Part shown: positions 1 to 64,000 of the stretch, in pieces
Position numbering within the stretch: position 1 is the stretch's first letter
Layout of the letters: each line of letters starts with the position of its first letter
NCBI GenBank assembly: GCA_016235545.1
Contig: JACRKB010000073.1
Location: 25,015 to 89,014 of the forward strand
Source of the DNA: Verrucomicrobiota bacterium
Lineage (GTDB): Bacteria > Verrucomicrobiota > Verrucomicrobiia > Limisphaerales > SXTU01
Reading direction: 5' to 3'
Length of the DNA stretch: 64,000 nt
Position numbers and translations under genes: made by a program
The notes under the pieces: model-generated
The model's database searches: none
Seen by the model: the letters and a program-made list of their open reading frames with translations, nothing else
What the model was told of the DNA's origin: nothing

Positions 1-1026
1 GGGCTGGCTGCGGCCGGCTACTACTTCTGGCAGGAGCGTGCGCGGTCCGCTGCGACCGCCGGCTTGGTGAACGGCAATGGCCGGATCGAGGCCACGGAGA
101 TCGACGTGGCCACCAAGCTGCCCGCGCGCGTGAAGGAGATTTTTGTGCAGGAGGGCGACTTCGTCGCCGCCGGACAACCGCTCGCCGAGATGGTGGTCGA
201 GACGCTGCTCGCGCAGCGCACGGAAGCCGAGGCGCACGCGCAGCAGGCGCACAACGCCGTCGCGAGCGCGCAGGCGCAGGTGGCGGTGTGCGAGAGCAAT
301 CTCGCGGCGGCACGCGCCGCAATCGTCCAACGCGAGACCGAACTCGCCTCGGCGCAACGCCGCCTCCGCCGCACCGAGAGCCTGCAAACCTCCGGTGCCG
401 AGCCGGAGCAGGTGCTCGACGATGCTCGCGCCGCGGTGCTCGTGACCGAGGCCGCCCGGGTCGCGGGCGTCGCGGCCGCCGCCGCTGCCGAGGCGGCGAT
501 CGACGCCGCCAAGGCGCAGGTCGTGGGCGCGCGATCAGCCGCCGCTGCCGCCGAGGCCACGATCGCGCGCATCGAGGCCGACATCCGGGACAGCCAGCTC
601 ACCTCGCCGCGCGACGGGCGCGTGCAATTCCGCATCGCCCAACCCGGGGAAGTCCTCGGCGCCGGCGGCAAGGTGCTCAACCTCGTCGACCTCGGCGACG
701 TTTACATGACTTTCTTCCTGCCCGAGACGGTCGCCGGACGCATCGCCATCGGCGCGGAGGCGCGAATCGTGCTCGACGCCGCGCCCGAATACGTCATCCC
801 CGCGCGCATTTCCTTCGTTGCGAGCACCGCGCAATTCACCCCGAAAACCGTCGAGACCGCGAGCGAGCGGCAGAAGCTGATGTTCCGCGTCAAGGCGCAG
901 ATCGACCGCGCCCTGCTTCAGCGGCATGTGAATTCGGTTAAAACCGGGCTGCCCGGCGTGGCGTGGGTGCGGCTCGATTCGTCCGTCGCCTGGCCCGCGC
1001 ACCTCGCCGTTCGCCTTCCGCAATGA
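1..1026 (+). CDS. HlyD-family membrane-fusion (periplasmic adaptor) protein, 5' end outside the window
   Basis: Frame 1 is open from nt 1 ([16 protein letters not shown]... then [38 protein letters not shown]), which reads as a TM anchor followed by a lipoyl-like hairpin. A long Ala/Gln/Glu coiled-coil segment and a C-terminal beta domain follow. The TGA at 1024-1026 overlaps the next ATG (ATGA). Confidence 0.85.
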
Positions 1027-3758
1027 ATGCCGGCGGTGCCAGTCCCGCCGCTCCGGTGGCGCGGCTGTCCGGCGTCAGCCTGCGCTATGGCCGCACCATT
1101 GCGCTGGACGCGGTCGACCTCGAGGTGCCGGCGGACGCGGTCGTGGGCCTGATCGGTCCGGACGGCGTGGGCAAGTCGAGCCTGCTCGCCGCGCTCGCCG
1201 GGGCGCGCCGCATCCGGGACGGGGAAGTCAACGTATTCGGCGGCGACATGCGCCGCGCGCGCCATCGCGATGCCGTGGGGCCGCGCATCGCCTACATGCC
1301 GCAGGGGCTCGGCCGGAATCTTTATCCGACGCTGTCCGTCGAGGAGAACCTCCAGTTTTTCGGCCGGCTCTTCGACCAGGACGCCGACACGCGGCGGCAG
1401 CGAATCGATGCGCTGACGCAGGCGACCGGCTTGCACCCGTTTCTCGAGCGGCCGGCGGGCAACCTTTCCGGCGGCATGAAACAGAAGCTGGGCCTGTGCT
1501 GCGCGCTCATCCACGATCCCGACCTACTGGTGCTCGACGAACCGACGACCGGCGTCGATCCGCTGGCCCGCAGCCAGTTCTGGCAATTGCTCGCGCGCAT
1601 CAGGGCCGGCCGGCCCGGCATGAGCGTCGTCGTGGCGACCGCCTACATGGAGGAGGCCGACGGATTCGACTGGATCGTGGCGATGAACGCCGGCCGCGTG
1701 CTCGCGACGGGCACGCCGGCGGAGATCCGCCGCCGCACCGGCAGCGACTCGCTGGAGACGGCGTTCATCCGGCTGTTGCCCGAGGAAATCCGGCGCGAGC
1801 ACCGCCCCGTCGCGATACCGCCGCTCTCCGCCTTCGGCCACGAGGAGACCGCCATCGAGGCGAGCGGATTGACGAAGCGATTCGGCCAGTTCACCGCCGT
1901 CGACCGCGTGAGTTTTCGCATCCGTCGCGGCGAGATTTTCGGATTCCTGGGCTCGAACGGCTGCGGCAAGACCACGACCATGAAAATGCTCACCGGCCTG
2001 CTCCCGGCGAGCGAAGGCCGCGCCTGGCTGTTCGGCTCCGAGGTGAATCCGCACGATTTGGCGACGCGCCGCCGCGTCGGCTACATGTCGCAGTCGTTCT
2101 CGCTCTATTCGGAGCTTACCCTCGAGCAGAATCTCGTGCTGCACGCCCAGCTGTTCCAGGTGCCCGCCGCGCAGATCCCCGCGCGCGTCGAGGCGACGCT
2201 CGGACGTTTCGGGTTGACGGAGCGGCGCGGGGAGCTGCCGGAGAGCCTGCCGCTCGGCCTGAGGCAGCGGCTGTCGCTGGCGGTGGCGATGGTCCACGAG
2301 CCCGAGCTGCTCATTCTCGACGAGCCCACTTCCGGTGTCGATCCGGTGGCGCGCGACGTGTTCTGGCAACTGCTGATCGACCTCGCGCGCGGGAGCGGCG
2401 TCACGGTCTTCATCTCCACGCACTACATGAGCGAGGCGGAGCGTTGCGACCGTGTGTCGTTCATGCACGCGGGCCGCGTGCTGGTGAGTGACGCGCCGGC
2501 GGAGATCGTGCGCCGGCGAGGCGTGCGCACGCTGGAGGAGGCGTTCATCGCCTACCTGCGCGAGGCCGCGCCGCCCGGCGAAACGGCCGCCCCGGCGGCG
2601 CCGGCACCGGGCCGGGCACACGCGCCGCGGACGCATTTCAGCCCGCGCCGCATGCTCGGCTACGTGATCCGCGAGACGCTCGAACTCCGGCGCGATCCCG
2701 TGCGCGCCACCCTCGCGATGGTGGGCAGCATCCTATTGATGCTCATCATCGCCTACGGCCTGAGCTTGGATGTCGAGAATCTCAGGTTCGCCGTGCTCGA
2801 CCGCGACGACACGAGCCTGAGTCGGGACTACACGCTCAACCTCGCCGGTTCGCGCTACTTCGCCGAGCAGCGGCCGCTGGCGGACGAGGCCGATCTCGAC
2901 CGCCGGATGCGCACAGGGGAGTTGTCCTTGGCCGTGGAAATTCCGCCGGGATTCGCCCGCCAGATCAAGCGCGGCGCGCCGGTGCAGGTGGGGGCGTGGA
3001 TCGATGGCGCGATGCCCGCGCGGGCGGACACCGTGCGCGGCTACGTCGCCAGCCTGCATCAGCAGTGGCTCGCCGAGCAGCTGAAGAGTGCCGGCATCGA
3101 TGTCGGGGCCGGCTACTCCACAGTCGAGACGCGCTTCCGCTACAACCCCGAGGTCACCAGCCTCCCGGCGATGGTGCCCGCCGTCATCCCGCTCCTGCTG
3201 CTGATGCTGCCGGCCATGCTCACGGCGCTCGCCGTCGTGCGCGAGAAGGAGCTGGGCTCGATCGTGAATTTCTACGTCACACCCGTCACGCGCGTAGAGT
3301 TCCTCTTCGGCAAGCAATTGCCCTACGTGGCGCTGGGGATGCTCAATTACCTGCTGATGGTGCTGCTCGCCATCACGCTGTTCGGCGTGCCCCTGAAGGG
3401 CAGTTTCGCCGCGCTGACGCTGGCCGCGCTGGTCTTCGTCGGCATCTCGACGGGGCTCGGGCTGTTCGCCTCGGTCTTCACGCGCAGCCAGATCGGCGCG
3501 ATGTTCTTCACGCTCGCGGGCACGTTGCTGCCCGCGATCTCGTATGCGGGGCTGCTCGACCCTGTCTCTTCGCTGGAGGGGGCGGGGCGCATCATCGGGG
3601 AGCTGTTCCCCGCCACGCACCTGCTCACGATCAGCCGCGGGGTTTTCGCCAAGGGACTCGGTTTCGCCGAGTTGGGCGGCTCATTCTGGCCGTTGCTGCT
3701 GGCACTGCCGGCGATCTTCGGTCTGACGCTCGCGCTGCTGCCCAAACAGGAGGCCTGA
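1023..3758 (+). CDS. Fused ABC transporter with two ATPase domains plus an ABC-2 permease (RbbA-like architecture, 911 aa)
   Basis: Two Walker A motifs ([16 protein letters not shown]), two signature/Walker B pairs ([16 protein letters not shown]; [16 protein letters not shown]) and a C-terminal multi-TM ABC-2 domain. The start at ATG 1023 was chosen because it overlaps the upstream stop; the ORF track begins at 963. Confidence 0.9.
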
Positions 3759-3761
3759 ACC

Positions 3762-4889
3762 ATGCGCCGTCTGCGCAACATCTACCGGCTCGGCGTGAAG
3801 GAATTCTGGAGCTTGGGGCGCGACCCCATGATGCTCCTGCTGATCGCCTCGGTGTTCACCTTCGGGATCTACATCGCCGCCACCGCCATGCCCGGGACGC
3901 TCAACCGCGCCCAGCTCGCCATCGTGGACGAGGACGTCTCGCCGCTCTCGGCCCGGCTCGCGGCGGCGTTCTATCCGCCGCACTTTTCGGTGCCCGCGCT
4001 CGTCGGCCGGGAAGAGGTGGATGCGGGGCTCGACGCCGGGCGGTTCACCTTCGCCCTCGACATCCCGTCCGACTTCCAGCGCGACGTGCTGGCCGGCCGC
4101 GCGCCGGCCTTGCAACTGAGCGTGGACGCCACCCGGATGCTCCAGTCCTTCTCCGGCGACGCCGCCATCCAGCAGGTCGTGCAGGGCGAGGTGAACGAGT
4201 TCGTCCAGCGCCACCGTGCCACAACCGTCCCGGCGGTCGATCTGGCGTTGCGCGTGCGCTTCAACCCCAACCTGGAGCCCGCTTGGCTCGGCGCGCTGAT
4301 GGAAGTGATCAACAACATCACCATGCTCTCCATCGTGCTGGCGGGTGCCGCGCTGTTGCGGGAACGCGAGCACGGCACGGTCGAACACCTGCTCGTCATG
4401 CCGGTGACGCCGGGCGAGATCATGGTGTCAAAGACGTGGTCGATGGGGCTCGTGGTTCTCGGGGCCTCGGCCCTCTCCCTCACCGTGGTCGTGCAGGGAG
4501 TCCTGCGGGTGCCCATCGAGGGCTCGGTGGCGCTGTTCCTTGCCGGGACCGTCCTGCACCTGTTCGCCACGACTTCGATGGGCATTTTCATGGCGACGCT
4601 CGCGCGCTCGATGCCGCAGTTCGGCCTGTTGCTGATGCTCACGCTGATCCCGCTGCAACTGCTGTCCGGCGGCTTCACTCCCCGCGAGAACATGCCGGAG
4701 ATCGTGCGCGGGATCATGCTGCTGGCGCCCACGACGCATTTCATCATGGCCGGGCAGGGCATCCTTTTCCGTGGCGCCGGCCTCGGGGTGGTCTGGCCGC
4801 AGTTCCTCGCGCTCGCCGTGATCGGCGGGGCGTTTTTCAGCCTGTCGCTCTGGCGTTTCCGCCGCGCGCTCGGCCAACTCGCGGATTGA
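3762..4889 (+). CDS. ABC-2 type transporter permease (YhhJ-like partner of the fused ABC protein)
   Basis: 375-aa ORF starting 3 nt after the previous stop. It has an N-terminal TM, a large periplasmic loop, then 5 hydrophobic helices. It is paralogous to the C-terminal half of the preceding gene. Confidence 0.85.
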   Translation: MRRLRNIYRLGVKEFWSLGRDPMMLLLIASVFTFGIYIAATAMPGTLNRAQLAIVDEDVSPLSARLAAAFYPPHFSVPALVGREEVDAGLDAGRFTFALDIPSDFQRDVLAGRAPALQLSVDATRMLQSFSGDAAIQQVVQGEVNEFVQRHRATTVPAVDLALRVRFNPNLEPAWLGALMEVINNITMLSIVLAGAALLREREHGTVEHLLVMPVTPGEIMVSKTWSMGLVVLGASALSLTVVVQGVLRVPIEGSVALFLAGTVLHLFATTSMGIFMATLARSMPQFGLLLMLTLIPLQLLSGGFTPRENMPEIVRGIMLLAPTTHFIMAGQGILFRGAGLGVVWPQFLALAVIGGAFFSLSLWRFRRALGQLAD

Positions 4890-4914
4890 CCGCCGGCGGC
4901 GGACTCCGGCTGCC

Positions 4915-5040
4915 GGAAAGCTTGCGCTCGACGCCCATCGCCTATGGCGGCGGGGACAATGCGCCCGGCGCCAACGATGGCGAGGGTGTCGTCAACCAAG
5001 CCCACTACCATCGCGCCATGCTCGCGCACGGGCACGGCGG
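4915..5040 (+). pseudogene. Orphan fragment of a GH1 beta-glucosidase gene (internal ~35 codons only)
   Basis: Translates to IAYGGGDNAPGANDGEGVVNQAHYHRAMLAHGHG, versus LAYGGGDKAPGANDGEAVVNQAYHHAMLAHGHG in the intact GH1 at 22779-24134. About 90 of 100 aligned nt are identical, with one 3-nt indel (counted by eye, 4938-5040 vs 23308-23406). There is no start codon, no catalytic motifs, and no similarity beyond the fragment. Confidence 0.6.
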
Positions 5041-5432
5041 TAGCCGAGCCATCGCACCGGCTGCTCCTCGTGCAGGGGTGCGAGCGAGACTCGACGCGGA
5101 GTTCCGGCATGTAGCTCGTGTCGTAGAACGGGCTCGACGATTGCGAACTCGCACGCCACGAGCGCGGAGCGCACGTCGGCCAGCGCGCGCTCCACGGCGC
5201 CGCGTGAATTGCAGTCGCGCGAGAGGTGCGTGAGATAGATGCGCCTCCAGCGCGGACTCGCCACGACCACGAGCAGTTCGCGCGTGGCTTCATTGGGAAC
5301 GTGGCCGTGCCGGCCGCTGATGCGCTGTTTCACGGACCAAGGGCGCTGAGTGTCCGACTCAAGGAGGCGCGGGCAGGAGTTGGCCTCGATGACGAGCTCG
5401 TCGGCGTCGCGCACGCGGACTTGGGGCGGCAC
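4992..5432 (-). pseudogene. 5'-truncated MBL-fold metallo-hydrolase remnant (C-terminal third only)
   Basis: The ORF reads ...ELVIEANSCPRLLESDTQRPWSVKQRISGRHGHVPNEATRELL...IYLTHLSRDCN. This matches the C-terminal 'E.NHD..lL...P..lK.RI.g..GHLSNe' and 'THLS..cN' blocks of YycJ-type MBL hydrolases. The N-terminal HxHxDH metal site is absent because the ORF abuts the stop of the GH16 gene (5439). Its 3' end overlaps the GH1 fragment on the other strand. Confidence 0.5.
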
Positions 5433-5438
5433 GGGAGC

Positions 5439-7043
5439 TTATTGGAGGACCCATTTCACGGCGTCGGCGATGACGTAACCATTGGCGCCGTCGTTGCGGA
5501 TGCGGACATAGCCGGTGGCGCCGGCGGTGAATGAGTAGGTGCCGAGGGAAACCCAGGCGCCGTTGTCGTTTTGCTGATTGACGGTGACGGTGTGGGTCGC
5601 GCCGGTGCCGTCGACGATGTCGATGGGGGTGTTCGAGGCGCGGTTGGCGCCGGCGGTCCAGCGGGCGTAAACGGCGTAAGAGCTGGTATGGGGAAGGGTG
5701 GGGGCGAACTTGACGGATTTGCCGCCGGCGGAGCCGGTGTTGCCGTCATGGAGGTAGTTGGCTCCGTAATAGCCGGTGGTGGAGGTGCTGGTGGTCCAAG
5801 AGCCTGTAATGGTGACGGCGGAGGAATCGGTATTGTCGACGATCGTCTCGGCGGGGCCACCTTGGACCCATTTTACGGCATCGGCGATGACGTAGCCGTT
5901 GGCGCCGTCGTTGCTGATCTGCACGATGCCGGGGAGAGAGGCGCGGAGCGGGTAGTAGGTGCCGAGGCGAACCCACGTGGCATGGTTCTGCTGCTGATCG
6001 ACGGCGAAGGAGCGGGCGTTGCCGAAGGAGTCGATGACGTCGATGGGGGTGTTCGAGGCGCGGTTGGCGCCGGCGGTCCAGCGGGCGTAAACGATATAGT
6101 TGCCGGAAGTGGCCAGGGCTGGAGTGTAGAGCACCGATTTGCCGCCGGTGACGCCGGTGTTGCCGTCGTGGAGGTAATCGGCGCCGTAATAACCGGAGTT
6201 GTAAGTGCTCGAGGTCCAGGCGCCGTTTTTGGTGATGCCCGACGAATCGGTATCATCGACGACGACTTCGGGCGGAGCGTAGTAGCGGACCCAATCGACG
6301 AGCATTTCGCTGGGGAGCAGGGTGTCGTCGATGGTGGAGTTGAACGCGATCGTAGTGAGCCAGATGTTGGCGTTGTTGTGATCGGGATAGGAGGAAATGT
6401 CGGTGGTGGAGGTCTCGACTCCGTCCAAGTAGTAGGTGACTTTGGTGGCAGTGAAGAGCGCGCCGAGGGTGTGAAAATTGGCGTGCATATCCGTGGTGTA
6501 GAGGGTGCGGGTGCCGATATTGTGCACTTCGGGAGATGGGCTCCATTTATGATAATCGGTGGTATAACGCGGGAGGTTGTTGGAGTCCTGCTCGCAGATG
6601 TCGATTTCCTGCTCGTTGGCGCCTTTGCCGGTGTCGACGCCGTTGTAGCCCATGACCCAGAAGGACGAGTGCCAGCCGGCGCCGGCTGGCACTTTGAACC
6701 GCGCCTCGTAATAGCCCTCGGCGTAACCGGCTTTGCTGATGATTCCACCGCCGGTGTAATTGTAGCTGCCGACGATCTCCTTCTTCACGGCGAGGTGGAG
6801 ATAGCCTCCGCTCACGCTGACGTTGGCGGCTTGCTGCTGGCTGTTGCCGCGAGCATCGGTGCGATAGCTCCAGGCACTGGTATCGAGGCTCGTGCCCGTG
6901 AAGTCGTCGGAAAAGGCGAGCGTGTAGCCGGAGGGAACTTGCGCGTGGACGCCGGCGGCGAGGACGGTAGCGATGCATAGTCGCGGCAGGGAAGCGAAAC
7001 GCAATACGCGCGCCAGAAGCCGGGAGGAAACGAGTGGAAACAT
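5439..7043 (-). CDS. Secreted GH16 glycoside hydrolase with two tandem C-terminal ~140-aa putative carbohydrate-binding modules
   Basis: Signal peptide MFPLVSSRLLARVLRFASLPRLCIATVLAAGVHAQ (start moved to ATG 7043; the ORF track begins at 7214). GH16 catalytic motif E-I-D-I-C-E within NEQEIDICEQD, plus the concanavalin-like block DDFTG..LDTSAW. Two repeats follow: (D.TDSS..T..G.WT.S......GYYGA.YLHDGNTG..GGKSV...P.L...S.Y.VYARWTAGANRASNTPID..D..G......V.QQ......W..LGTY........G.V.I.NDGANGYVIADAVKWV). Confidence 0.85.
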   Translation of the reverse strand: MFPLVSSRLLARVLRFASLPRLCIATVLAAGVHAQVPSGYTLAFSDDFTGTSLDTSAWSYRTDARGNSQQQAANVSVSGGYLHLAVKKEIVGSYNYTGGGIISKAGYAEGYYEARFKVPAGAGWHSSFWVMGYNGVDTGKGANEQEIDICEQDSNNLPRYTTDYHKWSPSPEVHNIGTRTLYTTDMHANFHTLGALFTATKVTYYLDGVETSTTDISSYPDHNNANIWLTTIAFNSTIDDTLLPSEMLVDWVRYYAPPEVVVDDTDSSGITKNGAWTSSTYNSGYYGADYLHDGNTGVTGGKSVLYTPALATSGNYIVYARWTAGANRASNTPIDVIDSFGNARSFAVDQQQNHATWVRLGTYYPLRASLPGIVQISNDGANGYVIADAVKWVQGGPAETIVDNTDSSAVTITGSWTTSTSTTGYYGANYLHDGNTGSAGGKSVKFAPTLPHTSSYAVYARWTAGANRASNTPIDIVDGTGATHTVTVNQQNDNGAWVSLGTYSFTAGATGYVRIRNDGANGYVIADAVKWVLQ

Positions 7044-7227
7044 GGAAACGTGGGTTGAGGTGGGTAGGGCGGGCGGGGAACGCGAGTCGCGGCGGCGATG
7101 GGCGCCGGACGGCTCCGTTTCCCATTTTACCGGCCGCAGGGTGGAGGGGCCGACTGTGTTCGCAGGCGCCCTGGGCGCGAGTCGCCGCACAGTGAAAGCG
7201 TTTACTTGCGGCAAAGCCGCAGCCCGC

Positions 7228-8271
7228 TCACAGGGCGAATTCCACCAGGGGCTGCTGGCGGGGGCGCAGGGTGCCTCCCTCGATCCAGTGGCCGTCGAAC
7301 AGCAGTTCCATGGGGTCCGCGGGCAGGCCGGTCTCGTTGCGCAGCAACTGGCCGATCACCAAATCGACGGCGTTGGCGGCGACCATGGCATGGCCAGGAT
7401 TCACGCCGGCGGCGGCGGCGCGCTCCTCTTCGAGGGAAACGACGGCAAAGCCGATTTTCTCGCCGGCCGCCCCCAACAGTCGTCGCACGGGTTCCATGTG
7501 GGTCTGGTGCGTGAGGATGATCGCGTCGGGCTTCCGTTTCTTCAGCCACGACACGATCGCGCGCGGCTCAAACTTCGCAAACTTACGCAAGGCATCCGGA
7601 GCTCGCGCGGGCTCCGGATGGTAAGCGAGAAAGGCCGCGGCATGCGTGCGGCTGGCGCGCTCATTGACGACGGTCTCCAGCAGGGCGACAGGCCGGCGAT
7701 AGCCGCGCGCGGCGAGTTCGAGCATGATCCGGCGCATCGCCATGTAGTGATAGTGGCCGGCTCGGTGCAACTCGGGGTGGCAGCGGGCGTTGCCGATGAG
7801 CGCCGCGGAGTGCCGGGTCCAGAGCATGTCGAGATCGACATGGGTGAGGCGGTCGCAGCCCGAGAACACGATGCCGGTGATGCCGCGCGCGTGGAGCACG
7901 TCGCTCAGGCGGCGCGAGGTCATGCCGGGATCGAACAGGCGGAATTCTTCGAGGAGATAGCCGCGCTCGTTTGCGCGCTGGCGCGCGCCGGCAAGGCATT
8001 GCCGGTCGAAGAGAGAGTCGAGGCGGCCCGAGTTGCGCTCAATCCAGACAAAGGCGATTTTCGTGGCCGATAGTGACACCCGCCCGGCCTTGATGTGGGC
8101 CATGAGCGCGGCGACCGCCGGGTGGGCGCGATAGCCCATTTTGTCGGCGAGTTTTCTGACGCGGTCGCGGGTGGCGGGAGGGATCTTCGGATGGTCGCGC
8201 AGCGCGTAGGAAACGGTGGAGACGGCGAGGCCGGCGGTGCGGGCGAGGGCCGTGAGTGTGCACGATTTCAT
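7228..8271 (-). CDS. LacI-family transcriptional regulator
   Basis: N-terminal HTH CTLTALARTAGLAVSTVSYALRDHPKIPPATRDRVRKLADKMGYRAHP followed by a periplasmic-binding-protein-like sugar-binding fold. Paralogous to the ORFs at 20054-21112 and 48397-49440. Confidence 0.9.
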   Translation of the reverse strand: MKSCTLTALARTAGLAVSTVSYALRDHPKIPPATRDRVRKLADKMGYRAHPAVAALMAHIKAGRVSLSATKIAFVWIERNSGRLDSLFDRQCLAGARQRANERGYLLEEFRLFDPGMTSRRLSDVLHARGITGIVFSGCDRLTHVDLDMLWTRHSAALIGNARCHPELHRAGHYHYMAMRRIMLELAARGYRRPVALLETVVNERASRTHAAAFLAYHPEPARAPDALRKFAKFEPRAIVSWLKKRKPDAIILTHQTHMEPVRRLLGAAGEKIGFAVVSLEEERAAAAGVNPGHAMVAANAVDLVIGQLLRNETGLPADPMELLFDGHWIEGGTLRPRQQPLVEFAL

Positions 8272-8286
8272 GCCGGGCGCGCAGGT

Positions 8287-8304
8287 TGGTGAACGTTTTC
8301 ACCA
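8287..8304. promoter_or_regulatory. Candidate LacI-type operator (inverted repeat TGGTGAA-CGTT-TTCACCA)
   Basis: Perfect 7-nt inverted arms around a 4-nt spacer, 16 nt upstream of the LacI start (8271, minus). It lies in the divergent region shared with the TBDR pseudogene (8436, plus). It has the same xxxGAA-CGTx-TTCxxx architecture as the sites at 18442 and 21119. Confidence 0.45.
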
Positions 8305-8435
8305 AAGCAATGATTTCCTTGTCCGGCCTTTCCCATCACTCACTGCCCACCTTCGTTCCTAACCGATTCGCCGGTTGCCTCAGGGCGGGATAGTTCCCTG
8401 CTGTGCGGCCGGCGATTTCCAACCCCGACACCCCC

Positions 8436-11082
8436 ATGAATCCTCCGTCCCGTTGCCTCGTCGTGCCTTCTCTGGCCGTCTTGTCCGGCCTGCTTGCCTG
8501 GGCGGTCAATCCGGCCCGCGCCCAAGCGCGCGCGCCGGCCGCGCCCGATCGGAAAGCCGCCCCCCCGAGGAGGTTTACACACTATCGGCCTTCGAGGTGC
8601 GCAGCGCGATGGACTCGGGTTACCGCGTCGAGAACGCCGTCGCCACGACGGGCGTCGCCCAAGCGCTGATCGACACGCCGCTGCCCATCACGGTCGTCAC
8701 CGGAGAGTTTCTCCGCGATGCTGGCCTCGATGGATTCACCGGTTCGCTGCGCTACGTGAGTTCGATCAGCTTCGATCCGCACGCGAGCAATGGCAATTTC
8801 GCGCCTGGTCTCAACCGGGGCAACTCGCAGGCGAACGGCACCACCTTTCGCGGCCAGCCCTACAACGGCACCTTTCGCAACGGCCTGCGTCTCCAGTTCG
8901 GTTTCGCCACGGAGAACGTCGATCGTATCGAGGTGGCGAAGGGCCCGATGGCGGTCTTCGTTGGCGGCGCCACCTTGGGCGCGAGGTGAACGTCGTGACC
9001 AAGCAGCCGAGCTTCGCGCGCGCGCAGGAATTCACCCTTGGCGTCGGTTCGCACCAGTCTTATCGGGGACATCTCGACCTCACCGGGCCGCTCTCGCGCA
9101 CGCTCGCCTACCGGTTGATCGCGGAGTATCGCGATGGCAACACCTGGCGCGATTACTCGCACTCGCGCACGCTGTTCGTGAACCCGCAGTTGCTCTGGCG
9201 GCCGACCGAGAAGTTCTCCACTCGCCTCGATGGCTACTTCCGCGATGCGACCGGCAATCTCGTGTCGCAGAACGTCAGCTCGACCGCCAACTACCAGCGC
9301 GCCTACGACAATCCCAGCCCAGCGCTCCTCAACCTCGGCACGCTCCGCTACGCCGGAGCGCCTCCTTTCACGGTGGCGGAGTATCGCACGCGCATCGGCC
9401 AGGCCTTCGGCACCTGGCGGCAGGACGTGTTCGACACCACCGGCCAGTGGGTTTCGCTCGGCATGGGCGAAGCGCTCGTGGCCGGCAACGGTCCGACTGG
9501 GCGCGCCTACAACTGGTTCGGACCGAACGCCGGCTTCAAGGAGCCAGTCAGCCTGCTCGAGAGCGATTCGACGCTGGCGGTCACCGATTGGCTGCAGTTC
9601 CGCGCGATCGGCCGCTACATGCACACCAACCTCGAGCACAGTTATTACAGCTTCGGCACGCGCCAGTATGCCGACGGCAACAACCCGCTCGATTTCGGCA
9701 GCGGCACGCGCATCCGCCAGACGACGCTCGACGGCAAGTTCGAGGGCGTGGTCAAGGGCCATCTCTGGCGGTTCGACGGCACGCTCCTGGGCGGAATCCA
9801 ATATAACAGCGCGAAGAACCGGATCGAGGATGCCTTCTTCGACTATTCCGGCGCCGTCCCCGTCGCCGCTTCGCCCAACGTCGGCAACAATCCCGCGGCG
9901 ATCCTCACCGGCCAGCAGGTCTATCACTACTTCGACCCGCGCGTGCATCCGTTTCCGGACACGCGCCTGGTCACCCGCTGGCCGAGCGAGGTGCGCGGCG
10001 CCGGCCAGTTGGCTTACAACTATACCAAGGACATCGCCCGCGCCAGCTACGCCGCCGCGAGCCTCGGCGCCTTCAACCACCGCATCACGCTCACCGGCGG
10101 CATCCGGCGCGCGAATGCCTCCACCTTTGCCGACCAGCAGGACCCGCGCCGCGTGGAACTGACCGGCTCGGCGAGTAGCAAGTCCACCCCGACAACTTCG
10201 TCCTACATGTATGGCCTCAGCGTGCGCCTGCGCGCCGGCTTGAGCGCCTATGCCAGCTACAACAGGGGCGAGACCGCCCGCACCGGTTCGCTCGTCAGCC
10301 GCGTCTCATTCGGCATCTCGCCGCCGGACATCGTCACGCCGGCCGAGCAGGCGGCAAATCCCGTGCCCAACGACATCGGCGAAGGCAAGGAAGTCGGCCT
10401 CAAGTTCGACTTGCTCGAACACAATCTTACCGGGAGCGTCGGCTGGTTCACGCTCACGCGCGGCAACATCCTCGTCGCCGACACGGTCAAGAGCGGCACC
10501 GACCCGCGCAACGCCGGCACGGAAGTGGACAGCAATCCCGCCACCGCCAACCCCGGCGTCCGCCAGCGGGTCGCGTGGTTGACGCCGATCGACGGCAACA
10601 TCACCGCGGGCTACGAGGCCGATCTCGTCTGGACTCCCGCGCGCAGCTACAGCCTCGTTTTTGGCGCGACCCACCTCACGAAGAATGCCACCACCGTTTC
10701 GAAACCGCTCGGCGCCGATCCGACCACGAATCGCGACTACCTCGTGCTGAACGGACGCCCGCTCGACTTCGCTTCCAACGACATGATCCGCATCTACCAG
10801 CGCTACGCCTTCCTCGATGGCGCGCTCAAGGGCGCCTCGGCCGGCCTCGGCGTGCGCTACCAAAGCTCGTTTTGGCCGCAGGCCTCCAATTCCGCCTGGG
10901 GCGTGGTCTTCCCCGCCTTCACCGTCGTCGATCTCACTTTCGGCTACGACACGAAGGTCCACGGGCACAAGGTCTCCTTCACCCTCAGCGTCAACAACGT
11001 CCTCGACAAAGTCTATATCGAGGGTAATCGCGACTACGGTCCGCCGCGCGAGTTCTTCCTCTCCACCCGTGTGCCGTTCTGA
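8436..11082 (+). pseudogene. TonB-dependent receptor interrupted by two -1 frameshifts (pseudogene, phase-variable, or sequencing error)
   Basis: The signal peptide MNPPSRCLVVPSLAVLSGLLAWAVNPARAQA is in frame 0. The plug domain (EEVYTLSAFEVRS...DRIEVAKGPMAVFVGGATLG) is in frame 2 after a C7 run at 8560-8566. The barrel (EVNVVTKQP ... C-terminal FFLSTRVPF) is in frame 1 after ~8979-8984, where an in-frame TGA appears at 8987-8989. All three segments are collinear with the intact TBDR paralogs in this window. Confidence 0.8.
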
Positions 11083-11203
11083 ACGCGTGATCGATTCATC
11101 CGGCGCGGCGGGGAACCGCGGGCATCCCGGTCCTCAAGCCTTGCCGCCTGACGATTTCCTCCCGGCTTTCCCCGCCGCGCCGGCGCGCGACCGCGCTTTC
11201 CGC

Positions 11204-12022
11204 GTGCGCTGCCCTGCCGAGTGGCGGCTGCTCGGATTCGCGCTGCTTGCGGCGCTCCCCGCTCAGGCGGCGGTAGAAGCCCGTCACGTGCTCTATTTTG
11301 GCGACTCCATCACAGCCGGCAGCGAATTGCCCGCCGACCGCCGACTCATCGATCGTTGGCCCGCGCAGGTGATGGCGCTCTCGCAAGGACGCTTGGTCGA
11401 ATGGAACGAGGGCCTCGGCGGTCGCCCGACCGATGCCGAGGCGGACTTCGCCGCCGCGCTCGCACGTCATCCCGCTCCCGATGCGCTCGTGCTGGCGCTC
11501 GGCACGAACGACTCGCGCGATCTCTCGGCTGATATGGCGCCGAAAGCAGTCGCGCATCTCCGGCGGATGATCGCCGCCGCGCGGGCCGCGCATCCCGCGA
11601 TTAAAATTCTGCTGGCCGGCCCGCCGAACATCGCGCTCGAGCACCTGGGCCCCACCAAGCCGATCGGCCCGCAGCGCGCCGCGAATCTGCGCGCGCTGAA
11701 CGCAGCTTTCGCCCGGCTGGCCCGCGAATCTCACTGCCGCTTCGTCTCGTTCTACGGCGTCGTGCCGCCCGCCAGCTTGGCGAAGGATGGCGTGCATCCC
11801 GACGCCGCCGGCAATCGCGCTCTCGCCGCCGTCGCCCTCCAGGCGATCGAGGCGCTGTTCGCACCGCCCGTCCGGGCTCAGGTCGCAGTCGCGCACGCGG
11901 ACCGCCTCGGCGATCTCCGGGCCCATCGGGCCCTCCCGCGCCTCCACGAGCCGGGTAATCCGCCCGGCTTTGGGGCGGCGACTCCCTTCGGCCCGCGGGG
12001 AGCACCGCCGGTTCCAGCATGA
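11204..12022 (+). CDS. SGNH/GDSL-family hydrolase (esterase), probably secreted
   Basis: Block I is YFGDSITAG (Ser nucleophile), followed by GLGG, GTND and a C-terminal DGVHPD (Asp/His). The putative signal is RCPAEWRLLGFALLAALPAQA. There is no in-frame ATG downstream of the TBDR stop, so GTG 11204 is proposed and the start is uncertain. The stop overlaps the next ATG (ATGA at 12019-12022). Confidence 0.75.
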   Translation: MRCPAEWRLLGFALLAALPAQAAVEARHVLYFGDSITAGSELPADRRLIDRWPAQVMALSQGRLVEWNEGLGGRPTDAEADFAAALARHPAPDALVLALGTNDSRDLSADMAPKAVAHLRRMIAAARAAHPAIKILLAGPPNIALEHLGPTKPIGPQRAANLRALNAAFARLARESHCRFVSFYGVVPPASLAKDGVHPDAAGNRALAAVALQAIEALFAPPVRAQVAVAHADRLGDLRAHRALPRLHEPGNPPGFGAATPFGPRGAPPVPA

Positions 12023-13416
12023 AAGGAATTCCATACCTGCGCTGGTGGATCGCCGTGCTGCTCTTCGGGGCGGCCGTGCTGAACTACGTCGATCGACAGA
12101 CGCTTTCCGCGCTGGCGCCCACGATCCAGCGCGACCTCGCGATGGACGACCGCGCATATGCGGACATCGTGAACCTTTTTCTCGTCGCCTACACGATCGC
12201 CTACCTCGTGGCGGGATCGCTGACCGATGCGCTCGGGACGCGCGCCGGTATGATGGTCTTTGTCGCCTGGTGGTCGATCGCGAACGCGCTCACGGCCGCT
12301 GCGAGCGGCGTGCGGTCGCTCGGGGTGTTTCGTTTCGCGCTCGGACTCGGCGAGGCCGGCGTCTGGCCCGCCGCCTCGAAGGCCGTGGGCGAATGGTTTC
12401 CGGCGCGCGAGCGGGCGCTCGCGATCGGCTGCTACACGATGGGGGCGACGATGGGGGCGACGCTCGCGCCTTATCTCGTGATTCCGCTCACCTCCCATGC
12501 GTTGGGCGAAACCTGGCCGATGCTCGCGCGGCTGCTTGGCTCGGGCGCGGGCTGGAGGCTGGCGTTCGTTCTAACGGGCGCGGCGGGTTTGCTGTGGTTG
12601 ATTCCGTGGGCCGCGATTTACCGCCGGCCGGGCGAATGCCGCCTGATCGGCGAAGAGGAATTGCGCTTGATCACCGCCCCGGACGAAGGCCCGGTCGGCG
12701 ACCCGGCGCGCGCGTGGAGCTGGCGCGAGATTTTGACCAGCCGCGTAGTCTGGCTGCTGTTGTTCGCGCGGTTGCTCACCGATCCGGCGTGGTATTTTTT
12801 CCAATTCTGGTTTGCCAAATACCTGCACAGCGAGCGCGGGCTCGACCAGCGGCAACTTACGGTCACGTGGGTCATCTATGCCGCCGCAGGCGTCGGGAGT
12901 CTGCTGGGCGGCTGGCTGTCAGGCTGGCGAATCCGTCGCGGGGCGGAGGCGGCCAGCGGCCGGCTGCAAGTGATGGCCGGTTGCGCCGTCCTCATGCTGC
13001 TTTCACCGCTCGTCGCCTCGGCCGGCTCGGTGTGGGCGGCGCTGGGGTTCGCGGGGCTGATCGTCGCCGCGGCGTTGGCCTGGCTCATCAATCTCTCGGC
13101 GCTGATCGTCGATCGCGTGCCCGCGGCCGCGCTCGGCACGGTCTTTGGCGTCGTGGCGGCGGGCAGCACGCTGGGCGGGTTGCTCATGAATACGCTCGTG
13201 TCCGCGATGGTGGCGTCGGCGCCGGCCGTGCCGGCAGGGTTTCTCGACCGCGCGATCCAAGCCGGCTTGGGCCCGCTGCTTTCGCTCGTGCAGGGGCGGG
13301 GCTATGGCTGCTGGTTCTGGGTCATGGCCTGTCTGCATGCGCTGACATGGCTGCTGCTGCGGTTTGGCGGCGTGGGCCGGCGCGCGCCGCAGTCCGTTCC
13401 TTTTCCCAGCTCATGA
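12019..13416 (+). CDS. MFS transporter (ACS/hexuronate-transporter-like)
   Basis: 465 aa with ~12 predicted TM helices. The N-terminus WWIAVLLFGAAVLNYVDRQTLSALAPTIQRDL resembles ExuT/ACS-family MFS proteins. Translationally coupled on both sides through ATGA overlaps. Confidence 0.9.
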   Translation: MKGIPYLRWWIAVLLFGAAVLNYVDRQTLSALAPTIQRDLAMDDRAYADIVNLFLVAYTIAYLVAGSLTDALGTRAGMMVFVAWWSIANALTAAASGVRSLGVFRFALGLGEAGVWPAASKAVGEWFPARERALAIGCYTMGATMGATLAPYLVIPLTSHALGETWPMLARLLGSGAGWRLAFVLTGAAGLLWLIPWAAIYRRPGECRLIGEEELRLITAPDEGPVGDPARAWSWREILTSRVVWLLLFARLLTDPAWYFFQFWFAKYLHSERGLDQRQLTVTWVIYAAAGVGSLLGGWLSGWRIRRGAEAASGRLQVMAGCAVLMLLSPLVASAGSVWAALGFAGLIVAAALAWLINLSALIVDRVPAAALGTVFGVVAAGSTLGGLLMNTLVSAMVASAPAVPAGFLDRAIQAGLGPLLSLVQGRGYGCWFWVMACLHALTWLLLRFGGVGRRAPQSVPFPSS

Positions 13417-15707
13417 TTCTCGCTCCTCCCGTTGCACATCGTTCTCTGCGCCTCGAGCGCTTAGCTGCCGACCTCGTCGTGGCGGGCGGGGGGCTCGCGG
13501 GCACCTGCTGCGCGCTGGCCGCCGCGCGCGCCGGACTGCGCGTGATCCTCGTGCATGACCGTCCGGTGCTCGGCGGCAATTCCTCCAGCGAGGTGCGGCT
13601 GTGGGTGCTCGGCGCCACCTCGCACATGGGCAACAACAACCGCTGGGCGCGCGAAGGGGGCGTCGTCGATGAGCTGCTCTTGGAAAACCAGTTTCGCAAT
13701 CCCGAGGGCAATCCGCTCATCTGGGACACGATCCTGCTGGAAAAGGTGCGCGCCGAGACGCGACTCACCCTGCTGCTCAACACCGCGGTGCACGAAGTGG
13801 ACAAGGCGGACGCCGACACCATTCGCGCCGTGCGCGCATTCTGCTCCCAGAACTCGACCGCCTACGAGTTGGGGGCGCCGCTCTTCGTCGATGCGACGGG
13901 CGACGGCCTGGTGGGATTTCTTGCCGGGGCGGCGTTTCGCCTCGGCGCGGAGTCGCGCGCGGAGTTCGGGGAGCCCTACGCGCCCGCGATGCCGACGCGC
14001 GATCTGCTTGGACATTCGATATACTTCTATTCGAAGGATGCCGGCCGGCCCGTGCGCTTCGTGCCGCCGAGCTTCGCCTTGCGTGACATCGCCCAGGTGC
14101 CGCGCTATCGCGACTTCAACGCCGCCGAACACGGCTGCCGCCTGTGGTGGATCGAATACGGCGGCGTGCGCGACACCGTGCACGACACCGAGGAGATCAA
14201 GTGGGAGCTCTGGAAAGTGGTTTACGGCGTGTGGGACTACATCAAGAATTCCGGCCGCTTTCCCGAGGCGGAGAACCTCACGCTCGAGTGGGTTGGCACC
14301 ATCCCCGGCAAACGCGAGAGCCGCCGTTTCGAAGGCGACTACCTGCTCGTGCAACAGGATATCATCGAGCAACGCCGCCATCCGGATGCGGTTTCGGCGG
14401 GCGGCTGGGCCATCGATTTGCATCCGCCGGAGGGAGTCTTTAGCCCGCAGCCCGGCTGCCAGCAGTGGCATGCGAAGGGCATTTACCAGATTCCGTATCG
14501 CTGCCTTTACAGCCGCAATATCACGAACCTGTTTCTGGCCGGACGCCTCATCAGCGCTTCCCACATTGCGTTCGGCTCCACGCGGGTCATGGCCACCTGC
14601 GCGCACAGCGCGCAGGCGGTCGGAGTGGCGGCGGCGATCTGCCGTCGCGATGGGGTGCGCCCGCGCGACGTGCTCGCCTCCGCCCGCATGGCCGATCTCC
14701 AGCAGCGCCTGCTTCGCGTCGGGCAATTCATCCCGAACGTGCCGTTGCGTGCCCCGACCGATCTCGCTCTCCAAGCTCGCATCCACGCCTCCAGCGTCCT
14801 GCGCCTGGATGCCTTGCCCGCCGGCTCCGAACGGCTTCGGCTGACCGAATCCTGGGCCAGCCTGCTGCCGGTGCCGCCCGGGCCGGCTCCGGTGGTCGAA
14901 TACAAGGTTGATGTCGCCCGCGACACCGAGCTGATCGCCGAGCTGCGCGTCAGCGGCAAGGCATGCAATCACACCCCGGACCGCACGCTCGCCACACTGC
15001 GCCTCCCGCTCAAGGCCGGCAGGGCGCAAACTATCCCATTGCGCTTCGCCGCCGGTTTCGAGCAGGCCTGCTACGCCTTTTATTGCCCCGCAGCCAATGA
15101 CGCAGTGGCGGTGCACTTGAGCGACCGCCGCCTGACGGGAGTGTTGGCGGTGACGCAAAAGTTCAACGCCGCGGTCTCCAGATTTCCGCGGCAGGAGCCT
15201 CCGCCCGGCAGCGGGATCGAAGCGTTTGAGTTTTGGCTGCCGCAACGTCGCCCTCTCGGCAAAAACCTTGCCTGCCGCATCACACCACCGCTCGCGGCAT
15301 TCGAGCCGTCCAACCTGACCAACGGTTTCGCCCGGCCGACGAATCAACCGAACGCGTGGGTCTCGGCCTTCGACGACCCGGCGCCCACGCTCACCCTTGA
15401 GTGGCCGACCCCGGTTCTGCTCGAGCGCATCGAACTGGGGTTCGACACCGATTTCGATCACCCGCTTGAAACCGTGCTCTTGCTTAACCCCGAGACGGTC
15501 TCGCCTTTTTGCGTGCCAGGCGTGCAGGCCTACAATGAAAACGGCCAGCTGTTGGGGGAGATTCGCGACAATCATCAGAGCGTCGCGGCCATCCAGCTGG
15601 TGACAGCAGCCGAAATCACGCGGCTCACCTTGCGCCTGACCCCGCCGGCCGGCGGGGCTCCGGTCGCGCTCCTGCGGCTTTCGTGTTTCGGGCCGGAGGC
15701 GGCGTGA
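13413..15707 (+). CDS. FAD-dependent oxidoreductase (large, ~764 aa) with a C-terminal beta-sandwich-like extension
   Basis: Rossmann dinucleotide motif DLVVAGGGLAGTCCALAAARAG..VILVHDRPVLGGN at the N-terminus, starting at ATG 13413 and overlapping the MFS stop. The track ORF 11787-15707 is an upstream read-through. The C-terminal ~150 aa (NLTNGFARP..NAWVS...PTLTLEWPTPVLLERIELGFDTDFD) resembles a galactose-binding/discoidin-like domain. Confidence 0.85.
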   Translation: MILAPPVAHRSLRLERLAADLVVAGGGLAGTCCALAAARAGLRVILVHDRPVLGGNSSSEVRLWVLGATSHMGNNNRWAREGGVVDELLLENQFRNPEGNPLIWDTILLEKVRAETRLTLLLNTAVHEVDKADADTIRAVRAFCSQNSTAYELGAPLFVDATGDGLVGFLAGAAFRLGAESRAEFGEPYAPAMPTRDLLGHSIYFYSKDAGRPVRFVPPSFALRDIAQVPRYRDFNAAEHGCRLWWIEYGGVRDTVHDTEEIKWELWKVVYGVWDYIKNSGRFPEAENLTLEWVGTIPGKRESRRFEGDYLLVQQDIIEQRRHPDAVSAGGWAIDLHPPEGVFSPQPGCQQWHAKGIYQIPYRCLYSRNITNLFLAGRLISASHIAFGSTRVMATCAHSAQAVGVAAAICRRDGVRPRDVLASARMADLQQRLLRVGQFIPNVPLRAPTDLALQARIHASSVLRLDALPAGSERLRLTESWASLLPVPPGPAPVVEYKVDVARDTELIAELRVSGKACNHTPDRTLATLRLPLKAGRAQTIPLRFAAGFEQACYAFYCPAANDAVAVHLSDRRLTGVLAVTQKFNAAVSRFPRQEPPPGSGIEAFEFWLPQRRPLGKNLACRITPPLAAFEPSNLTNGFARPTNQPNAWVSAFDDPAPTLTLEWPTPVLLERIELGFDTDFDHPLETVLLLNPETVSPFCVPGVQAYNENGQLLGEIRDNHQSVAAIQLVTAAEITRLTLRLTPPAGGAPVALLRLSCFGPEAA

Positions 15708-16136
15708 GGAGGTGCCTCCGGCCGGTTGGCCAGCCCCGCTGCCTCAGCCGGAACGCAGAGGGGGGGCAACGCCACTGAGTTTCTCGGTTCGCATGGGATC
15801 CTCCATGCCGAGACAGGCCACCAGTCGAACAATGCCGGCGGGCAGCGGCCGGCCATTGACCAGCGTCGTGACGATCACGCGGCAGGCGCATTTCAACTTG
15901 GATTCCGCTGTTGCGCGTCAATTTTAGCATAGAGACGGTGTTTTCCCGTGGGTAGCGGCGTGTCGGTTTTCAACGACGGCACAGTGGTGCGGATCAACTC
16001 ATGGAGCCGGAGGTATCCGTGCCATTCGTGCTAATCCGTGGTTCCAACTGTTAGGTTCATTTGGCCGATGGAGGAAAGGCCGGAGCCGAAACGGGACCGG
16101 TCAAGTTCCGCGGATCTGTCTTGGCAGCGATGGCCG

Positions 16137-16164
16137 AAAAAAGGGAGCCGGCGGACCGGCTCCC
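16137..16164 (-). terminator. Rho-independent terminator of the TBDR gene
   Basis: On the minus strand the sequence reads GGGAGCCGG-TCCG-CCGGCTCCC followed by TTTTTT. It starts 28 nt after the stop codon at 16192-16194. Confidence 0.75.
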
Positions 16165-16191
16165 CTGTGGTTATTGCCTATTACCCAAGAA

Positions 16192-18354
16192 TCAGAATCG
16201 CAGGCCGACGGAAGCCTTCACCCGCCGCGGCCAGCCGCGGGTGATCTGCTTCTCGACGTAGTCCTCGTCGAAGAGATTTTCGACGTTCACCTTGAAGACG
16301 AGCTTCTGGCCGCCGGAGAGCTTGCGCTCGGCGCCGAGCGCCAGATCCACGCGGGTGTAGCTCGGGGCGATCAACTGGAACCGCGCGGCGTCGTGGTCGG
16401 CCACCATGTCGCCGACGTAGATCACGCCGACGCCCGCCCAGAGATTCTTGAATCCGCCCATGTCGGGCAGCGTCTGCTTGGCCCAGATCTTGAACTGGTG
16501 AGTGGGCGCATCGCCGAGGCGCGTGCCGGCGGCCGCAAGGAAGCGAACGTCCGGGATGACATTTTCGGTATCCAAATAGGCGTAGGAGGCGATGACCTCA
16601 GTTTGCGCGGTGAGCTTGGCGTAAAGGTCGAGTTCCACGCCAGTGGCGGTCTGCTTGCCGGCGATACTGGGAACGTTGCGGGCGAGGATCGGGTCGAAGG
16701 CCTGCACCTCGATGCTTTCGCGGGTAGTGTCGAACCAGGCGAGCGTGCCGCTGAGACGCTCGGAGCCGAACTTGAAGCCCGCTTCCCAGGATTTACCCTC
16801 TTCAGGCTGACCGGGAAAGTTGCCGTTGGGGCTGAAGGACTCGCCATACATCGCGTAGGCGGTGAGGTCTTTCCGGATGCGGAACGAGGCACCGATCTGG
16901 GGGCTGGTGTTCCAGGAATTGGAGCCGCTGACGGTGGGCACGGCCGGCTGCAGATTGGTGACCTTGGGCTCGGCGTGGGAACGGCCGACACCGCCCAGCA
17001 ACGTGAGCCGCTCCTGCAGCGTCGTGAGCTGGAGCATCGCGTAGTAGCGCTCGGTCTTGCCCTCGTTGAGCTGGTATTGCGTGCGGCTATAGGCGGAGGA
17101 CGGGAATGGGGGAATATCGTAGGTGCGGGCAGACCGGTCCAACACGGCGAAGGGGCTGCCTGGCGCATTCCACTGGATGGCGCGGGAGTCAGTCTCGCCA
17201 TAAATCTGGCCGATTACCGCCGTGAGCTTGCCGATGGGCAGCTTGAACTGGCCGGTCAGGTCGGTCTGGATGTTCGTGGCCGAGTTTTTGTTATCGTTGT
17301 AAACGGGAGTGGCCGTAACCGCAGTTCCCGCGGCGTTCAGGCCGGCGCCGACGCGGCGGAGGGCATCGTAGTAGGTTTCCGAGTAGGCGGAGCCGTTGCG
17401 GAGCGTCCAGTTTTCAGAGATGTTCCAGATCAGCTCGGTGTAGGTGTTGTATTCGCGGAAGTTGGCGTAGGTGTTCGGACCAGCAGTGTTGTATTCGCGG
17501 TCCGGCATGAGGAAGAAGGCGGGGGTCGCGCCGGGGCCGAGCGGTAGCAGGATGAACGCTTCGGCGTCCTCTTTCTGCCGCAGGTAGCGCTGCTCCACCC
17601 GGAAGCTGAGGCGGCGGCTGCGCCACTCGAGCTGGCCGTTCAGAAGCGTGCGTGAGGTGTGCTCGTAATCGCGGAAACCGCCGCTGTCCTGATAGGCGCC
17701 AATCACGCGGTAGAGCAACTGGCCATCGCCGAGTTTGGCGAGCGGGCCGGTGAAGTCGGCGACGGTGCGGTAGAACTCGTAATCGCCCACCTCGAAGTCG
17801 AGGGAACGCTTGGCCACCGCGAGCGGTTTCTTCGTGACGACGTTGATGCGTCCGCCGGGCTGGCCGTTGCCGTAGAGCAGGCCGGTCGGCCCCTTCAGCA
17901 CCTCGATGCGGTCGTATTCGGCGTTGTCGCCGCGAGCCTGGAGGGCACCCGGGACGTTGAAATAGTTGCGCAGCGGCGCGCCGGCGTTGAAGCCGCGGAT
18001 CGCGAACTCCTCATAGATGTTGGAGGACGAGCGCACGCTGCTGACGTAACGGAGCGCCTCCTGGATGTTGCCCGCGCCGGTGTCGCGGATGAGTTGGTCG
18101 GTCACCACTTGGGCCGAGAAGGGTGCGTCGATCAGCGGGATGTTGACGCGCGTGCCGACCATGGAGTTGGCGACGACATAGGTATCCTCGCCGGACTGGA
18201 CGGTGAAGGGATCCAGCACGTAAACTTCCTCTTTCGCAGGACGTGAGGCCGGCGGTGTCTGGGCGACGGCGGAGATCGAACAGGCGAGCGCGCCGAGCGC
18301 ACTCAGCAGGAAGCGCCGCGCGAACGGCGCGGCGGGAACAGCATGGGGTTTCAT
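16192..18354 (-). CDS. TonB-dependent outer-membrane receptor
   Basis: Signal peptide MKPHAVPAAPFARRFLLSALGALACSISAVAQ (ATG 18354). Plug motifs are present (LDPFTVQ..., IRGFNA, DRIEVLKGPTGLLYG, GGRINVVTKKP). A long beta-barrel ends in ...KASVGLRF (terminal Phe). Confidence 0.9.
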   Translation of the reverse strand: MKPHAVPAAPFARRFLLSALGALACSISAVAQTPPASRPAKEEVYVLDPFTVQSGEDTYVVANSMVGTRVNIPLIDAPFSAQVVTDQLIRDTGAGNIQEALRYVSSVRSSSNIYEEFAIRGFNAGAPLRNYFNVPGALQARGDNAEYDRIEVLKGPTGLLYGNGQPGGRINVVTKKPLAVAKRSLDFEVGDYEFYRTVADFTGPLAKLGDGQLLYRVIGAYQDSGGFRDYEHTSRTLLNGQLEWRSRRLSFRVEQRYLRQKEDAEAFILLPLGPGATPAFFLMPDREYNTAGPNTYANFREYNTYTELIWNISENWTLRNGSAYSETYYDALRRVGAGLNAAGTAVTATPVYNDNKNSATNIQTDLTGQFKLPIGKLTAVIGQIYGETDSRAIQWNAPGSPFAVLDRSARTYDIPPFPSSAYSRTQYQLNEGKTERYYAMLQLTTLQERLTLLGGVGRSHAEPKVTNLQPAVPTVSGSNSWNTSPQIGASFRIRKDLTAYAMYGESFSPNGNFPGQPEEGKSWEAGFKFGSERLSGTLAWFDTTRESIEVQAFDPILARNVPSIAGKQTATGVELDLYAKLTAQTEVIASYAYLDTENVIPDVRFLAAAGTRLGDAPTHQFKIWAKQTLPDMGGFKNLWAGVGVIYVGDMVADHDAARFQLIAPSYTRVDLALGAERKLSGGQKLVFKVNVENLFDEDYVEKQITRGWPRRVKASVGLRF

Positions 18355-18441
18355 GGCGAGGGTCGGGGTTGCGGGCCGTAGCCCGGGGGGGATGACGGGC
18401 GGAGCGAAAGCGCTGGCGCGAGCGGTCGCAAGTCGCCGCCG

Positions 18442-18457
18442 CTCGAACACGTTCGAG
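18442..18457. promoter_or_regulatory. Candidate LacI operator CTCGAA-CACG-TTCGAG
   Basis: 16-bp inverted repeat with 6-nt perfect arms, located in the divergent TBDR/sulfatase intergenic region. It is the exact reverse complement of the site at 21119-21134. Confidence 0.55.
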
Positions 18458-18521
18458 CCCGCGGGATTTGACTGGAGGCTCCGGGTTGCGATGCTTCCGG
18501 CCTCTTCGCTCCCGCCCCCTC

Positions 18522-20033
18522 GTGAAAGCCATCGTAGTCGTTTTCGATTCCCTCAACCGCCATTGCCTGCCGCCCTACGGGGGCGAGGGCGTCCACGCGC
18601 CGAATTTCACGCGGCTGGCGGCGCGCACGGCGCGCTTCGAGGCGTCCTACGTCTGCTCGATGCCGTGCATCCCCGCGCGGCGGGATTTCCTCACCGGCCG
18701 CCCGAATTTCCTGCACCGCAGTTGGGGGCCGATGGAGCCGTTCGACGACGCGTTTCCGGAGATGCTCGGCCGCGCCGGCGTGCACACGCACCTCGTGACG
18801 GACCACCAGCATTACTTCGAGGACGGCGGGCTCAACTACCACACGCGCTACTCCTCGTGGGAGTTCTTCCGCGGCCAGGAAGGCGATCCCTGCTGCGGCC
18901 TCGCCGGCGATCCGTTGTGGCCACCGCGCGCGGCCGGGCAGAACGCCGCGCGCTCCGATCTGGTGCGGCAAGACCTCGTCAACCGCCAGCACCTGCTCAA
19001 GCGCGAGACCGACTGGCCGCAGCGGAAGACCTTCGACGCGGGGCTCGACTTCATCGGCCGCAACCATGCGCGTGACGGCTGGCTGCTCCAGATCGAGACC
19101 TTCGATCCGCACGAACCTTTCTTCAGTCCACCCGAAGCCAAGGCGGCCTACGCCGACCATTTCGCGAAGTATCGCGGCCCCGAGTTCGACTGGCCCGCCT
19201 ACGATGCCGTGAAGGAGGGTCCGGACGAGGTGCGGCATTGCCAGATGGAATACGCCGCGCTGGTCACCTATTGCGACCGCCAGCTCGGCCGCGTGCTCGA
19301 CGCGATGGATGCGCACGACCTGTGGCGCGACACGATGCTCGTCGTGTGGACCGACCACGGCTTCCTGCTCGGCGAGCACGACTGCTGGGCCAAGATGCAT
19401 GTGCCGTGGTATGAGGAACTGGCGCGCACGCCGTTCTTCGTGTGGGATCCGCGCTGCGGCGCCGCCGGCGTCGCCCGGCAGGCGCTCGTGCAGCCGTCCA
19501 TCGACCTCGCGCCCACGCTGCTGGATTTCTTCGGCGTGCCGGCCGCGCCGCACATGACCGGGTGCAACCTCCGCGCCACGCTCGCCGCCGACACGCCCGT
19601 GCGCGACGCCGCGCTCTTCGGCACCTGGGGCGGGCAGGTCAACCTCGCCGATGGGCGCCATGTCTACATGCGGGGCACGCAAAGACCCGGCGTGGCGCTG
19701 CACGAATATACGCTCATGCCGGCGCGCATGCGCCGCCTTTTCTCGCGGGAGGAACTCGCGCCGGATCGCGTCGCACTCTGCGGCCCGCTGCCCTTCACCA
19801 AGGGCATGCCCGTGCTCCGCGTGCGCCACACCGGCGGCCCACTCGACGGCGTCGTGCCGCCGGATAATCCCGAGACTGCGCGCACGCTGCTCTTCGACCT
19901 TGCGCGCGACCCGCGCCAGCAGGCGCCGCTCGCCGACCCCGCGCTGGAGGCGCGGCTGGCCGCGCGGCTCGCCGCCGGGATGCGCGCCGTGCACGCGCCG
20001 CCCGAGCAATTCGAGCGCCTCGGCCTCGCCTGA
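18522..20033 (+). CDS. Cys-type sulfatase without a recognisable signal peptide (predicted cytoplasmic)
   Basis: (V/M)KAIVVVFDSLNRH...YVCSMPCIPARRDFLTGR contains the C-x-P-x-R formylglycine motif followed by LTG. The start is either GTG 18522 or ATG 18468. Neither N-terminus has a hydrophobic h-region or a twin-arginine motif. Confidence 0.85.
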   Translation: MKAIVVVFDSLNRHCLPPYGGEGVHAPNFTRLAARTARFEASYVCSMPCIPARRDFLTGRPNFLHRSWGPMEPFDDAFPEMLGRAGVHTHLVTDHQHYFEDGGLNYHTRYSSWEFFRGQEGDPCCGLAGDPLWPPRAAGQNAARSDLVRQDLVNRQHLLKRETDWPQRKTFDAGLDFIGRNHARDGWLLQIETFDPHEPFFSPPEAKAAYADHFAKYRGPEFDWPAYDAVKEGPDEVRHCQMEYAALVTYCDRQLGRVLDAMDAHDLWRDTMLVVWTDHGFLLGEHDCWAKMHVPWYEELARTPFFVWDPRCGAAGVARQALVQPSIDLAPTLLDFFGVPAAPHMTGCNLRATLAADTPVRDAALFGTWGGQVNLADGRHVYMRGTQRPGVALHEYTLMPARMRRLFSREELAPDRVALCGPLPFTKGMPVLRVRHTGGPLDGVVPPDNPETARTLLFDLARDPRQQAPLADPALEARLAARLAAGMRAVHAPPEQFERLGLA

Positions 20034-20053
20034 ACGGCGCGGGCGCCGCTCCC

Positions 20054-21112
20054 TCACCGCGGCCGGCGTTCGGATGTCGTCGGGCCGTCCTGCCAGCGTC
20101 CTTCGACCAGAGTCGTCTGAGGCAGCACGGGCAGGCCGCGCTCGCCGCGGTAAAGCTGGCCCACCACTACGTCCGCCGCGACCCGCCCGACGACCTCAAG
20201 CCGGTGGTCGTAGCCGGTGCAGGGCAGGCGCGTCATTCGATGCGCGAGGCTGACGAAGCCGACCTCGTCCGGCACCGCGACGCCGATCGCCTCGAGCCAG
20301 TGCAGTGTCTCGTCGCCGAAGCCCAGGATGGCGTCCGGCCGGTGGGCGCGGAACCAGGCGAGGAATTTCTCGCGTTCGTATTCGTCGATGCGGGGGAAGG
20401 GCACGGCGCGCATCGCCGTGGGGCAGCGCTCGAAGTAATGCAGGAAGCCCGCCGTCCACAGTCCCCGGCTGCGCTCTTCGTCCGCGCGGCCGATGTGCAT
20501 GCCCACGCGGCGGTAGCCCAGCCGCTCCAGCCGGAGCAGCACCTCGTGCACGCAGTAGCAGTAATCGTAGAACACGCGGGAGAGGCCGGCGTTGGCCTCG
20601 AAGTAGCCGATCGCCGCGACGGCGAACGGCGCCCAGTTCATGTTCCAGCGGAAAAACGGCGAATGCAGCGGCGCGATCACGAGTCCCTCGATGCCGCGGG
20701 CCACGAGGATCTGGCCGAGGCGCTGGTCGGTCATCGACTCCGGCTGGAAGGAGATCGTCTCGAAATCGAAGCCGAGCTCCTCCGCGCGCTCCTGCGCGCC
20801 GGCCTGGTAGGCGCTGATCACGTTCCAGATGCCCGGCGGCTCCTGCGCGGGCGGACCCCAGGTGTTGACGAAGCCGATGGTCGGACGGTTGCGCGGCGAG
20901 GCCCGGGTGCGGACCTGCATCATGAGCGCGTTGACCAGCGGATTGGGCCGATAGCCGAGCTTCTCGGCGGCGCGCAGCACGCGCTGGCGGGTGCGGGCAT
21001 CGACGTTGCCGAGGTTGCGCAGCGCGAGCGAAGCGGTGGATTTGGCCACGCGCGCCGCGCGGGCGATCTGGGAGAGGGTGACGGGCACAGGCGACCTCCG
21101 GGAGTGGGCCAT
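20054..21112 (-). CDS. LacI-family transcriptional regulator
   Basis: HTH VTLSQIARAARVAKSTASLALRNLGNVDARTRQRVLRAAEKLGYRPNP. Start moved to ATG 21112 (MAHSRRS...); the ORF track extends to 21265. Confidence 0.9.
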   Translation of the reverse strand: MAHSRRSPVPVTLSQIARAARVAKSTASLALRNLGNVDARTRQRVLRAAEKLGYRPNPLVNALMMQVRTRASPRNRPTIGFVNTWGPPAQEPPGIWNVISAYQAGAQERAEELGFDFETISFQPESMTDQRLGQILVARGIEGLVIAPLHSPFFRWNMNWAPFAVAAIGYFEANAGLSRVFYDYCYCVHEVLLRLERLGYRRVGMHIGRADEERSRGLWTAGFLHYFERCPTAMRAVPFPRIDEYEREKFLAWFRAHRPDAILGFGDETLHWLEAIGVAVPDEVGFVSLAHRMTRLPCTGYDHRLEVVGRVAADVVVGQLYRGERGLPVLPQTTLVEGRWQDGPTTSERRPR

Positions 21113-21118
21113 TACGGG

Positions 21119-21134
21119 CTCGAACGTGTTCGAG
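21119..21134. promoter_or_regulatory. Candidate LacI operator CTCGAA-CGTG-TTCGAG (autoregulatory position)
   Basis: Same 16-mer as 18442-18457 in the opposite orientation. It lies 7 nt upstream of the LacI start codon and ~100 nt upstream of the divergent GPH transporter gene. Confidence 0.55.
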
Positions 21135-21234
21135 CGCGAGTCAATTGTTTCCCCGGCTCGGGCCGCCGACACTCGCTTCCCCGCGTTCATCCCCGCCCGG
21201 CCGCTTCCGCGATCACCCGCCACTCCCGACCTCC

Positions 21235-22623
21235 ATGCCCCAGCCGTCCGTCGCCACACCGCCACCCGAGGAGCGCCTCACCGTGGCGCAGAAAACCGCC
21301 TTCGGCCTCGGGTTCACCGGCAACACCCTCATGGGCATCGGCATTGAGACGATGCTCTTCCCGGTGTTCGCGCTTTATCTCGGCCTCTCGCCGCAGGTGA
21401 TCGGCCTCGCCGTCGCCCTGCCCCGGCTGTGGGACGGCGTGATGGACACCGTGATCGGCACCTACAGCGACAATTTCCGCTCCCGCTGGGGGCGGCGCCG
21501 GCCGTTTATCGTCGTCGGCGCGGTGGCGAGCGGCCTCGCCTACGCGCTCATCTGGATGGCGCCGCGCGGACTGGGCTCAAGCGGGCTGACCGCGTGGCTG
21601 CTCGTCACGCTGATCGTGTTCTGGACGGCGAACGCGGCCTTCTTCGTGCCGCTGGAGGCGCTCGGCATGGCGTTGTCGAAACACTACGACGAGCGGACCT
21701 CGCTGATGGGTTTCCGGAGTTTCTTCGCCAAGGTCGGCACGCTGGCCAGCAGTTGGAGTTTCTGGCTGGTCGAGAAGGGCTGGTTCGGCGCCGGGCAGCG
21801 CGGCGCGATCATCGTCGGCGCGATCTGGGGCGTCCTCATCATGCTGTTCGGCGCGTGGCCGGGCGTGTTCCTGCGCGAGCGCGCGGACGCGGCGGCGCCG
21901 CCGGCGGTGAAGTTCTGGCATTCGCTGAAGACGGCAGTGCGCAACGCCTCGTTCCGGCGCATCACCCTCTATCTGCTTTTCATGGCGGCCTCCGTCTCGG
22001 TCTCCTCGGCAGTGCAGTTCTACACGACGCTGTTCTGGGTGGCGCAGGGCGATTCCAAGCTCACCTCGCTGCTCACCGGCGCGGCCAGTTCGCTGAACAT
22101 CGTCTGCGGCATGCTGTCGCTGCCGCTCGTGAGCTGGGGCGCGCGGCACATCGGCAAGCACCGGATGGCGCTGGTGTCGGCCTTCGTCACCGCGCTGGGC
22201 GGGCTGCTCAGCTGGTGGTTCCTCACGCCGGCGCTCCCGTGGCTGTCGCTCGCGGTTGCGCCGTTCTTCGGCATCGGCATCACGGCGGTTTACCAGCTCT
22301 ACTTCGCGATGGTGGCGGACGTAGCGGAGGAGGGCGCGCTGCGCCACGGCGTCCGCAACGAGGGCATGTATTCGGCGATCTCGAACTGCATGATCAAGGC
22401 CGGGCTGGCGCTCTCGTTCGCCCTCGGCGGCGCACTGGTCCACTGGCTGGGTTTCACTGGCAACGACATCCGCCCGACGCCGGAGATGCTCGGGCACTTG
22501 CGTGTGCTGCGCGCGCTCCTGCCGGCGGGCACCGCCGCCCTGGCGATGCTGTTCGTCATCGGTTACCCGCTTACCAAGGAGCGCCTCGAGGCGCTGCGCG
22601 CGCAGGCGGCGCGGCCGGCCTGA
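21235..22623 (+). CDS. Glycoside-pentoside-hexuronide (GPH)/MFS-type cation symporter
   Basis: LTVAQKTAFGLGFTGNTLM...PRLWDGVMDTVIGTYSDNFRSRWGRRRPFIVVG matches the GPH hallmark D-x-x-x-G-x-x-S-D-(x)-R-S-R-x-G-R-R-R-P, with ~12 TM helices. Start at ATG 21235. Confidence 0.85.
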   Translation: MPQPSVATPPPEERLTVAQKTAFGLGFTGNTLMGIGIETMLFPVFALYLGLSPQVIGLAVALPRLWDGVMDTVIGTYSDNFRSRWGRRRPFIVVGAVASGLAYALIWMAPRGLGSSGLTAWLLVTLIVFWTANAAFFVPLEALGMALSKHYDERTSLMGFRSFFAKVGTLASSWSFWLVEKGWFGAGQRGAIIVGAIWGVLIMLFGAWPGVFLRERADAAAPPAVKFWHSLKTAVRNASFRRITLYLLFMAASVSVSSAVQFYTTLFWVAQGDSKLTSLLTGAASSLNIVCGMLSLPLVSWGARHIGKHRMALVSAFVTALGGLLSWWFLTPALPWLSLAVAPFFGIGITAVYQLYFAMVADVAEEGALRHGVRNEGMYSAISNCMIKAGLALSFALGGALVHWLGFTGNDIRPTPEMLGHLRVLRALLPAGTAALAMLFVIGYPLTKERLEALRAQAARPA

Positions 22624-22778
22624 GGCATTCATCCTATTTCATCCTTGAAAACGAAAACAGGCAGCGGGCACACCTGCGCGGATCGAAAGCTCCCGGTCGC
22701 GCGGTCCGGCCTCCGTCAGTTCCACCGCGCACCTTCCGCGGCCCGCCCGCCGGCGGAGCGACCCGGGAATTTCGACCC

Positions 22779-24134
22779 ATGAGCATCAAATCCCACCCCC
22801 GCACCTTTCCTCCGCGCTTCGCGTGGGGCGTCGCCACCGCCGCTCCGCAGATAGAGGGCGCCGCCTTCGCCGACGGCAAGGGCGAGTCCATCTGGGACCG
22901 CTACTGCCGCGTGCCCGGCAAGGTGCATAACGGCGACACGCTCGACGTCGCCTGCGACCACTACCGGCGCTACCGGAGCGACGTGGCCCTCATGGCCCGG
23001 CTGGGCGTGAAACACTACCGTCTCTCGCTCGCGTGGCCGCGCCTGCTTCCCCAGGGCCGCGGCCCGGTGAACCAGAAGGGCGTCGATTTCTACCACCGGC
23101 TCCTCGACACGCTGCACGCGCACGGCATCACGCCCTGGGTCACGCTGTTCCACTGGGATCTGCCGCAGGCCCTGGAGGACGAGGGCGGCTGGCGGCGGCG
23201 GACCACCGCCGACGCTTTCGCCGGTTATGCCGACCTCGCCGTCCGCTCGTTCCGCAGCCAGGTGAAAAACTGGATCACGTTGAATGAGACCAATTGCTTC
23301 ACGCGCCTTGCCTACGGCGGCGGCGACAAGGCGCCCGGCGCCAATGACGGCGAGGCCGTCGTCAACCAAGCCTACCATCACGCCATGCTCGCGCACGGGC
23401 ACGGCGTGCGCGCCGTGCGCGAACACGGCGGACGCGGCGCGCGCGTCGGCATCACCGACAACCCCATTGTCTCGGTGCCCGTCACGGAAACGGCGGCCGA
23501 CATCGCGGCGGCGCGCGACCTGTTCCGCTTCGAGAGCGACCGCGTGCTCGGCGCGATCTGCAACGGCCGCTACTCCGAGCGATACCTGCGCGCGGCCGGC
23601 GCGGACGCGCCGCGCTTTGACCCGCGCGATTTCCAGCTGATCGGCCAGCCGACGGACTTCCTCGGCCTGAACATCTACACCGGCCAGTTCGTCCGCGCGG
23701 GCCGGCGCGGACGCCCCGAGATCCTGCCGTTCCCCGCCGGCTACCCGCGCGCCGACAGTCCCTGGCTTTATCTCCTGCCGCAGGCGATGTATTGGGGCGC
23801 GCGTTTCGCCGCCGAGCTGCGCGGCGTCCGCTCCCTCTACATCACCGAAAACGGCGCAGGCTACGACGACGCGCCGCCGGCCGGCGGCGAGGTGCTCGAC
23901 CTGCACCGCCGCGAATACGTCCGCCAGTGCCTCGGCGAACTGCATCGCGCCATCGGCGACGGCGCGCCGGTCGACGGTTATTTCCTCTGGTCGCTGATGG
24001 ACAACTTCGAGTGGCAGGACGGCTACGCCCGTCGGTTCGGCATCGTTTACAACGATTTCGCCACGCAGAAGCGCACACCGAAGCTCAGCGCGCGCTGGTA
24101 TGCCGAAGTGATGAAAACCAACCGCCTGTTGTGA
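22779..24134 (+). CDS. GH1 family beta-glucosidase/beta-glycosidase (cytoplasmic)
   Basis: FAWGVATAAPQIEGA..., HYRLSLAWPRL, TLFHWDLPQALED, acid/base region WITLNETN and nucleophile YITENGAGY. No signal peptide. Start at ATG 22779 within track ORF 21429-24134. Confidence 0.92.
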   Translation: MSIKSHPRTFPPRFAWGVATAAPQIEGAAFADGKGESIWDRYCRVPGKVHNGDTLDVACDHYRRYRSDVALMARLGVKHYRLSLAWPRLLPQGRGPVNQKGVDFYHRLLDTLHAHGITPWVTLFHWDLPQALEDEGGWRRRTTADAFAGYADLAVRSFRSQVKNWITLNETNCFTRLAYGGGDKAPGANDGEAVVNQAYHHAMLAHGHGVRAVREHGGRGARVGITDNPIVSVPVTETAADIAAARDLFRFESDRVLGAICNGRYSERYLRAAGADAPRFDPRDFQLIGQPTDFLGLNIYTGQFVRAGRRGRPEILPFPAGYPRADSPWLYLLPQAMYWGARFAAELRGVRSLYITENGAGYDDAPPAGGEVLDLHRREYVRQCLGELHRAIGDGAPVDGYFLWSLMDNFEWQDGYARRFGIVYNDFATQKRTPKLSARWYAEVMKTNRLL

Positions 24135-24237
24135 ACTCCAACCACCGCCCCTCGAACCCGGCCCCGACGACGCCCGCCTTGCGCCCCGGGAATGGCGGCG
24201 GCCGGTGCCAACGCCACGGGCGCGCAGAGGAGCGGCG

Positions 24238-26064
24238 ATGCAGGAGCTGACCGGAGCTGCGGAGCTGGCGGAGCGCTCGGTCGGGGTCATCGCGCGACGC
24301 CTGCGCGCGAACCTGCGCCCGCCCCTCGCCGCGGAGTTGCGGGGGGCGCGGACATTCGACTGGCGCGCGGATCTCGCGGCCGGCGCCACCGTGGCGTTGC
24401 TGACCGTTCCCCAGTGCCTCGGCTTCGCGCTGATCGTGGGCCTGCCCCTCGATGTGGTGCTGGGCACCGCGGTGATCGGCGCCGTGGTCTGCACGGTGTT
24501 CTCCTCGTCGCGACACCTCGTCTTTGGGCCGACCAACACCATCAGCATCCTGCTCGCGGGCGCGGTTTTCTCCCTCGGCGACGTGCCGCTCACGCCGCTG
24601 GAGAAGGTGCTGCTGATCGGCATGCTCGTCGGCGCCTTCCAACTCGCCGCCGGCTTATCCGGCACAGGCCGGCTCGCCCGCTTCGTCTCGCGGCCCGTGG
24701 TGCTGGCCTACACGACCGGCGTGGGCGTGCTCATCGCCGCCAGCCAGCTCTCGCACCTCCTCGGCATCGGCCGCTCGTCCGATGTCACGCTGCCCGGCAC
24801 AATCCGGCATCTGGTCATCAGCCTGCTGACGTGGGATCTGCACTGGGTGACGTTGCTGGTCGGATTGGGCAGCCTCGCGCTGCTGCTCGTGTTGCGTCGC
24901 TGGCGCCCGGCTTGGCCGGAAGGGCTGATCGTGATGCTGCTGGCGGCGGTGGTTTTCAAGTTCGCGCACGAGCGGTTGCCAGGAGTCATGCTCGTCGGCG
25001 GCATGGACGAGCTGCAATTCCTGCCACACTGGGTCGGCTTGCCGCTCAATCTCGAGGGGCTGGCGCTCGTTCCACGCATCGTGGCCACCGCGCTGGCCAT
25101 CGCCCTGCTGGGGATGCTGGAGGCGGTCTCGATCGCCAAGAGCCTGGCGGCGCGCTCGGGGCAGCGCATCGATCCCGACCAGGAGCTGATCGGCATGGGT
25201 GCCGCCAACATCCTGTGCTCCGCGTTCGGCGCGATGCCCGGCTCAGCCTCGTTCCTGCGCAGCGCCGCCAACCTGCAGAGCGGCGCGCGCTCGCGGCTCG
25301 CGACGGTGCTGAGCTGCAGCCTGATTCCGGTGCTCGTGTTCGCGCTCTCGCCGCTACTCGCCTCGATTCCCGTGGCCACGCTGGCCGCCTACCTGGTGCT
25401 GATTGCCTTCCGCCTGCTCAACCCGCGGCAGGTGACGGTGGTGCGCCGCTCCACGCGCTCCGACGCGGCGGTGTTCTGGGTCACGCTCGGCTCGACGCTC
25501 TTCCTGCCCCCGGACACCGCGATCTACATCGGGGTCGGGCTGTCCGTCGGGCTTTTCCTGCAAAAGGCGAGCGAGCCCTCGCTGGTTGAATACGCGGTGG
25601 ACGAGACCGGGGCGCTGCGGGCCGCCCCCGCCCGCGCCGACGTGCCTCCCCAAATCTCCATCGTGCACGTGGAGGGCGATCTCTTCTTCGGCGCGGCCGA
25701 TCCGTTCCACGACCAGGTCCGGCAGCTCGCCGCCGAGGAACGCATCCGCGTCGTGATCCTGCGCCTGAAGAACGCGCGCCTGATCGACGCCAGCACGGTG
25801 TTGTCCCTGCTGCAGCTCCGCGAATTCCTGCACGGCGGCGGCCGGCACCTGCTGCTCAGCGGCGTGATGCCGCCGGCGATGCGCGTGCTCCGCGAAAGCG
25901 GCGCGCTCGCCGAGCTGGGCGAGGAGAACGTCTTCGTCGCCGAGGAAAATCCCACGGTGAGCACCAAGCGCGCCCTCCAGCGGGCGCAGGCCCTCCTCGG
26001 CGCGGCGCAACCCGAGGTCCGGCTCTTCTACGACACCCTCCCCGCGCCCGCCGGGGCGCAATGA
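24238..26064 (+). CDS. SulP-family anion (sulfate) transporter with a C-terminal STAS domain
   Basis: DLAAGATVALLTVPQCLGFALIVGLP and multiple TM helices, then a STAS-like tail (ISIVHVEGDLFFGAAD...VVILRLKNARLIDASTV). Start at ATG 24238, preceded by GAGGAG. Confidence 0.9.
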   Translation: MQELTGAAELAERSVGVIARRLRANLRPPLAAELRGARTFDWRADLAAGATVALLTVPQCLGFALIVGLPLDVVLGTAVIGAVVCTVFSSSRHLVFGPTNTISILLAGAVFSLGDVPLTPLEKVLLIGMLVGAFQLAAGLSGTGRLARFVSRPVVLAYTTGVGVLIAASQLSHLLGIGRSSDVTLPGTIRHLVISLLTWDLHWVTLLVGLGSLALLLVLRRWRPAWPEGLIVMLLAAVVFKFAHERLPGVMLVGGMDELQFLPHWVGLPLNLEGLALVPRIVATALAIALLGMLEAVSIAKSLAARSGQRIDPDQELIGMGAANILCSAFGAMPGSASFLRSAANLQSGARSRLATVLSCSLIPVLVFALSPLLASIPVATLAAYLVLIAFRLLNPRQVTVVRRSTRSDAAVFWVTLGSTLFLPPDTAIYIGVGLSVGLFLQKASEPSLVEYAVDETGALRAAPARADVPPQISIVHVEGDLFFGAADPFHDQVRQLAAEERIRVVILRLKNARLIDASTVLSLLQLREFLHGGGRHLLLSGVMPPAMRVLRESGALAELGEENVFVAEENPTVSTKRALQRAQALLGAAQPEVRLFYDTLPAPAGAQ

Positions 26065-26128
26065 CGCCGCCGCCGCGCGCGATGCAGATTGCCGCGCACG
26101 CGCGGACGCGCATCGTATCCGCTCACCC

Positions 26129-27418
26129 ATGCCGCCCGATTCCACCCGCGCCGATTCCCGCTCCGCCTTCGGCGTGATGACCAAGCCCATCGGGCCGCTC
26201 TGTAACCTCGACTGCGACTACTGCTATTACCTGGAGAAGGCGCACCTCTACCCGGGCGCGTCCAATCCCCGCATGTCGCCCGCGACCCTCGAACGCTACG
26301 TGCGCGACTACATCGCCGCGCAGCCGGGCCCGACGGTCAGCTTTGCCTGGCAGGGCGGCGAGCCCACGCTGCTCGGCGTGGGCTTCTTCCGCGAGGCCGT
26401 CGCGCTCCAGCGCCGCCACGCCGGCGGCAAGCGCATCGAGAACGCCCTCCAGACCAACGGCACCCTGCTCGACGACGAATGGGGCGCGTTCCTCGCCGCG
26501 GAGAATTTTCTCGTCGGCCTGAGCATCGACGGCCCGCGCCATCTGCACGACGCCTACCGCGTGGACAAGGGCCGCCAGCCCACGTTCGACCGCGTGCTCG
26601 CCGGACTCGAGGTGCTGCGCCGCCACCGCGTCGAGTTCAACACCCTCACGACCGTCCACCGGAAGAACTCCGCGCAACCGCGCGAGGTTTACCGCTTCCT
26701 CAAGTCGATCGGCTCGCGCTACCTCCAGTTCATCCCCATCGTCGAGCGGCCCGCGGCGGAGACCGGCGGCGACGAGGGCCTCTGGCTCGCTCCGCCGCCC
26801 GACCACGCCGGGGCAGCCGATCTCGACGGGCACGTTACTCCATGGAGCGTGCGGCCCGCCGACTACGGCCAGTTCCTCGGCACGATCTTCGACGAATGGG
26901 TGCGGCACGACGTCGGCCGCGTCTTCGTGCAGCAGTTCGACGCCGCCCTCGCCAACTGGTGCGGCGAGCCCGCCGGCATCTGCGTGTTCAACGAGAACTG
27001 CGGACACGGCCTCGCCCTCGAGCACAACGGCGACCTCTACAGCTGCGACCACTACGTCTATCCCGCCTACCGCCTCGGCAACCTGCTCAACGACCGGCTC
27101 GGCGACCTGGCCGCCTCGGCCCGCCAGCGCGAGTTCGGCCAGGCCAAGTCCGCCACCCTGCCCCGCTACTGCCGCGAGTGCCCCGTGCGCTTCGCCTGCC
27201 ACGGCGAGTGCCCCAAGCACCGCTTCCTCCGCACGCCGCAGGGCGAGCCCGGCCTCAATTACCTCTGCGCCGGCTACAAGAAATTTTTCCACCACATCGA
27301 CCCTGCGATGACCACCATGGCGGCGTTGCTCCAGTCGGGCCGTGCCCCGGCCGAGATCATGGCGTTGCCCCGCACGCACTGGCTGCCCGGCCGCACCAGG
27401 GCGGGCCGGACGCCGTGA
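26129..27418 (+). CDS. Anaerobic sulfatase-maturating enzyme (radical SAM / SPASM)
   Basis: Radical-SAM cluster motif CNLDCDYCYY, then GGEPTL. The C-terminal SPASM cysteine clusters read C..NENCGHG...YSCDHY and RYCRECPVRFACHGECPKHRF. Confidence 0.9.
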   Translation: MPPDSTRADSRSAFGVMTKPIGPLCNLDCDYCYYLEKAHLYPGASNPRMSPATLERYVRDYIAAQPGPTVSFAWQGGEPTLLGVGFFREAVALQRRHAGGKRIENALQTNGTLLDDEWGAFLAAENFLVGLSIDGPRHLHDAYRVDKGRQPTFDRVLAGLEVLRRHRVEFNTLTTVHRKNSAQPREVYRFLKSIGSRYLQFIPIVERPAAETGGDEGLWLAPPPDHAGAADLDGHVTPWSVRPADYGQFLGTIFDEWVRHDVGRVFVQQFDAALANWCGEPAGICVFNENCGHGLALEHNGDLYSCDHYVYPAYRLGNLLNDRLGDLAASARQREFGQAKSATLPRYCRECPVRFACHGECPKHRFLRTPQGEPGLNYLCAGYKKFFHHIDPAMTTMAALLQSGRAPAEIMALPRTHWLPGRTRAGRTP

Positions 27419-27419
27419 A

Positions 27420-27449
27420 CCGCCCCGCGCAGGTCGAATTGCGGGGCGG
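27420..27449. terminator. GC-rich hairpin between convergent genes (possible bidirectional terminator)
   Basis: CCGCCCCGC-(12 nt)-GCGGGGCGG, a 9-bp perfect stem lying between the anSME stop (27418) and the TBDR stop (27468). There is no U-tract, so its function is uncertain. Confidence 0.4.
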
Positions 27450-27467
27450 CCGAATTGCGGAGAAGGC

Positions 27468-30400
27468 TCAGAATTTCCGGGTGAGCTCCAAGTAGTAGCT
27501 GCGGCCCTTGGCGCTGACGGTGCCGCCCTGGTAGCCGCGGGACTCGTCGGCGAGCGGCGGCTCCTCGTCGGTGAGGTTGGTCACGCCGAGGCGGACGCTG
27601 AGGCCCGCCAGCAGCTTGTTTTCCTTGCCGAATCGGTAGGCGACGTAGGCGTTCTGCTGGATGACGTCCTCGATCCACCAGCGGTAGCGGACCACGCCGC
27701 CGGTGTCGTTGTAGACCTTGATGTAGTCGGGCTGGCCGAGGGATTCATAGACGGTCTGGGTGGTGGCGGCGCCGGTATCCATCGAGCCGCCGTAATACTC
27801 GGCGAACCAGCCTGCGCTCCAACCCTTGAGGCGCCAGTTGAGGCTGAGGTTGCCGCGCCACTTGGCATTGCCGTTCTCCTCGAGCACGGAGTCGACCGGC
27901 GAGTCCTCGTCGACCTTTTCGTCGAACTTGCGGTTGTAGGTGGCGCCGGCGCGGACATCGAACTGGCCGAAGCGATTCTTCGGCAGCCGGTAGTTGAGCG
28001 CGAAGTCGATGCCTTCGAGATCGCGGCCGGAAAGGTTGAGATAATCGTCGATGACGCTGAGGACGGCGCCGACCGGGGCGCGCTGCTCGCTGGCGGGGCG
28101 GCCGGCGTTGTAGGCGGCGTAGGCGTCGCGGTCGGCCTGGGTGACGGGGGCGCGCGTGACCTTGGGGTTGCCGCGGTAGTTGGCGGTGCCGGAGCCGGTG
28201 TCGAGGGCGTTGGGGTTGCCGCCGGCGGCGAGGGTGAAGGCATCAAGCAGCTCCTCGTCGCGCAGGAGCTGGCCGGTGGCGCTGACGTTGTCGATGACCT
28301 TGTTCTGATCCATGCGCCACCAGTCGGCGGTGAGGGTGAGGCCCTTGATCCACGGCACTTCGAAGGCGACACCGATCGTGGCGATCTTGGATTCCTCGGG
28401 CTCGAGGGAGGCGTTGCCCTGGCGGAAGACGGTGCGGTTGGTGGGGCCGTCGGTGATGAGGTTGGTGACCTCGAAGCGATAGGGGTCGGAGACGCCGGTG
28501 ACGGAGCGCTGGAGGGGCGAGGTGTTGGTCTGGACGAGATTGGGGGCGCGGAAGGACTCGTTGAAGGAGGCGCGCACGAGGAAACGGCTGGCCGGGCGCC
28601 AGGCGAGGGAGTATTTGGGCTTAAAGGCGTCGCCGAAGTCGGAGAACTTCTCGTAGCGGCCGGCGACGGAGAGTTCGAGGAGCTTGACGAGAGGCAGTTG
28701 GTTGCCCTTGCCGACGAAGGGCACGAGCACCTCGGCGTAGCCGGAGATGACGTCGCGGTCGGAGGCGAGGTTGACGTTGGGGCTGAGGGCGATGAAGTCG
28801 TTGTCGATGGCCGGCAGGACGAACCCCGCGCCGTTCTGGCCGTGGAAGGGCGGGCGCCAGTCCTTGTAGGTCTCGTAGCGATACTCGACGCCGGCGGCGG
28901 TGCCGATGCGGCCGCCCCAGAAATCCCAGACGGTGCCGTTGATCTTGGCGTCCCAGGTGGCAAGCTCCGTGGTGCCTTCGCGGATGAAGGTGTCGTAGAG
29001 GGGATCGACGACGCTGGCGGGGTTGGTGTAGGGCTGGTCGATTTGGATGACGCCGCCGACGTTGCGGAAGGTGTAGCCGAAGGGGTTGAAGGCGGTGGCG
29101 TCGGTGCGGACGAGGGCCTCGGCGAGCCGGCTGTGGCGGATGTTGTAGTCCTCCTCGTCGCGCGTCCAAGCGCGCGAGTAGAGGAGGGCCGATTCCCACT
29201 CGAAGTCGCCGTAGGTCTTGCCACGGAGACCGGCGACGCCACGGAGGGCCTGCGAGAGGACGTTGATGTCGCGCTGGCGGAACTCGCGCGGGCGCACGCC
29301 GGCGGTGAGGAGGACATCGGCGGGCGCGCCGGTGATGCGGGGCGTGCCGTCGGCGTTGGGCGCGCCGGTGGGATGGTAGAAACGCGAGCCGAAGGGATTC
29401 CAAGGATTGTCGCGGCTGACGAAGATGTTGACATCGTCGGTGGCGTCGACGGCGACGGGATCGCGGTGGTTGAAGGATTCGGCCCGATAGTAGGAGAGTT
29501 CGCCGAAGGCGCTGAGGCGGTCGTTGATCTGATGGTCGAGGGCGGTGAAGAAGTTGATGCGGTCGGTGCGCGGGAGGATGACGCGGTCCTGGTTCAGGTT
29601 GTAATAGTAGTCGCGTTCGACGCTGGTGGGGGAGCGCGAGGGCGTGCTCTGGCGGAAACCGACGCCGCCGGCCGCGAGCGGCACGAAGAAGAACGAGCCG
29701 GAGGTGGAGGCGGTGAGCGTGGTGGAGGGTGTGGTGGAAGTGGTGATGCCGGCGTTGCCGGTGGGACGCGCGCCGACGAAGACGCCGCTGGAGTTGAACG
29801 TGCCGCGCTGGAAGTTGCCGAACTGGGACGCGCTGGAGCGGTTGTCGAAATCGTTGTCGGTGGTGGACCACGGCTCGGGGAGATTGGCCGTGCGGCGGAT
29901 GTCGGAGTCCTTGGAGAATCGGCGCTGGTTGGTGCCGAGGAGGTCGCGGTGATAGTAGTCGAGCATCGCGAGGACGCTGGTGCGACCACCGTTGAAGAGT
30001 TGGCCGCCGGAGAGGGTCACGCGCCAGTCATTGGCCCCGCCGTGCTCGGTGACGCTGCCGCGCACGGAGAGTTCGTAGCCGTTGTAGTCGCGGCGGAGGA
30101 TGGTGTTGACCACGCCGGCGGCGGCGTCGGCGCCGTAGATGGCGGACGCGCCGTCGCGGAGGACCTCGACGCGGTCGATCGCGGCCATGGGGAGCTGGTT
30201 GACGTTGACGGCGAGAGCCGGGGCGCCGCCCTCGGCCTGGGAGATGGGGTGCGGGGCGAGGCGGCGGCCGTTGATGAGGACGAGGGTGTTGCCCGAGCCG
30301 ATGCCGCGGAGGTTGAGCGAGGTGTTGTCGCCGCGGGCGTCGGCACCGAGAACGTTGGTCTCGGTCAGGGTGAGGACGCCGCCGCTGGGGAGCATCTGCA

Positions 30401-30635
30401 GGAGTTCGGAGGCGGTGGGCGCCGCGAAGGCCGCGAGATCGTCGCGATCGAGCACGGTGACAGGGAGCGTCTTTTCCTGATCGAGGCGGCGGAGGTGGGA
30501 CCCGGTGACGGTGAAGGCGTCGAGCTTTACGGGCTCGTCGGCGGGTGCGGGCGCGGTCTGGGCGAAAACGGCGACGGCGGCCAAAGCGGCGGCGCTCGCC
30601 GCGACGCGACGGAGGTTCTTCAGGTTGGTGGTCAT
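27468..30635 (-). CDS. Large TonB-dependent outer-membrane receptor (~1055 aa)
   Basis: Signal MTTNLKNLRRVAASAAALAAVAVFAQ (ATG 30635). Plug motifs are present (LDAFTVTGS, NLRGIGSGNTLVLINGRR, IDRVEVLRDGASAIYGADAAAGVVN). C-terminal ...SYYLELTRKF. Confidence 0.9.
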   Translation of the reverse strand: MTTNLKNLRRVAASAAALAAVAVFAQTAPAPADEPVKLDAFTVTGSHLRRLDQEKTLPVTVLDRDDLAAFAAPTASELLQMLPSGGVLTLTETNVLGADARGDNTSLNLRGIGSGNTLVLINGRRLAPHPISQAEGGAPALAVNVNQLPMAAIDRVEVLRDGASAIYGADAAAGVVNTILRRDYNGYELSVRGSVTEHGGANDWRVTLSGGQLFNGGRTSVLAMLDYYHRDLLGTNQRRFSKDSDIRRTANLPEPWSTTDNDFDNRSSASQFGNFQRGTFNSSGVFVGARPTGNAGITTSTTPSTTLTASTSGSFFFVPLAAGGVGFRQSTPSRSPTSVERDYYYNLNQDRVILPRTDRINFFTALDHQINDRLSAFGELSYYRAESFNHRDPVAVDATDDVNIFVSRDNPWNPFGSRFYHPTGAPNADGTPRITGAPADVLLTAGVRPREFRQRDINVLSQALRGVAGLRGKTYGDFEWESALLYSRAWTRDEEDYNIRHSRLAEALVRTDATAFNPFGYTFRNVGGVIQIDQPYTNPASVVDPLYDTFIREGTTELATWDAKINGTVWDFWGGRIGTAAGVEYRYETYKDWRPPFHGQNGAGFVLPAIDNDFIALSPNVNLASDRDVISGYAEVLVPFVGKGNQLPLVKLLELSVAGRYEKFSDFGDAFKPKYSLAWRPASRFLVRASFNESFRAPNLVQTNTSPLQRSVTGVSDPYRFEVTNLITDGPTNRTVFRQGNASLEPEESKIATIGVAFEVPWIKGLTLTADWWRMDQNKVIDNVSATGQLLRDEELLDAFTLAAGGNPNALDTGSGTANYRGNPKVTRAPVTQADRDAYAAYNAGRPASEQRAPVGAVLSVIDDYLNLSGRDLEGIDFALNYRLPKNRFGQFDVRAGATYNRKFDEKVDEDSPVDSVLEENGNAKWRGNLSLNWRLKGWSAGWFAEYYGGSMDTGAATTQTVYESLGQPDYIKVYNDTGGVVRYRWWIEDVIQQNAYVAYRFGKENKLLAGLSVRLGVTNLTDEEPPLADESRGYQGGTVSAKGRSYYLELTRKF

Positions 30636-30643
30636 GGGAGGGG

Positions 30644-30657
30644 CAACGACGTCGTTG
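30644..30657. promoter_or_regulatory. Perfect 14-bp palindrome CAACGACGTCGTTG in the 5' leader of the large TBDR gene
   Basis: Self-complementary 14-mer located 9 nt upstream of start codon 30635 (minus strand). It could be an operator or an RNA hairpin occluding translation initiation. Confidence 0.3.
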
Positions 30658-30784
30658 TTCCGGAGGCGCTGAGCTGGCAAGGGCATCAGGGGGGGTAGTT
30701 CTACGCATACTCGGAGTCGCCGGGCAAAACCCGCGCTCATCGCACTTGTCTCCCGCAGCGGTCTGTCGAAGATGGCTCCGCATC

Positions 30785-31456
30785 ATGCTCAAGGTCGTCC
30801 CACCCACCGCCACCGCCACCGCCGCGCCGCGCATCATCCTCGTGGAGGACACGGAGACTTTCCGCGTGGTGCTGAAAGGCGAGCTGCAGCGGTGGCTGCG
30901 GCGCTGCGAAGTGCGCGACTATGCGCTGGGCCGGGAGGCACTGAATGCGTGCCTCGAGGTGCGGCCAGACCTCCTCATCGCCGATCTGCATCTGCCCGAC
31001 ATGGACGCCCGCAGCCTGATCCGCGCCCTGCGCTTGCGCGGGGTGGGGGCGCGGGCGATCGTGCTGACGGCGCATCCCGACGCCCGGCTGCCGGGGGAGC
31101 TCGTGGGCTTGGGCGTGGCGGGGTTTGTGGACAAGAGTTCGCCGCTCGGGCAAGTGGAGCGGGCGGTGCGCCGGGTGCTGGAGGGTGGGATGTTCTTTTC
31201 TGCGCCGGTGCGCCCGCCGCTGCCCCCGCCCGCCGCGGCGCGGGAGGCGCCGGAGACGCCGCTCTCGGTGCTTTCGCCGCGCGAGATGGATGTGCTGCGG
31301 CTGGTGGTGTGCGGCCTGGCCTCGAAGGAGGTGGGCGACCGGCTGGGCCTGAGCCCGCGCACGGTGGAGAAGCACCGGGCGCATATCCTGGCCAAGCTCG
31401 GCATCCGCGATCTGCCCACGCTGGTGCGCTGGGGCCTGATGAACGGCTTGGATTGA
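30785..31456 (+). CDS. NarL/FixJ (LuxR-type) response regulator
   Basis: Receiver domain (RIILVEDTE..., DLLIADLHLPDMD, IVLTAH, FVDKS) followed by a LuxR HTH (LSPREMDVLRLVVCGLASKEVGDRLGLSPRTVEKHRAHILAKLG). Start at ATG 30785. Confidence 0.9.
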   Translation: MLKVVPPTATATAAPRIILVEDTETFRVVLKGELQRWLRRCEVRDYALGREALNACLEVRPDLLIADLHLPDMDARSLIRALRLRGVGARAIVLTAHPDARLPGELVGLGVAGFVDKSSPLGQVERAVRRVLEGGMFFSAPVRPPLPPPAAAREAPETPLSVLSPREMDVLRLVVCGLASKEVGDRLGLSPRTVEKHRAHILAKLGIRDLPTLVRWGLMNGLD

Positions 31457-31471
31457 CCGGGCGAGGCGCGA

Positions 31472-33508
31472 TCAGTCCACCGCGGGCAGCACGACGCGGA
31501 ACGTCGCGCCTTCGCCGGGCTGGGATTCCACCTCGAGCGTGCCGCCCTGGCTGGCGAGCAGCTCGTGCGCGATGGAGAGTCCGAGGCCGTGGGTCGGCTC
31601 GCCGGCGGTGGGCGCGGCCGAGAGTTGCCCGAACGGCGCGTAGAGCCGCGCGAAATCCTCCGGCGCCAGGCCGGGTCCGTTGTCGCGCACGGCGAGCAGC
31701 ACGCGATCGCCGGCCGGCTCGAGGGTGACAGCGATCAGACCGCCGACCGGGCTGAATTTGAGCGCGTTGGAGAGCAGGTTCTCGAGAATCTGCCGCAGTC
31801 GGGCAGCGTCGGCCCGCACGCGCAGGGGAGCGCCGACCGGGGCCACGAACTCGAGGGTCTGCCGCTTGCCGACGGCGAGGCCGGCGAAGCCCTCGACCGT
31901 TTCGCGGGCGAGCACGGCGAGATCGACGGTGACGAGGTGAAGTTCGAGCCGGCCGGCCTCGAGTGCGGCCCGGTCGAGGAATTCATGCACCAGGCCGCCC
32001 ATGCGCAGGCTGTCGGAATAAATGGCGTCGGCGAGGCGGTTGACCGCGGGGTTGTGCTCCGCCTCGCGCCGGATGCTGGCGGCGGCCGAGCGCACGAGGG
32101 CGATGGGGGCCTGAAGATCGTGGGAGGCGATCTGCAGCAGGCGGGTCTTGAGCTGCGCGGCGTCCACGGCCGCCTGGCGCGCCTCCTCGGTGGCGGCGAG
32201 CGCGCGGCGCTCGGCGCGGAGACGCTGGCGCTGCGTGAACGCCACCGCGCCGCCCAACCCGATGGCGAGCAGCAGGCCGGCGGCGATGGCGGCGTTTTCG
32301 CGGCGACTCCGGCCCAGTTCCTCGGCTTGGAAGATCCGTTCGCGCTGGAGCCGCTCGATTTCGCGGTCGCGTTTCTCGGCGTCGAAGCGCGCCTGCAACT
32401 CGGCGATGCGGTCCTGCGCGCGCTCGTTGAGGACGGCGGCGTTGGCGGCGGCGAGCGCCCGCTCGGCCTGCAGGGCGGCCAGCAGTTCGCCGCGTGCCTC
32501 GTGGGTGAGACTCAGCTCGCGGTGGATGGAGGCGAGCACGGTCTGGCTGCCGAGCTTCTCGGCGAGGGCGAGGCCGGCGCGGAGGTGCGCGAGCGACTCG
32601 TCGGCTCGGCCCAGCTGGCGCAGGAGCGAGGCGAGGCGGCTGTGCGCGAGGGCGAGATTGCGGGGCACGCCGACGCGCTCGTAGATGGCGAGCGCCTCCC
32701 GTTGCTGCGCGAGCGCGCCCTCGAGATCGCCGGCGGCCTGGGCGACGTTGGCCAGGTTGGTGAGGGTGTCGGCAACGCCCCGGTCGTGGCCGAGCGCGCG
32801 GCGGAGGCGGAGCGACTCCTCGTAGAGTTCGGCGGCACGGTCGTAGCTTTTGCCGGCCATGTGGTAGTTGCCGTAGAGATTGAGCACGAACGTCAGCGCG
32901 GAAGGATCGCCGCCACGGCGCGCGTGGTCGAGCGCGCTCGCGTGGCGCCGGCCGGCCTCCTCGCGCTGGCCGAGCCGCAGGTAGGTCGAGCCGAGGCCGG
33001 CTTCTCCCAGCGCGAGCAGGCGTTCGTCGTGTAGTTTCTCGGCGAGGCCGAGCTGCTGCAGGTAGCACTCGACCGATTCGGGATACTGGCCGCGGCTCCA
33101 ATAGGTGCGGCCGAGCAGGAAGAGAAACTCCGCTTCGATCCGCTCGTCGCCGCGATCCCGAGCGCGGGCTCGGCCTGCCTGAGCCAGCGAATGCGCGGTG
33201 GTGTAGTCGCCCCGGCGCCGGTGAACGGAGGCGAGCTCGACTAGCGCCTTCAGCTCCTGGTGCTCATCGGTGGCGAGAGCGCGGGCGCGTTCGGCGGCGG
33301 CGAGGGCGCGCGGCAGGTCCACCGGTTCGAGTGCGCGGGCCAGGCGTGCCAGCAGCGGCGATCGCTCGGCCGGTGCCGCGGCGGCGAGCTGTTGTTCGAG
33401 GCGCACTACGTCGGCCGAATCGCCCGGCGCCGCCGCGAGGACACCGACTGCGCCGGCCAGCAGGGTGGCCAGCACGGGGCGGAGGAGCGAGTGCGGGACG
33501 GGGAACAC
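31472..33508 (-). CDS. TPR-repeat sensor histidine kinase
   Basis: Signal/TM at the N-terminus, ~8 TPR-like repeats (..YTTAHSLAQAG.., ..GNYHMAGKSYDRAAELYEESLRL..), a coiled coil and a TM (AAIAAGLLLAIGLGGAVAF). H-box IASHDLQAPI, then HATPase N/G boxes (LLSNALKF, DNGPGL, GLGLSIA). Confidence 0.9.
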   Translation of the reverse strand: MFPVPHSLLRPVLATLLAGAVGVLAAAPGDSADVVRLEQQLAAAAPAERSPLLARLARALEPVDLPRALAAAERARALATDEHQELKALVELASVHRRRGDYTTAHSLAQAGRARARDRGDERIEAEFLFLLGRTYWSRGQYPESVECYLQQLGLAEKLHDERLLALGEAGLGSTYLRLGQREEAGRRHASALDHARRGGDPSALTFVLNLYGNYHMAGKSYDRAAELYEESLRLRRALGHDRGVADTLTNLANVAQAAGDLEGALAQQREALAIYERVGVPRNLALAHSRLASLLRQLGRADESLAHLRAGLALAEKLGSQTVLASIHRELSLTHEARGELLAALQAERALAAANAAVLNERAQDRIAELQARFDAEKRDREIERLQRERIFQAEELGRSRRENAAIAAGLLLAIGLGGAVAFTQRQRLRAERRALAATEEARQAAVDAAQLKTRLLQIASHDLQAPIALVRSAAASIRREAEHNPAVNRLADAIYSDSLRMGGLVHEFLDRAALEAGRLELHLVTVDLAVLARETVEGFAGLAVGKRQTLEFVAPVGAPLRVRADAARLRQILENLLSNALKFSPVGGLIAVTLEPAGDRVLLAVRDNGPGLAPEDFARLYAPFGQLSAAPTAGEPTHGLGLSIAHELLASQGGTLEVESQPGEGATFRVVLPAVD

Positions 33509-33517
33509 GAGAGAGGC

Positions 33518-35752
33518 TTAGGGCGGATCAGGCTGCGCGGCAAGCGAGGCCGCGCGAGCGGCGGCGGCGCGGGCGCCCTCGCGGTCGCCGAGGCGCTGGA
33601 GCACGCTGGCGAGCGCGTGCGGGTAGTCCGCGGTGCGTGGTTCGGCGCGTTCTGCCTGGCGCAGCGCCTCCGCCGCCTCGGCGAGGCGGCCGCGCTTGGC
33701 GAGCAGGAGCCCGAGGTTATACCAGGCGCGGTGCAACGCCGGGGCGCGCTCGACGGCGGCGCGGAGGAGGCGCTCCGCCGCGTCGGGCTGCCCGGCTTCG
33801 GCGTGGGCGAGCGCGGCTTGCAGCGCGAGGGGCGCGTCGTCGGGCGCGAGCGCGACCGCGCGGTCGAGTTGCTCCGCGGCGTCGGCGATATTGCCGTCGG
33901 CGGCGAGCACGAGGCCGAGGGATTGGCGGATGCCCGGGGAAAACGGATCCCACTCCGTGGCGCGGCGCAGCTCGGCGGCGGCCTCGGCGAGGCGGCCGCG
34001 GTTGGCCCAATCCTGCGCGCGGCGCACGCGGCCGGCGGGCTGGTCGAGCGTGAGCGCGAGGTAGTCGTCCAGCTCGCGCCGCGCGGGCGAGGCGGCGGGC
34101 AGGGTGGGCGAGAGTGCCCACGCGGCTTCGAGGCGCACGCTGCGGACCGGATCGGTCAGCAGCGGACCGAGCCGCTCGGCCGCGTCGGGCGCGCCGAAGA
34201 AGTAGCGCGCGGCGGCGGCGCGCTCGAGCGGATCAGCGGCGCCGAGCGAAGCGACGGCGATCTCGCGGCCGTGGACGGCGTCGCGCGTGCGCGGCAGCAG
34301 CGTGAGCAGGGTGGCGCGCCAGGCGGGGATGTCCTCGCGCCGCCAGGTGTCGAGGAGGAGCGCGGCGGCGCCGGGCGCATCGCTTTGGGCGGCGGCGACG
34401 GCGCGGGCGCGGAGCCGCTGGCGCTCGCGGACGCGGGAGCCGAACCACTCGTCGGCCTTGGTCACGGTCCAGTCCAGCCCGCGGTCGGCGTGGCAGGAGG
34501 AACAGGCGTTGGGGATGCCGAGTTCGCGGGTGAGGAGCGGATCAGGCGAGAGCCAACCGTGGTCGTGCCGGGGCGCGCGTTGCATGTAGTTTTTCGCCGG
34601 CATGTGGCAGGCGATGCAGGAATTGCCCGCGCTGCCGGGCTGGTGGCGCGAGTGGGCGGATGGATCGATGGGCACGGCGCGCGTGCCGCCGGGGAGCACA
34701 CGGCCGGGCGCGGCATGGCATTGCAGGCAGAGCTGGTTGTCCGCGGCCGGAAGGATCGTGCGCGTGGTGTGCGGATCATGGCAGTCCAGACAGGTGACGC
34801 CCGCATGGCCCATGCGGCTGAGCTGGACCGAGGTCCAATTGAAATCCTCGTCGCGCTGCTGGCCGTCGGGATAGAACGTGGCGGCGTCCACGGGCAGCGT
34901 GAGGCGGAAATGATCGGCGTAGCGGTCCCCGGGCGTGAAATTTTCGGTGAGCGGCTCGTGGCGACCGTGGCAGGTCGCGCAGGTCTCGGCCATGCGCTGG
35001 CGGTCGCCGCGGAATGGCGCGGGCGGCGTGGAGGGTCGCGAAGCGTGCGGGTCGCCGTGGGCGGCGGGCATCGCGCCGTGGCACTGGATGCAGCCGACGC
35101 CGTGCTCGATCCAGGTGGAGGCGTAGCGGTCGGCCGCCGGGTCGTAGTTTTTCCGGTAGCCGGTCATGTGGCAGGGAGCGCACATGGAATTCCAATTCAT
35201 GCCGCGGCCGGTCCAGTGACCCCACTCGCCGGGGCGGCGGCGCTCTTCGCCGAAAACATTGAACCACTCGCGACGCCCGACATCGTAGGCGAGATCGGTG
35301 GGTTGCCAGCGGCCGCCCGGGGCCGCGACGAGCGGCTGCCAGAGGGGCTTGGCGCCAAGGATGAACTGCGCAGTGTAAGTGACGGACGGCTCGCCGGCGC
35401 GCAGTTCGGTCAGGCGCGGACCGCTCTCGGTCCAGGCGAGCGCGAAATCGGAGCCGCCCGCGGTGGCGCGAGGATGCGCGGCGAAGGCCTCGCGATCGCG
35501 TGCCGGATCGACGGGGCGGTTGGCGAGAGCGTGATCGGTGCCCGACCAGGCTTGGAAGATCTCGGCGTGACATTCGCGGCAGGACGCGGAGGTCTGGGTC
35601 GCGGCCGCGGGCGGGCCGGAAGCTGATGTGCCGCGCGGGGCGCAAGCCACGGTGCCGAGCAAGAGCAACGCGCCCGGTGCCGCCAGCGCGAGGAGGGCTC
35701 GCAACAGGTGCGCGGTGCGATGTTCGGAGACTGGGACGCGCGGTGCGATCAT
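33518..35752 (-). CDS. Periplasmic octaheme c-type cytochrome fused to a C-terminal TPR domain
   Basis: Signal-like N-terminus. Eight CxxCH motifs: CRECH, CAPCH, CIQCH, CATCH, CLDCH, CLQCH, CIACH, CSSCH. The C-terminal ~300 aa are TPR-like (..AWYNLGLLLAKRGRLAEAAEALRQA..). The stop lies 9 nt before the kinase start. Confidence 0.9.
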   Translation of the reverse strand: MIAPRVPVSEHRTAHLLRALLALAAPGALLLLGTVACAPRGTSASGPPAAATQTSASCRECHAEIFQAWSGTDHALANRPVDPARDREAFAAHPRATAGGSDFALAWTESGPRLTELRAGEPSVTYTAQFILGAKPLWQPLVAAPGGRWQPTDLAYDVGRREWFNVFGEERRRPGEWGHWTGRGMNWNSMCAPCHMTGYRKNYDPAADRYASTWIEHGVGCIQCHGAMPAAHGDPHASRPSTPPAPFRGDRQRMAETCATCHGRHEPLTENFTPGDRYADHFRLTLPVDAATFYPDGQQRDEDFNWTSVQLSRMGHAGVTCLDCHDPHTTRTILPAADNQLCLQCHAAPGRVLPGGTRAVPIDPSAHSRHQPGSAGNSCIACHMPAKNYMQRAPRHDHGWLSPDPLLTRELGIPNACSSCHADRGLDWTVTKADEWFGSRVRERQRLRARAVAAAQSDAPGAAALLLDTWRREDIPAWRATLLTLLPRTRDAVHGREIAVASLGAADPLERAAAARYFFGAPDAAERLGPLLTDPVRSVRLEAAWALSPTLPAASPARRELDDYLALTLDQPAGRVRRAQDWANRGRLAEAAAELRRATEWDPFSPGIRQSLGLVLAADGNIADAAEQLDRAVALAPDDAPLALQAALAHAEAGQPDAAERLLRAAVERAPALHRAWYNLGLLLAKRGRLAEAAEALRQAERAEPRTADYPHALASVLQRLGDREGARAAAARAASLAAQPDPP

Positions 35753-36086
35753 GGGCGGAGCAGCTCACGCGTGCGCGCAATCGCCCGGCCGGGCAATCTT
35801 CTTTCTTGGTCCCTGTGATCCCGGCTCCTGGGCGTCGATGTTGTCGCGGGAAAATTATCGCGTTGGTGGGCACCCGGTTGGCGAGGGGTGGTAAAAATTA
35901 CCTAAATGTCACTAAGGGGTGTCCGATGTTGTGGGAACAGTTTCGGCACGTTTGCGCGCCGGAGCTGCGTTCTCCGACAGCATCAAGGGCCACCCCGAGT
36001 TGCATGGCATCGCCGTGCGACATCGCGCACGCATGGCTCCGGATCTGGCAGGGGAGCACCGTTCACCTCAACTCCCGACACCTCCC

Positions 36087-37286
36087 ATGCGTCCCACCTC
36101 TCGCTTCATCCTCGCCGGCGCGCTCCTGCTCGGCACCACCCTGCTCACCCGCGCCGCGGTCACCGTCGGCAGCACCAACGTCCAGATCGGCGGCTTCTTC
36201 AGCCAAGGCTACCTGAAGAGCAGCAAGAACAACCACCCCTTCGAGGCCAAGGACGGCACCTGGGACTTCCGCGAGATGGCGGTCAACGTCTCCACGACCA
36301 TCGGCACGCACCTGCGCGTGGGCGCGCAGGGCTTCGCGCAGAAGCTCGGCAACTACGGACGGGACGAGGTTCTGCTCGACTGGGCCAATGCCGATTACAA
36401 CTTCCGCCCCGAGTTCGGCGTGCGCGCGGGCCGCATCAAGTATCCGAAGGGTCTCTACGGCGAGGCGCTGGACGTCGATGCCATCCGCCCCTTCATTTTC
36501 CTGCCGAACAACATCTACAGCGTCGTCCGCCGCGATTTCTCGGCCTCCTTCGACGGCGCGATGTTCTACGGCTCGCTGAACGCGAAACAGGCCGGGAGCT
36601 TCGACTACAAGCTCTTCTACGGCGACATCGCCATGAGCCCCAAACAGGGCGTGGCTGACCTGTTCAACAACGCCAACCTCTTCGCGGCCCCGGGCGTCCA
36701 ATCGCTATCGGTCGAGAAGGTCTATGGCGTCGCCATCGATTGGAGCACGCCGTTGTCCGGCCTGAAAATCCACGCGTCCTATTCGAAGCTCGACCAAGCG
36801 GTGGCGACCGGTCGCTTCCTGGCCGTTCCGGCCTTGCCGTTGCGCGCCGAAGTCTCACCCGCCTACACCACGGTGGGTGCGGAATACACCCGCGGCGACT
36901 GGACCCTGGCCGCCGAATACATGCACGAGGACGGCCCCGTGGCCTACCAGACCCAGCCCGCCTCGGTATTTTCCGTCGCCCGCCAATACGGCACCCGCAA
37001 TTACTACGCTTCCGTCGCCCGCCGCTTCGGCGAGAAATGGGAACTCGGCGCCTACTACGCGAAAGCCAAGAACGCCCACCCCGCCGCGACCGATCCCGAG
37101 CCCGCGCGGCACCTCGACGACTGGGCCTTCGCCATCCGCTACAACGTCAACGAGCACGTCATCGTGAAAGCGGAGTTCCACACCATCGACGGGCGCTACA
37201 ACGTGATCAACACCCCCCGCACCCCCAACCCGACGCTCGCCGACTCGATGTCGTTCTGGGCCCTCAAGACGACGTTCGTGTTCTGA
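36087..37286 (+). CDS. Putative outer-membrane beta-barrel porin (uncharacterised family)
   Basis: Signal MRPTSRFILAGALLLGTTLLTRAAV (ATG 36087). The body shows an alternating amphipathic beta-strand pattern rich in Y/G/N/A. The C-terminus WALKTTFVF ends in an aromatic residue, as expected for OMP barrels. Confidence 0.7.
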   Translation: MRPTSRFILAGALLLGTTLLTRAAVTVGSTNVQIGGFFSQGYLKSSKNNHPFEAKDGTWDFREMAVNVSTTIGTHLRVGAQGFAQKLGNYGRDEVLLDWANADYNFRPEFGVRAGRIKYPKGLYGEALDVDAIRPFIFLPNNIYSVVRRDFSASFDGAMFYGSLNAKQAGSFDYKLFYGDIAMSPKQGVADLFNNANLFAAPGVQSLSVEKVYGVAIDWSTPLSGLKIHASYSKLDQAVATGRFLAVPALPLRAEVSPAYTTVGAEYTRGDWTLAAEYMHEDGPVAYQTQPASVFSVARQYGTRNYYASVARRFGEKWELGAYYAKAKNAHPAATDPEPARHLDDWAFAIRYNVNEHVIVKAEFHTIDGRYNVINTPRTPNPTLADSMSFWALKTTFVF

Positions 37287-37324
37287 GCGCACCGCCCCCT
37301 CCCCTCCGCCAACCGACTCGCACC

Positions 37325-37744
37325 ATGAAACCGTTTTTCCTCCGCCTCCTCGCGCTCGCGGCCCTCACCGGCCTTTGTGTCGTCGCCCAGGCCGCTCCCA
37401 CCCTCGTGGGCAACAAGAACCTCGCCTCGGAAAAGATCGACGCCGCCACCGTCAAGGCCGTCTTCCTCGGCAAGAAAGTCGCCTGGGAAGGCGCCGGCCG
37501 CGTCACCCTCGCCGTGCTGAAGGGTCCGATCGCCGACGAGTTCCTCAAGGGCGCCGTCGAGATGGACTTCGGCCAGTTCAACAACTACTGGCGCCGCCTC
37601 GCCATGACCGGCGGCGGCACCGCGCCCAAGTTCTTCGACAAGCCCGACGATCTCCGCCGCTTCGTTGCGGAGACGCCCGGAGCCATCGGTTTCCTCGACG
37701 CCTCGGCCGTCGATGCCTCCCTGATCACCCTCAACGGCAACTGA
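37325..37744 (+). CDS. Small secreted PBP-like (phosphate/anion-binding-protein-like) domain protein
   Basis: Signal MKPFFLRLLALAALTGLCVVAQA. The 139-aa body carries ..VKAVFLGKKVAWEGAGRVTL..., WRRLAMTGGGTAP and ETPGAIGFLDAS. From memory this resembles single-lobe PstS-like proteins that sit beside signalling genes. Confidence 0.7.
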   Translation: MKPFFLRLLALAALTGLCVVAQAAPTLVGNKNLASEKIDAATVKAVFLGKKVAWEGAGRVTLAVLKGPIADEFLKGAVEMDFGQFNNYWRRLAMTGGGTAPKFFDKPDDLRRFVAETPGAIGFLDASAVDASLITLNGN

Positions 37745-37754
37745 GCCGCCCGCC

Positions 37755-39314
37755 ATGAGCGCCAGCACCACTCTCAGCCTCAAGCGGGCCTTCACCGGCA
37801 TCATCCTCGGCTACGTCTGCCTGACGGCGCTGATCGTGGGCGTCGGCGTGCTCAGCGCGCAATTCTCCCGCACCGGCGCGCGCAAGACCGCCGAGATGAG
37901 CGAGCTCCTGCTGCCGGCCCTCCAGGATCTCGCCGGCCTGCAGGACGCCGCCCTCCGCTACCACCTCGCCAACCTGGAGTTCGTCACCGGCCGCGACGAG
38001 GAGATCCAGAAGCGCAAGCTCGAGGAGGCCGCGCGGCAGCGCCGCGATCTCGAGCGGCACGCCCAGGCGCTCGACGGCCGCCTCCAAGCGCTGAATAGCG
38101 GCATCTCGCGCGCCGCGCTCACCGCGGCGGTCGGCCAATACGACGGGGCCGTCGAGCGGCTCCGCGCCGCCCTCAAGGCCAACGATTTCACCGAGGCCAT
38201 GCGGCTGCTCGACACCGAGGTCGCCGCCGCAAGCGCCGCGGTGGACGCGGCCTTGGCCAAGCTCACCGAACAGGTCTCCTCACAGGCCCTGGTCAACGGC
38301 GGCGAGACCTCCGCCATCCTCGCCCGCAACCTGAAATTCGGTGTCACCCTCAGCATCGCCGTCGGCGCGCTCGGCTTGGCCGGCAGCGGCCTGGTGTTCT
38401 GGCTCAGCCGGCGGATCAGCCGCCCGCTCCAGCAGGCGATGACGCAGATGCACGAATTCACCGAGAGCACCGCCACCGCCTCCGTCCAGATCTCGAATTC
38501 CAGCCAGTTGCTGGCCGACGGCGCCAGCCAGCAGGCCGCCTCGCTGGAGGAAACCAGCGCCTCGCTCGAAGAGATGTCCGGCATGACCCGCCGCAACGCC
38601 GAGGCCGCCGAGAACGCCAAGCAGATCGCCGGCGCCACCCGCACCGCCGTCGAGGCCGGATCGGCCGGCATGCAGCGCATGAACACCGCGATGGAGGGCA
38701 TCAAATCCTCCAGCGACGAGATCGCGAAGATCATCAAGACCATCGACGAGATCGCCTTCCAGACCAACATCCTGGCTCTCAACGCCGCCGTCGAGGCGGC
38801 ACGCGCGGGCGAGGCCGGCGCCGGCTTCGCCGTCGTCGCCGAGGAGGTCCGCGCCCTCGCCCAGCGCTCCGCCACGGCCGCGAAGGAGACGGCCGAGAAA
38901 ATCGAAGCCGCTCTCGCCAAGAGCGCCGAGGGCACGCGCACCAGCGCCGAAGTCTCCGGCATGCTGACGCAGATCGTCGAGCAGGTTCGCCGCATGGACA
39001 CGCTCGTGGCCGAGATCGCCACCGCCTCGCGCGAGCAATCCGAGGGCATCACCCAGGTCAACAAGGCCGTGTCCGCGATGGACAACGTTACGCAGTCCAA
39101 CGCCTCCACCGCCGAGGAGAGCGCCGCCGCCGCCGAGCAGCTCTCGGCCCAGTCGCGCGAGCTCAAGGGCGTCGTCGAGCAGTTGCGCGGGCTCATCGGC
39201 GGCGGAGCCGCCGCGCAGCCGCGCGAGGCTGACGTCTCCCCCGCCGTGGTCGCACCTGCGGCGCGCGCTCCCAGACGGCCAGTCGCCCACGCGCCGGGTG
39301 CGGCGCACGCTTGA
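37755..39314 (+). CDS. Methyl-accepting chemotaxis protein
   Basis: N-terminal TM, a helical sensor region, a second TM plus HAMP. The highly conserved signalling hairpin reads IDEIAFQTNILALNAAVEAARAGEAGAGFAVVAEEVRALAQRS. Methylation-site-like EE/QQ heptads are present. Confidence 0.92.
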   Translation: MSASTTLSLKRAFTGIILGYVCLTALIVGVGVLSAQFSRTGARKTAEMSELLLPALQDLAGLQDAALRYHLANLEFVTGRDEEIQKRKLEEAARQRRDLERHAQALDGRLQALNSGISRAALTAAVGQYDGAVERLRAALKANDFTEAMRLLDTEVAAASAAVDAALAKLTEQVSSQALVNGGETSAILARNLKFGVTLSIAVGALGLAGSGLVFWLSRRISRPLQQAMTQMHEFTESTATASVQISNSSQLLADGASQQAASLEETSASLEEMSGMTRRNAEAAENAKQIAGATRTAVEAGSAGMQRMNTAMEGIKSSSDEIAKIIKTIDEIAFQTNILALNAAVEAARAGEAGAGFAVVAEEVRALAQRSATAAKETAEKIEAALAKSAEGTRTSAEVSGMLTQIVEQVRRMDTLVAEIATASREQSEGITQVNKAVSAMDNVTQSNASTAEESAAAAEQLSAQSRELKGVVEQLRGLIGGGAAAQPREADVSPAVVAPAARAPRRPVAHAPGAAHA

Positions 39315-39323
39315 CCTGCACGG

Positions 39324-39367
39324 GCCGGCCGGGAATTCCGGCCGGCTCCAGCGCCCTGCGGCTTTTT
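39324..39367 (+). terminator. Possible terminator region after the MCP gene
   Basis: GC hairpin GCCGGCCGGGAATTCCGGCCGGC (one bulge) 10 nt after the stop. A short GCC-CTGC-GGC hairpin and TTTTT (39363-39367) follow. The geometry is imperfect. Confidence 0.35.
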
Positions 39368-39602
39368 GAACACCCCGGCGCGGAGCACGCCGCCTCCGCG
39401 TCACGCCGGTGGGCGCTGCGGGAGTCTTTCATCCCGCCCGAGGGGATACCAATCTGAATTCCGCAGGGGAGACAGAGAGCACAGAGCCAAACCGGAGAAT
39501 CACGGAGGGTTGAAAACGGGAAGCAGGGCGGGTCCTACTCACCCGTGACGTGAACGAGTCCGAAGAGAGGACGAATATAGCCCGCATATTTCACACCCGG
39601 TT

Positions 39603-39711
39603 TGTCATCGCGAGCCCGACGTAGTCGGGCGTGGCGATCCAGCGAGCGCTGGATGTCAAGCTGTCGGCCTGCGGCCTCGGTAGCTTCGTCGCTCCGCTCC
39701 TCGCAATGACA
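39603..39711 (+). repeat. REP/MITE-like palindromic element, copy 1 (TGTCATCGCGAG ... CTCGCAATGACA)
   Basis: Terminal inverted repeat TGTCATCGCGAG / CTCGCAATGACA, with internal GTGGCGATCCAG..CTGGAT and CTTCGTCGCTCCGCTCCTCGCAATGACA blocks. These are shared with the copy at 46330-46405. The track ORF 39535-39738 ('CHCEERSDEA') is just its translation. Confidence 0.7.
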
Positions 39712-39826
39712 GGTGTAAAATAGGCGGGTTGGGTTCAAAGGGCGATTGAGATCGGCGCCAAGCTCCGGGTCTTCGGCTCGAACGGTCCGCGCCTCCCCGG
39801 CACGGGCGCGGTGTGGCCCGGCGGGC

Positions 39827-41938
39827 TCAGGCGGCGGGCGGGGCGATCTCGGCCAGCGCGGCGGCGAAATCGCAGGGGTGAAAGGGCTTCAAGAGCACGC
39901 GGGGCGGTGGGCCGGGGATAGCGCTGAGCGCGTCGGGCCGGTCGGCGAGTAGATTGGAGTAGCCGGTCATCAGGATCGCGGGAACGCCCGGATTGAGCGT
40001 CCTGATCTCGTGGAGCAGGGCGAGCCCCGAGATGCCTCCGGGCATGACCATGTCCGTGATCACGAGGTCGTAGGCGCCAGGAGACTGCCGCCAAAGTTCG
40101 AGGGCGGCGCGGCCGTTGGGGGCAACGTCGCTGGGGATGCGCTCGTTGGCCAAGACTTTGGGGAGCAACTCGCGCACGATCTCGTCGTCCTCGGCGACTA
40201 GGGCGCGACCGAAGCGGCCGGCTCCGCGCTGGGCCACCGGCGCGCCGGGCGCGCCGGGCGCGGCGGGAGGCTCTACGGTCGGGGCGGCGGGGGCGACGGG
40301 ATGGTAGAGCGTGAAGGTCGTGCCCGCGCCGGGCTGGGTTTTCACAGTGACCCAGCCGCCCTGCTGATGGACGATCGCGTAAACGGTGGACAGGCCGAGG
40401 CCCGTGCCTTTGCCGGGCTCCTTGGTGGTGAAGAAAGGTTCGAAGACGTGGGGGAGCGTCTCGGGCGCTATGCCGGTGCCGGTATCGGCGACGGAAATCT
40501 CGATGAAGTCGCCGGGGCGGGCGTCGATCTGGCGGCGGGCGGCTTCGGCGTCCACCGTGAGCGGGCGGGCGGCGATTTCAATGCATCCTCCACGGGGCAT
40601 GGCGTCGCGGGCGTTGACGACGAGGTTGACGACGACTTGTTCGAAGCTCGCGATATCGGCCACCACGCGGGGCAGGTTGGCGGGGATGTTCCAGCGGATC
40701 TCGATGTCGGCGCCGATCAACCGGCGCAGGAGCGGCCGGAGTTCGGCGAAGACCTCGTTCAGGTCCGCGAGTTCGGGCTGCAAGATCTGCTTGCGGGCGA
40801 AGACGAGCAACTGGCGGGTGAGGGCGGCGGCCCGCGTGGCGGCGGTCTGGATGGGCACGGCCATGCGCCGCACCTCCTCCTCCCGGGCGAGGTGCCGGAT
40901 CTCTCCGGCATAGCCTTGGATCGCCGTGAGTATGTTGTTGAAGTCATGGGCGATGCCGGCGGAGAGCTGGCCGATGGCGTCGAGCTTCTGCGATTGGCGG
41001 AGCTGCTGCTCGAGCTCGAGCTGCTGCGTGACGTCGCGCAGGAGCCAGATGGAGCAGAGCCGGCCGTTGAGCTGGATGCGGCGGCCGACGCAGCGGATGT
41101 GCCGCTCGGGCTCACCCGGCAGACGGAAAACGAAGGGATAGTCGTCGATCTCCTCGCCGGTGACGACCCGCTCGAGCAGGGCGCGCCAGCGCTCGGGATC
41201 GACGCCGCGACCGAAATTGTCGGTCGTGGTGCGGGCGAGCTCCGCCGGCGTCGTGTGGAAGAGGCTTTCGAAGGCGCGGTTGACCGCGAGGATGGCGAAG
41301 CCGGGCTCATGGGCGAGGATGGCCTGCGCGATCGGGCTGGCGTTGAAGGCGGCGGTGAAACGGGCCTCGGATTGGACGAGCTCGTCGGTGCGGTGGCGGA
41401 CGGCGCGATCGAGCTCGTCGAGCCGGGCGCGGTGGGCGCTGGCCAGTTCCCACTTCGTGGTCAGGGAATGGGCGAGCTGCAGCACCTCCACGTGATCGAA
41501 GGGTTTCTTGAGGATGAGGAGGTTGGACGACTGCCCGAGGCGCTCGCGGATGGTGGACCAAGTGTGGTCGGAATAGGCCGTGCAGATGACAATCTGCAGC
41601 TCGGGGTCGGCAGCCCAGAGGTGGCCGATGGTTTCGAGGCCGTCCCAGCCCGGGGGCATGCGCATGTCGACGAAGGCAAGGGCGTAGGGCCGCCCCGCCG
41701 CGAGGGCGCGCTGGACGAGTTCGAGGGCCTCGGCCCCCTGATAGGCGGCGTCGAGATCGTATCTCGGAGGGGAGGGAGCGGGGGCAGGTTCGGTGTCGCC
41801 GAACACGGCGGTGGCAAGCGCGTCGCGCGCCGCGGCGTCGGCGGGTGGCAGGGCGAGGATCTTGGCGAAATCCAGGTGGATGGACGCCGTGTCGTCGACG
41901 ATCAGGATGCGGTGGAGAGCGGGTGCAGGGGTATTCAT
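39827..41938 (-). CDS. Hybrid sensor histidine kinase / response regulator (REC-PAS-HisKA-HATPase-REC)
   Basis: Start [16 protein letters not shown] (ATG 41938, ATGA overlap with the upstream stop). N-terminal receiver ([12 protein letters not shown]), a PAS-like region, H-box [13 protein letters not shown], HATPase (NARDAM, DTGTGI, GTGLGLS), and a C-terminal receiver (ALVAEDDE..., [15 protein letters not shown]). Confidence 0.9.
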
Positions 41939-43629
41939 GGTGCAGCCGGTGGGGTGAAGACGAGGGGCAGCTCGAGTGTGAAGGTGGCCCCGAGCCCGCG
42001 TCCGTCGCTCGCGGCGCGGAGCGTGCCGCCGAGGTTGGCGGCGGCGAGGGCGCCGGAGTGCAGGCCGAAGCCGTGGCCATCCTTCCGCGTGGTGTAACCG
42101 TGCTGGAAGAGCCGGGCGATGTCCTCGGGGGCGATGCCGACGCCGTTGTCGCAGACGGCGAGGCGCACGCGTCCGGCGGCGACGGTGAGCCGCAAGGTGA
42201 CGCGCCGGTCCGGAGCGGGGCGGGTTTTGACGGCGTCGATGGCGTTCTGGACGAGGTTGACGACGATCTGAAGGGCGAGATGGCGGTCGGTGCTGAGCAG
42301 GGGGCGTTCCGGGGGATAGTCCTGCTCGATGACAACCTGATGCCGCTGGAGGGAGGCGCGGGCGATGCGCTGCGCGTCGGCGAAAAGCTCCGCGGGGTCG
42401 AAGGTCTGGGTGAGGCCGCCGGCCTTGGTGTAGTCCTGCTGGACGGCGACAATCTGCCGGATGTGGTCGATGTTGGTGGACAGGGACGAGAGTTCGCGGG
42501 TGAGATCGGCGCGGCATTGCTGGAGCCCGGCTCCGATTTCGACGATCAACCCGGGCACATGGCGCCCGCGGGGATCCTCGGCGATAAAGCGCGGGGCCTC
42601 GGCGCCGCGCTCGCGCAGGAGGGCGGCGGTGCGGTCGAGGAGCCCGAGGTGCGGGTTGGCGGCGAGCTCGTCGCGGACGATGTTGGCGGAGACGTTGACG
42701 GAGTTGAGGACGTTGCCGACGTTGTGGAGGATGCCGGTGGCGACCTGGGCCATGCCGGCGAGGCGCGAGGCCTCGAAGAGGCGGCGCTGGGTCTCGGCGA
42801 GGTCGCGGTGGGCGCGTTCGGCGGCGTCCTTCTGCTCGCGAAGCTCGCGGGTGCGGGCCTCGACGCGTTCCTCCAACCTGAGATTGGCTTCCTGCAGGTT
42901 GCGGTCGCGGGTTTGGATGGCTTCGGTCATCCCATTGACGGAGCGGGCGAGCTGGCCGAGTTCGTCCTGCCGGTCATTCTCGGCGCGGGCGGCCAGGTCG
43001 CCGCGCGCCACCCGGCCGACCACCGCCTGGAGCTTCAGGAGCGGGCTGAAAAGCAGGCGGGCATTCAGGTAGGCGGCGCCGAAAGCGAGCGCCATCGCGC
43101 CGGCGGCGAAAGCGAGCGTGTGCCGCAACAGGCGGCGGAGGCCCTCGTCGTGGGCGTGGAGGGACAATCCCACATGGATGCGCCCCCAGGGAATGCCGCC
43201 GTATTCCAAGGGCCGGGAGTAACGGTAGGCGCGCCCCGGCAGGGGCGGGAACTCGCCGATCTCGCCGTGCGGCTCCGGCGCGCCCGAGCGCCAGGAGCGG
43301 TCGAGCTTTTCGGTGTGCCAACCCTGCCGGTCGTGCACGAGGGTGAAGCCGTCGCTGCGCGCAAGCACGATGAAATCGATCTCCGCGTCGCCACGGATGA
43401 CCGTGGTGCACTGGTCCACGACGGCGGTATAGTCCTCAGTCACCAGCGCGGTGGCCGAGAGTTCCTGAAGAAACAGTGTGATGCTGTTGGCCTTGGAGGC
43501 GAGCGCGTCGAGCGCATCCTGCCGCTGCTGGGGAAAAAGCGCTGCGGCGTAGAGCCCGACCATGACCAGCGCGATGCCCCAGATCTGCAGGGTGGCGCGC
43601 CAAACCAGGCAAGCGCTCGGGGGCTTCAT
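41935..43629 (-). CDS. Membrane sensor histidine kinase (periplasmic sensor domain - HAMP - coiled coil - kinase core)
   Basis: Start MKPPSACLVW (ATG 43629, ATGA overlap). Two TM segments flank a ~150-aa periplasmic region. HAMP (LKLQAVVGRVARGDLAARAE), H-box GILHNVGNVLNS, and HATPase (VQNAIDA, DNGVGI, GFGLH). Confidence 0.88.
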   Translation of the reverse strand: MKPPSACLVWRATLQIWGIALVMVGLYAAALFPQQRQDALDALASKANSITLFLQELSATALVTEDYTAVVDQCTTVIRGDAEIDFIVLARSDGFTLVHDRQGWHTEKLDRSWRSGAPEPHGEIGEFPPLPGRAYRYSRPLEYGGIPWGRIHVGLSLHAHDEGLRRLLRHTLAFAAGAMALAFGAAYLNARLLFSPLLKLQAVVGRVARGDLAARAENDRQDELGQLARSVNGMTEAIQTRDRNLQEANLRLEERVEARTRELREQKDAAERAHRDLAETQRRLFEASRLAGMAQVATGILHNVGNVLNSVNVSANIVRDELAANPHLGLLDRTAALLRERGAEAPRFIAEDPRGRHVPGLIVEIGAGLQQCRADLTRELSSLSTNIDHIRQIVAVQQDYTKAGGLTQTFDPAELFADAQRIARASLQRHQVVIEQDYPPERPLLSTDRHLALQIVVNLVQNAIDAVKTRPAPDRRVTLRLTVAAGRVRLAVCDNGVGIAPEDIARLFQHGYTTRKDGHGFGLHSGALAAANLGGTLRAASDGRGLGATFTLELPLVFTPPAAP

Positions 43630-44570
43630 GGTTGGTCGCGGAGAAAAGCGCTGGGGTCGACGATGGCCGGCGGCAGCTGGCGGAGCAACTGGCGGCAGGT
43701 TTCGAGCGCTTCGGCCGGGCAGTTGTCGAGCCGGTTGAATCCGAAGAGGAGGAAGGTCTGCCGTCCGGAGGGCGTGGTGTGGACCGTCCGGAGCATCGCG
43801 AACATGCGCTGGTGGAACGCGGAACCGGGCGGCAGGGCGAGCCATACCACCGAGGCGACCAAGCGGGGGGATTGGGCGACGATGCGGACGGAGGCGGCGA
43901 GCTGGGGGTTCATCTCGCAGGCGGTCTCGTAGGTGGCGCGGGTGACGAGGCAGAGATCCGCTTGGCGGAAATAGACGGGGAGCAGGGCTTTCGCGGGTTT
44001 GGCGGCGGGCTGGGCCGAGGCGAAGAAATCGGCCATGAGCGGGAGGCCGGCGTGATGGAGCTCGGTTTCCAGCCAAAGGCGGCCGAGCTGGGCGGTGGCG
44101 CGGGACTGGCGGAGGAGGATTTTGCCGCGGAAATCGGCGAGCGTGCGGCCGGGTGAGTCGCGGTGGCAGACCAGCAGGTATTCGTCGCCGGGCGTGTCGC
44201 GCCGCACGGGCGTCATGAGTGTGCCCGGGGGCGGCGGAGCGCGCATCGTCAGGTAATCGACGCTGGTCATCGAGATCATGTCGATCTCGCCGGCGACGGC
44301 GGCGGCGAGCGCGTCGTCGTGGTCGCGATACATGCGCGAATCGGGGCGGAGCGCGACGCCGAATTCGCGGCCGATGACCTGCGCCCAGGTGTTGAACGCC
44401 GCCTTGGTGTCCTGCTCGGTGACCCCGCCGAAGACATGGGTGAGGAACCCGATGCGGTAAACCTCCTCGGCCGCGCCCAGGGTGGCGCAGCCAAAGGCGA
44501 GGCCCAGGGCGGCGAGCAGGACGCGCGCCGCGCGGAGGGGGGATGGGGCGGGATTTGGGGTGGCGGGCAC
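43626..44570 (-). CDS. Periplasmic solute-binding protein, PhnD/phosphonate-binding-like fold
   Basis: Signal/lipoprotein-like N-terminus (LLAALGLAFGCATLGA). Contains YRIGFL..., GEIDMISMTSVDYL and ...LVCHRDSPGRTLADFRGK. The type-2 PBP pattern is recalled from PhnD-like proteins that pair with kinases. The family call is moderately confident. Confidence 0.75.
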   Translation of the reverse strand: MPATPNPAPSPLRAARVLLAALGLAFGCATLGAAEEVYRIGFLTHVFGGVTEQDTKAAFNTWAQVIGREFGVALRPDSRMYRDHDDALAAAVAGEIDMISMTSVDYLTMRAPPPPGTLMTPVRRDTPGDEYLLVCHRDSPGRTLADFRGKILLRQSRATAQLGRLWLETELHHAGLPLMADFFASAQPAAKPAKALLPVYFRQADLCLVTRATYETACEMNPQLAASVRIVAQSPRLVASVVWLALPPGSAFHQRMFAMLRTVHTTPSGRQTFLLFGFNRLDNCPAEALETCRQLLRQLPPAIVDPSAFLRDQP

Positions 44571-44573
44571 GGA

Positions 44574-46103
44574 TCAGGGTGGCGGGGTGGGCTCGGTGGC
44601 CAGCGCGTGCCCGACCTCGCGGCCGACGAGGAGCGCGAGCCGGGCTTGGAGCGCCGCGTGGTCGTAGCGGGTCTTGAGGTGTTGCGCGGCCATGAGCGCC
44701 TCCATGAGCTGGGCGCGGACGACCTTCTCGGTGTCCACGAGCTGGTCGAAGTAGGCGCGGGTGTTGAGGTCGCGGTCCTCCTCGGCGGCGCGGCGCGCGG
44801 CGAGGCTGGCGTCGTGCGCGCGTTCGGCGGCGGCGAGTTCGAGGACGATCTGCCGGAGCTGCAGGCCGAGCCCCTCGCGGAGCAGGATTTTTTTCTCCTG
44901 GAGCGCGGCCAGCCGCGCGCGGGCCTCGCTGATGCGCTCCCGGGTGAGGTGGCCGTCGAAGAGTGGCAGGCGGAGGCCGAGACCGACGGTCCAGCCGCGT
45001 TTGTTGCGGTCGGAGACGAAGCCCCCATCGTAACCGTTCTCGATGCGGTGCAGGCTGCCGGTCAGCGCGAGTTGCGGGGCCTGTCCGCTGCGGGCCTCGC
45101 GCACGGCGCCCTCGGCGGCGAGCAGCCCGGCGGCGAGGGCGCGCCAGTCGGGATTGAACTCATAGGCCTGCCCGGCGAGGGCGGCGAGATCGCCGTGGAA
45201 AGGGGCAAAGGGGATGTCGCGCTCCGCGGGCGAGACCGATTCCTGCCACGGCAGGCCCATGACGTTGGCGAGCGCGGCCTGGGCCAGCGCCTCGTTCTTC
45301 GCGAGCGTGGCGGTCATCGCGCGGAGACTCTCGACCATCACTTGGTTCGAGAGATAGTCGCTTTTGGTGACCGTGCCGCTCCCGGTCCGGTAGACGGATT
45401 CGGTGAGCTTGAGCGTGGCTTCCATGCGCTCGAGGGTCTCGCTCCCGAGGCGATGGAGCTGCCGCGCAAGGACGGCGCCGTAGTAGAAGCGGGTGACGGA
45501 TTCGACGATCTCGAGGTCGGTGCGGCGCGCCTGTTCCTGGGCGGCGAGGACGCCGCCGCGCGCCTGGGCGCGGAGTCCGGCGCGCAGTCCGCCGTCGAAG
45601 AGCAGCCACGAGAGGTCGAGGGTCCCGGCGATGGTCTCGCGGTCGGCGAGCTGGATATCCTGAACGGGCACGGTGAATTGCTGGGGGGCGCTCGAGATGG
45701 TTTGCGCGGGGGTCTGGACGGGAAGCTGCACCGCCGCGGGGCCGAGCACGCCGGCGGGCACCGTGATGAGGGCGACGCCGGGGGGCACGGACACATCTTG
45801 CGGCGGGATGGTCCAGGAGGAGGTGGGAAACACGAAATTGCGATACTGGTCGAGCAGCTCGTAGCCGGCCTTGAGGCTCAATTGGGGCCAGTAACCCGCG
45901 AGCGCCTGGCGCAATTGCGCTTCGGCGGCGGCGAGGGCGAACCGGGAGGCCGGGCGCTGGCGGTTGCGCTCCCACGCCGTGGACAGGCATTGCTCGAGCG
46001 AGCACTCCGGGAGCGGTTCGGTGCGAGTCTCCGATTGTCCCGACAAGGGCGGGAGCAGGAGCGCCGCGATGCCAAAAACACCCCAGGCACGGCGGAAGCG
46101 CAT
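44574..46103 (-). CDS. TolC-family outer-membrane efflux protein
   Basis: Signal MRFRRAWGVFGIAALLLPPLSG (start 46103 preferred; 46133/46142 are also possible). Two OEP repeats with typical LSLEQCLSTAWERN...A..A..AQLRQA.AGYWPQLSL and a later helical repeat. The stop lies 3 nt before the PBP start. Confidence 0.8.
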   Translation of the reverse strand: MRFRRAWGVFGIAALLLPPLSGQSETRTEPLPECSLEQCLSTAWERNRQRPASRFALAAAEAQLRQALAGYWPQLSLKAGYELLDQYRNFVFPTSSWTIPPQDVSVPPGVALITVPAGVLGPAAVQLPVQTPAQTISSAPQQFTVPVQDIQLADRETIAGTLDLSWLLFDGGLRAGLRAQARGGVLAAQEQARRTDLEIVESVTRFYYGAVLARQLHRLGSETLERMEATLKLTESVYRTGSGTVTKSDYLSNQVMVESLRAMTATLAKNEALAQAALANVMGLPWQESVSPAERDIPFAPFHGDLAALAGQAYEFNPDWRALAAGLLAAEGAVREARSGQAPQLALTGSLHRIENGYDGGFVSDRNKRGWTVGLGLRLPLFDGHLTRERISEARARLAALQEKKILLREGLGLQLRQIVLELAAAERAHDASLAARRAAEEDRDLNTRAYFDQLVDTEKVVRAQLMEALMAAQHLKTRYDHAALQARLALLVGREVGHALATEPTPPP

Positions 46104-46329
46104 TCCGACCGGGAGGCGGAGCGGGGCGTGCATTGTAACCATAATTTAACCTGTTTTATCGGCAGAAGCACGGTCTACTTGACTTGCATCGAATAAGTTC
46201 CCCGAGAGGACGGGGCCGAACGGCCGGGGTGGCGTGGCAGATGGAATCCACCCCGGATTCCGACAATGAATTTGCGCCGCAAGAGCGTGGGAGGGGCTTT
46301 ATGCCAATCGCCTGTTGCATTTGCATCAT

Positions 46330-46405
46330 TGTCATCGCGAGGTGCGCGAAGCGCGCCGTGGCGATCCAGCTGGATTGCTTCGTCGCTGCGCTCCTCGCAA
46401 TGACA
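46330..46405 (+). repeat. REP/MITE-like palindromic element, copy 2 (shorter variant)
   Basis: TGTCATCGCGAG-GTGCGCGAAGCGCGCC-GTGGCGATCCAGCTGGATTGCTTCGTCGCTGCGCTCCTCGCAATGACA. It has the same termini and core as copy 1 and the same orientation. Confidence 0.7.
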
Positions 46406-46427
46406 GGGTAAAAGCAACGGGCGACTG

Positions 46428-46484
46428 GCTTTACGCCCCGACTTTCCCGGTGCATGCATCGCGTTCCCTGTCGGGGCGTAAAGC
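46428..46484. repeat. 15-bp perfect inverted repeat (GCTTTACGCCCCGAC / GTCGGGGCGTAAAGC) with a 27-nt loop
   Basis: Read directly from the sequence. The arm motif GGAGGGGCTTTAYGCC recurs at 46290-46305 (direct) and 46475-46490 (inverted), flanking the REP copy. Confidence 0.6.
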
Positions 46485-46624
46485 CCCTCCTACATGGCGG
46501 CCAATCGCGGAATCCGGGGCTACCGGAGCGGGTGGCACGCCAGTGAGTTTCCGGTTGCATGACCGCGGGAGAGGCGGCGGTATCGCACCGCACCCGCTGT
46601 TGCGCGGTGCGCTGCACTCGGCCC

Positions 46625-48391
46625 ATGACTCCCCTCGACCTCCTGTTCTCGCTCGCGCCCCTCGGGGCGATGCTCGCGGCGGGATTCATTTTTTCCCGGC
46701 GGGGGGGGCGTTCGGTGCAGGATTTCGTGCTGGGCGATCGGAAATTTTCGTGGTGGCAGGCGGGGACGGCAATGGTGGCGGGGGCGTCGAACGCGGACAG
46801 TCCGCTGCACCACTCGGGCAAAATCCGCCGCGACGGGCTGACGGGCGCGTGGTATTACTGGTCGCAGATTGTCGGGCAGTTGTTCGGCGCGCTGGTGTTT
46901 TCGCGGCTGTGGCGGCGGTCGGGACTGACGACCGTCGTCGAGTTCTACGAGTTGCGCTACGCGGGGCGGGGCGCCGCTGCCGGGCGGGGCTGCGCGATGG
47001 TGCTGGGCACGTTTGTGGAAAGCACATTCGGGATCGCGCTCGGGCTGGTGGCGGTGGTGAAGCTGTCGGAGGTATTTCTCGGGCTCCATCAGCCGGTGAG
47101 TTTGTGGGGAGTCGATTTCGCCCCGGGCCTGCTGGTCGCGCTCGCCGCGCTGGCGCTGGCGGCTTCGTATTCGGTGGTGGCGGGGTTGTTTGGCGTGGTG
47201 GCGGGCGACGTGACGGAGTTTCTGATCACGCTGGCGTGCTCGTATGCGCTGATGTTCTTTGTTTACCGCGCGACGGGCTACCACGCGGGGCTGAGCGAGG
47301 GGCTGGAACGGCTGGGGTTGGCGGCGCAGCGGGAGCTGGCACCGGCGTGGGGATTGTCGGCGCTGGTGTTCTTCGTGTTCCAGCCGCTGGCGACGGCGGC
47401 GGGGGTGAACAGTATCAACCAGCGTTTCCTCGCGGTGCGCGACGAGCGGCAGAGCGCGCTGGCCGGCGTGTGGCGGATCGTGAACCACTACTTCGTGCGC
47501 TGCTGGCCTTGGCATCTGTGCGGGCTGTGCTCGCTGGTGCTGCTCGCCGGCTCCGCGCCGGAGCATGAACTGGCGTATGCGGAGCTGATTCTGCGTTATG
47601 TGCCGGAGGGGTTGCGGGGCTTTATGTTCGGCAGCCTCGTCATGGCGTTCATGGGCACGGCGAGCACGGCCATGCACACGAGCGGAGCGGTATTCGTGAA
47701 CGATTTCTACCGTCCCTACTTCCGCCCGGCGGCGCCGGATCGACATTATCTGTGGATCATCCGCGGGACGATGGTGGTGTTCGCCGCGGCCGGGGTTGCC
47801 GTGGCGATGGCAAACGACCACATTCTCAGCCTCGTGCAGCTTTACTACAAGGTCGTGAGCGCGGCGGGTCTGCTGATGCTGTTGCGGTGGTTCTGGTGGC
47901 GCGTGAACGGCTGGGCGGAGGCGGCGGCGCAACTGGCGGCGCTGCCGGTCGCGCTGCTGTTCGAGCAGGGGGATCGCATTTTCGGGGAGGGGCGCGACCC
48001 GGTGGACTGGCTGGCGGCGCGTTTCGGCGGCGGCACGGCGGACGATCACTTCGCGGTGTCTTTCATTTTGACCATCGCCGCGACGACCGTCATCTGGCTG
48101 GTGGTCATGCTGCTCACCCCGCCCGAACCGATGGAGAAGTTGGAGACGTTCTACCGGCGTATCCGGCCCTACGGTTTCTGGGGCCCGGTGGCGGCGCGAT
48201 GCCCAGAGGTGCGGGTGACGGACCGGTTCGCGCGCGATCTGCTGCTCTACGTGCTGGGCCTCACGGTCTGCGCGTGCGTGCTGCTCGGCGGCGTGGCGCT
48301 CACCTGGGGGAACGTTGCGCTGGGCGCGGGGCTGCTGGCGGCGGGCGGTTGCGGTGGCTGGTTGCTGGTGCGGCGGCTTCAACGGACCTAG
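46625..48391 (+). CDS. Sodium:solute symporter (SSS) family transporter
   Basis: Start MTPLDLLFSLAPLGAMLAAGFIF (ATG 46625). About 13-14 TM helices, with an SSS-like N-terminal block (SVQDFVLGDRKFSWWQAGTAMVA) and ...VVEFYELRY. Confidence 0.85.
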   Translation: MTPLDLLFSLAPLGAMLAAGFIFSRRGGRSVQDFVLGDRKFSWWQAGTAMVAGASNADSPLHHSGKIRRDGLTGAWYYWSQIVGQLFGALVFSRLWRRSGLTTVVEFYELRYAGRGAAAGRGCAMVLGTFVESTFGIALGLVAVVKLSEVFLGLHQPVSLWGVDFAPGLLVALAALALAASYSVVAGLFGVVAGDVTEFLITLACSYALMFFVYRATGYHAGLSEGLERLGLAAQRELAPAWGLSALVFFVFQPLATAAGVNSINQRFLAVRDERQSALAGVWRIVNHYFVRCWPWHLCGLCSLVLLAGSAPEHELAYAELILRYVPEGLRGFMFGSLVMAFMGTASTAMHTSGAVFVNDFYRPYFRPAAPDRHYLWIIRGTMVVFAAAGVAVAMANDHILSLVQLYYKVVSAAGLLMLLRWFWWRVNGWAEAAAQLAALPVALLFEQGDRIFGEGRDPVDWLAARFGGGTADDHFAVSFILTIAATTVIWLVVMLLTPPEPMEKLETFYRRIRPYGFWGPVAARCPEVRVTDRFARDLLLYVLGLTVCACVLLGGVALTWGNVALGAGLLAAGGCGGWLLVRRLQRT

Positions 48392-48396
48392 GCATC

Positions 48397-49440
48397 ATGG
48401 CCAAGATCCTGCCTGTCACGATGTCGGATGTCGGCCGCGCGGCCGGAGTGAGCCAGGCGGCGGTGTCGCTGGCTTTCCGGAGCGACCCGAGCATTCCGGC
48501 GGCGACGCGGCAGCGGATCTTCGCCGTGGCGCGGCGGCTCGGCTACCGGCGGCACGCCGCGATCTCGGCACTCATGGCCCAGGTGCGCGCGCGCAAGCCG
48601 ATGGCGATCAAGGCGGAGTTGGGCGCGCTGACGTTCTGGTCGGATCGAGCGGCGTTCGAGCAGAACCCGACCTGGCAGGAGCAGTGGCGTGGCGCGCAGG
48701 CGCGGGCGCGCGAGCTGGGATATGCCTTGGAGGAATTCTGGACCGGCAGCCCCGGTATGAGCCTGCGGCGGCTGTCATCGGTGCTGCAGGCCCGCAACAT
48801 CGAAGGCGTGCTCGTTTTTCCGCTACCCACCCCGCAGGGGCTCAAGTTTCCGTTCGACCGGTTTTCGGCCATCGCGATCGGCTACACGCTGGAATCGCCG
48901 CTGGTGCATCGCGTCGTCACCGCGCATTTCGACTCGGTGTTGATCGCGCTGTCCGAGTTGCGGAGCCGCGGCTACGCCAATATCGGCCTCGTGCTGGACG
49001 AGCATATGAGTCAGCGCGTGCGCCGGAACTGGAAGGCGGCGTTCTACGCCTACGGGCTGGAGCTGGGGCGCGTGGATTCCGCCGCGATCCTCTCGTTGCC
49101 GAGCCAGGGGGCGCCGGAACGCCTGGGCAAATGGCTGCGGCGCTTCCGGCCCGACGCCGTGCTTTGCGGCGGCCCGCAGCCGATCCGCGCCTGGTTGCGC
49201 GAACTGGGGTTGTCCGCCCCTGCGGACATCGGCATCGTGCGCTTGGCGAACATCCAGCCGGAGGAACGCTGCGCCTGTATCGACGAAAAGTGGCGGCAGG
49301 TCGGCGCCGCGGCGGTCGATCTGCTCGTCGGCCAACTGCACCGCGGCCAGCGCGGCATTCCGGAGCGCCCGATGCTCACGCTGGTGCGTGGCGAGTGGGT
49401 TGAGGGTGATTCGGTCCGCCGACCGATAAAGCCGGCGTGA
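48397..49440 (+). CDS. LacI-family transcriptional regulator
   Basis: HTH VTMSDVGRAAGVSQAAVSLAFRSDPSIPAATRQRIFAVARRLGYRRH. Starts 5 nt after the SSS stop. Paralog of the regulators at 7228 and 20054. Confidence 0.9.
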   Translation: MAKILPVTMSDVGRAAGVSQAAVSLAFRSDPSIPAATRQRIFAVARRLGYRRHAAISALMAQVRARKPMAIKAELGALTFWSDRAAFEQNPTWQEQWRGAQARARELGYALEEFWTGSPGMSLRRLSSVLQARNIEGVLVFPLPTPQGLKFPFDRFSAIAIGYTLESPLVHRVVTAHFDSVLIALSELRSRGYANIGLVLDEHMSQRVRRNWKAAFYAYGLELGRVDSAAILSLPSQGAPERLGKWLRRFRPDAVLCGGPQPIRAWLRELGLSAPADIGIVRLANIQPEERCACIDEKWRQVGAAAVDLLVGQLHRGQRGIPERPMLTLVRGEWVEGDSVRRPIKPA

Positions 49441-49581
49441 CCGCCGTCTCGCGCCCGGCGGTCGGCACTTTTTCGCGACAAGTCCCGTTGCGATTGAGCA
49501 GCGTGAGGCCATCCGGTTCGTTCCGGCTGTTCGCGACACTGCTCCCCACCGTGGTCGCTGCGGCCCTCCAACACTTTCCTC

Positions 49582-50655
49582 ATGACGCTCGCTTCGTTTT
49601 CCCGTTGGCCGATTCCTCGGCAGCTTGGCCTATGCTTCGCGCTGTTCTTCGTTGCAACCGCGACCGGCGCTGAGCGCTACTCCGCCACGACGGTGGAAGA
49701 GGCGGGGGTGACGCTGATCGTGCTCCGCGACGAAGTTGCAGGCATGGAGGCGGCGATCGCGCCGCGACAAGGGGGAGAACTATCGAGTCTGCGTATCCAT
49801 TTTCGCGGAGAATGGCTCGAACTGCTCTACCGAGCCAGGGACTATCGCGAAGCGACCGGTTGGAGGGGCAAGGCGCCTTTGCTCTGGCCCGCAGTCGGGC
49901 GCAATTTCTCGCGCACCCAGCCGCGCGACCCAAATGCGGAACTGTGCTCCTACGATTTTGCCGGGCGCCGCTACGATCTGCCCATCCACGGATTCGCGCG
50001 GATGCAGGCGTGGCAAGTGATCGGGACACGGGCCAACGCGGATGGCGCTGCGGTCGAGGTTGAGCTGACCGACAACGCCGCGACCCGCCGGCAATACCCC
50101 TTCGGTTTCAGTTTCCGCATCGTCTACCGGCTGGCGGAAGGCCGCTTGACGCTCACGCACCGGATCGCGGCGGCACGCGAGAACGATGCGACGATGTTTT
50201 TTTCAATCGGTAACCATGTCACGTTCCGCCTGCCGCTGGTGCCTGGCTCCGCGCCAGGCGAGACGACGCTGCAGACGCCTTCGCGGTTCGAATTGCCGAA
50301 GGACGCCAATACGCTGCCGGCGGGAGAGTCGCGCCCACTGGACTTGTCGAAGCCCAGCCGGCTGGCCGAACGCTCGTTCCTGCCGCCACTCGGGCTGGCC
50401 GGCTACGAGGGCGACCCGTGGGTGCGACTCGCCGACCCGACGGGATTGGCCATCGTGGTGACGCACCAGGCGGAGCGCCTCCCCGCGGGCCAGTGCATTC
50501 TTTTCAATCTGTGGGGTTCGCCGGCGAGCGGCTATTTCAGCCCGGAACCGTGGGTCGGTCTCACCGATTCGCTGAACCGCCGCGCCGGCCTGATCGAGTT
50601 GCAGCCGGGCGAGCAGTGGGCGTGGAGGATCGATTTCGCAGTCGAGGGGCGCTGA
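49582..50655 (+). CDS. Aldose 1-epimerase (mutarotase)-family protein, secreted
   Basis: Signal-like LGLCFALFFVATATGA. Blocks GKAPLLWPAVGR, LPIHGFAR...W, YPFGFSFRIVYRL, and MFFSIGNHVTF resembling the G.HPYF region of galactose mutarotase-like folds. Confidence 0.75.
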   Translation: MTLASFSRWPIPRQLGLCFALFFVATATGAERYSATTVEEAGVTLIVLRDEVAGMEAAIAPRQGGELSSLRIHFRGEWLELLYRARDYREATGWRGKAPLLWPAVGRNFSRTQPRDPNAELCSYDFAGRRYDLPIHGFARMQAWQVIGTRANADGAAVEVELTDNAATRRQYPFGFSFRIVYRLAEGRLTLTHRIAAARENDATMFFSIGNHVTFRLPLVPGSAPGETTLQTPSRFELPKDANTLPAGESRPLDLSKPSRLAERSFLPPLGLAGYEGDPWVRLADPTGLAIVVTHQAERLPAGQCILFNLWGSPASGYFSPEPWVGLTDSLNRRAGLIELQPGEQWAWRIDFAVEGR

Positions 50656-50774
50656 TTACTTTTTCGGGATAAGTCACGAGGGGGTTGGATTCGCGCGTCG
50701 GCCGCGCAATACGTCCTGTACCGCTCTACCCCCACGCTGGCGGCCAAGCGGCAACCCTATCACCCAAACCCCGC

Positions 50775-52937
50775 ATGAAGATGAGACACATTCGATGCAT
50801 GTATCCGTTGCTGGCCGCGCTTTGCGCCGCTCGCATCGCCATGGCGCAGGATGTCCCAAGCGCCGCCGATAAACCCACGCAAGAGACCCAGGACGCAAAC
50901 GACAAGGTCGTCGAGCTTTCGCCCTTCGTAGTCCAAGCATCTGCCACCAACAGCTACATGGCGACGAATTCCGCGTCCGGCACGCGCATCGCGCTGCCGC
51001 TCGAGTCCACTCCGCTGACGATCAGCGTCGTCACAGCCGACCTGCTCAAGGACAAGGGCACGCCTTCGGTGAACGAGGCTCTGCGCTTCATGCCCGGCGT
51101 GCGCCGCAACGCGAACAACTCTGATCAGTTCAAGATCCGCGGCTTCCAGGCGCGGGCTCCGCGCGTGGACGATTTCTACGATGCCGGCGACCTGAATGAG
51201 GGCCGTTCCCGCTATGAGATGGCCGAGATGGAACGCGTTGAGCTGATTAAGGGACCGACCTCGGTGCTCTTCGGCTTCGGCAATCCCGGCGGCGTGCTGA
51301 ACATGATCACGAAGCGGCCTCAGTCGAAGGAGGCCTATTCGGTGACCGCCACCCTCGGTAGCTGGGACCAGAAGCGCATCGCACTCGATGCCACGGGGCC
51401 GATCGCCAAGAAGGGCGATTGGGAACTCCTCTATCGCCTGATCACCGTCAAGGAAAGCGCTGAAGGCTTTCGTGATTTTGAGGACTCCAAGAGCGAATTC
51501 GTGAGCGGCCAGCTCCAGCTGAACTATCGCAACACAACGAGCCTCCGCGTGCGTTTCCGCTATCACGACATTTGGGAGCATGAGGCGTTCACGCTCATGC
51601 CCTACGACATCGCGGACGGCACCATCATCATTCCCGAAATCAGCTACAACGTGAGCGGGCCGCTCGGCGACTTCGCCCATCTGAAGCAGCTGTCCACGAA
51701 CTACGAGTTCACCCACAGCTTCTCCTCGCACCTGCACTTCCGCGCCGCCGCCACCGATCACGAGTTCTATTTCAACTCGCTGCGCCGCATCGGCGAAGCC
51801 CTGATCCCCGACCACACGGGCGTCAACGTCGTAGGGGCGATGGACGACAACAAGCGGCAGATCAAGGCCTGGCAAATGGACCTCACCGGCAACTGGGATT
51901 TCTCCGCCGCCAAGCTCAAGCTCGTGGCTGGCGCCAACGGCACCCACTCGCTCTCCCGCATCGAAGGCAAGAACAACACGAATCTGCCGGTGTTCACGCT
52001 CAACCAGGCGACGCGCAACTACACGCTCGGCAACCCGGCCGACTACATTCCCGGAGCGAACGATTTCCGCGATAACAATATGGATCGCGTCTACTACGCG
52101 CTCACGACCGTCCAAGCATTCAATGACCGCCTGACCCTGCTCGCGGCGGTCGGTCGAGGTGAAAGCGATACCAACAATACGCTCATCCGCAAGACGCCTC
52201 CCACAGTGACCGTCGGGCATTTCAAGGTCACCAAGCCGCAATTCGGCGCCTCTTATGAACTAAGGAAGGGCCTGTTCATGTTCGCGAACATGTCGGAATC
52301 CGCCGCGCCGAACGTGCGCTTCCCGGCGACCCCCGAGGAAGGCAAGAGCTACGACATCGGCTTCAAGTTCAATCAGGACAAGTTCGCCGGTAGCGTCGCC
52401 TACTTCCATACCACGCGCTCTAACATTCAGGTCCAGATCTTCAACACCACCACCGGTCTGACGAGCTTCGAACTCTCCGGCGAGGAGATGGCCGAAGGCG
52501 TCGAATCCGACTTCCAATACTTCCCCACCAAGCAGCTCCAGATTGTCGGCACCTATGCCTGGACAAACTCGCGCGTCGTGTCCGATGCGCAGCGCCCCGG
52601 CCGCGTCGGCACCACGCTGCCCGACGTGCCCCGCAACGCCGTGCGCCTGTGGAGCAAATACACGTTCAATGGCGGTGCCTTGGACAAGGTTTGGGTCGGC
52701 GCCGGCTATCTCTACACGAGCCAAATGATCGGCAACCGCAACCCCGTGCGCTATAAGGTCCACGTCGATGGCTGGCAGCGTTTCGACGCCAGCCTCGGTT
52801 ATACGACGAAAATGGGTAAGGCGCGCGTCGATTACGTCCTCAACGCGGAGAATCTCCTCGATAAGGACTACATCGATTACATGTTCGTGCGCGGCCGGCC
52901 GTTCAATCTGAAGGCCTCCGCGACGTTCTCGTTCTAG
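50775..52937 (+). CDS. TonB-dependent outer-membrane receptor (paralog of 56667-58862)
   Basis: Signal [25 protein letters not shown]. Plug motifs ([52 protein letters not shown]). C-terminal ...LKASATFSF. Confidence 0.9.
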
Positions 52938-53059
52938 CACGTAATCGGAAAAAATCGGTTCATCCTTGGGGAACGGCCATTGCCGTGGTCCGCACCGGAC
53001 GGCGCATAGCGTTCGGTGCGGGCTTCCTCCACGAAGCATTGTTCCGCTGCTCTTTCGGC

Positions 53060-54637
53060 ATGAGCCTGCTCTCCAGCGCTATTTTCGGTCTGCTTTTCGC
53101 GAGTGTGCCTCCTTCTCCGGCGATGCAGACCGCACCGCCGCCACGGCTGGAAATTTCCGAGGGCGCGGTCGAGGGAGCTCTCGTCTCGGACGGCGCCGTT
53201 CGGATGTTCCTCGGCATCCCCTACGCGGAGCCGCCTACGGGGTCATGGCGCTGGCGCGCACCCCGTGCCAAGCAGCCTTGGACCGGTGTGCTCAAGGCCA
53301 ATCGTTTCGGCCCACACGCGATGCAGGGCCAGCCGTATGGCGACATGGGCTTTCGCGACGAGGGGGCGAGTGAAGACTGCCTCTATCTCAATGTCTGGGC
53401 TCCGGCGCGGCCCGATGCCCCGAAATTGCCTGTGATGGTTTGGATCCACGGCGGCGGTTTCGTCGCCGGGGCCGGTTCGGAACCGCGGCAGGATGGCCGC
53501 TATCTCGCGCAGCGCGGGGTCGTGGTGGTCAGCATGAATTACCGGCTCGGCATCTTCGGTTTCTTCACGCACCCGGAGCTGGCGGCGGAGTCTCCACACG
53601 ACACCTCCGGCAACTACGGTCTGATGGATCAGATCGCCGCCCTTGAGTGGGTGCGACGCAACATCGCCGCATTCGGGGGCGACCCCGACAACGTCACCGT
53701 TTTCGGGGAATCGGCCGGCTCTTTCTCCGTCTCGGCCCTCTTGGCCTCGCCCCTCGCGCGCGGCCTGTTTCACAAGGCCATCGGGCAAAGCGGAGCCTTT
53801 TTTGGCGAAACCTTGCGGGCGTTAAGGCGGGAGGAAGCCGAAAAGCGCGACCTTGCCTTCGCCGACGCCGCGTTCCACACGCACGCGCTCTCGGATCTGC
53901 GCACCGTGCCGGCGGACACGCTCCTCAATGCATCGCTCGGTCCGCATGCGAGGTGGTTTTCACCGACGATCGACGGCGCCGTCCTGCCGGAAGATTGTTC
54001 TGCAATTTATCGCGCCGGCTCGCAGGCCTCCGTGCCGCTGCTCGCCGGCTGGAATCGGGACGAAGGGGCGCGGCGCGCTTTGCCCGGACTGTCTGTCGCG
54101 ACCCTCCCTGAACTCACGCGGTATGCCGTCGGCCGTTTCGGGGCGGCAGCACCGGAATTCCTGCGGCTTTTCGGGGCGAACGACGACGCTTCGGCGGCGC
54201 TCGCAGCCCACGAACTCTCGGGCGCCGATTTCATCGCGCTGTCCACCTGGAGGTGGATGGAGGCGCATCTGCGCACCGGGCACGCGCCGGTTTACCGCTA
54301 TCGCTTCGATCAGCCCATGCCCCAGACGCCCGATGCACCCGCCGGCTCGACCGGCCTCGTCCCGCACGCCGCGGACATTCCCTTCGTGTTCGGTGCTCTG
54401 GCCGACATCAAGAATAACTGGACCGACGCGCACCGTGCCGTCTCCGCCCTGATGGTGGCTTACTGGACCAATTTCGCGCGTTGCGGTGACCCGAACGGTC
54501 CCGGCCTGCCTCACTGGCCGCAATATGTTTCCGAAAGCGGGTTTCCCGTCATGCACCTCATGGGCCAGCCCCACGCCCAGCCCGACGAGGAGCGCGAGCG
54601 CTACCAATTCATCGATCGCGCCGCGGCGCCACATTGA
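53060..54637 (+). CDS. Type-B carboxylesterase/lipase, secreted
   Basis: Signal [31 protein letters not shown], oxyanion-hole VWIHGGGF, and nucleophile elbow FGESAGS. The C-terminal acid/His region includes ...[12 protein letters not shown]. Confidence 0.9.
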
Positions 54638-54743
54638 GCATGGGCCCGCATATCCCGCGGACTTGGTCCGGGAGGTGCTATTACGATATTAGTATCAGCG
54701 GCCTTGCTGGAGTCTGTTTTTGCCCAGTTTAGTGGGGGCCACG

Positions 54744-54761
54744 GGTTCACCGCGGTGAACC
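54744..54761. promoter_or_regulatory. Perfect 18-bp palindrome GGTTCACCGCGGTGAACC upstream of the sulfatase gene
   Basis: Self-complementary 18-mer 16 nt upstream of ATG 54777 and ~105 nt upstream of the preferred start at 54867. It contains the GTGAAC half-site also seen in the 8287 site, but with inverted arm polarity. Confidence 0.3.
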
Positions 54762-54866
54762 TCACCCCATCTCAGCATGAGTCACGCCCCAACCCCGCAA
54801 ACTCCTTTTCGGCCGCCCAGCGGATTGAGTGGGAAATCTTCCCGGATTTCCTGTTTTAAATCCGCA

Positions 54867-56600
54867 ATGATCGTCGGCGTGGCGAGCTTGGCCCCGGCTT
54901 TGTTCGCGACCGGCCCTGCGGTCCCGGCAAAGCAGCCCAACGTCGTGGTGGTTGTCCTCGATGACGCGGGATTTTCCGACCTCGGTTGTTACGGTTCCGA
55001 GATCCGCACCCCCAACCTCGACCGGCTCGCCGCCACCGGTCTTCGTTTCACTCGTTTCGACACCAAGGCCATTTGCGCTCCTTCTCGCGCGTCCCTGCTC
55101 ACAGGCGTCGAGCCCCATGCTCTCGGAATGGCAGACCTGCCTTCCAAAGCGACCACTCGGCCGGCTGGCTTCACCCGACACAGCACCTGCGGTGAACTCC
55201 CGGCCAACGTCGATCTGCTTCCGCAGGCGCTCCAGCGCGCGGGTTATTCCACTTGGCTGCTCGGCAAGTGGCATCTGATTCCCAGCTGGGAAGACGGCGC
55301 ACCCGGTCGCAACTCCTCCTTCCCGCTCCAGCGCGGCTTCGACTACGCGTGCTTTTTCAAGATGGGCTGGACCGACCAATACCACCCCGAACTCTACGAG
55401 GGCAACGCCCGGCTGCCGGTCCCGGCTGATCCCGCCTATCACTTCACCACGGATATGGTCGATCGCGGCATTCGGCTCATCGATGCGCAACGTCGCGAGC
55501 GCCCCGAGAAACCTTTCTTCCTCTATCTCGGATTGGGTGTTCCCCACGCCCCGATCCAGGTGCCGGCGTCTTACATCAATCGTTATGCCGGTGTTTACGA
55601 ACGGGGCTGGGATGTGCTTCGCGCCGAACGCTTCGCTCGCCTGCAACGCCTCGGCCTTGTGCCGGCGGATGCACGTCTCCCCGCGCTCGATCCCGGCGAC
55701 CCCGCGTGGGACGCGCTGAACGAGCAGGAGCGCCGGGTCTATGCGCGGTTCATGGCCACCTTCGCGGGATTTCTCGAGCACGGCGACGAGCAGATCGGCC
55801 GCCTCGTCGCGCACCTTGAGCAGACCGGCCTGACGAAAGACACGCTGATCGTCGTGTTGTCCGACAATGGCGCCGCCAGCGAATCCAAACCTGGCCGCTT
55901 CCGCCATCCCTATAACGGTGGCCCGACACCGCTGGCGGAAATGGACGCCCACCTGGACGAACTCGGCACCGACAAGACCCTCGCGCTCTATCCACGCGCC
56001 TGGGCCACGCTCGGCAGCGCGCCCTATCGCCGCTACAAGCTCTGGCCGCATCTCGGTGGCGTGCGCTGCCCGTTGATCATCGTGCCACCGGGCGGAGCGC
56101 GGGACGCGGGCGGGGTGCGCGGTCAATTGGTGGATATCGTCGATCTCGCGCCGACCATCGCCGAGTTCGCCGGCGCCCATTTCGCTGCCGCCGTGGACGG
56201 AGAACCGGCCGTTCCCGTCGCCGGCAAGTCAATCGTGCCGCTGCTGGCCTCAGCCGATGCCGCCCCGGTCCGCACGGTGCAGTTCTTCGAGCTGCGCGGC
56301 AACCGCGCCATCACCGCCGGCTCCTGGCGCGCCCTCACCATGCACCGCCCGGCAACACCCTTCTCCGACGACCGCTGGGAACTCTACGATCTCGCCACCG
56401 ATCCTTTCGAGACCCGTGACCTCGCCGCGGCGCGCCCGGAGAAGCTGCAGGAGTTAATTCTCCTCTGGGAAAAGGAGGCCGCCACCCACGGCGCGCTCCC
56501 GCTCCAGCAGCCGACCCCGCAGATTCTTTCCGTCAGCGGATTCGAGGACGCCTTTGTCCCAGCCGCATCCGCTCACGGCACCACCGGCACGCCACCGTGA
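54867..56600 (+). CDS. Cys-type arylsulfatase, secreted
   Basis: MIVGVASLAPALFATGPAVPA signal (ATG 54867; ORF open from 54777). NVVVVVLDDAGFSDLGCYG, then the formylglycine motif CAPSRASLLTG, then GKWHL. Confidence 0.88.
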   Translation: MIVGVASLAPALFATGPAVPAKQPNVVVVVLDDAGFSDLGCYGSEIRTPNLDRLAATGLRFTRFDTKAICAPSRASLLTGVEPHALGMADLPSKATTRPAGFTRHSTCGELPANVDLLPQALQRAGYSTWLLGKWHLIPSWEDGAPGRNSSFPLQRGFDYACFFKMGWTDQYHPELYEGNARLPVPADPAYHFTTDMVDRGIRLIDAQRRERPEKPFFLYLGLGVPHAPIQVPASYINRYAGVYERGWDVLRAERFARLQRLGLVPADARLPALDPGDPAWDALNEQERRVYARFMATFAGFLEHGDEQIGRLVAHLEQTGLTKDTLIVVLSDNGAASESKPGRFRHPYNGGPTPLAEMDAHLDELGTDKTLALYPRAWATLGSAPYRRYKLWPHLGGVRCPLIIVPPGGARDAGGVRGQLVDIVDLAPTIAEFAGAHFAAAVDGEPAVPVAGKSIVPLLASADAAPVRTVQFFELRGNRAITAGSWRALTMHRPATPFSDDRWELYDLATDPFETRDLAAARPEKLQELILLWEKEAATHGALPLQQPTPQILSVSGFEDAFVPAASAHGTTGTPP

Positions 56601-56666
56601 GGCGTGCATTCAAGATCCCGCACCCCCTTTTTGCCGAACGACCCAAGTAACCTACCTCCTGCCCCC

Positions 56667-58862
56667 ATGAAAACCTACCCAAACCGCAACACACGTCTCA
56701 TCTTTCTCGTCTGCGCGACGTTGCTGACCGCCAGCGTTCGAGCACAAGAATCCGCCCCCGACACCGCAACCCCCGTCCAAGCCAAGGACGGAGGTGTCGC
56801 CAGCGACACAGTCTTCGAACTCTCTCCATTCGAGGTGAGCGCCTCGAAAGATAACAAATACATGCCGACCAATGCTGCGAGCGGCACACGTATCGCCCTG
56901 CCGCTCGAGTCCACTCCCCTAGCCATCAGCATCATGACCTCCGAGCTGATGAAGGACAAGGGCATGGAAAACATTAACGAGGCGATCCGCTTCATGCCCG
57001 GCATTCGTCGCAACGCCAACAACTCCGATCAATTCACCATCCGCGGCTTTCAGGCCCGCGCGGCCCGGCGCAATTATTTCTCCGACGCCGCCGACCTCTC
57101 CGAGGGACGCGGACGCAACGTCTCGGCAGAAATCGAACGCATCGAAGTCCTGAAAGGTCCGTCCACCGTCCTCTTCGGCTTCGGCAATCCCGGCGGCGTC
57201 ATCAATATCATCACCAAGAAGCCGCTCAACAAACAGCGCACCTCCGTCACCCTCGAGGCGGGCGACTTCGACCTCTTCCGCGGCACGATCGACGTCACCG
57301 GTCCGCTGGCCAAGCTCGGCGAAGCCCAGCTCCTCTACCGCGTGATCGGCTCCTACGAGGACGCCGGCGGCTTCCGCGACTTCGAAGCGCGCGACCAGCA
57401 ATTCGTCAACGCCCAGTTGCAGCTCAACTTCAAGCGCACCCAGTTGCGCACCGAGGTGCGTTTTCAGGACCTGGAGGAGCACGAGGCCTTCATTCTCATG
57501 CCCTTCGAGCCCAACACCGGCACGCTCGCCTTGCCTGAGCGCTCCTACAACACCGCCGGTCCCGACACCTACGCCAACCAAAAGCAGATCACCACCTCGG
57601 TCGAACTGACCCACACCTTCAACGAGCATTTTTCCATGCGCGCCGCCGCCGCCCGCGACGAGCACTACTACGACGCGGTCCGCCGCGTGGGCGCGCAGAT
57701 TCCCGCCAACCAGGTGCCCCTGTCCATGGCGTCCACCGTGGTCGTCACCGGCAATATCGATGACGATAAGCGCGCCATCGACTCCTGGCAGGTGGATTTC
57801 ACCGGCAGCTTCGACCTGCCGTTCGGCAAGCTAAAGACGGTCGTCGGCGCCAGCAGCACGGATGCCGCCGCCCGCATCGCCACCTTCGTGAACAATAATC
57901 TTCCGCAGAGAAATTTCCCCATCTTCAACATCGCGGCCCGCAACTATAGCGTCGGCAATCTCAGCGATTACGTGCCGCAGTCCGCAGGCACCACCCGCGA
58001 AACGCGACTCGACAAGGTTTACTACGCGCTCGGCACCCTCACCGCCTGGAACGATCGCCTGACGCTGCTCGCCGGCGTCGGCCACGGCACCAGCGAAACC
58101 TATATCAAGCAGGTGCTGGCCACCACCCCCGCCGATGTCGGCGATTTCAAGGTGACCAAGCCGCAATTCGGCGCATCCCTCCGCATCCTCCCCAAGACCT
58201 TCCTATTCGCCAACACTTCCGAGTCGGCCTCCGCCAATCTGCGTTTCCCCGACACTCCCGAAAAGGGCAAGAGCTACGACGTCGGCATTAAAGTCGCCGC
58301 CGAAAAATTCTCCGGTAGCGTCACCTACTTCGACACCACTCGAGAAAACATCCAAGTGCAGGTCTTCAACGGCCTGACCGGCACGACAACATTTGAACTC
58401 TCCGGCGAAGAGCAGGCCAAGGGCGTGGAGGTGGAGTTCCAGTATTTTCCCAGCAATCAGTTCCAACTCGTCGGCTCCTATTCCTACATGGACACCGAGG
58501 TCATCTCCGACAATCAACGCCCCGCCCGCGTCGGCACCGAATTGCCGGACACCCCGCGAAATTCCTACCGTCTGTGGGCGAAATACACCTTGGACAAGGG
58601 TCCGCTCAAACGCGCTTGGATCGGTGTCGGCTACCTCTTCACTGATAAAATGCGTGGCAACCGTAACCCGGCCAATTTCCGCATCTGGACCGACTCTTGG
58701 TCGCGCGTCGACGCCTCCCTCGGCTACGACATGAAGATCGGCAAGACCAACGTAAACTGGGTTCTCACCATGGAGAATCTCGAGGATAAGGACTACATCG
58801 ACTACATGCTCATCCGCGGCCGTCCCTTCAACGCCCGCCTGAGCGCCACCTTCACCTTCTGA
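56667..58862 (+). CDS. TonB-dependent outer-membrane receptor (paralog of 50775-52937)
   Basis: Signal MKTYPNRNTRLIFLVCATLLTASVRAQ. Plug motifs ([52 protein letters not shown]). C-terminal ...RLSATFTF. Confidence 0.9.
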   Translation: MKTYPNRNTRLIFLVCATLLTASVRAQESAPDTATPVQAKDGGVASDTVFELSPFEVSASKDNKYMPTNAASGTRIALPLESTPLAISIMTSELMKDKGMENINEAIRFMPGIRRNANNSDQFTIRGFQARAARRNYFSDAADLSEGRGRNVSAEIERIEVLKGPSTVLFGFGNPGGVINIITKKPLNKQRTSVTLEAGDFDLFRGTIDVTGPLAKLGEAQLLYRVIGSYEDAGGFRDFEARDQQFVNAQLQLNFKRTQLRTEVRFQDLEEHEAFILMPFEPNTGTLALPERSYNTAGPDTYANQKQITTSVELTHTFNEHFSMRAAAARDEHYYDAVRRVGAQIPANQVPLSMASTVVVTGNIDDDKRAIDSWQVDFTGSFDLPFGKLKTVVGASSTDAAARIATFVNNNLPQRNFPIFNIAARNYSVGNLSDYVPQSAGTTRETRLDKVYYALGTLTAWNDRLTLLAGVGHGTSETYIKQVLATTPADVGDFKVTKPQFGASLRILPKTFLFANTSESASANLRFPDTPEKGKSYDVGIKVAAEKFSGSVTYFDTTRENIQVQVFNGLTGTTTFELSGEEQAKGVEVEFQYFPSNQFQLVGSYSYMDTEVISDNQRPARVGTELPDTPRNSYRLWAKYTLDKGPLKRAWIGVGYLFTDKMRGNRNPANFRIWTDSWSRVDASLGYDMKIGKTNVNWVLTMENLEDKDYIDYMLIRGRPFNARLSATFTF

Positions 58863-58878
58863 CGCTCCCCGCTTCTAG

Positions 58879-58917
58879 GCCTGCCGCTGGCGCCACAGTC
58901 GAGCGGCAGGCTTTTTT
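58879..58917 (+). terminator. Rho-independent terminator
   Basis: GCCTGCCGCT-(13 nt loop)-AGCGGCAGGC followed by TTTTTT, beginning 17 nt after the TBDR stop. Confidence 0.8.
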
Positions 58918-58955
58918 GCCCCCATGTTTTTCTGCTGTCCCAAATTGAAAAAACC

Positions 58956-59915
58956 ATGAAGTTGTTTCGCTCTGGCTCACTCGCTCTCCTTTGCTCCGTC
59001 GCGCTGCACGCGTCCGATGCCCCCAGCTCCATCCCGCCGGACCAGCCATCCGCTCAACTCTTTAGCGCGGACGCCTACGCCGCCGTGAAATCGTTCTACG
59101 AATACGACAAGGGGATTCCCCTCGACGCAAAAGTGGTGGATCGAATCGAGACGCCCGCTTTCGTCCGCGAGAAGATCGCCTTTACCGCCCATTCCGGCGA
59201 GCGTATCGCCGGCTGGCTTGCCGTGCCGAAAAATACCGCGATCCCGCCACCGTGCATTCTTGTGCTGCACGGCGTCGGCAGCACCAAGGATTCGTGGTGG
59301 CGGCCCGACAATCCCACCGGTCCGCTCGCCCCCCGCCTGCTCGAGGCCGGCTATGCCGTCTTCATGCTCGATGCGCGTTTCTTCGGCGAACGGAGCTATC
59401 TGGGAGATTTCGCGAATCCTCAGAATCTTGTCGGCAAGAACGGTTGGCTCTTCCGTTTCCGTGACCTGATCGTGCACACCGTGATCGATTACCGCCGCGC
59501 GCTCGACTATCTCGCAATCCGGCCTGAGATCGATCCCAAGCGCCGGATGATTTTCGGCTACAGCATGGGCGGCGTCACGGCGATCAACCTGCTCGCGGTC
59601 GAGCCGCGCCTCGCTGGCGGCGTCATCTGCGTCGCTCCACCCATGCTCGCCGGCCCAGCCACCGGCCCGCTCGCCGCGGCCCGCCAAAGGCTCGCCTCCG
59701 TCGCCCCCGAGAACCACGCCCGCGCGCTCGCAGGCCGGCCCTTGCTGTTCCTCATGGCCGACAAGGACGAATACTACACGCCCGCCGCCGCTGAAGCTAT
59801 GATTGCGTTGATTCCCGGCGACGCCAAGCAGGTGAGGTTTTTCGACAGCGGGCACATGCTGCCGCACACCTACATCGACGAGGTGATCGGTTGGATGAAT
59901 ACCACGGGTTGGTGA
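58956..59915 (+). CDS. Secreted alpha/beta-hydrolase (dienelactone-hydrolase/acetyl-esterase-like)
   Basis: Signal MKLFRSGSLALLCSVALHA. HG oxyanion region ILVLHGVGSTKD, nucleophile elbow GYSMGG, and a late D...GH (FFDSGHM) consistent with a Ser-Asp-His triad. Confidence 0.8.
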   Translation: MKLFRSGSLALLCSVALHASDAPSSIPPDQPSAQLFSADAYAAVKSFYEYDKGIPLDAKVVDRIETPAFVREKIAFTAHSGERIAGWLAVPKNTAIPPPCILVLHGVGSTKDSWWRPDNPTGPLAPRLLEAGYAVFMLDARFFGERSYLGDFANPQNLVGKNGWLFRFRDLIVHTVIDYRRALDYLAIRPEIDPKRRMIFGYSMGGVTAINLLAVEPRLAGGVICVAPPMLAGPATGPLAAARQRLASVAPENHARALAGRPLLFLMADKDEYYTPAAAEAMIALIPGDAKQVRFFDSGHMLPHTYIDEVIGWMNTTGW

Positions 59916-60084
59916 ACTGGGGCATTCTTAGGAAGCTCTACACTAGATGGCTTCTTCTGCCCGCCAAATACGTGTAGAAACACCTTAGGAATTCAGGGTT
60001 GGCAACGGAGAGCCCTGCGCGAATCTTTTGCCATAACCATGAGAGGTGCTGCTCTTTTGGCAAGGGTGCCGGTCAGAACATAAG

Positions 60085-60441
60085 ATGCCCGGCTATATTC
60101 TTCTTTTGCACGCTCGAGGGTCTGCTGCAGATAATTTCGGGACGCAGCTCGATAAGCTCGGCTTTGAAACCCAAGTTGCCCAATCAGCTCAGGAAGCCCT
60201 CGAGATGGCCCAGTTTCAGAAATTCGACGTTTTGATTGCCGACGTCGATGATCCCGAACGTGCTGAGAGAACCTTGTTGGACCGGATCCGCGGTCAACAG
60301 TCCAGCCTGAAGGCAATTGCGCTTTGTGACTTCAGCCGACAAGAGACGCGTATGACGGGATTCGATAAGTATGCTCAGCGAGACTGTTTTGCTTCAGTTA
60401 AAGCGGCTATAGAGGAAATTTTTGAAAGGCGTGCCTATTGA
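60085..60441 (+). CDS. Stand-alone degenerate receiver (REC-like) domain protein
   Basis: 118 aa: MPGYILLLHARGSAADNF...FDVLIADVDDPE...KAIALCDF. It shows the (beta-alpha)5 receiver pattern with the acceptor Asp retained. The N-terminal acidic pair is replaced by H-A and the conserved T/S by Cys. It lies in a region of lower GC. Confidence 0.5.
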   Translation: MPGYILLLHARGSAADNFGTQLDKLGFETQVAQSAQEALEMAQFQKFDVLIADVDDPERAERTLLDRIRGQQSSLKAIALCDFSRQETRMTGFDKYAQRDCFASVKAAIEEIFERRAY

Positions 60442-60539
60442 TCTTTTCTCAAGTAGCGCACGAATTCTAGAATTTGATTTTTCCAACAATTATGGAGAAC
60501 GGGTTATATGCTCCCGGACTTCGAAGCGCGGCGGGGATT

Positions 60540-61212
60540 TTGCTGCCGAGGGCTTGGACGCGCACACGCTGGCCGAGGCGGCCATGGTTGAAAAATGACA
60601 AAGCGTGGATTGAGCAAAAGAAATGGGGCGGTCGTGCGAAAAGCCCTCGGGGAGCAGCGCTTCGAGGGAACCGGGGCAGTGCAATGTCTCGCCCGACTCT
60701 ACACCGCGCTGCGCTACTTCGTGAACTTCTTCCAGACCTCGTTCAAACTTGCTGAGAAAGCGCGCGATGGCTCGACGGTCCATCGTCGCTATCTCGCTCC
60801 CGCGACGCCCTGCGAGCGCCTGTTGGAACACTCGGCAATCCCGACGGCGACAAAGGTCAGATTGCGAGAGGTCGCGGAAATGCTCGATCCGATCCGGCTG
60901 CTCGAAGAGGTGCGCGCTGCTCAAACGCAGTTGGAAACCGTGTCCCGAGGAGGAAGCGTGTCTGCACCTCGAAGTGGCGAACCCGATCTCGTGAGATTCC
61001 TTGCGAATTTATCAATGGCGGTGTGCGACGAAGAGACTTCAGCCACACGTAGTCCTGTCGGGTTGGTCGCGCCAGCAGCCGTAAGCGTTAGCGGGCCGAA
61101 CTTGAAGCCGACAATGACCAACGCGAAGGTTGAGTCGCCTTCGGCAGATCCAGCAGCGTCTACGCCGTCGAAACCGTCTCTTCCGCTACCACCTGAGATC
61201 GTGCGTCGCTAA
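60540..61212 (+). mobile_element. 3' remnant of a DDE (integrase-core/rve-type) transposase gene, frameshifted and 5'-truncated
   Basis: One frame gives ...AWTRTRWPRRPWLKNDKAWIEQK. The next frame continues NGAVVRKALGEQRFEG...LARLYTALRYFVNFFQTSFKL..G..V.RRY..PATPCERLL. Together they reconstruct the 'R.RP...ND.A.vEQKNg.vvR' catalytic-Glu block and the C-terminal tail typical of these transposases. An extra A near 60615 breaks the frame. No N-terminal DD region is present. Confidence 0.65.
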
Positions 61213-61311
61213 CCGAGTTACGTGAGGCAACGCGACCAGACTGTCGTCCCTCCACGCCTCCCTCAGTTTTTTAACTGGCGAACCGAACCAAGTCAGACCG
61301 ACGCCACAGGG

Positions 61312-61359
61312 GGTGGGTCAATTTTATCTGCTCGCCGGTGGGTCAAAATTAACTGCTCG
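61312..61359 (+). repeat. Tandem 25-nt repeats (probable transposase-binding subterminal repeats of the decayed element)
   Basis: GGTGGGTCAATTTTATCTGCTCG (61312-61334) and GGTGGGTCAAAATTAACTGCTCG (61337-61359). A weaker third copy (..TCAGTTTTTTAACTGGCGA..) lies at ~61263-61283. All are just 3' of the transposase remnant. Confidence 0.6.
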
Positions 61360-61439
61360 ATCACACTGGATGACGATGCTCAACCGCGCTGAGCGGGCAT
61401 CCAACGGGGTCAGGCCGGAATGGCGCTAAGTTAGGCATG

Positions 61440-61993
61440 TCATTTCAGGGCGCGGGAGGCGGATATTTTCATCGTAGCGCGTGGCTCCGTGAGCAGTTGG
61501 TAGTTCTTGGCGCGGTGCTTTCGTGCGCGTGGCTCGCTGCGATCGGGAAGGGGGATGACCCGGTCGGCGGCGATGATGCGTAGCAGTTCCTGACGGGCGC
61601 GTTTGAACTCGAACATCCGCGACGCGAACAACGGGCTCCACTGCCGCAGCGTGTCCACCGTGCCCTTGAAGCTCAGGCGCGAGAGTTCGCCGTGGTGCGT
61701 CCAGGCGGCTTCGAGCATGAGCGCGCGGACGAGATTGTAGGCGATGACCTGCAACCAGACTTCCTTCTCGACCAGCTCCGGGCTCCGCAGCGCAGAACGT
61801 CCAGTCCGAGCGTCGTCTTGATGTCGCGGAAGCACAGCTCCACTTCCCAGCGCCGCCGATACAACGCCGCGATCGCCGCGTCCGGATAGAGTTCCTCGTC
61901 GAGCAGCGTGGTGACCAACTCGACTTCCTCGGTGCGGAAGCCCGGTACGCTCACTTTGAAACGCACGATCCGCACCGGCAACTCGCCCGGCAA
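61440..61993 (-). mobile_element. IS4-family transposase gene remnant (C-terminal part, one frameshift, N-terminus missing)
   Basis: LPGELPVRIVRFKV...VELVTTLLDEELYPDAAIAALYRRRWEVELCFRDIKTTLGLDVLRC carries the IS4 Y-(2)-R-(3)-E-(6)-K signature. After a frameshift near 61790 it continues in another frame as RSPELVEKEVWLQVIAYNLVRALMLEAAW.... The first two thirds of a full transposase are absent. Confidence 0.75.
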
Positions 61994-62143
61994 TTACGCC
62001 CACGCCTCCTGGCTCCACGTTGCCGCACGCTCCTTCAGAACGTTCAGACCAGTGTATCCGTCTTTGCCGTCTTCCTGCAAAACCCAGACGGTGCCCTCGA
62101 GCCCGGTTTCGAACCAATCCGTGAGTGTTCCGTAGATTTTCAT
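61994..62143 (-). CDS. Small orphan ORF (49 aa), possibly 3'-truncated by the IS4 remnant
   Basis: [49 protein letters not shown]. Its ATG overlaps the stop of the upstream ORF (ATGA at 62140-62143). The stop is immediately adjacent to where IS4 homology starts. No family was recognised. Confidence 0.3.
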
Positions 62144-62454
62144 GAGCTCGCTTTTTTCGATTTGCGCGCGCGGAGGGCGGGGAGTTTCGACAAATCTACG
62201 GCGCGAAATCGTCCGTTGCGAAGTTCATCGAAGATTTGCCAATACATTTCGCTGCTGAGCTCGATGGAACGGACGGCGAATAACTGACTCCGTCCCTTTC
62301 TCGGCCACGTCTTCCAAGTATAATAGAAAAACACGACACCGCCTCGCACACAGTAGTCGAGTGCGCGGCCGGGATAGCGTCGGAAATCTGACGCCCGCAC
62401 AAGCCAAGGGACCAGGTGTTTGGGTTTCGTGTGTCGAGAGGCTAAATTTTTCAT
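62140..62454 (-). CDS. Small orphan ORF (104 aa), basic protein of unknown function
   Basis: ORF-track entry in ~50% GC DNA. Its end is translationally coupled to the downstream small ORF. No recognisable motif. Confidence 0.35.
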
Positions 62455-62519
62455 GTCGAGTGACGGAGTCGATGTCGCGGCTTAGACTTGGAAAATCTGG
62501 TTTTGCAGCCGAAATGCTT

Positions 62520-62973
62520 TCACCGGCTCGATGTCGCTCGACTGGGATCGGATTTCGTCAGCTTGCCTATCGCTCGCAGAATTCGTTGTTGGCGACGCCT
62601 CCTGCGTTTGAGGTCTGCCAAAATTCGTGCCGCAGACCGATCGCTGCGCGGAAACAACCACGAGTCGCTCGTGTGTTTGCGCCAGCGCCGGCCCCGTTGG
62701 CTAAGAACGTGCTCACGGTAACGGGCGCGATTTTCATGTGCCGCGGCGTGGCCGAGTAGTTTCAGTTCGCGAGCAGATTTCAAAGCGAGATCGAATCGCG
62801 TGCTCGGAACCGCGAATATACTCCCATATGGCGATTGGGATGCGGATCGTTGCTCCTCGTTCGCTCACCTCGAAGCGGTCACTTTCGATCCTTAGCCACA
62901 CGGCGTCTTCGTCCCACGCGTCCGCATAAAGGTGGAATTTTTGTCCGCTCGCGAGAGTGGCCTTGGTTGACAT
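62520..62973 (-). pseudogene. Possible frameshifted hypothetical gene (two overlapping small ORFs)
   Basis: MSTKATLASGQKFHLYADAWDEDAVWLRIESDRFEVSERGATIRIPIAIWEYIRGSEH... (start 62973) overlaps a second frame (..ELKLLGHAAAHENRARYREHVLSQ...RILADLKRRRRRQQRILRAIGKL, to 62520). The two look like halves of one small protein family I recall only vaguely. Confidence 0.25.
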
Positions 62974-63307
62974 GAAGGAGATGCGTTCGCCGGCAGTTCG
63001 GAGCGCGAAACGATTCGTTCCGTCGGTTCCAGCCGCTGATCCCGGATGCAAACGCCTCCTGCCTTCGTATGAACGAAGAATTCTACCGCGGATGAGGTAG
63101 CACGCGCGGGTATGTTGCGCGCCGAGTTGACCGAGAAAAGCTGCGGGGAGCGCGCGATCCCCGGGCGAGCGATGCTTCGCACCGCTCGCCCGGCTACGTT
63201 TCGGATGGAATCCGGCGTTCGGGTTCCGCGAGGCGTTCACCATTAAGCCCGGTGCGGTGTACCTCCCATCCAATCGATTCACAGGTAGGGAGGCGCGCGG
63301 AGGCGTT

Positions 63308-63937
63308 ATGAACTACACTTTTGCGATCTGCTCTCACGAGACGCTCTTGCGGCAAGCGTTGGTGAGTTGCTTGGAGCGCGATGCCCGAGCCCGATGCGTT
63401 GCGGAGTTTTCCTCGAGCGTGGATCTTGATCGGACTCCGGTGGGCACGGATTTGCTGCTGTTAGATGTCGACGGCCCCGAAGAATTGTTTCCTCGCAAAT
63501 TGCAGACGATCCTCGGTTCCCGTCGACCCCGATGTGTGCTGTTGCTGACGGGCGCGACGGGAGGCTATGCCGCTCACTTGGCTTGGATGAACAGTTGCCA
63601 CGGTCTGTTGCACAAGTCCGATACGTTCTCGGCGGTGCGTGATGCGATCGACCGAGTTCTCGAAGGCGGCGTTTCGCTGAGTCCGAACGCGGAGGTTTCC
63701 GAGAGAATGGATTTCTCCCGCGTGCTCTCCGAACAGGAAATCGAGCTGTTGCGTGAGATGGCGCGTGATGAGGATCTGAAGCTCTTCGCACGCCGCGTGG
63801 GGCTGTCCCCAGCGACTGTGCGAACTCACCGAAGAAATATCTTCCGCAAATTGAATCTTCGAACCCAGGCGGGCGTGGTGCGCTTGGCGCTGCGCTCCGG
63901 CCTCCTGTCGCTCCATGCATTCATCGGACATCAGTGA
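63308..63937 (+). CDS. LuxR-type regulator with an atypical receiver domain
   Basis: C-terminal LuxR HTH (LSEQEIELLREMARDEDLKLFARRVGLSPATVRTHRRNIFRKLN). The N-terminal REC-like domain retains the acceptor Asp (LLLLDVDG), T (LLLTG) and K (LLHKS), but the acidic pair is replaced by S-H (FAICSHE). ATG 63308 is preceded by GGAGG. Confidence 0.8.
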   Translation: MNYTFAICSHETLLRQALVSCLERDARARCVAEFSSSVDLDRTPVGTDLLLLDVDGPEELFPRKLQTILGSRRPRCVLLLTGATGGYAAHLAWMNSCHGLLHKSDTFSAVRDAIDRVLEGGVSLSPNAEVSERMDFSRVLSEQEIELLREMARDEDLKLFARRVGLSPATVRTHRRNIFRKLNLRTQAGVVRLALRSGLLSLHAFIGHQ

Positions 63938-64000
63938 TTGGCAATGGCGCGACGCGCCCTCGCCGGCGGTCCGCTTCGCGTCCCGCCGGCGTCTCTGATC

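Follow-up and report, generated by a model that had tools for sequence, protein, structure and literature searches.

Gene content of the locus

The window, that is, the whole 64,000-nucleotide stretch of DNA analysed here, from a probable member of the Opitutaceae (Verrucomicrobia), contains the following genes and sites.

16192..18354 (probable; ORF 16192-18450), minus strand: TBDR1, TonB-dependent outer-membrane receptor (Plug + TonB_dep_Rec_b-barrel; ~720 aa, signal peptide)
18442..18457, no strand: putative LacI operator 1, palindrome CTCGAACACGTTCGAG, in the TBDR1/sulfatase divergent intergenic region
18522..20033 (alternative start 18468), plus strand: leaderless S1 (formylglycine-type) sulfatase (PF00884; 503 aa, GTG start)
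20054..21112, minus strand: LacI-family repressor (PF00356 + PF13377, LacI + Peripla_BP_3; 352 aa)
21119..21134, no strand: putative LacI operator 2, palindrome CTCGAACGTGTTCGAG, the reverse complement of site 1, LacI/GPH intergenic
21235..22623, plus strand: GPH-type (MFS_2) glycoside:cation symporter (PF13347; 462 aa)
22779..24134, plus strand: leaderless GH1 beta-glucosidase/galactosidase (PF00232, 464 bits; TIGR03356; 451 aa)
24238..26064, plus strand: SulP-family anion transporter with STAS domain (PF00916 + PF01740, Sulfate_transp + STAS)
26129..27418, plus strand: anSME, anaerobic sulfatase-maturing enzyme (radical SAM/SPASM; TIGR03942)

Profile searches with Pfam and NCBIfam recovered all seven genes of the original prediction, each in the position and family it had been given, and its layout stood apart from the LacI gene, which lies on the minus strand, convergent with the sulfatase gene and divergent from the GPH gene. 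The GPH, GH1, SulP and anSME genes are co-directional, separated by gaps of ~155, 103 and 64 nt in which no terminator-like site was found. Upstream in the window, a GH16 gene (5439-7355) adjoins another LacI gene (7228-8298).

Read from the ATG at 18354, TBDR1 gives MKPHAVPAAPFARRFLLSALGALACSISAVAQ; it scores above the cut-off of TIGR01783, the model for the 'siderophore receptor' subfamily (249 bits, cut-off 223.5), and carries no SusC signature, which TBDR2 matches weakly and below the cut-off. No SusD-like gene, and no SusC/SusD pair of the Bacteroidota PUL type, was present among the annotated genes. The symporter scores 224 bits with PF13347 (cut-off 27) and 163.8 with TIGR00792 (cut-off 231.35), and belongs to a rare subfamily, with ten database clusters at 51-95% identity and the next at 34%. 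The GH1 protein exceeds the cut-off of the BGL model TIGR03356 (500.5 bits, cut-off 478.5), carries the catalytic motifs TLNE168 and ITE356NG, the clade having NE[T/M] where NEP is usual, and matches many beta-glucosidases in the PDB with E values of 1e-100 to 1e-139. It had been described as leaderless, which holds for its orthologues as well.

A leaderless member of the S1 sulfatase family

The sulfatase scores 107 bits with PF00884 (cut-off 25) and has the predicted canonical formylglycine motif C-I-P-A-R at residues 49-53, within SMPCIPARRDFLTGR, where C/S-x-P-x-R is followed by xxxLTGR; C49, P51 and R53 do not vary among 26 sequences. Residues D9, C49, R53, H97, H197, D278, H279 and K291 are invariant in the family alignment, as is His95, which in a pairwise alignment falls opposite the Lys of GKMH (GKxH) of choline sulfatase. 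In 15 of 81 genomes the family gene has a maturase gene no more than 7 kb away, mostly directly adjoining: FGE in 11 loci, anSME in 5. Given the invariant CxPxR and catalytic residues and the maturase genes nearby, formylglycine dependence of the enzyme is plausible.

The AlphaFold model (pLDDT 82.7, pTM 0.89) has the S1 fold and matches many S1 structures with a probability of 1.00, with TM 0.6-0.67 and 15-19% identity to many S1 subfamilies; a search for a close solved structure found none. The protein is a member of a very large family in which no close relative is characterised. Identification as a choline sulfatase (TIGR03417, 105 against a cut-off of 433), as an arylsulfatase (PRK13759, 95.6 against 481) or as PehA (88.8 against 900) was rejected.

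Reading frame 18522-20033 is the best supported. The ORF cannot be extended upstream of the TTG at 18468, and this alternative start sits within a conserved TTGAC block resembling a -35 box, while the relative locus L001, with 81% sulfatase identity, has an ATG exactly opposite the GTG at 18522. Homologues from several phyla (25 sequences) are alignable from MKAI.V.FDSLNRH on, save for two called genes that run slightly further at the N-terminus; the family is leaderless throughout, opening with MKAI.V.FDSLN, and this extends to its Gram-positive members from Streptomyces and Paenibacillus. KAIVVVFD, the sole hydrophobic segment near the N-terminus, corresponds to strand beta-1 and carries the invariant Asp9; the domain begins at residue 2, no Sec or Tat signal was found ahead of this strand, and the at most 18 additional upstream residues would be neither hydrophobic nor twin-arginine. 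An exported glycan sulfatase was rejected for want of an N-terminal Sec/Tat signal peptide, and the claim that the enzyme is leaderless at either start is borne out by the ORF limit, the homologue alignment and the L001 start codon alike. By all sequence criteria applied, the sulfatase is predicted to be cytoplasmic.

A palindrome shared by two divergent promoter regions

A 16-bp palindrome, CTCGAAC-NN-GTTCGAG (CTCGAACNNGTTCGAG, 7-2-7), occurs exactly twice in the 64 kb, once between TBDR1 and the sulfatase gene and once between the LacI and GPH genes; this second copy precedes the LacI ATG by 7 bp and GPH by ~100 bp. No further copy was found in the 64 kb with up to 2 mismatches allowed, and none of 100 shuffled sequences contained an exact match. 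The 14-bp core is kept at both orthologous positions in L001 and in a second relative locus, L169 (93% sulfatase identity), where the flanking intergenic DNA has diverged, and across ~2.4 Mb (172 loci) it has only one other occurrence, within a coding region. LacI orthologues lie at the same position in both relatives (79% identity in L001, 95% in L169), and the window protein combines an HTH_LacI with a periplasmic-binding-like domain and has the palindrome in its own and its presumptive target promoters. Many LacI operators typically have CG as their central 2 bp, which this palindrome does not. The presence of an identical palindrome in both divergent promoter regions, kept in two relatives, argues for a single LacI regulon comprising TBDR1, the sulfatase, LacI itself and GPH-GH1, with the two sites as putative operators.

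Conservation and recurrence of the sulfatase with GPH and GH1

The original prediction could be followed into relatives for part of its gene set: L001 and L169 both preserve the order TBDR-sulfatase-LacI-GPH-GH1, and all seven genes are kept in the very close relative L169 only. In L001 TBDR1 still adjoins the sulfatase gene, and in L169 its place is taken by a truncated gene on the minus strand. A recurrence on an unrelated contig is found in L172 (53% GC, compared with 67% in the window), where a leaderless sulfatase of the same family (52% identity) forms part of a GH42-LacI-sulfatase-GDSL operon divergent from an orthologous GPH gene (53%), with an orthologous GH1 (60%) and a TBDR nearby; judged by sequence, the family appears to have come together with this GPH and GH1 independently. 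L167 has the arrangement GH1-GPH-GDSL-GH42-TBDR-LacI together with a different leaderless sulfatase. Elsewhere the family adjoins importers, namely SSF (L003), MFS (7 actinobacterial loci) and CUT1 ABC (6 loci including Paenibacillus), and in 6 loci leaderless GH3 beta-glucosidases. No sulfatase lay beside the GH1 clade (69-74% identity) in any of four further Opitutaceae contexts, nor within the range covered in three of the five more distant (52-57% identity) GPH-orthologue loci (L164, L165, L170); TBDRs of 740-770 aa are present in four of these five.

An unlikely reading, though the one that survives best among the alternatives, is that TBDR-LacI-GPH-GH1 is an ordinary beta-glucoside unit (e.g. 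for cellobiose or an aryl glucoside) beside an unrelated orphan cytoplasmic sulfatase, whose substrate would be a non-glycoside sulfate ester, as in sulfur scavenging like that of Pseudomonas AtsA, or an osmolyte or choline-like ester. Units of TBDR, MFS_2, LacI and GH1 without a sulfatase are indeed known in Opitutaceae (L173). The sulfatase family is also context-free across phyla, no constant neighbour being found in 81 species-level genomes, and among the proteins of solved structure closest to it in sequence are cytoplasmic choline sulfatases and phosphonate-monoester-hydrolase-like enzymes. However, the same conserved palindrome precedes the sulfatase and LacI/GPH, L172 pairs the family with orthologous GPH and GH1 and places it in one operon with LacI, GH42 and a GDSL esterase, and the protein scores far under the choline-sulfatase and arylsulfatase cut-offs.

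SulP and anSME as a separate module

The anSME gene encodes a radical SAM + SPASM protein well above the TIGR03942 cut-off (499.9 bits, cut-off 349.45). The SulP protein, whose start is fixed by the AGGAG-N7-ATG conserved in L169, scores 273 with TIGR00815 (cut-off 380) and also matches the DauA and BicA models below their cut-offs. Both had been taken as parts of the pathway, SulP as a possible outlet for released sulfate. In the full version, SulP would export or exchange the sulfate and anSME would act as dedicated maturase, both co-transcribed with GPH-GH1. We find this full seven-gene pathway more doubtful still. The close co-directional spacing without terminator-like sites, the intact array in L169 and the anion transporters near GPH-orthologue loci (SulP in L165, the DASS-type Na_sulph_symp in L172) are in its favour. 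Yet L001 lacks both genes and has esterases instead, the two are paired not only in L169 but also, tightly, in L084 and L085, where the surroundings hold no GPH, GH1 or sulfatase, and no palindrome lies upstream of them, the GH1-SulP spacer conserving the ribosome-binding site alone. In addition, SulP falls below the sulfate-permease cut-off and family relatives carry dicarboxylate or bicarbonate, maturation is also required by another sulfatase of the window, an exported one (54777-56600), and the FGE genes close to the family sulfatase in 11 genomes imply that anSME is not obligatory for the family. SulP-anSME is thus better regarded as a separate module, with anSME, in our judgement, a general maturase not dedicated to the sulfatase/GH1 locus. 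Its cytoplasmic location, previously read as a pointer to cytoplasmic desulfation, is uninformative on where a sulfatase acts, as the exported enzyme illustrates.

Least probable, and in our view improbable, is that the locus is a remnant of a larger one devoted to a beta-linked oligosaccharide decorated with sulfate and/or acyl groups and derived from a plant, algal or microbial polysaccharide. In the relatives, the polymer would be cut by a secreted beta-helix enzyme and the imported fragments finished in the cytoplasm by GH1, GH42, GH2, GDSL esterase and sulfatase; the window would retain only the sulfatase/GH1 branch. GPH-orthologue loci do repeatedly hold GH1, GH42, GH2, GDSL, SASA, a secreted beta-helix protein, TBDR and LacI, and the L001 core is flanked by GH5, SASA and several secreted esterases, but none of the extra genes lies inside the palindrome-delimited regulon of the window, and the neighbouring GH16 adjoins a different LacI.

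Discussion

The sulfatase is leaderless and has a conserved operator-type site in common with the receptor, the symporter and the beta-glucosidase, which makes import of a sulfated glycoside, with desulfation within the cell, probable. We give somewhat better than an even chance to the reading in which TBDR1, the sulfatase and GPH-GH1, under common LacI control, serve the import of a sulfated beta-glycoside and its desulfation in the cytoplasm, with SulP-anSME standing apart. The earlier proposal of intact import and internal desulfation is supported in this form by the absent leader, the palindrome linking the sulfatase to TBDR1, LacI, GPH and GH1, and the recurrence in L172; the role it gave to SulP and anSME is not.

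In the mechanism we favour, the LacI repressor would bind the 7-2-7 palindrome in both divergent promoter regions and thereby co-control TBDR1, the sulfatase and the GPH-GH1 operon as well as its own gene. With the inducer present, a small sulfated beta-glycoside, which could be a sulfated mono- or oligosaccharide or could carry its sulfate on the aglycone, would enter through the outer membrane via TBDR1 and cross the inner membrane via the GPH symporter. In the cytoplasm, the formylglycine sulfatase would strip the sulfate and GH1 would cut the beta-glycosidic bond, in either order. SulP-anSME would be a two-gene module placed after GH1 in this lineage, of which anSME would mature all sulfatases of the cell and SulP may handle sulfate.

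Several observations count against this explanation, namely the lack of a constant sulfatase neighbour, the sulfatase-free GH1/GPH loci, the siderophore-type score of TBDR1 and the non-CG centre of the palindrome.

Comparison with known systems

The nearest solved structures by sequence, choline sulfatase BetC (PDB 6fny) and the dimeric sulfatases/PMH-like 4upl and 4upi, share with the window enzyme the S1 fold, a Cys-type CxPxR and a metal-ligand pair DH rather than DN, but are distant from it (E 3e-20 to 2e-29, 15-19% structural-alignment identity, TM 0.56-0.67). The periplasmic or exported glycan sulfatases of Bacteroidota PULs (for example BT4656 S1_11 and BuS1_11) likewise have the S1 fold and are tied to TonB-dependent uptake and glycoside hydrolases; however, they have signal peptides and do their work before the substrate crosses the inner membrane, whereas the window enzyme is leaderless and has no SusD partner.

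The ats system of Pseudomonas aeruginosa reportedly combines a cytoplasmic arylsulfatase, AtsA, with a sulfate-ester ABC importer, AtsRBC, and would thus resemble the proposed pathway in directing a cytoplasmic Cys-type S1 sulfatase to an imported sulfate ester. It is said to serve sulfur scavenging under sulfate-starvation control, in contrast to the LacI-type site that the window sulfatase has in common with sugar-catabolic genes, and that sulfatase scores 95.6 against the arylsulfatase cut-off of 481.

The statement that no described pathway of this composition was known was overstated, as import of a sulfate ester followed by cytoplasmic desulfation is already precedented, for example by the GlcNAc-6-sulfate locus Bbr_0846-0853 of Bifidobacterium breve UCC2003, which comprises nagA1/nagB2, the transporter Bbr_0851, the sulfatase Bbr_0852 and the atsB/anSME gene Bbr_0853 (PMC6045583, citing Egan et al. 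2016, AEM 82:6611). There, too, importer and sulfatase are clustered, along with anSME, the sulfated sugar is the inducer, and import precedes desulfation, in a cell without a periplasm (PMC6045583). By gene content, the Gram-positive locus differs in having no TBDR, GPH or GH1, and its substrate is a sulfated amino sugar feeding nagA/nagB, domains of which type are absent from 16-31 kb of the window.

The ordinary Opitutaceae TBDR-MFS_2/GPH-LacI-GH1 beta-glycoside units (for example L173) match the locus in these four kinds of gene, in the clade of their GH1 (74% identity) and in having a divergent LacI. These units are without a sulfatase, whereas the lineage of the window has one placed between TBDR and LacI, together with a second copy of the palindrome.

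Gene content and layout of the locus

Pfam and NCBIfam scans bore out the gene list of the original prediction, which had proposed that a seven-gene set imports a sulfated glycoside intact and desulfates it in the cytoplasm.

Features of the locus, followed by those of a separate upstream carbohydrate module (5439-15707)
16192-18354, minus: TBDR1, receptor with plug and barrel (TIGR01783 'siderophore receptor', 249 bits, cut-off 223.5)
18522-20033, plus: S1 sulfatase (PF00884)
20054-21112, minus: LacI regulator (PF00356 and PF13377)
21235-22623, plus: GPH (MFS_2) symporter (PF13347)
22779-24134, plus: GH1 (TIGR03356, 500.5, cut-off 478.5; NE and ENG glutamates present)
24238-26064, plus: SulP transporter with STAS domain (PF00916 and PF01740)
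26129-27418, plus: anSME sulfatase maturase (TIGR03942, 499.9, cut-off 349.45)
27468-30740, minus: TBDR2, convergent second receptor
5439-7355, minus: GH16 with Golvesin_C domain (upstream module)
7228-8298, minus: second LacI (upstream module)
8440-11082: 880-aa protein without Pfam match (upstream module)
11959-13416: MFS_1 transporter (upstream module)
about 13470-15707: PF12831 FAD oxidoreductase (upstream module)

Since LacI lies on the minus strand, there are two divergent promoter regions, one between TBDR1 and the sulfatase and one between LacI and GPH, the latter followed by co-directional GPH, GH1, SulP and anSME. The GC content of 67% gives rise to many long spurious ORFs, and a 901-aa ORF (21429-24134) considered as a GPH-GH1 fusion was rejected as a frame artefact, since it reads GH1 in frame but GPH out of frame. 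A promoter and terminator scan was no help in delimiting operons in a genome of this composition, as no sigma-70 consensus came up and terminator-like sites were no more frequent than by chance. The sulfatase is 73% identical to a Lacunisphaera MAG homologue, and the GH1 67-74% identical to homologues of Opitutaceae strains TAV1/4/5 and EW11 and of Opitutaceae MAGs; these named homologues indicate an affiliation with Opitutaceae in the Verrucomicrobiota. While NEP after the acid/base glutamate is near-universal in GH1 enzymes, the window GH1 and its orthologues have TLNE[T/M]xCF around residue 168.

A palindrome shared by the two divergent promoter regions

Reading of the two divergent intergenic regions revealed a 7-2-7 palindrome of the pattern TCGAACNNGTTCGA, with one copy in each, namely CTCGAACACGTTCGAG at 18442-18457 between TBDR1 and the sulfatase and its reverse complement CTCGAACGTGTTCGAG at 21119-21134 between LacI and GPH; an inverted-repeat search had missed it with the seed settings used. 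These copies are the sole matches in the 64-kb window with up to two mismatches allowed, and 100 dinucleotide-preserving shuffles yielded no exact match. The 14-bp core TCGAAC-NN-GTTCGA is kept at both orthologous positions in two relatives' loci, L001 and L169 (sulfatases 81% and 93% identical to that of the window), where pairwise alignments of the flanking intergenic DNA show many mismatches and several indels, and it occurs only once elsewhere in the 172 fetched loci (~2.4 Mb), within a coding region. As the 7-2-7 arrangement offers no useful hairpin and both copies lie at gene 5' ends, the natural reading is that of a putative repressor operator, for which the LacI encoded between the two copies is the prime candidate.

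SulP, anSME and TBDR2 have no copy ahead of them in the window, and TBDR2, which L169 also lacks, was rejected as a member of the unit. Further downstream (31472-35764, minus) lie a TPR histidine kinase and a TPR multi-haem cytochrome c; in L169 the cytochrome directly follows anSME, so that TBDR2 and the kinase are either insertions or losses in L169.

The sulfatase and its family lack a leader

The leaderless character ascribed to the sulfatase was upheld, since homologues align from the same start and the frame cannot be extended past TTG 18468, its furthest possible upstream start. Twenty-five homologues (55-81% identity; Verrucomicrobiota, Planctomycetota, Armatimonadota and metagenome sources) align from MKAI.V.FDSLNRH onward, two of the gene calls having a short N-terminal extension, and GTG 18522 is replaced by ATG at exactly the same place in the 81% relative. 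We relied on comparative evidence because hydropathy is misleading as a signal-peptide test here: the sole hydrophobic N-terminal stretch, strand beta-1 (KAIVVVFD) with the invariant Asp9 (model pLDDT ~91), is as hydrophobic as a genuine signal. TTG 18468 falls within a TTGAC block that is conserved in the 81% relative and is more suggestive of a -35 element than of a start. At 18466-18496, just 3' of the palindrome, a TTTGAC block and a GCGATGCT block, 16 nt apart and conserved with L001, resemble a -35 and a -10 element from which the sulfatase would be transcribed.

Throughout the family alignment there is no variation in the formylglycine motif or the catalytic residues. In 15 of 81 genomes a maturase gene, either FGE (11 loci) or anSME (5 loci), is found no more than 7 kb from the family gene and mostly directly adjoins it. 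Together, these observations make formylglycine dependence plausible. The S1 fold was confirmed with the predicted model, for which Foldseek returned matches at TM 0.56-0.67 and 15-19% identity spread across many S1 subfamilies. Structure prediction and Foldseek yielded no substrate clue, the model being equidistant from many S1 subfamilies; the search for solved structures found no close one (best E-values 3e-20 with the single sequence and 2e-29 with a profile), and the protein fell far short of the cut-offs of both the choline-sulfatase and the arylsulfatase equivalog models. Aligned pairwise with choline sulfatase, the enzyme has His95, invariant in the family (TDHxHY; residues 94-97), at the position of the Lys of GKMH, which may reflect an unusual active-site arrangement.

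A proposed regulon and its alternatives

We propose that LacI would bind the two palindromes and repress TBDR1, the sulfatase, its own gene and GPH-GH1, which would thus be co-expressed, and that some sulfated beta-glycoside would serve as inducer, enter through TBDR1 and then GPH, and be desulfated and hydrolysed by enzymes acting in the cytoplasm. On balance, we lean towards this mechanism as a whole.

The GPH subfamily is rare: the database holds ten clusters at 51-95% identity, after which identity falls to 34%. Its five more distant contexts (52-57% identity) usually include GH1 orthologues (60-66%), GH42, GH2 and a GDSL esterase, as well as a TBDR, LacI and a secreted beta-helix protein. 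Independent recurrence of a sulfatase with GPH orthologues is seen in only two of the five: one (L172, 53% GC) has an operon GH42-LacI-sulfatase-GDSL, whose leaderless sulfatase is of the same family as that of the window (52% identity along its full length), and the other (L167) has a leaderless sulfatase of a different kind. The window GH1 belongs to a very common Opitutaceae clade, and none of four further GH1 contexts (69-74% identity) holds a sulfatase; one, L173, is a plain TBDR-MFS_2-LacI-GH1 unit, and the base unit is therefore ordinary. An orphan sulfatase lying, unrelated, beside an ordinary beta-glucoside unit would accord with these contexts, and would have to accommodate what is distinctive in the window lineage, namely the insertion of the sulfatase between TBDR and LacI together with a second palindrome copy; we consider this explanation rather unlikely.

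A pathway comprising all seven genes, SulP and anSME included, appears more doubtful still. When all window proteins were compared by tblastn with 81 sulfatase-anchored genome loci, the full set was recovered in close relatives only, and the wide conservation sought for the originally predicted gene set, as a broadly conserved seven-gene cluster, was rejected. L169, reached via its GPH gene, retains sulfatase-LacI-GPH-GH1-SulP-anSME, and L001 retains TBDR-sulfatase-LacI-GPH-GH1 with secreted esterases at the SulP-anSME place. Absent from L001, paired elsewhere and without a palindrome, SulP and anSME did not hold up as pathway parts. A SulP-anchored metagenome scan gave two close relatives (L084 and L085, 54-55% identity), the other 78 matches being uninformative paralogues at ~30%; in both, a 71%-identical anSME lies immediately downstream of SulP (gap 4 bp in L085), and neither context contains GPH, GH1 or a sulfatase. 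In the GH1-SulP spacer, the window and L169 have little in common apart from the ribosome-binding site and the start codon. From these comparisons, SulP-anSME appears to be a module separate from the sulfatase/GPH/GH1 unit.

SulP and anSME form a conserved, tight pair in four genomes (window 24238-27418; L169 6711-9899; L084 ~7971-11131; L085 6233-9343), where the context upstream of the pair is of three different kinds; in L085 the pair lies within a LacI-ADH-SulP-anSME-MalK-like operon. A second S1 sulfatase (54777-56600, plus, 607 aa; signal peptide, CAPSR motif, sulfatase domain from residue 54) sits between a carboxylesterase (52985-54637) and a TBDR (56604-58862); this exported enzyme would also need the anSME, which would therefore not be dedicated to the leaderless one. 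SulP falls under the sulfate-permease model cut-off and also resembles DauA and BicA, and anion-transporter genes occur near two GPH-orthologue loci; a role in sulfate handling is possible. To our knowledge, no anion transporter has been described as linked to a sulfatase maturase, and the pair represents a second, small lead on the coordination of sulfatase maturation with anion transport.

That the locus is a reduced remnant of a larger one for a decorated oligosaccharide seems to us the least probable explanation.

A large family in different genomic settings

A genome scan found the sulfatase family in at least 599 species-level genome loci, all above 50% identity and matching from residue 1, in about 11 phyla (including Streptomyces, Microbacterium, Paenibacillus, Caldilineaceae, Latescibacterota and Devosia). 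De novo clustering of neighbouring ORFs in 81 genomes gave no universal neighbour, only lineage-specific themes. The theme in Latescibacterota and Gemmatimonadota is a conserved cluster PhyH-PhyH-sulfatase-dehydrogenases (L009, L011, L013, L018 and L021, at ~8000-18000, often followed by Zn-ADH, SDR and Gfo/Idh/MocA), which hints at a different, oxidative downstream route. Actinobacteria and Devosia have FGE-PadR-sulfatase-MFS and also sulfatase-GH3, in loci that parallel, with non-homologous parts, the window's theme of sulfatase, transporter and beta-glucosidase. FGE, PadR and MFS_1 flank the family gene in L027, L039, L057, L058, L067, L069, L077, L079 and L080, and a GH3 beta-glucosidase lies near it in six loci (L024, L027, L058, L067, L079 and L080), being leaderless in the two inspected, L027 and L067. 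Further themes are a CUT1 ABC importer adjoining the sulfatase in six loci, including Paenibacillus, and multi-sulfatase clusters; the Lacunisphaera relative (73%) has LacI, a TBDR, a second leaderless sulfatase, the family sulfatase and an SSF symporter.

Here we tentatively speculate that the family is a very large uncharacterised S1 subfamily whose general role is to desulfate sulfated glycosides or oligosaccharides in the cytoplasm after their import, combined in each lineage with the importer and beta-glycosidase at hand. Its partners would be GPH and GH1 here, MFS and GH3 in actinobacteria, CUT1 ABC importers in Paenibacillus and other loci, and SSF in Lacunisphaera. If true, 'import first, desulfate inside' would be a widespread route parallel to the periplasmic or extracellular one that prevails in present models. 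The family is strongly conserved across Gram-positive and Gram-negative phyla without a close characterised or crystallised member, and with its substrate identified, many hundreds and possibly thousands of genes could be annotated.

Relation to known systems

Models of Gram-negative bacteria usually place glycan desulfation in the periplasm or at the surface. Pseudomonas AtsA with the AtsRBC importer is one precedent for import followed by desulfation. The original remark that no described pathway of this composition was known is overstated, as B. breve UCC2003 grows on GlcNAc-6-sulfate by means of a locus (transporter Bbr_0851, sulfatase Bbr_0852, atsB Bbr_0853) that shares with our proposal the import of a sulfate ester and the removal of sulfate in the cytoplasm (PMC6045583). 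Literature searches for a route combining a cytoplasmic sulfatase with GPH and GH1, and for a bacterial desulfo-glucosinolate operon, found nothing specific, and glucosinolates as substrate are pure speculation. What appears to be new is the predicted combination, in a Gram-negative host, of a TonB receptor, a GPH symporter, a GH1 and cytoplasmic desulfation under one LacI-type site, as well as the involvement of a large sulfatase family without a characterised close relative. The locus offers a concrete and testable case from Verrucomicrobia, with a candidate operator, a repressor, two transport steps and two cytoplasmic enzymes, in which the sulfate ester would cross both membranes ahead of sulfate removal.

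What the first reader, a model, noticed from the sequence alone, without database searches (positions are those of the whole stretch)
18442..21134. Identical 16-bp inverted repeat in two divergent promoter regions defines a putative LacI regulon
CTCGAACACGTTCGAG (18442-18457) and its exact reverse complement CTCGAACGTGTTCGAG (21119-21134) occur only in two places. One is the TBDR/sulfatase divergent intergenic region. The other is the LacI/GPH-symporter divergent intergenic region, 7 nt from the LacI start codon. An exact 16-mer recurrence at two promoter regions 2.7 kb apart is unlikely by chance. It fits a dimeric LacI operator (6-nt arms, 4-nt CG-containing spacer) giving autoregulation plus control of four transcription units.
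Basis: seen in the sequence. Interest (0 to 1): 0.55.

Follow-up and report, generated by a model that had tools for sequence, protein, structure and literature searches.

The report
Conserved LacI operator pair, Lacunisphaera locus
Two copies of a palindromic DNA site flank a LacI-type regulator gene in a sulfatase and beta-glucosidase gene cluster of a Verrucomicrobial bacterium, and they are very probably that regulator's binding sites, which makes this a well-supported but ordinary local gene switch.

Summary
The repeat is a 22-nt perfect inverted match (18440-18461 and 21115-21136). Its heart is an 18-nt near-palindrome, GCTCGAAC-AC-GTTCGAGC. One copy lies between the TonB-dependent receptor and the sulfatase. 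The other lies between a LacI-family regulator and a GPH symporter/GH1 operon.

A repeated 16-mer is not rare by chance in this GC-rich window. The case rests on four other points:
- the 22-nt length of the match;
- its dyad symmetry;
- its position in two divergent intergenic regions;
- conservation.

In three other Lacunisphaera-type genomes (regulator 95, 95 and 79% identical) the 14-nt core TCGAAC-NN-GTTCGA is the most conserved block of both intergenic regions.

I read it as the operator of the adjacent LacI-family regulator, giving an autoregulated local regulon for a small sulfated beta-glycoside.

- the conserved regulator start is GTG 21088, so the site is 31 nt upstream, not 7 nt;
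- the arms are 7-8 nt around a 2-nt centre that is not CG.

At three outward promoters the site sits a fixed 11 nt upstream of conserved TTG hexamers (about -53), so activation cannot be excluded. This is a new member of a known kind, of modest interest.

The parts
18441..18458 (.). Operator O1: GCTCGAACACGTTCGAGC. The conserved core TCGAAC-NN-GTTCGA is 18443-18456. It lies in the TBDR/sulfatase divergent intergenic region.
   Evidence: The core is 13/14 invariant in four genomes, against 29% background invariance.
21118..21135 (.). Operator O2: GCTCGAACGTGTTCGAGC, the same 22-mer as O1 on the minus strand. The core is 21120-21133. It lies in the LacI/GPH divergent intergenic region.
   Evidence: The core is 14/14 invariant in four genomes, against 35% background invariance.
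20054..21088 (-). LacI-family regulator, 344 aa from the conserved GTG at 21088. GGAGG lies at 21095-21099. The alternative ATG at 21112 is not conserved.
   Evidence: PF00356 scores 45.7 bits and PF13377 scores 41.1 bits. The recognition helix and hinge are conserved in the orthologs. The HTH and hinge align to solved LacI/CcpA structures.
16192..18354 (-). TonB-dependent receptor, 720 aa, of the siderophore-receptor-type subfamily. It is monocistronic and is the putative target of O1.
   Evidence: Pfam Plug plus beta-barrel. TIGR01783 scores 249.5, above the 223.5 cutoff. The upstream neighbour on the other strand is a convergent FAD-oxidoreductase-like ORF.
18522..20033 (+). Cys-type sulfatase (CIPAR motif) with no signal peptide, so inferred to be cytoplasmic. 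It is the putative target of O1.
   Evidence: PF00884. It is a distant relative of choline and GlcNAc-6 sulfatases. The start position is conserved: GTG here, ATG in L003.
21235..22623 (+). GPH-family (MFS_2) glycoside:cation symporter. It is the first gene of the operon downstream of O2.
   Evidence: PF13347 at 1.8e-66. TIGR00792-like.
22779..24134 (+). GH1 beta-glucosidase, with no signal peptide.
   Evidence: PF00232 at 3.8e-139. TIGR03356 scores 500.7, above the 478.5 cutoff. It is syntenic after the GPH gene in L001-L003.
24205..26064 (+). SulP-family sulfate permease with a STAS domain. It is on the same strand and may belong to the same operon. It is adjacent in L001 and L002 but not in L003.
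26129..27418 (+). Anaerobic sulfatase-maturating enzyme (radical SAM/SPASM). It is on the same strand and may belong to the same operon.
   Evidence: TIGR03942 scores 499.9, above the 349.45 cutoff. Pfam.
18468..18495 (+). Promoter-like element for the sulfatase: TTGACT (18468-18473), 16 nt, GATGCT (18490-18495). The TTG starts 11 nt after the operator core.
   Evidence: Both hexamers and the spacing are conserved in four genomes. The strict sigma-70 scan did not call it.
18403..18431 (-). Promoter-like element for the TBDR: TTGCGA (18431-18426), 17 nt, TTCGCT (18408-18403). The TTG starts 11 nt after the operator core.
   Evidence: The -10-like hexamer is non-canonical (no A at position 2).
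21145..21173 (+). Promoter-like element for the GPH operon: TTGTTT (21145-21150), 17 nt, GACACT (21168-21173). The TTG starts 11 nt after the operator core.
21116..21144 (-). Promoter-like element for the regulator gene: TTGACT (21144-21139), followed by O2, which occupies the spacer and the -10 position. The -10 hexamer is weak here (GAGCCC) and is GATTCT in L003.
   Evidence: The block AAACAATTGRCTCGC is invariant in four genomes.

Best explanation
The two palindromes are the operators of the LacI-family regulator encoded between them (20054-21088, minus strand). A regulator dimer reads the two TCGAAC half-sites with its helix-turn-helix domains.

At O2 the site sits directly behind a conserved TTGACT hexamer and about 31 nt ahead of the regulator's start codon. 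Binding there would occlude the regulator's own promoter, giving negative autoregulation.

The same two sites also serve three outward promoters: TonB-dependent receptor, sulfatase, and the GPH-GH1 operon (possibly continuing into SulP and the sulfatase maturase). I take repression relieved by a sugar effector as the most likely mode, because that is how most local LacI-family regulators work.

The regulon would import a small sulfated beta-glycoside (receptor, then symporter), desulfate it in the cytoplasm (sulfatase matured by the radical-SAM enzyme), cleave it (GH1), and handle the released sulfate (SulP).

Shown here: the sequence, the symmetry, the gene families, and conservation of the sites and their spacing.
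Inferred: binding by this protein, the sign of regulation, the promoter positions, the effector and the substrate.
For: - The pair is a 22-nt perfect inverted match and each copy is an 18-nt near-palindrome, unique in 64 kb.
- The protein has the LacI HTH (PF00356) and Peripla_BP_3 (PF13377) above cutoff. Its hinge aligns to solved LacI/CcpA proteins with the Leu in place.
- Synteny and both sites are kept in L001, L002 (95% identical regulator) and L003 (79%). The 14-nt core is 14/14 and 13/14 invariant, while 65-71% of the other intergenic columns vary.
- The only substitution within the 14-nt core, GT to GG in L003, is in the central 2 nt.
- The recognition helix KSTASLALRN and the hinge are conserved with the core.
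- Site centres lie 38.5, 72.5, 95.5 and 108.5 nt from the four start codons. The family norm is 30-140 nt, 72% of members are autoregulated, and 96% of motifs are even palindromes (PMC4052901).
- A paralog in the same window has its own unique palindrome, TTGGTGAA-CGTT-TTCACCAA, 15 nt upstream of its start.
- No Rfam family, terminator or tRNA explains the sites.
Against: - There is no binding or expression data.
- Only four closely related genomes carry the system. The next homologs are 40% identical or less, so the footprint is shallow.
- The symmetry centre is AC/GT/GG. The CG centre is found in 1173 of 1303 LacI-family regulators.
- At three of the four promoters the site lies 11 nt upstream of the conserved -35-like hexamer (centre about -53), not over the promoter. 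This is not the classical occlusion geometry and in CcpA is associated with activation (PMC3463425).
- A genome-wide count of the motif could not be made. Only 64 kb plus about 13 kb per ortholog were available.
Confidence: 0.8

Rival explanations
1. Same protein and same sites, but with dual action. The regulator represses its own promoter by occlusion at O2. From a fixed position about -53 it activates the three outward promoters, in the manner of CcpA at ackA/pta or a class-I activator. At O1 a single dimer on the dyad would serve two back-to-back promoters symmetrically.
For: On three of the four outward flanks, TTG begins exactly 11 nt after the 14-nt core, followed 16-17 nt later by a conserved hexamer. 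This holds in all four genomes without indels. The probability of TTG at one shared offset on at least 3 of 4 composition-matched random flanks is about 2e-4. Fixed, helix-face-specific spacing is what activators need and repressors do not. In CcpA, cre sites upstream of -35 activate and sites overlapping the promoter repress (PMC3463425).
Against: - The promoter hexamers are inferred. The strict sigma-70 scan finds none and no transcription start sites are known for this phylum here.
- The TBDR -10-like hexamer TTCGCT is non-canonical.
- Most local LacI-family regulators are repressors.
- From my own knowledge, GalR at -60.5 represses galP1, so an upstream position does not imply activation.
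Confidence: 0.2
2. The palindrome is the binding site of a different transcription factor encoded elsewhere, and its position next to the LacI gene is incidental.
For: No direct link between the protein and the site can be computed. The non-CG centre is atypical for LacI-family sites.
Against: - One site is kept directly upstream of the LacI gene in all four genomes, the usual signature of autoregulation.
- An even palindrome with AA-N4-TT spacing fits the family.
- The paralog has an analogous site at its own gene.
- Both target regions flank the regulator gene.
Confidence: 0.1
3. The pair is a non-regulatory repeat: a chance match, a remnant of duplication or gene conversion, or a dispersed REP/MITE-type element.
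For: Repeated 16-mers are expected by chance here (mean 11.6 per window). The exact 16-mer occurs in at least 120 unrelated metagenomic contigs. The identity beyond the palindrome (CG...CCCG flanks, same centre orientation) suggests a common origin of the two copies.
Against: - A 22-nt exact repeat is expected only 0.1 times per window.
- The pair is palindromic and is the most conserved block of two otherwise diverged intergenic regions.
- The outer flanks vary in L002 and L003 while the core stays the same.
- There are only two copies in 64 kb. The window's real dispersed repeat (39602 and 46329) looks quite different.
- The metagenome hits are single-copy and none encodes a relative of the seven locus proteins.
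Confidence: 0.04
4. The site is a LexA/SOS-type box. It superficially resembles the Gram-positive CGAAC-N4-GTTCG box.
For: It shares the CGAAC/GTTCG half-sites (sequence).
Against: The spacer is 2 nt, not 4 nt, which puts the half-sites on different helix faces. No DNA-repair gene is adjacent. The motif for this phylum, as I recall it, has the opposite arm order (own knowledge, not tested).
Confidence: 0.01

Closest known systems
Local LacI-family sugar regulons with an autoregulated divergon, for example AglR/ThuR-type regulators that control their own gene plus a divergently transcribed operon (RegPrecise reconstruction, PMC4052901)
   Same: Shared features are an HTH_LacI plus periplasmic-binding-protein-like regulator and an even palindromic operator of 14-18 nt. 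A site sits upstream of the regulator's own gene. The targets are transporters and a glycoside hydrolase next to the regulator, and the sites lie 30-140 nt from start codons.
   Different: - The symmetry centre is AC/GT/GG, not CG. This is a minority class: 49 different and 29 degenerate of 1303 regulators.
- The phylum is Verrucomicrobiota.
- The targets include a TonB-dependent receptor, a cytoplasmic sulfatase and possibly its radical-SAM maturase.
- The effector domain is too diverged to match any solved LacI-family structure by sequence.
CcpA at activated promoters (ackA, pta, ilvB) in Bacillus subtilis
   Same: A LacI-family dimer site lies upstream of the -35 hexamer. The dependence on position and helix face is documented (PMC3463425).
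   Different: CcpA is a global regulator and needs HPr-Ser-P as corepressor. Here the regulator is local with only two sites, and the promoter positions are only inferred.
GalR/OE and IdnR of E. coli (own knowledge, not checked here)
   Same: GalR binds at -60.5, upstream of the promoter. IdnR acts positively on a divergent idnK/idnD region from one site. Both belong to the LacI family.
   Different: GalR repression also uses a second, intragenic operator and HU-mediated looping. This protein lacks a LacI-type C-terminal tetramerisation helix (sequence), and the two operators are 2.66 kb apart.

Membership tests
LacI/GalR-family regulator with its operator | N-terminal HTH_LacI DNA-binding domain | tested here: met
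   PF00356 scores 45.7 bits against a cutoff of 27, over residues 12-57. It aligns to 3kjx and to CcpA structures.
LacI/GalR-family regulator with its operator | C-terminal periplasmic-binding-protein-like effector domain | tested here: met
   PF13377 scores 41.1 bits against a cutoff of 26.5. The match is weak: no solved structure matches this domain by sequence and there is no NCBIfam hit.
LacI/GalR-family regulator with its operator | Hinge helix with a conserved Leu that inserts at the operator centre | tested here: met
   YRPNPLVNALM aligns with YRPNAVARGLA of CcpA and YVPNKIAGALA of 3kjx. It is conserved in the orthologs and in the paralog. The insertion itself is not testable here.
LacI/GalR-family regulator with its operator | Even palindromic operator of about 14-22 bp | tested here: met
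   The site is an 18-nt near-palindrome with 8-nt arms, and the conserved core is 14 nt. The family norm comes from PMC4052901.
LacI/GalR-family regulator with its operator | CG dinucleotide at the symmetry centre | tested here: not met
   The centre is AC/GT in seven sites and GG in one. A CG sits one position off-centre. A non-CG or degenerate centre occurs in 78 of 1303 family members, so this is atypical but not excluding.
LacI/GalR-family regulator with its operator | Site upstream of the regulator's own gene and of adjacent catabolic or transport genes, conserved in orthologous loci | tested here: met
   Four genomes are covered and the core is the most conserved block in both regions.
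LacI/GalR-family regulator with its operator | Specific binding of the protein to the site, released or induced by a small-molecule effector | not testable with these tools
   This needs EMSA or footprinting with the purified protein and candidate sugars.
LexA (SOS) box of the CGAAC-N4-GTTCG type | 4-nt spacer between the GAAC and GTTC arms, with sites upstream of lexA/recA-type genes | tested here: not met
   The spacer is 2 nt. The neighbours are transport, sulfatase and glycosidase genes.
Dispersed intergenic repeat (REP/MITE-like) | Many copies spread over unrelated intergenic regions | tested here: inconclusive
   There are only two copies in 64 kb, and two (one in L003) within 3 of 16 mismatches to the 18-nt pattern, or two per locus by the exact 14-nt core, in each 13-kb orthologous locus, both at the same places. 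A whole genome was not available.

The most novel reading that the evidence does not exclude
A LacI-family dimer bound on a single dyad acts as a stereospecific activator of promoters placed at an identical distance. TTG begins 11 nt from the core, putting the site centre at about -53. This holds for both back-to-back promoters at O1 and for the GPH promoter at O2. The same O2 site represses the regulator's own promoter. The result would be a symmetric bidirectional activation design in a phylum whose promoters are essentially unmapped. It would switch on cytoplasmic desulfation and cleavage of a small sulfated beta-glycoside.
Probability: 0.2. Interest if true: 0.55.

Novelty: new member of a known kind. 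Interest (0 to 1): 0.3.

Why it matters
It gives a concrete, testable operator (TCGAAC-NN-GTTCGA) and a four-unit regulon for an uncharacterised LacI-family regulator in Verrucomicrobiota (Lacunisphaera, Opitutaceae). As far as I know (not checked here), few transcription-factor sites and no promoter maps exist for this phylum.

It also links several genes into one co-regulated module:
- a small TonB-dependent receptor;
- a GPH symporter;
- a signal-peptide-less Cys-type sulfatase;
- a GH1 beta-glucosidase;
- in some genomes, a sulfate permease and a sulfatase maturase.

This points to cytoplasmic catabolism of a small sulfated glycoside, and it offers a handle for finding the substrate, because the effector of the regulator should be the substrate or a product.

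The conserved TTG hexamers at fixed spacing provide candidate promoter elements for this group. None of this changes how LacI-family regulation is understood unless the activator reading proves true.

Tried and rejected
- **Metagenome scan for the exact 16-mer.** None carries the 22-mer and none encodes relatives of the locus proteins. These are chance occurrences.
- **Search for more orthologs of the regulator.** Only clusters at 95%, 100% (partial) and 79% identity exist, then paralogs at 40% or less. Deeper phylogenetic footprinting is therefore impossible.
- **Upstream regions of five paralogs at 36-40% identity: L004, L007/L008, L009, L011.** They show no shared motif with this operator. 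L007 has GGGAGCGCTCCC and L009 has ATTCG-AAC-CGAAT. Paralogs do not help define the motif.
- **Strict sigma-70 promoter scan.** It found no hits, so the promoter hexamers I propose rest on conservation only.
- **Terminator scan.** Hits were at chance level and did not resolve operon boundaries.
- **Rfam and tRNA scans.** Nothing was found.
- **Weaker operator copies in the window.** All candidates with 2-3 mismatches are in coding sequence or in a convergent spacer and occur at chance frequency. None lies upstream of the second TBDR, SulP, the maturase or the TBDR paralogs.
- **LexA-box and REP-element readings.** Both were rejected (see the rival explanations).
- **Looping between O1 and O2 by a tetramer.** I consider this unlikely, because the protein ends without a LacI-type C-terminal heptad helix.
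Full report
**1. Observation**

The 16-mer CTCGAACACGTTCGAG is at 18442-18457 (+) and its reverse complement is at 21119-21134. Allowing 3 mismatches gives no further copy in the 64-kb window.

The match is longer than reported. It is a 22-nt perfect inverted pair, CGCTCGAACACGTTCGAGCCCG, at 18440-18461 and 21115-21136. Each copy is an 18-nt near-palindrome, GCTCGAAC-AC-GTTCGAGC, with 8-nt arms and only the two central bases asymmetric. Scanning for the 18-nt palindrome, the next-best site in the window has 3 of 16 mismatches.

**2. Is it more than chance?**

First-order Markov sequences of the same composition carry on average 11.6 repeated 16-mers per 64 kb, 1.2 repeated 18-mers and 0.1 repeated 22-mers. 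The window does hold other exact repeats of 20 nt or more. By my comparison of the list with the gene calls, these lie in coding sequence (paralogous genes, internal repeats) or in the GH1 remnant. The exact 16-mer also turns up in at least 120 unrelated metagenomic contigs. Each has one copy, none carries the 22-mer, and none encodes a relative of the locus proteins.

The pair is significant for other reasons:
- the match is 22 nt long;
- each copy has dyad symmetry;
- both copies sit in divergent intergenic regions;
- above all, both are conserved.

**3. Context**

GC3 frame analysis, Pfam and NCBIfam give these genes:

| Coordinates | Strand | Gene |
|---|---|---|
| 16192-18354 | - | TonB-dependent receptor (passes the TIGR01783 subfamily cutoff) |
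| 18522-20033 | + | sulfatase with a CIPAR Cys-type motif and no signal peptide |
| 20054-21088 | - | LacI-family regulator |
| 21235-22623 | + | GPH/MFS_2 symporter |
| 22779-24134 | + | GH1 beta-glucosidase (passes the TIGR03356 cutoff) |
| 24205-26064 | + | SulP/STAS permease |
| 26129-27418 | + | anaerobic sulfatase maturase (passes TIGR03942) |
| 27468-30740 | - | a second, larger TonB-dependent receptor, convergent |

The gene upstream of the first receptor, on the other strand, is a convergent FAD-oxidoreductase-like ORF, so that receptor is monocistronic. The sulfatase and the regulator converge.

The organism is a Lacunisphaera-type member of the Opitutaceae, Verrucomicrobiota.

**4. 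Comparative evidence**

The regulator has very few orthologs. Protein clusters exist at 95%, 100% (partial) and 79% identity, and then nothing above 40%. Three genomic loci were retrieved: L001 and L002 at 95% and L003 at 79%. All keep the synteny receptor / sulfatase / regulator / symporter-GH1.

Both sites are present in all of them. In alignments of the two intergenic regions, the 14-nt core TCGAAC-NN-GTTCGA is the single most conserved 14-column window. It is 14/14 invariant upstream of the regulator and 13/14 invariant in the receptor/sulfatase spacer. Background invariance is 35% and 29%. The only substitution inside the core is in the central dinucleotide, GT to GG in L003. The outer G/C and C/G pairs of the 18-mer vary in L002 and L003. 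The functional unit is therefore the 14-nt core with a free centre. The 22-nt identity in this genome is partly shared history.

The regulator's recognition helix (KSTASLALRN) and its hinge (YRPNPLVNALMM) are conserved along with the core.

**5. Corrections to the reading**

The ATG at 21112 is not conserved. It is ATC in L002 and absent in L003. The GTG at 21088 is conserved in all four, and a GGAGG lies 6 nt upstream of it in the window, L001 and L002 but not L003. The site therefore begins 31 nt, not 7 nt, upstream of the start.

The centres of the two sites lie 38.5 nt (regulator), 108.5 nt (symporter), 72.5 nt (sulfatase) and 95.5 nt (receptor) from the start codons.

**6. Fit to the LacI family**

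A large reconstruction of 1303 LacI-family regulons (PMC4052901) reports:
- 72% of regulators are autoregulated;
- 1251 of 1303 motifs are even palindromes of 16-22 nt;
- more than 75% of sites lie 30-140 nt upstream of the start codon;
- 1173 have a central CG, 49 have another centre and 29 have a degenerate centre.

This site meets all of these except the central CG. Its AA-N4-TT spacing is the family's, but the symmetry centre is AC/GT/GG, with a CG one step off-centre. The hinge Leu that contacts the centre in solved complexes aligns correctly.

There is an internal control. A second LacI paralog in the window (7231-8271, minus strand, 30% identical) has its own unique palindrome, TTGGTGAA-CGTT-TTCACCAA, at 8286-8305. 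It lies 15 nt upstream of that gene's ATG. The geometry is the same GAA-CGTN-TTC, the outer bases differ, and the two proteins differ at recognition-helix positions.

**7. Mechanism**

On the regulator's strand, a conserved TTGACT (TTGGCT in L002 and L003) lies 5 nt before the core, inside the invariant block AAACAATTGRCTCGC. The operator therefore occupies the spacer and the -10 position of the likeliest promoter of the regulator gene. This implies autorepression by occlusion (inferred).

On the other three flanks the picture is different and strikingly regular. Exactly 11 nt after the core comes TTG, and 16-17 nt later comes a conserved hexamer:
- sulfatase: TTGACn, then RATnCT;
- symporter: TTGTTT, then GACACT (GACCAT in L003);
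- receptor: TTGCGA/TTGAGT/TTGCCC, then TTCGCT.

This holds without indels in all four genomes. TTG at one common offset on at least three of four composition-matched random flanks has a probability of about 2e-4.

If these hexamers are -35 and -10 elements, the operator centre is at about -53 at all three promoters. At O1 one dimer would then sit on the dyad between two back-to-back promoters.

The strict sigma-70 scan calls none of these hexamer pairs, so the promoters remain inferences from conservation.

An upstream position is compatible with repression. From my own knowledge, GalR at -60.5 is an example, and blocking of the alpha-CTD/UP region is another route. However, in CcpA sites upstream of -35 activate while sites over the promoter repress (PMC3463425).

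I commit to binding by the adjacent regulator (0.8). Within that, repression of all four units, relieved by an effector, is the more likely mode. The dual repressor/activator reading stands at about 0.2.

**8. Function of the regulon (inferred from families)**

- The small receptor and the GPH symporter import a small glycoside.
- The signal-peptide-less Cys-type sulfatase, matured by the radical-SAM enzyme, desulfates it in the cytoplasm.
- GH1 cleaves a beta-glycosidic bond.
- SulP handles the sulfate.

SulP and the maturase are adjacent in L001 and L002 but not in L003, so they may not be core members. The sulfatase is only distantly related to characterised enzymes such as choline and GlcNAc-6 sulfatases, so no substrate can be named.

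**9. Rivals**

- **Another regulator's site (0.1).** This is disfavoured by the conserved autoregulatory position and by the paralog analogy.
- **A non-functional repeat (0.04).** This is disfavoured by the footprint and by the two-copy distribution.
- **A LexA-like box (0.01).** The spacing and the gene context are wrong.
- **RNA explanations.** No Rfam family, tRNA or terminator accounts for the sites. A 2-nt centre cannot form a hairpin loop.

**10. Verdict**

This is a new, well-defined member of a very well-known kind of system. Interest is modest (0.3). The only unusual features are the non-CG centre and the fixed position of the site upstream of the -35-like hexamers.

Noticed in passing
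window 7231-8305: A second LacI-family paralog lies at 7231-8271 on the minus strand and is 30% identical to the regulator of the finding. It has its own unique 20-nt palindrome, TTGGTGAA-CGTT-TTCACCAA, at 8286-8305, 15 nt upstream of its ATG. It sits in the divergent spacer next to a GH16/Golvesin_C gene (5442-7355) and an 880-aa ORF with no Pfam hit (8440-11079). It is probably a second local regulon.
   Followed up: partly
window 4931-5039: A 109-nt remnant of a GH1 gene, 87% identical to 23301-23406 of the intact GH1 and including an exact 26-mer. It lies in the convergent spacer between an ABC-2 permease gene and the GH16 gene.
   Followed up: partly
window 39602-39713 and 46329-46407: Two copies of a short repeat with the ends TTGTCATCGCGAG...CTCGCAATGACAGG. 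The second copy lacks a 33-nt central piece. It looks like a small dispersed repeat unrelated to the operator.
   Followed up: partly
window 50673-52937 and 56601-58862: Two paralogous TonB-dependent receptor genes 5.9 kb apart, with 72-79% identical DNA segments. They are also related to the regulated receptor at 16192-18354 (143-nt segment, 76%). No operator-like site lies upstream of either.
   Followed up: no
window 5447-6253: Internal direct repeats of about 420 nt period (76% identical) inside the GH16/Golvesin_C gene. They correspond to two Golvesin C-terminal domain copies.
   Followed up: no
L007 2330-2400 and 255-268: In a marine metagenome contig a 39%-identical LacI paralog is followed by a PAS/AraC regulator and a sulfatase. 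Two copies of the palindrome TTTAACCAATATGGTTAAA lie upstream of the sulfatase. A different palindrome, GGGAGCGCTCCC, lies upstream of the LacI paralog.
   Followed up: no
L003 8768-13012: In the 79% ortholog locus the regulated receptor is followed by a tandem paralog (74% protein identity to the window's receptor). The SulP and maturase genes are not next to GH1. The operon content therefore differs between species.
   Followed up: no
window 13419-15707: An ORF of about 760 aa with an N-terminal FAD-binding GGGxAG motif follows the MFS transporter gene (12019-13416). Its GC3 (about 0.72) is lower than that of its neighbours, so the simple GC3 filter missed it. It was not scanned against Pfam.
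   Followed up: no

Follow-up and report, generated by a model that had tools for sequence, protein, structure and literature searches.

The signals of most bacterial chemoreceptors and sensor kinases are not known. To our knowledge, indirect sensing via binding proteins is confined to a handful of systems, none of which has its own outer-membrane channel encoded alongside. One example of such logic is the chitin system of Vibrio, composed of the chitoporin ChiP, the chitin-oligosaccharide-binding protein CBP, and the sensor kinase ChiS, in which CBP holds the sensor until the ligand arrives. In phosphate chemotaxis of Pseudomonas aeruginosa, phosphate-bound PstS activates the chemoreceptor CtpL (PMC4926252; reviewed in PMC8050422). 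Further, YfiR, a single-lobe protein resembling a periplasmic binding protein (PBP), moves back and forth between a protein of the outer membrane and a sensor in the inner membrane (PMC4655355). Single-lobe binding proteins are regarded as rare curiosities in work on binding-protein evolution (PMC10601554).

The locus described here lies in a 64,000-nucleotide stretch of DNA from a Verrucomicrobiota bacterium (the window) and consists of three genes on the same strand (Table 1), which are separated by exactly 38 nt (porin to small gene) and 10 nt (small gene to chemoreceptor). This layout, reported in the initial annotation, is reproduced by the ORF map and by independent public gene calls on identical contigs, which have the same 399-, 139-, and 519-aa genes. 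The hairpin found after the last gene has an 11-bp GC-rich stem (−31.3 kcal/mol; z = −2.76; as good a fold in 3 of 200 shuffled controls) followed by a U-run, and probably marks the end of the transcription unit. The region upstream of the first gene is presumed to contain the promoter; a promoter scan there recovered no sigma-70 consensus, so that the promoter is placed by position only. The neighbors of the three genes in the window include kinases and a cytochrome. No ABC transporter genes were seen beside them, a pstCAB or Pho-type context is absent, and the annotated part of the window (about 24 to 48 kb) has no che or flagellar genes. Neither Rfam families nor tRNAs were detected in the window.

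Table 1. Coordinates of the features of the three-gene unit within the window
Feature	Position	Strand	Length	Evidence or context
Gene for porin-family outer-membrane beta-barrel	36087..37286	+	399 aa	Pfam Porin_4 match
Gene for secreted single-lobe PstS-fold protein	37325..37744	+	139 aa	AF2 model, Foldseek, PDB profile
Gene for methyl-accepting chemotaxis protein (MCP)	37755..39314	+	519 aa	MCPsignal, E=2.7e-41
Predicted MCP periplasmic sensor domain	37866..38336	+	~aa 38-194	Hydropathy scan and 4HB_MCP_1
MCP signaling domain	38634..39092	+	aa 294-446	Pfam PF00015, 141.7 bits
GC-rich hairpin and U-run, probable end of transcription unit	39322..39367	+		Directly 3' of MCP stop codon; RNA fold
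Intergenic region, presumed promoter region	35753..36086	+		Between porin gene and divergent multihaem cytochrome/TPR gene; ORF map

The first gene had been proposed to code for an outer-membrane beta-barrel ending in ...TTFVF, and this assignment holds. Its product combines a signal-peptide-like N terminus (MRPTSRF..., about residues 1 to 23; MRPTSRFILAGALLLGTTLLTRA) with a C-terminal ...KTTFVF, the terminal Phe of which is invariant in 17 relatives and supplies the aromatic residue of the outer-membrane insertion signal. It passes the gathering threshold of the Pfam Porin_4 model (PF13609) marginally (27.7 bits against 27.0). Among the 17 family members, 8 match Porin_4 (best E=5.4e-9) and 4 weakly match Porin_O_P (PF07396; best E=2.9e-4), to which the porin in the window has no Pfam match. 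The subfamily is marked by about 45 invariant residues (e.g., GF.SQGY, DWA..DY, G.R.GR.K.P.GLYNE, and K.E.H..G); R113, R134, R149, D98, D103, K361, E363, and H365 are invariant charged positions. The protein in the window is 100% identical to the NCBI entry [quoted passage not shown] a PDB sequence search recovered no relative of the family, and NCBIfam has no dedicated model for either this porin or the product of the second gene.

The third gene, annotated as an MCP with a helical periplasmic region, indeed has the MCPsignal domain (141.7 bits against a threshold of 34.6) and two transmembrane helices (about residues 13 to 37 and 195 to 218 in a hydropathy scan), which flank a periplasmic domain of about 158 residues. 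The 4HB_MCP_1 model (PF12729) scores 21.9 bits in this region, i.e., below its cutoff of 27; the homologous sensor of a kinase at locus L040 reaches 40.6 bits, and the orthologue at locus L001 carries PF12729. Judged by these profiles, the sensor is predicted to be helical and of the four-helix-bundle type.

The product of the second gene consists of a signal peptide (about residues 1 to 24, ending in ...VVAQA/AP) and a mature portion of about 115 residues; it has a pI of 8.6, and the family is generally basic (pI>8 in 62 of 68 members). It has no Pfam match, and its TIGR02136 match is weak (E=0.013; 14.7 bits against a cutoff of 206.6). Its relatives likewise have weak matches only, to PF12849 (54 of 75) and TIGR02136 (51 of 68). 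In the PDB, the profile match is to PstS1 (4exl; E=3.5e-4), and it spans residues 76 to 186 (or 74 to 187) only. An AlphaFold2 (AF2) model built from a diverse alignment has a pLDDT of 77 (one from an Opitutaceae-only alignment, with a pLDDT of 50, was discarded), and its top Foldseek matches are all PstS, with TM scores of 0.63 when normalized by the query and 0.35 when normalized by the target. The model thus shows a free-standing single lobe, corresponding to domain II, of the PstS/type II binding-protein fold, in agreement with the secreted PstS-like half-domain originally proposed. With PstS it shares the domain II scaffold motifs “iF.G..t.W” and “pGAiGY,” and it is these scaffold motifs alone that the PDB profile aligns. 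The family also has a conserved patch of its own (F85..W89-R-R..T95-G-G-G..P101-K..F104).

The phosphate ligands of PstS (E. coli numbering) are contributed by both domains, namely, Arg135 and Ser139-Gly140-Thr141 of domain II and Thr10, Ser38, and Asp56 of domain I. The small protein lacks domain I altogether, and the domain II loop is not conserved: in place of “R-x-D-G-S-G-T” are found “L-K-G-P-I-A” in the protein of the window (LAVLKGPIADEF) and “L-K-x-G-x-x-H” in the wider family. Opposite the “sRedGS” of 4q8r and 4gd5, the family profile has “vvLkege,” and the remaining loop is not alignable; the central loop region of the family has diverged beyond HMM recognition and is skipped in HMM alignments. 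Nor does a protein of 139 residues have the two-lobed Venus flytrap architecture (about 250 to 320 residues when mature), and a single lobe cannot close on a ligand in the manner of a flytrap. Since the small protein has neither domain I nor the anion loop, we reject canonical PstS-type phosphate binding. The single PstS lobe of the initial annotation is supported; a PstS-like anion pocket is not, and the suggestion of an anion as a possible ligand is weakened. The members examined that carry a source annotation are all labeled “hypothetical protein” or [quoted passage not shown] and the latter label is misleading. The family comprises at least about 300 clusters at 50% identity (297 at E<=1e-10) from several phyla; these are almost all 130 to 160 residues long, with occasional fused two-lobe versions (P0213 and P0218).

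The three genes do not merely happen to be neighbors here. At all 37 genome loci the porin gene adjoins the small gene, and an orthologous MCP gene follows the pair at 34 of these; of the others, one has a histidine kinase, one has no receptor, and one is cut by a contig end, which leaves a receptor adjacent in 35 of the 36 testable loci. The triad with an MCP is kept across about 35 species-level Opitutaceae-type genomes. At L040 the homologous sensor domain is fused to a PAS-GAF-kinase instead of an MCP output, which indicates that it is the sensor domain, and not the output, that accompanies the pair. At L023 and L034, the porin/small pair as a whole has been duplicated ahead of one MCP gene. 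Among 67 dereplicated distant metagenome loci, 57 are testable for the porin, which adjoins the small gene in 56 of them and is absent in 1. Among 29 assessable pairs, i.e., those with a flanking receptor present or with 1.5 kb or more of sequence to each side, 24 are flanked by an MCP (18) or a kinase (8), the excess over 24 being due to two pairs that have both; one of these MCPs with an sCache sensor and one kinase of the cytoplasmic PAS type may be mere neighbors. The five pairs without a receptor sit beside metabolic genes, and hence the pair may also have a receptor-independent role. Distant relatives (27 to 40% identity) from Desulfonema limicola, Desulfobacterales, Aminicenantes, and others keep the small protein, the porin, and an MCP or kinase in three different gene orders; the hosts include Verrucomicrobiota, Desulfobacterota, and Aminicenantes. 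Cultured carriers are Oleiharenicola lentus (porin homologue ESB00_14840) and Desulfonema limicola. Among ten distant cluster representatives, a Pontiellaceae MAG was the only named carrier. In Desulfonema a TonB-dependent receptor and a DUF4154 (YfiR-type) protein are encoded as a pair directly beside the three genes. No inner-membrane transporter is conserved next to the porin/small pair.

This co-occurrence is far beyond chance, and the coupling of porin and small protein is tighter than that of either to the receptor. The functional linkage suggested for the three genes is accordingly supported, both by the triad in Opitutaceae-type genomes and by the pair with an MCP or kinase across phyla, and the contrary expectation that they would not be co-conserved fails decisively in these neighborhoods. 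Mean pairwise identity is 0.66 for the small protein, 0.64 for the MCP signaling domain, 0.54 for the porin, and 0.51 for the MCP periplasmic domain; conservation of the small protein thus equals that of the signaling domain. Its pairwise distances correlate equally with porin and periplasmic-domain distances (r=0.73 for each) and less with those of the cytoplasmic domain (r=0.52); since these correlations include shared phylogeny, they are suggestive only, a hint of a link of the small protein to the porin and the periplasmic domain. The core is an obligate gene pair coding for a specialized porin-family outer-membrane barrel and a secreted, basic single-lobe protein of about 115 residues. 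This pair usually adjoins the gene of an inner-membrane receptor whose periplasmic domain is helical and about 160 to 170 residues long and whose output is an MCP or histidine kinase.

Taking these findings together, we propose that this locus represents one instance of a widespread, undescribed trans-envelope sensing module. In it, the small protein would act as a periplasmic go-between, coupled to the porin, and would control a receptor of the four-helix-bundle type. We put the probability of this reading at roughly one-half; besides the conservation, the operon-like packing and the terminal hairpin support it. The porin would admit, or itself report, a specific solute. The small protein might then recognize the signal alone, as a dimer, or jointly with the four-helix bundle of the receptor, and any ligand is probably bound otherwise than in canonical PstS. 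When the small protein binds or leaves the periplasmic domain of the MCP, the control of CheA and hence swimming would change. By analogy with CBP/ChiS or PstS/CtpL, such a switch might operate through ligand-dependent exchange of partners. More tentatively, we suggest that a large natural family of free-standing, single-lobe type II binding proteins and its cognate, coevolving porin form an outer-membrane-coupled co-receptor for chemoreceptors and histidine kinases, that is, a new class of “porin-coupled sensing.” If so, whatever crosses or occupies a specific outer-membrane channel would be read in the periplasm by half of a binding protein, possibly as a dimer or with a site composed jointly with the receptor, and the fused proteins P0213 and P0218 would be present-day cases of the duplication and fusion by which binding proteins are proposed to have arisen.

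Other explanations have to be weighed against this proposal. That unrelated genes adjoin by chance, or that ORFs were miscalled in high-GC sequence, might be entertained given the many long spurious antisense ORFs in the window (ORF map), but this can practically be dismissed: independent gene calls agree, all three products have numerous homologues, and the adjacency, conserved across phyla and gene orders, already refutes it. Closest to the original suggestion is a model in which the small protein binds an anion such as phosphate, sulfate, or phosphonate, which enters through an anion-selective porin and is delivered to the MCP. Indeed, PstS is the only detectable relative of the small protein by both sequence and fold, the family is basic, 4 of the 17 porin relatives weakly match the phosphate porin model Porin_O_P, and PstS-CtpL is a proven precedent (PMC4926252). 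Against these points stand the absence of domain I, which carries half the phosphate ligands, the replacement of the PstS loop, and the lack of pstCAB genes or a Pho-type context, and the Porin_O_P matches are weaker and rarer than those to the generic Porin_4; we consider this model rather improbable.

The invariant core formed by the porin/small pair also lends itself to a reading in which the small protein gates, stabilizes, or drains the porin as an uptake accessory, and the MCP or kinase senses the same nutrient directly, its adjacency reflecting co-regulation without any relay. The five pairs that lie beside metabolic genes without an adjacent receptor would fit, and four-helix-bundle domains can bind ligands directly, as in CtpH (PMC4926252). 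Such a device is nonetheless unlikely, as a receptor is adjacent in 24 of 29 assessable pairs and 35 of 36 testable genome loci, L040 keeps the sensor domain despite its different output, the distances of the small protein co-vary with the receptor periplasmic domain, and no inner-membrane transporter is conserved beside the pair. Given that the porin and small protein are coupled more tightly (56 of 57) than either is to the receptor, a partner-switching scheme like that of YfiBNR or Rcs is also allowed, in which no diffusible ligand is involved and the state of the envelope is sensed: the small protein would normally keep the receptor in one state, and the barrel would sequester the small protein when the state of the outer membrane or porin changes. 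YfiR is likewise a single binding-protein lobe between outer-membrane YfiB and inner-membrane YfiN (PMC4655355), the TonB-dependent receptor/DUF4154 pair adjoins the module in Desulfonema, and the ancestral ligand loop has been lost from the small protein. On the other hand, the partner in the outer membrane is predicted to be a complete barrel of the porin type, whose periplasmic turns would be short, rather than a lipoprotein reaching into the periplasm, and Foldseek detects no specific similarity to YfiR. Further, most receptors beside the pair have a chemotaxis output, and chemotaxis is normally a response to chemical gradients and not to envelope stress. The duplication of the pair before one MCP would also be more in keeping with several ligand specificities. 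We hence regard sensing of the envelope state, too, as an improbable explanation, and favor the porin-coupled go-between.

The module recurs in many uncultured bacteria and looks like an undescribed route by which a signal passes from the outer membrane to an inner-membrane sensor. Compact and conserved, with outputs that are swappable between chemotaxis and phosphorelay, it provides a testable handle on the passage of signals across the envelope of Gram-negative bacteria that abound in soil and fresh water but have been little studied, and it supplies a natural family of single-lobe binding proteins. For the porin/small pair, we found neither a Pfam or NCBIfam model nor a solved structure nor a published description, and searches of the literature on porins with PBP_like_2 proteins and receptors, on single-lobe binding proteins, and on Opitutaceae chemotaxis did not turn up a description of the module.

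Among known families, PstS/PBP_like_2 (PF12849 and TIGR02136) includes the only detectable homologues of the small protein, which share its fold and domain II scaffold; the small protein differs in being half the size, in not conserving the phosphate ligands, in having no transporter partner, and in falling below every curated threshold. The porin similarly has the size, signal peptide, C-terminal Phe, and borderline Porin_4 score of Gram-negative porins (Porin_4, PF13609; OprO/OprP, PF07396) but belongs to a distinct subfamily that is paired with the single-lobe protein and lacks a curated model or solved relative. With ChiP/CBP/ChiS the module would share the logic of a specific porin, a periplasmic binding protein, and an inner-membrane sensor, whereas CBP is a full-size protein that supplies an ABC transporter as well, the gene for its porin lies at an unlinked site, and the families are different. 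As in PstS-CtpL, a PstS-fold periplasmic protein is proposed here, from the genes, to act on a helical periplasmic chemoreceptor domain, so that sensing would proceed via a binding protein. PstS, however, has both lobes, binds phosphate with nanomolar affinity, and is encoded with pstCAB and away from ctpL, whereas the module has a single lobe that lacks the phosphate loop and is encoded with the receptor and a dedicated porin but no ABC transporter. The operon organization recalls YfiBNR, which also combines an outer-membrane protein, a small one-lobe periplasmic protein, YfiR, that switches partners, and an inner-membrane signaling protein (PMC3375315, PMC4655355, and PMC4887326). In that system, however, YfiR is a DUF4154 protein resembling a lobe of a type I binding protein, YfiB is an OmpA-like lipoprotein, and the output is a diguanylate cyclase. 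Pfam finds no DUF4154, OmpA, or GGDEF domain in the three proteins of the window, and YfiR is not among the Foldseek matches; homology of the small protein to YfiR/DUF4154 is thus unsupported by either, and the parallel is one of functional analogy. The Geobacter esn/ext system (PMC5585712) appears to be unrelated. By these analogies, the module resembles CBP/ChiS, PstS/CtpL, and YfiBNR in its apparent logic but is a member of none of them.

Three same-strand genes, coding for a porin-like protein, a small secreted protein, and a methyl-accepting chemotaxis protein (MCP), are separated by spacers of exactly 38 and 10 nt, an arrangement described in the initial annotation and borne out by the ORF map and by direct reading of the sequence. 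The same products appear in the public gene calls for identical contigs in two NCBI assemblies and a JGI metagenome, and the nearest relatives come from Opitutaceae MAGs. Directly 3' of the stop codon of the MCP gene is a GC-rich 11-bp hairpin (-31.3 kcal/mol, z = -2.8) with a U-run after it, and no sigma-70-type promoter was detected in the 334-nt spacer upstream of the porin gene. The surrounding region is rich in signaling genes, and che or flagellar genes are absent from the annotated part of the window, about 24-48 kb. The multihaem cytochrome gene is also a neighbor of the triad in L003, the closest relative, but is not found beside it at more remote Opitutaceae loci. Downstream, a short palindromic repeat element with inverted termini TGTCATYGCGAG ... 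CTCGCRATGACA (4 terminus matches observed against 0.93 expected) is present in two copies that align with each other.

Coordinates of the three-gene module and of the features around it
Feature	Coordinates	Strand	Placement or basis
TonB-dependent receptor	27468-30740	-	
TPR-containing histidine kinase	31472-33508	-	divergent, upstream of porin gene
Multihaem cytochrome c fused to TPR repeats, 744 aa	33518-35752	-	divergent, upstream of porin gene
Porin-like protein, 399 aa	36087-37286	+	ORF map, sequence reading
Small secreted protein, 139 aa	37325-37744	+	ORF map, sequence reading
MCP, 519 aa	37755-39314	+	ORF map, sequence reading
Small spurious ORF	39535-39738	-	crosses first palindromic element
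Palindromic element, first copy	39603-39711		500-nt spacer just downstream of MCP gene
Receiver-PAS-kinase-receiver hybrid	39827-41890	-	converges on MCP gene
HAMP kinase	41935-43500	-	converges on MCP gene
Palindromic element, second copy	46330-46405		

The porin and small genes form an obligate pair, and in most cases a two-TM receptor whose periplasmic domain is helical is linked to it. When one genome per GTDB species was scanned with the small protein as the query and neighbors were identified by tblastn, 37 loci were recovered, and in 37/37 the small gene is immediately preceded by a porin homolog. Downstream of the pair lies an MCP orthologue in 34, in keeping with the co-conservation of the three genes expected at the outset, and a PAS-GAF-PAS histidine kinase in one (L040); one locus (L041) has no receptor, and one (L037) ends at the contig edge. 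Two tandem pairs precede a single MCP at two loci (L023:4644-8040 and L034:4872-8303), as expected if specificities are added. The MAG LacPavin_0920_WC70_MAG_67_8 has the pair twice, once with an MCP (L024) and once without (L041); hence, a receptor-less pair may rely on a partner receptor encoded elsewhere in the genome.

Distant members of the small-protein family (27-40% identity) occur in other arrangements, namely, small-porin-MCP-porin-small-porin-hybrid kinase in Desulfonema limicola, small-porin-HAMP kinase-hybrid kinase in Aminicenantes, small-porin-MCP on a JGI contig, MCP-small-porin next to a convergent 4HB-HAMP kinase on ENA contigs, and porin-small-MCP in Desulfobacterales. The porins in all five contexts are homologous to that of the window (E = 1e-39 to 1e-49). 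Immediately after the compound Desulfonema cluster (L043; CP061799, locus coordinates 1363-12444) come genes for a TonB-dependent receptor and a YfiR-type (DUF4154) protein, a second pairing, from another family, of an outer-membrane protein with a single-lobe binding-protein-like one. A metagenome scan seeded with the distant members, in which six-frame ORFs were searched with local HMMs, added 80 loci; after dereplication, these and the earlier L040-L047 gave 67. A porin gene directly adjoins the small gene in 56/67, is absent from one testable locus, and is untestable in 10; the order is small-porin in 31 pairs, porin-small in 20, and other in five. With the caveat that receptor-adjacency counts depend on heuristic ORF selection, 24 distant pairs are flanked by a receptor (MCP in 18 and kinase in eight, with both at two pairs), and five lack one despite at least 1.5 kb on both sides. 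The Pfam domains among the 55 immediate neighbors of pairs include MCPsignal (18), HATPase_c (8), and HAMP (8). Genes beyond the module vary from locus to locus, which marks it as an autonomous unit. Additional porin copies are seen at L063, L073, L079, and L116. Pairs without an adjoining receptor (L058, L114, L120, L123, and L041) have neighbors that include a methylmalonyl-CoA mutase fusion and Gln/Glu-tRNA synthetase and, at L120 and probably L123, a 396-aa protein without annotation and, after it, one with PEGA and FGE-sulfatase domains.

The small protein has a Sec signal peptide (...VVAQA/AP) with no lipobox and a basic mature form of ~115 residues (pI 8.6) without cysteine. It has no Pfam match itself; among its relatives, PBP_like_2 is matched by 54/75 and TIGR02136 by 51/68, all weakly, and a PDB search with their profile returned PstS proteins as the sole matches. 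An AlphaFold2 model built from a diverse alignment (pLDDT 77) likewise found PstS proteins as its best 20 Foldseek matches (4exl, E = 2e-6). The TM-score of 0.63 when normalized to the query and 0.35 when normalized to the target indicates half a PstS, and the alignment covers domain II, the continuous lobe (4exl residues 74-187; Escherichia coli PstS residues 95-201). Hence, the initial annotation was right to call it single-lobe and PstS-like; a PstS-type anion pocket is not supported. In PstS, both lobes contribute phosphate ligands. Domain I is missing from the small protein, and the ancestral phosphate loop has been lost: where PstS has the loop and helix N-terminus R-x-D-G-S-G-T, the window protein has L-K-G-P-I-A-D and the wider family L-K-x-G-x-x-H, so that, judging from the sequence, the canonical site is not retained. 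HMM alignments with PstS preserve scaffold motifs alone (iF.G..t.W and pGAiGY); the 35 positions in the center are passed over, and there the family has its own motif, QF..YW(K/R)(K/R)..FTG.G..PK.F, with W89, G96, and P101 invariant. The family is large: 297 clusters were recovered at E<=1e-10 when 1.84 billion representatives were searched exhaustively, and nearly all of the 150 best listed have lengths of 130-160 aa. Two of these 150, P0213 (258 aa) and P0218 (291 aa), are secreted tandem two-lobe fusions, which suggest that pairing of lobes is at least possible and bear on the duplication-fusion model of binding-protein origin.

The porin (100% identical to [quoted passage not shown]) has a signal-peptide-like N terminus and ends in ...TTFVF. 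It matches Pfam Porin_4 marginally (27.7 bits; cut-off, 27) and no NCBIfam model, and no related solved structure is detectable by sequence. Among 17 homologs from four phyla, Porin_4 is matched by eight and Porin_O_P, weakly, by four; they share ~45 invariant residues, clustered in the first 150 (GF.SQGY, DWA..DY, and G.R.GR.K.P.GLYNE..D.D..R....LP) and near the C terminus (K.E.H..G). The third gene encodes, as first read, a bona fide chemoreceptor (MCPsignal, 141.7 bits), with TM helices at about 13-37 and 195-218 flanking a helical periplasmic domain of 158 residues that falls slightly under the 4HB_MCP_1 threshold in the window and over it in homologs. Most receptors associated with the pair have two TM segments around a periplasmic domain of ~170 aa that Pfam leaves unannotated, followed by HAMP. 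The receptor output is exchangeable around a retained sensor domain: directly after the pair in L040, from a Chthoniobacteraceae MAG, a 1,101-aa kinase (6424-9729) has at its N terminus a sensor that shares homology with MCP residues 19-206 (27% identity; 4HB_MCP_1, 40.6 bits), and PAS-GAF-PAS-HATPase takes the place of the MCP signaling domain. Across 25 Opitutaceae-type triads, the mean pairwise identity is 0.66 for the small protein, 0.64 for the MCP cytoplasmic domain, 0.54 for the porin, and 0.51 for the MCP periplasmic domain. With shared phylogeny still included, the correlation of small-protein distances is 0.73 with porin, 0.73 with MCP periplasmic-domain, and lower, 0.52, with cytoplasmic-domain distances, and porin and cytoplasmic-domain distances correlate at 0.34, which hints at constraint on the small protein from two partners.

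Taking these findings together, we propose, with a probability of about one-half, a relay in which the porin would provide the signal, or be the signal itself, and the small protein would act as a periplasmic go-between touching the periplasmic bundle of the receptor and swapping partners depending on ligand. A single lobe cannot close around a ligand by itself and would require a partner surface, supplied by a second lobe, the receptor, or the porin. We favor ligand-dependent switching because chemotaxis is the commonest output, because whole pairs have been duplicated ahead of a single MCP, and because receptor control by binding proteins has precedents, such as CBP-ChiS. PstS-CtpL provides another (PMC4926252; review PMC8050422).

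Chance adjacency of the triad is excluded. The literal delivery of an anion to the MCP, as initially conceived, is weakened by the missing PstS-type pocket. Another rival is a partner switch operating without any ligand, modeled on YfiBNR, in which periplasmic YfiR, a single binding-protein-fold lobe, moves back and forth from an outer-membrane partner to a sensor in the inner membrane (PMC4655355; PMC3375315). The pair could also be a porin accessory or uptake device with receptors merely coregulated, a rival favored by the five receptor-less pairs; the relay with ligand-dependent switching remains our preferred reading.

The module is built from known superfamilies (porins, type II binding proteins, and MCPs), and its logic is related to that of PstS-CtpL, CBP-ChiS-ChiP, and YfiBNR, none of whose definitions it fits. 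It has neither a two-lobed, transporter-linked phosphate binder like PstS nor the DUF4154, OmpA-like, and GGDEF components of YfiBNR. Neither the small protein nor the porin has a dedicated model in Pfam or NCBIfam, and all public names encountered for module proteins are "hypothetical protein" or [quoted passage not shown] the latter being misleading for the small protein. We found no description of the module in the literature, and work on binding-protein evolution treats natural single-lobe binding proteins as rare oddities (PMC10601554). On these grounds, we regard the module as a putative, previously undescribed form of binding-protein-mediated trans-envelope sensing.
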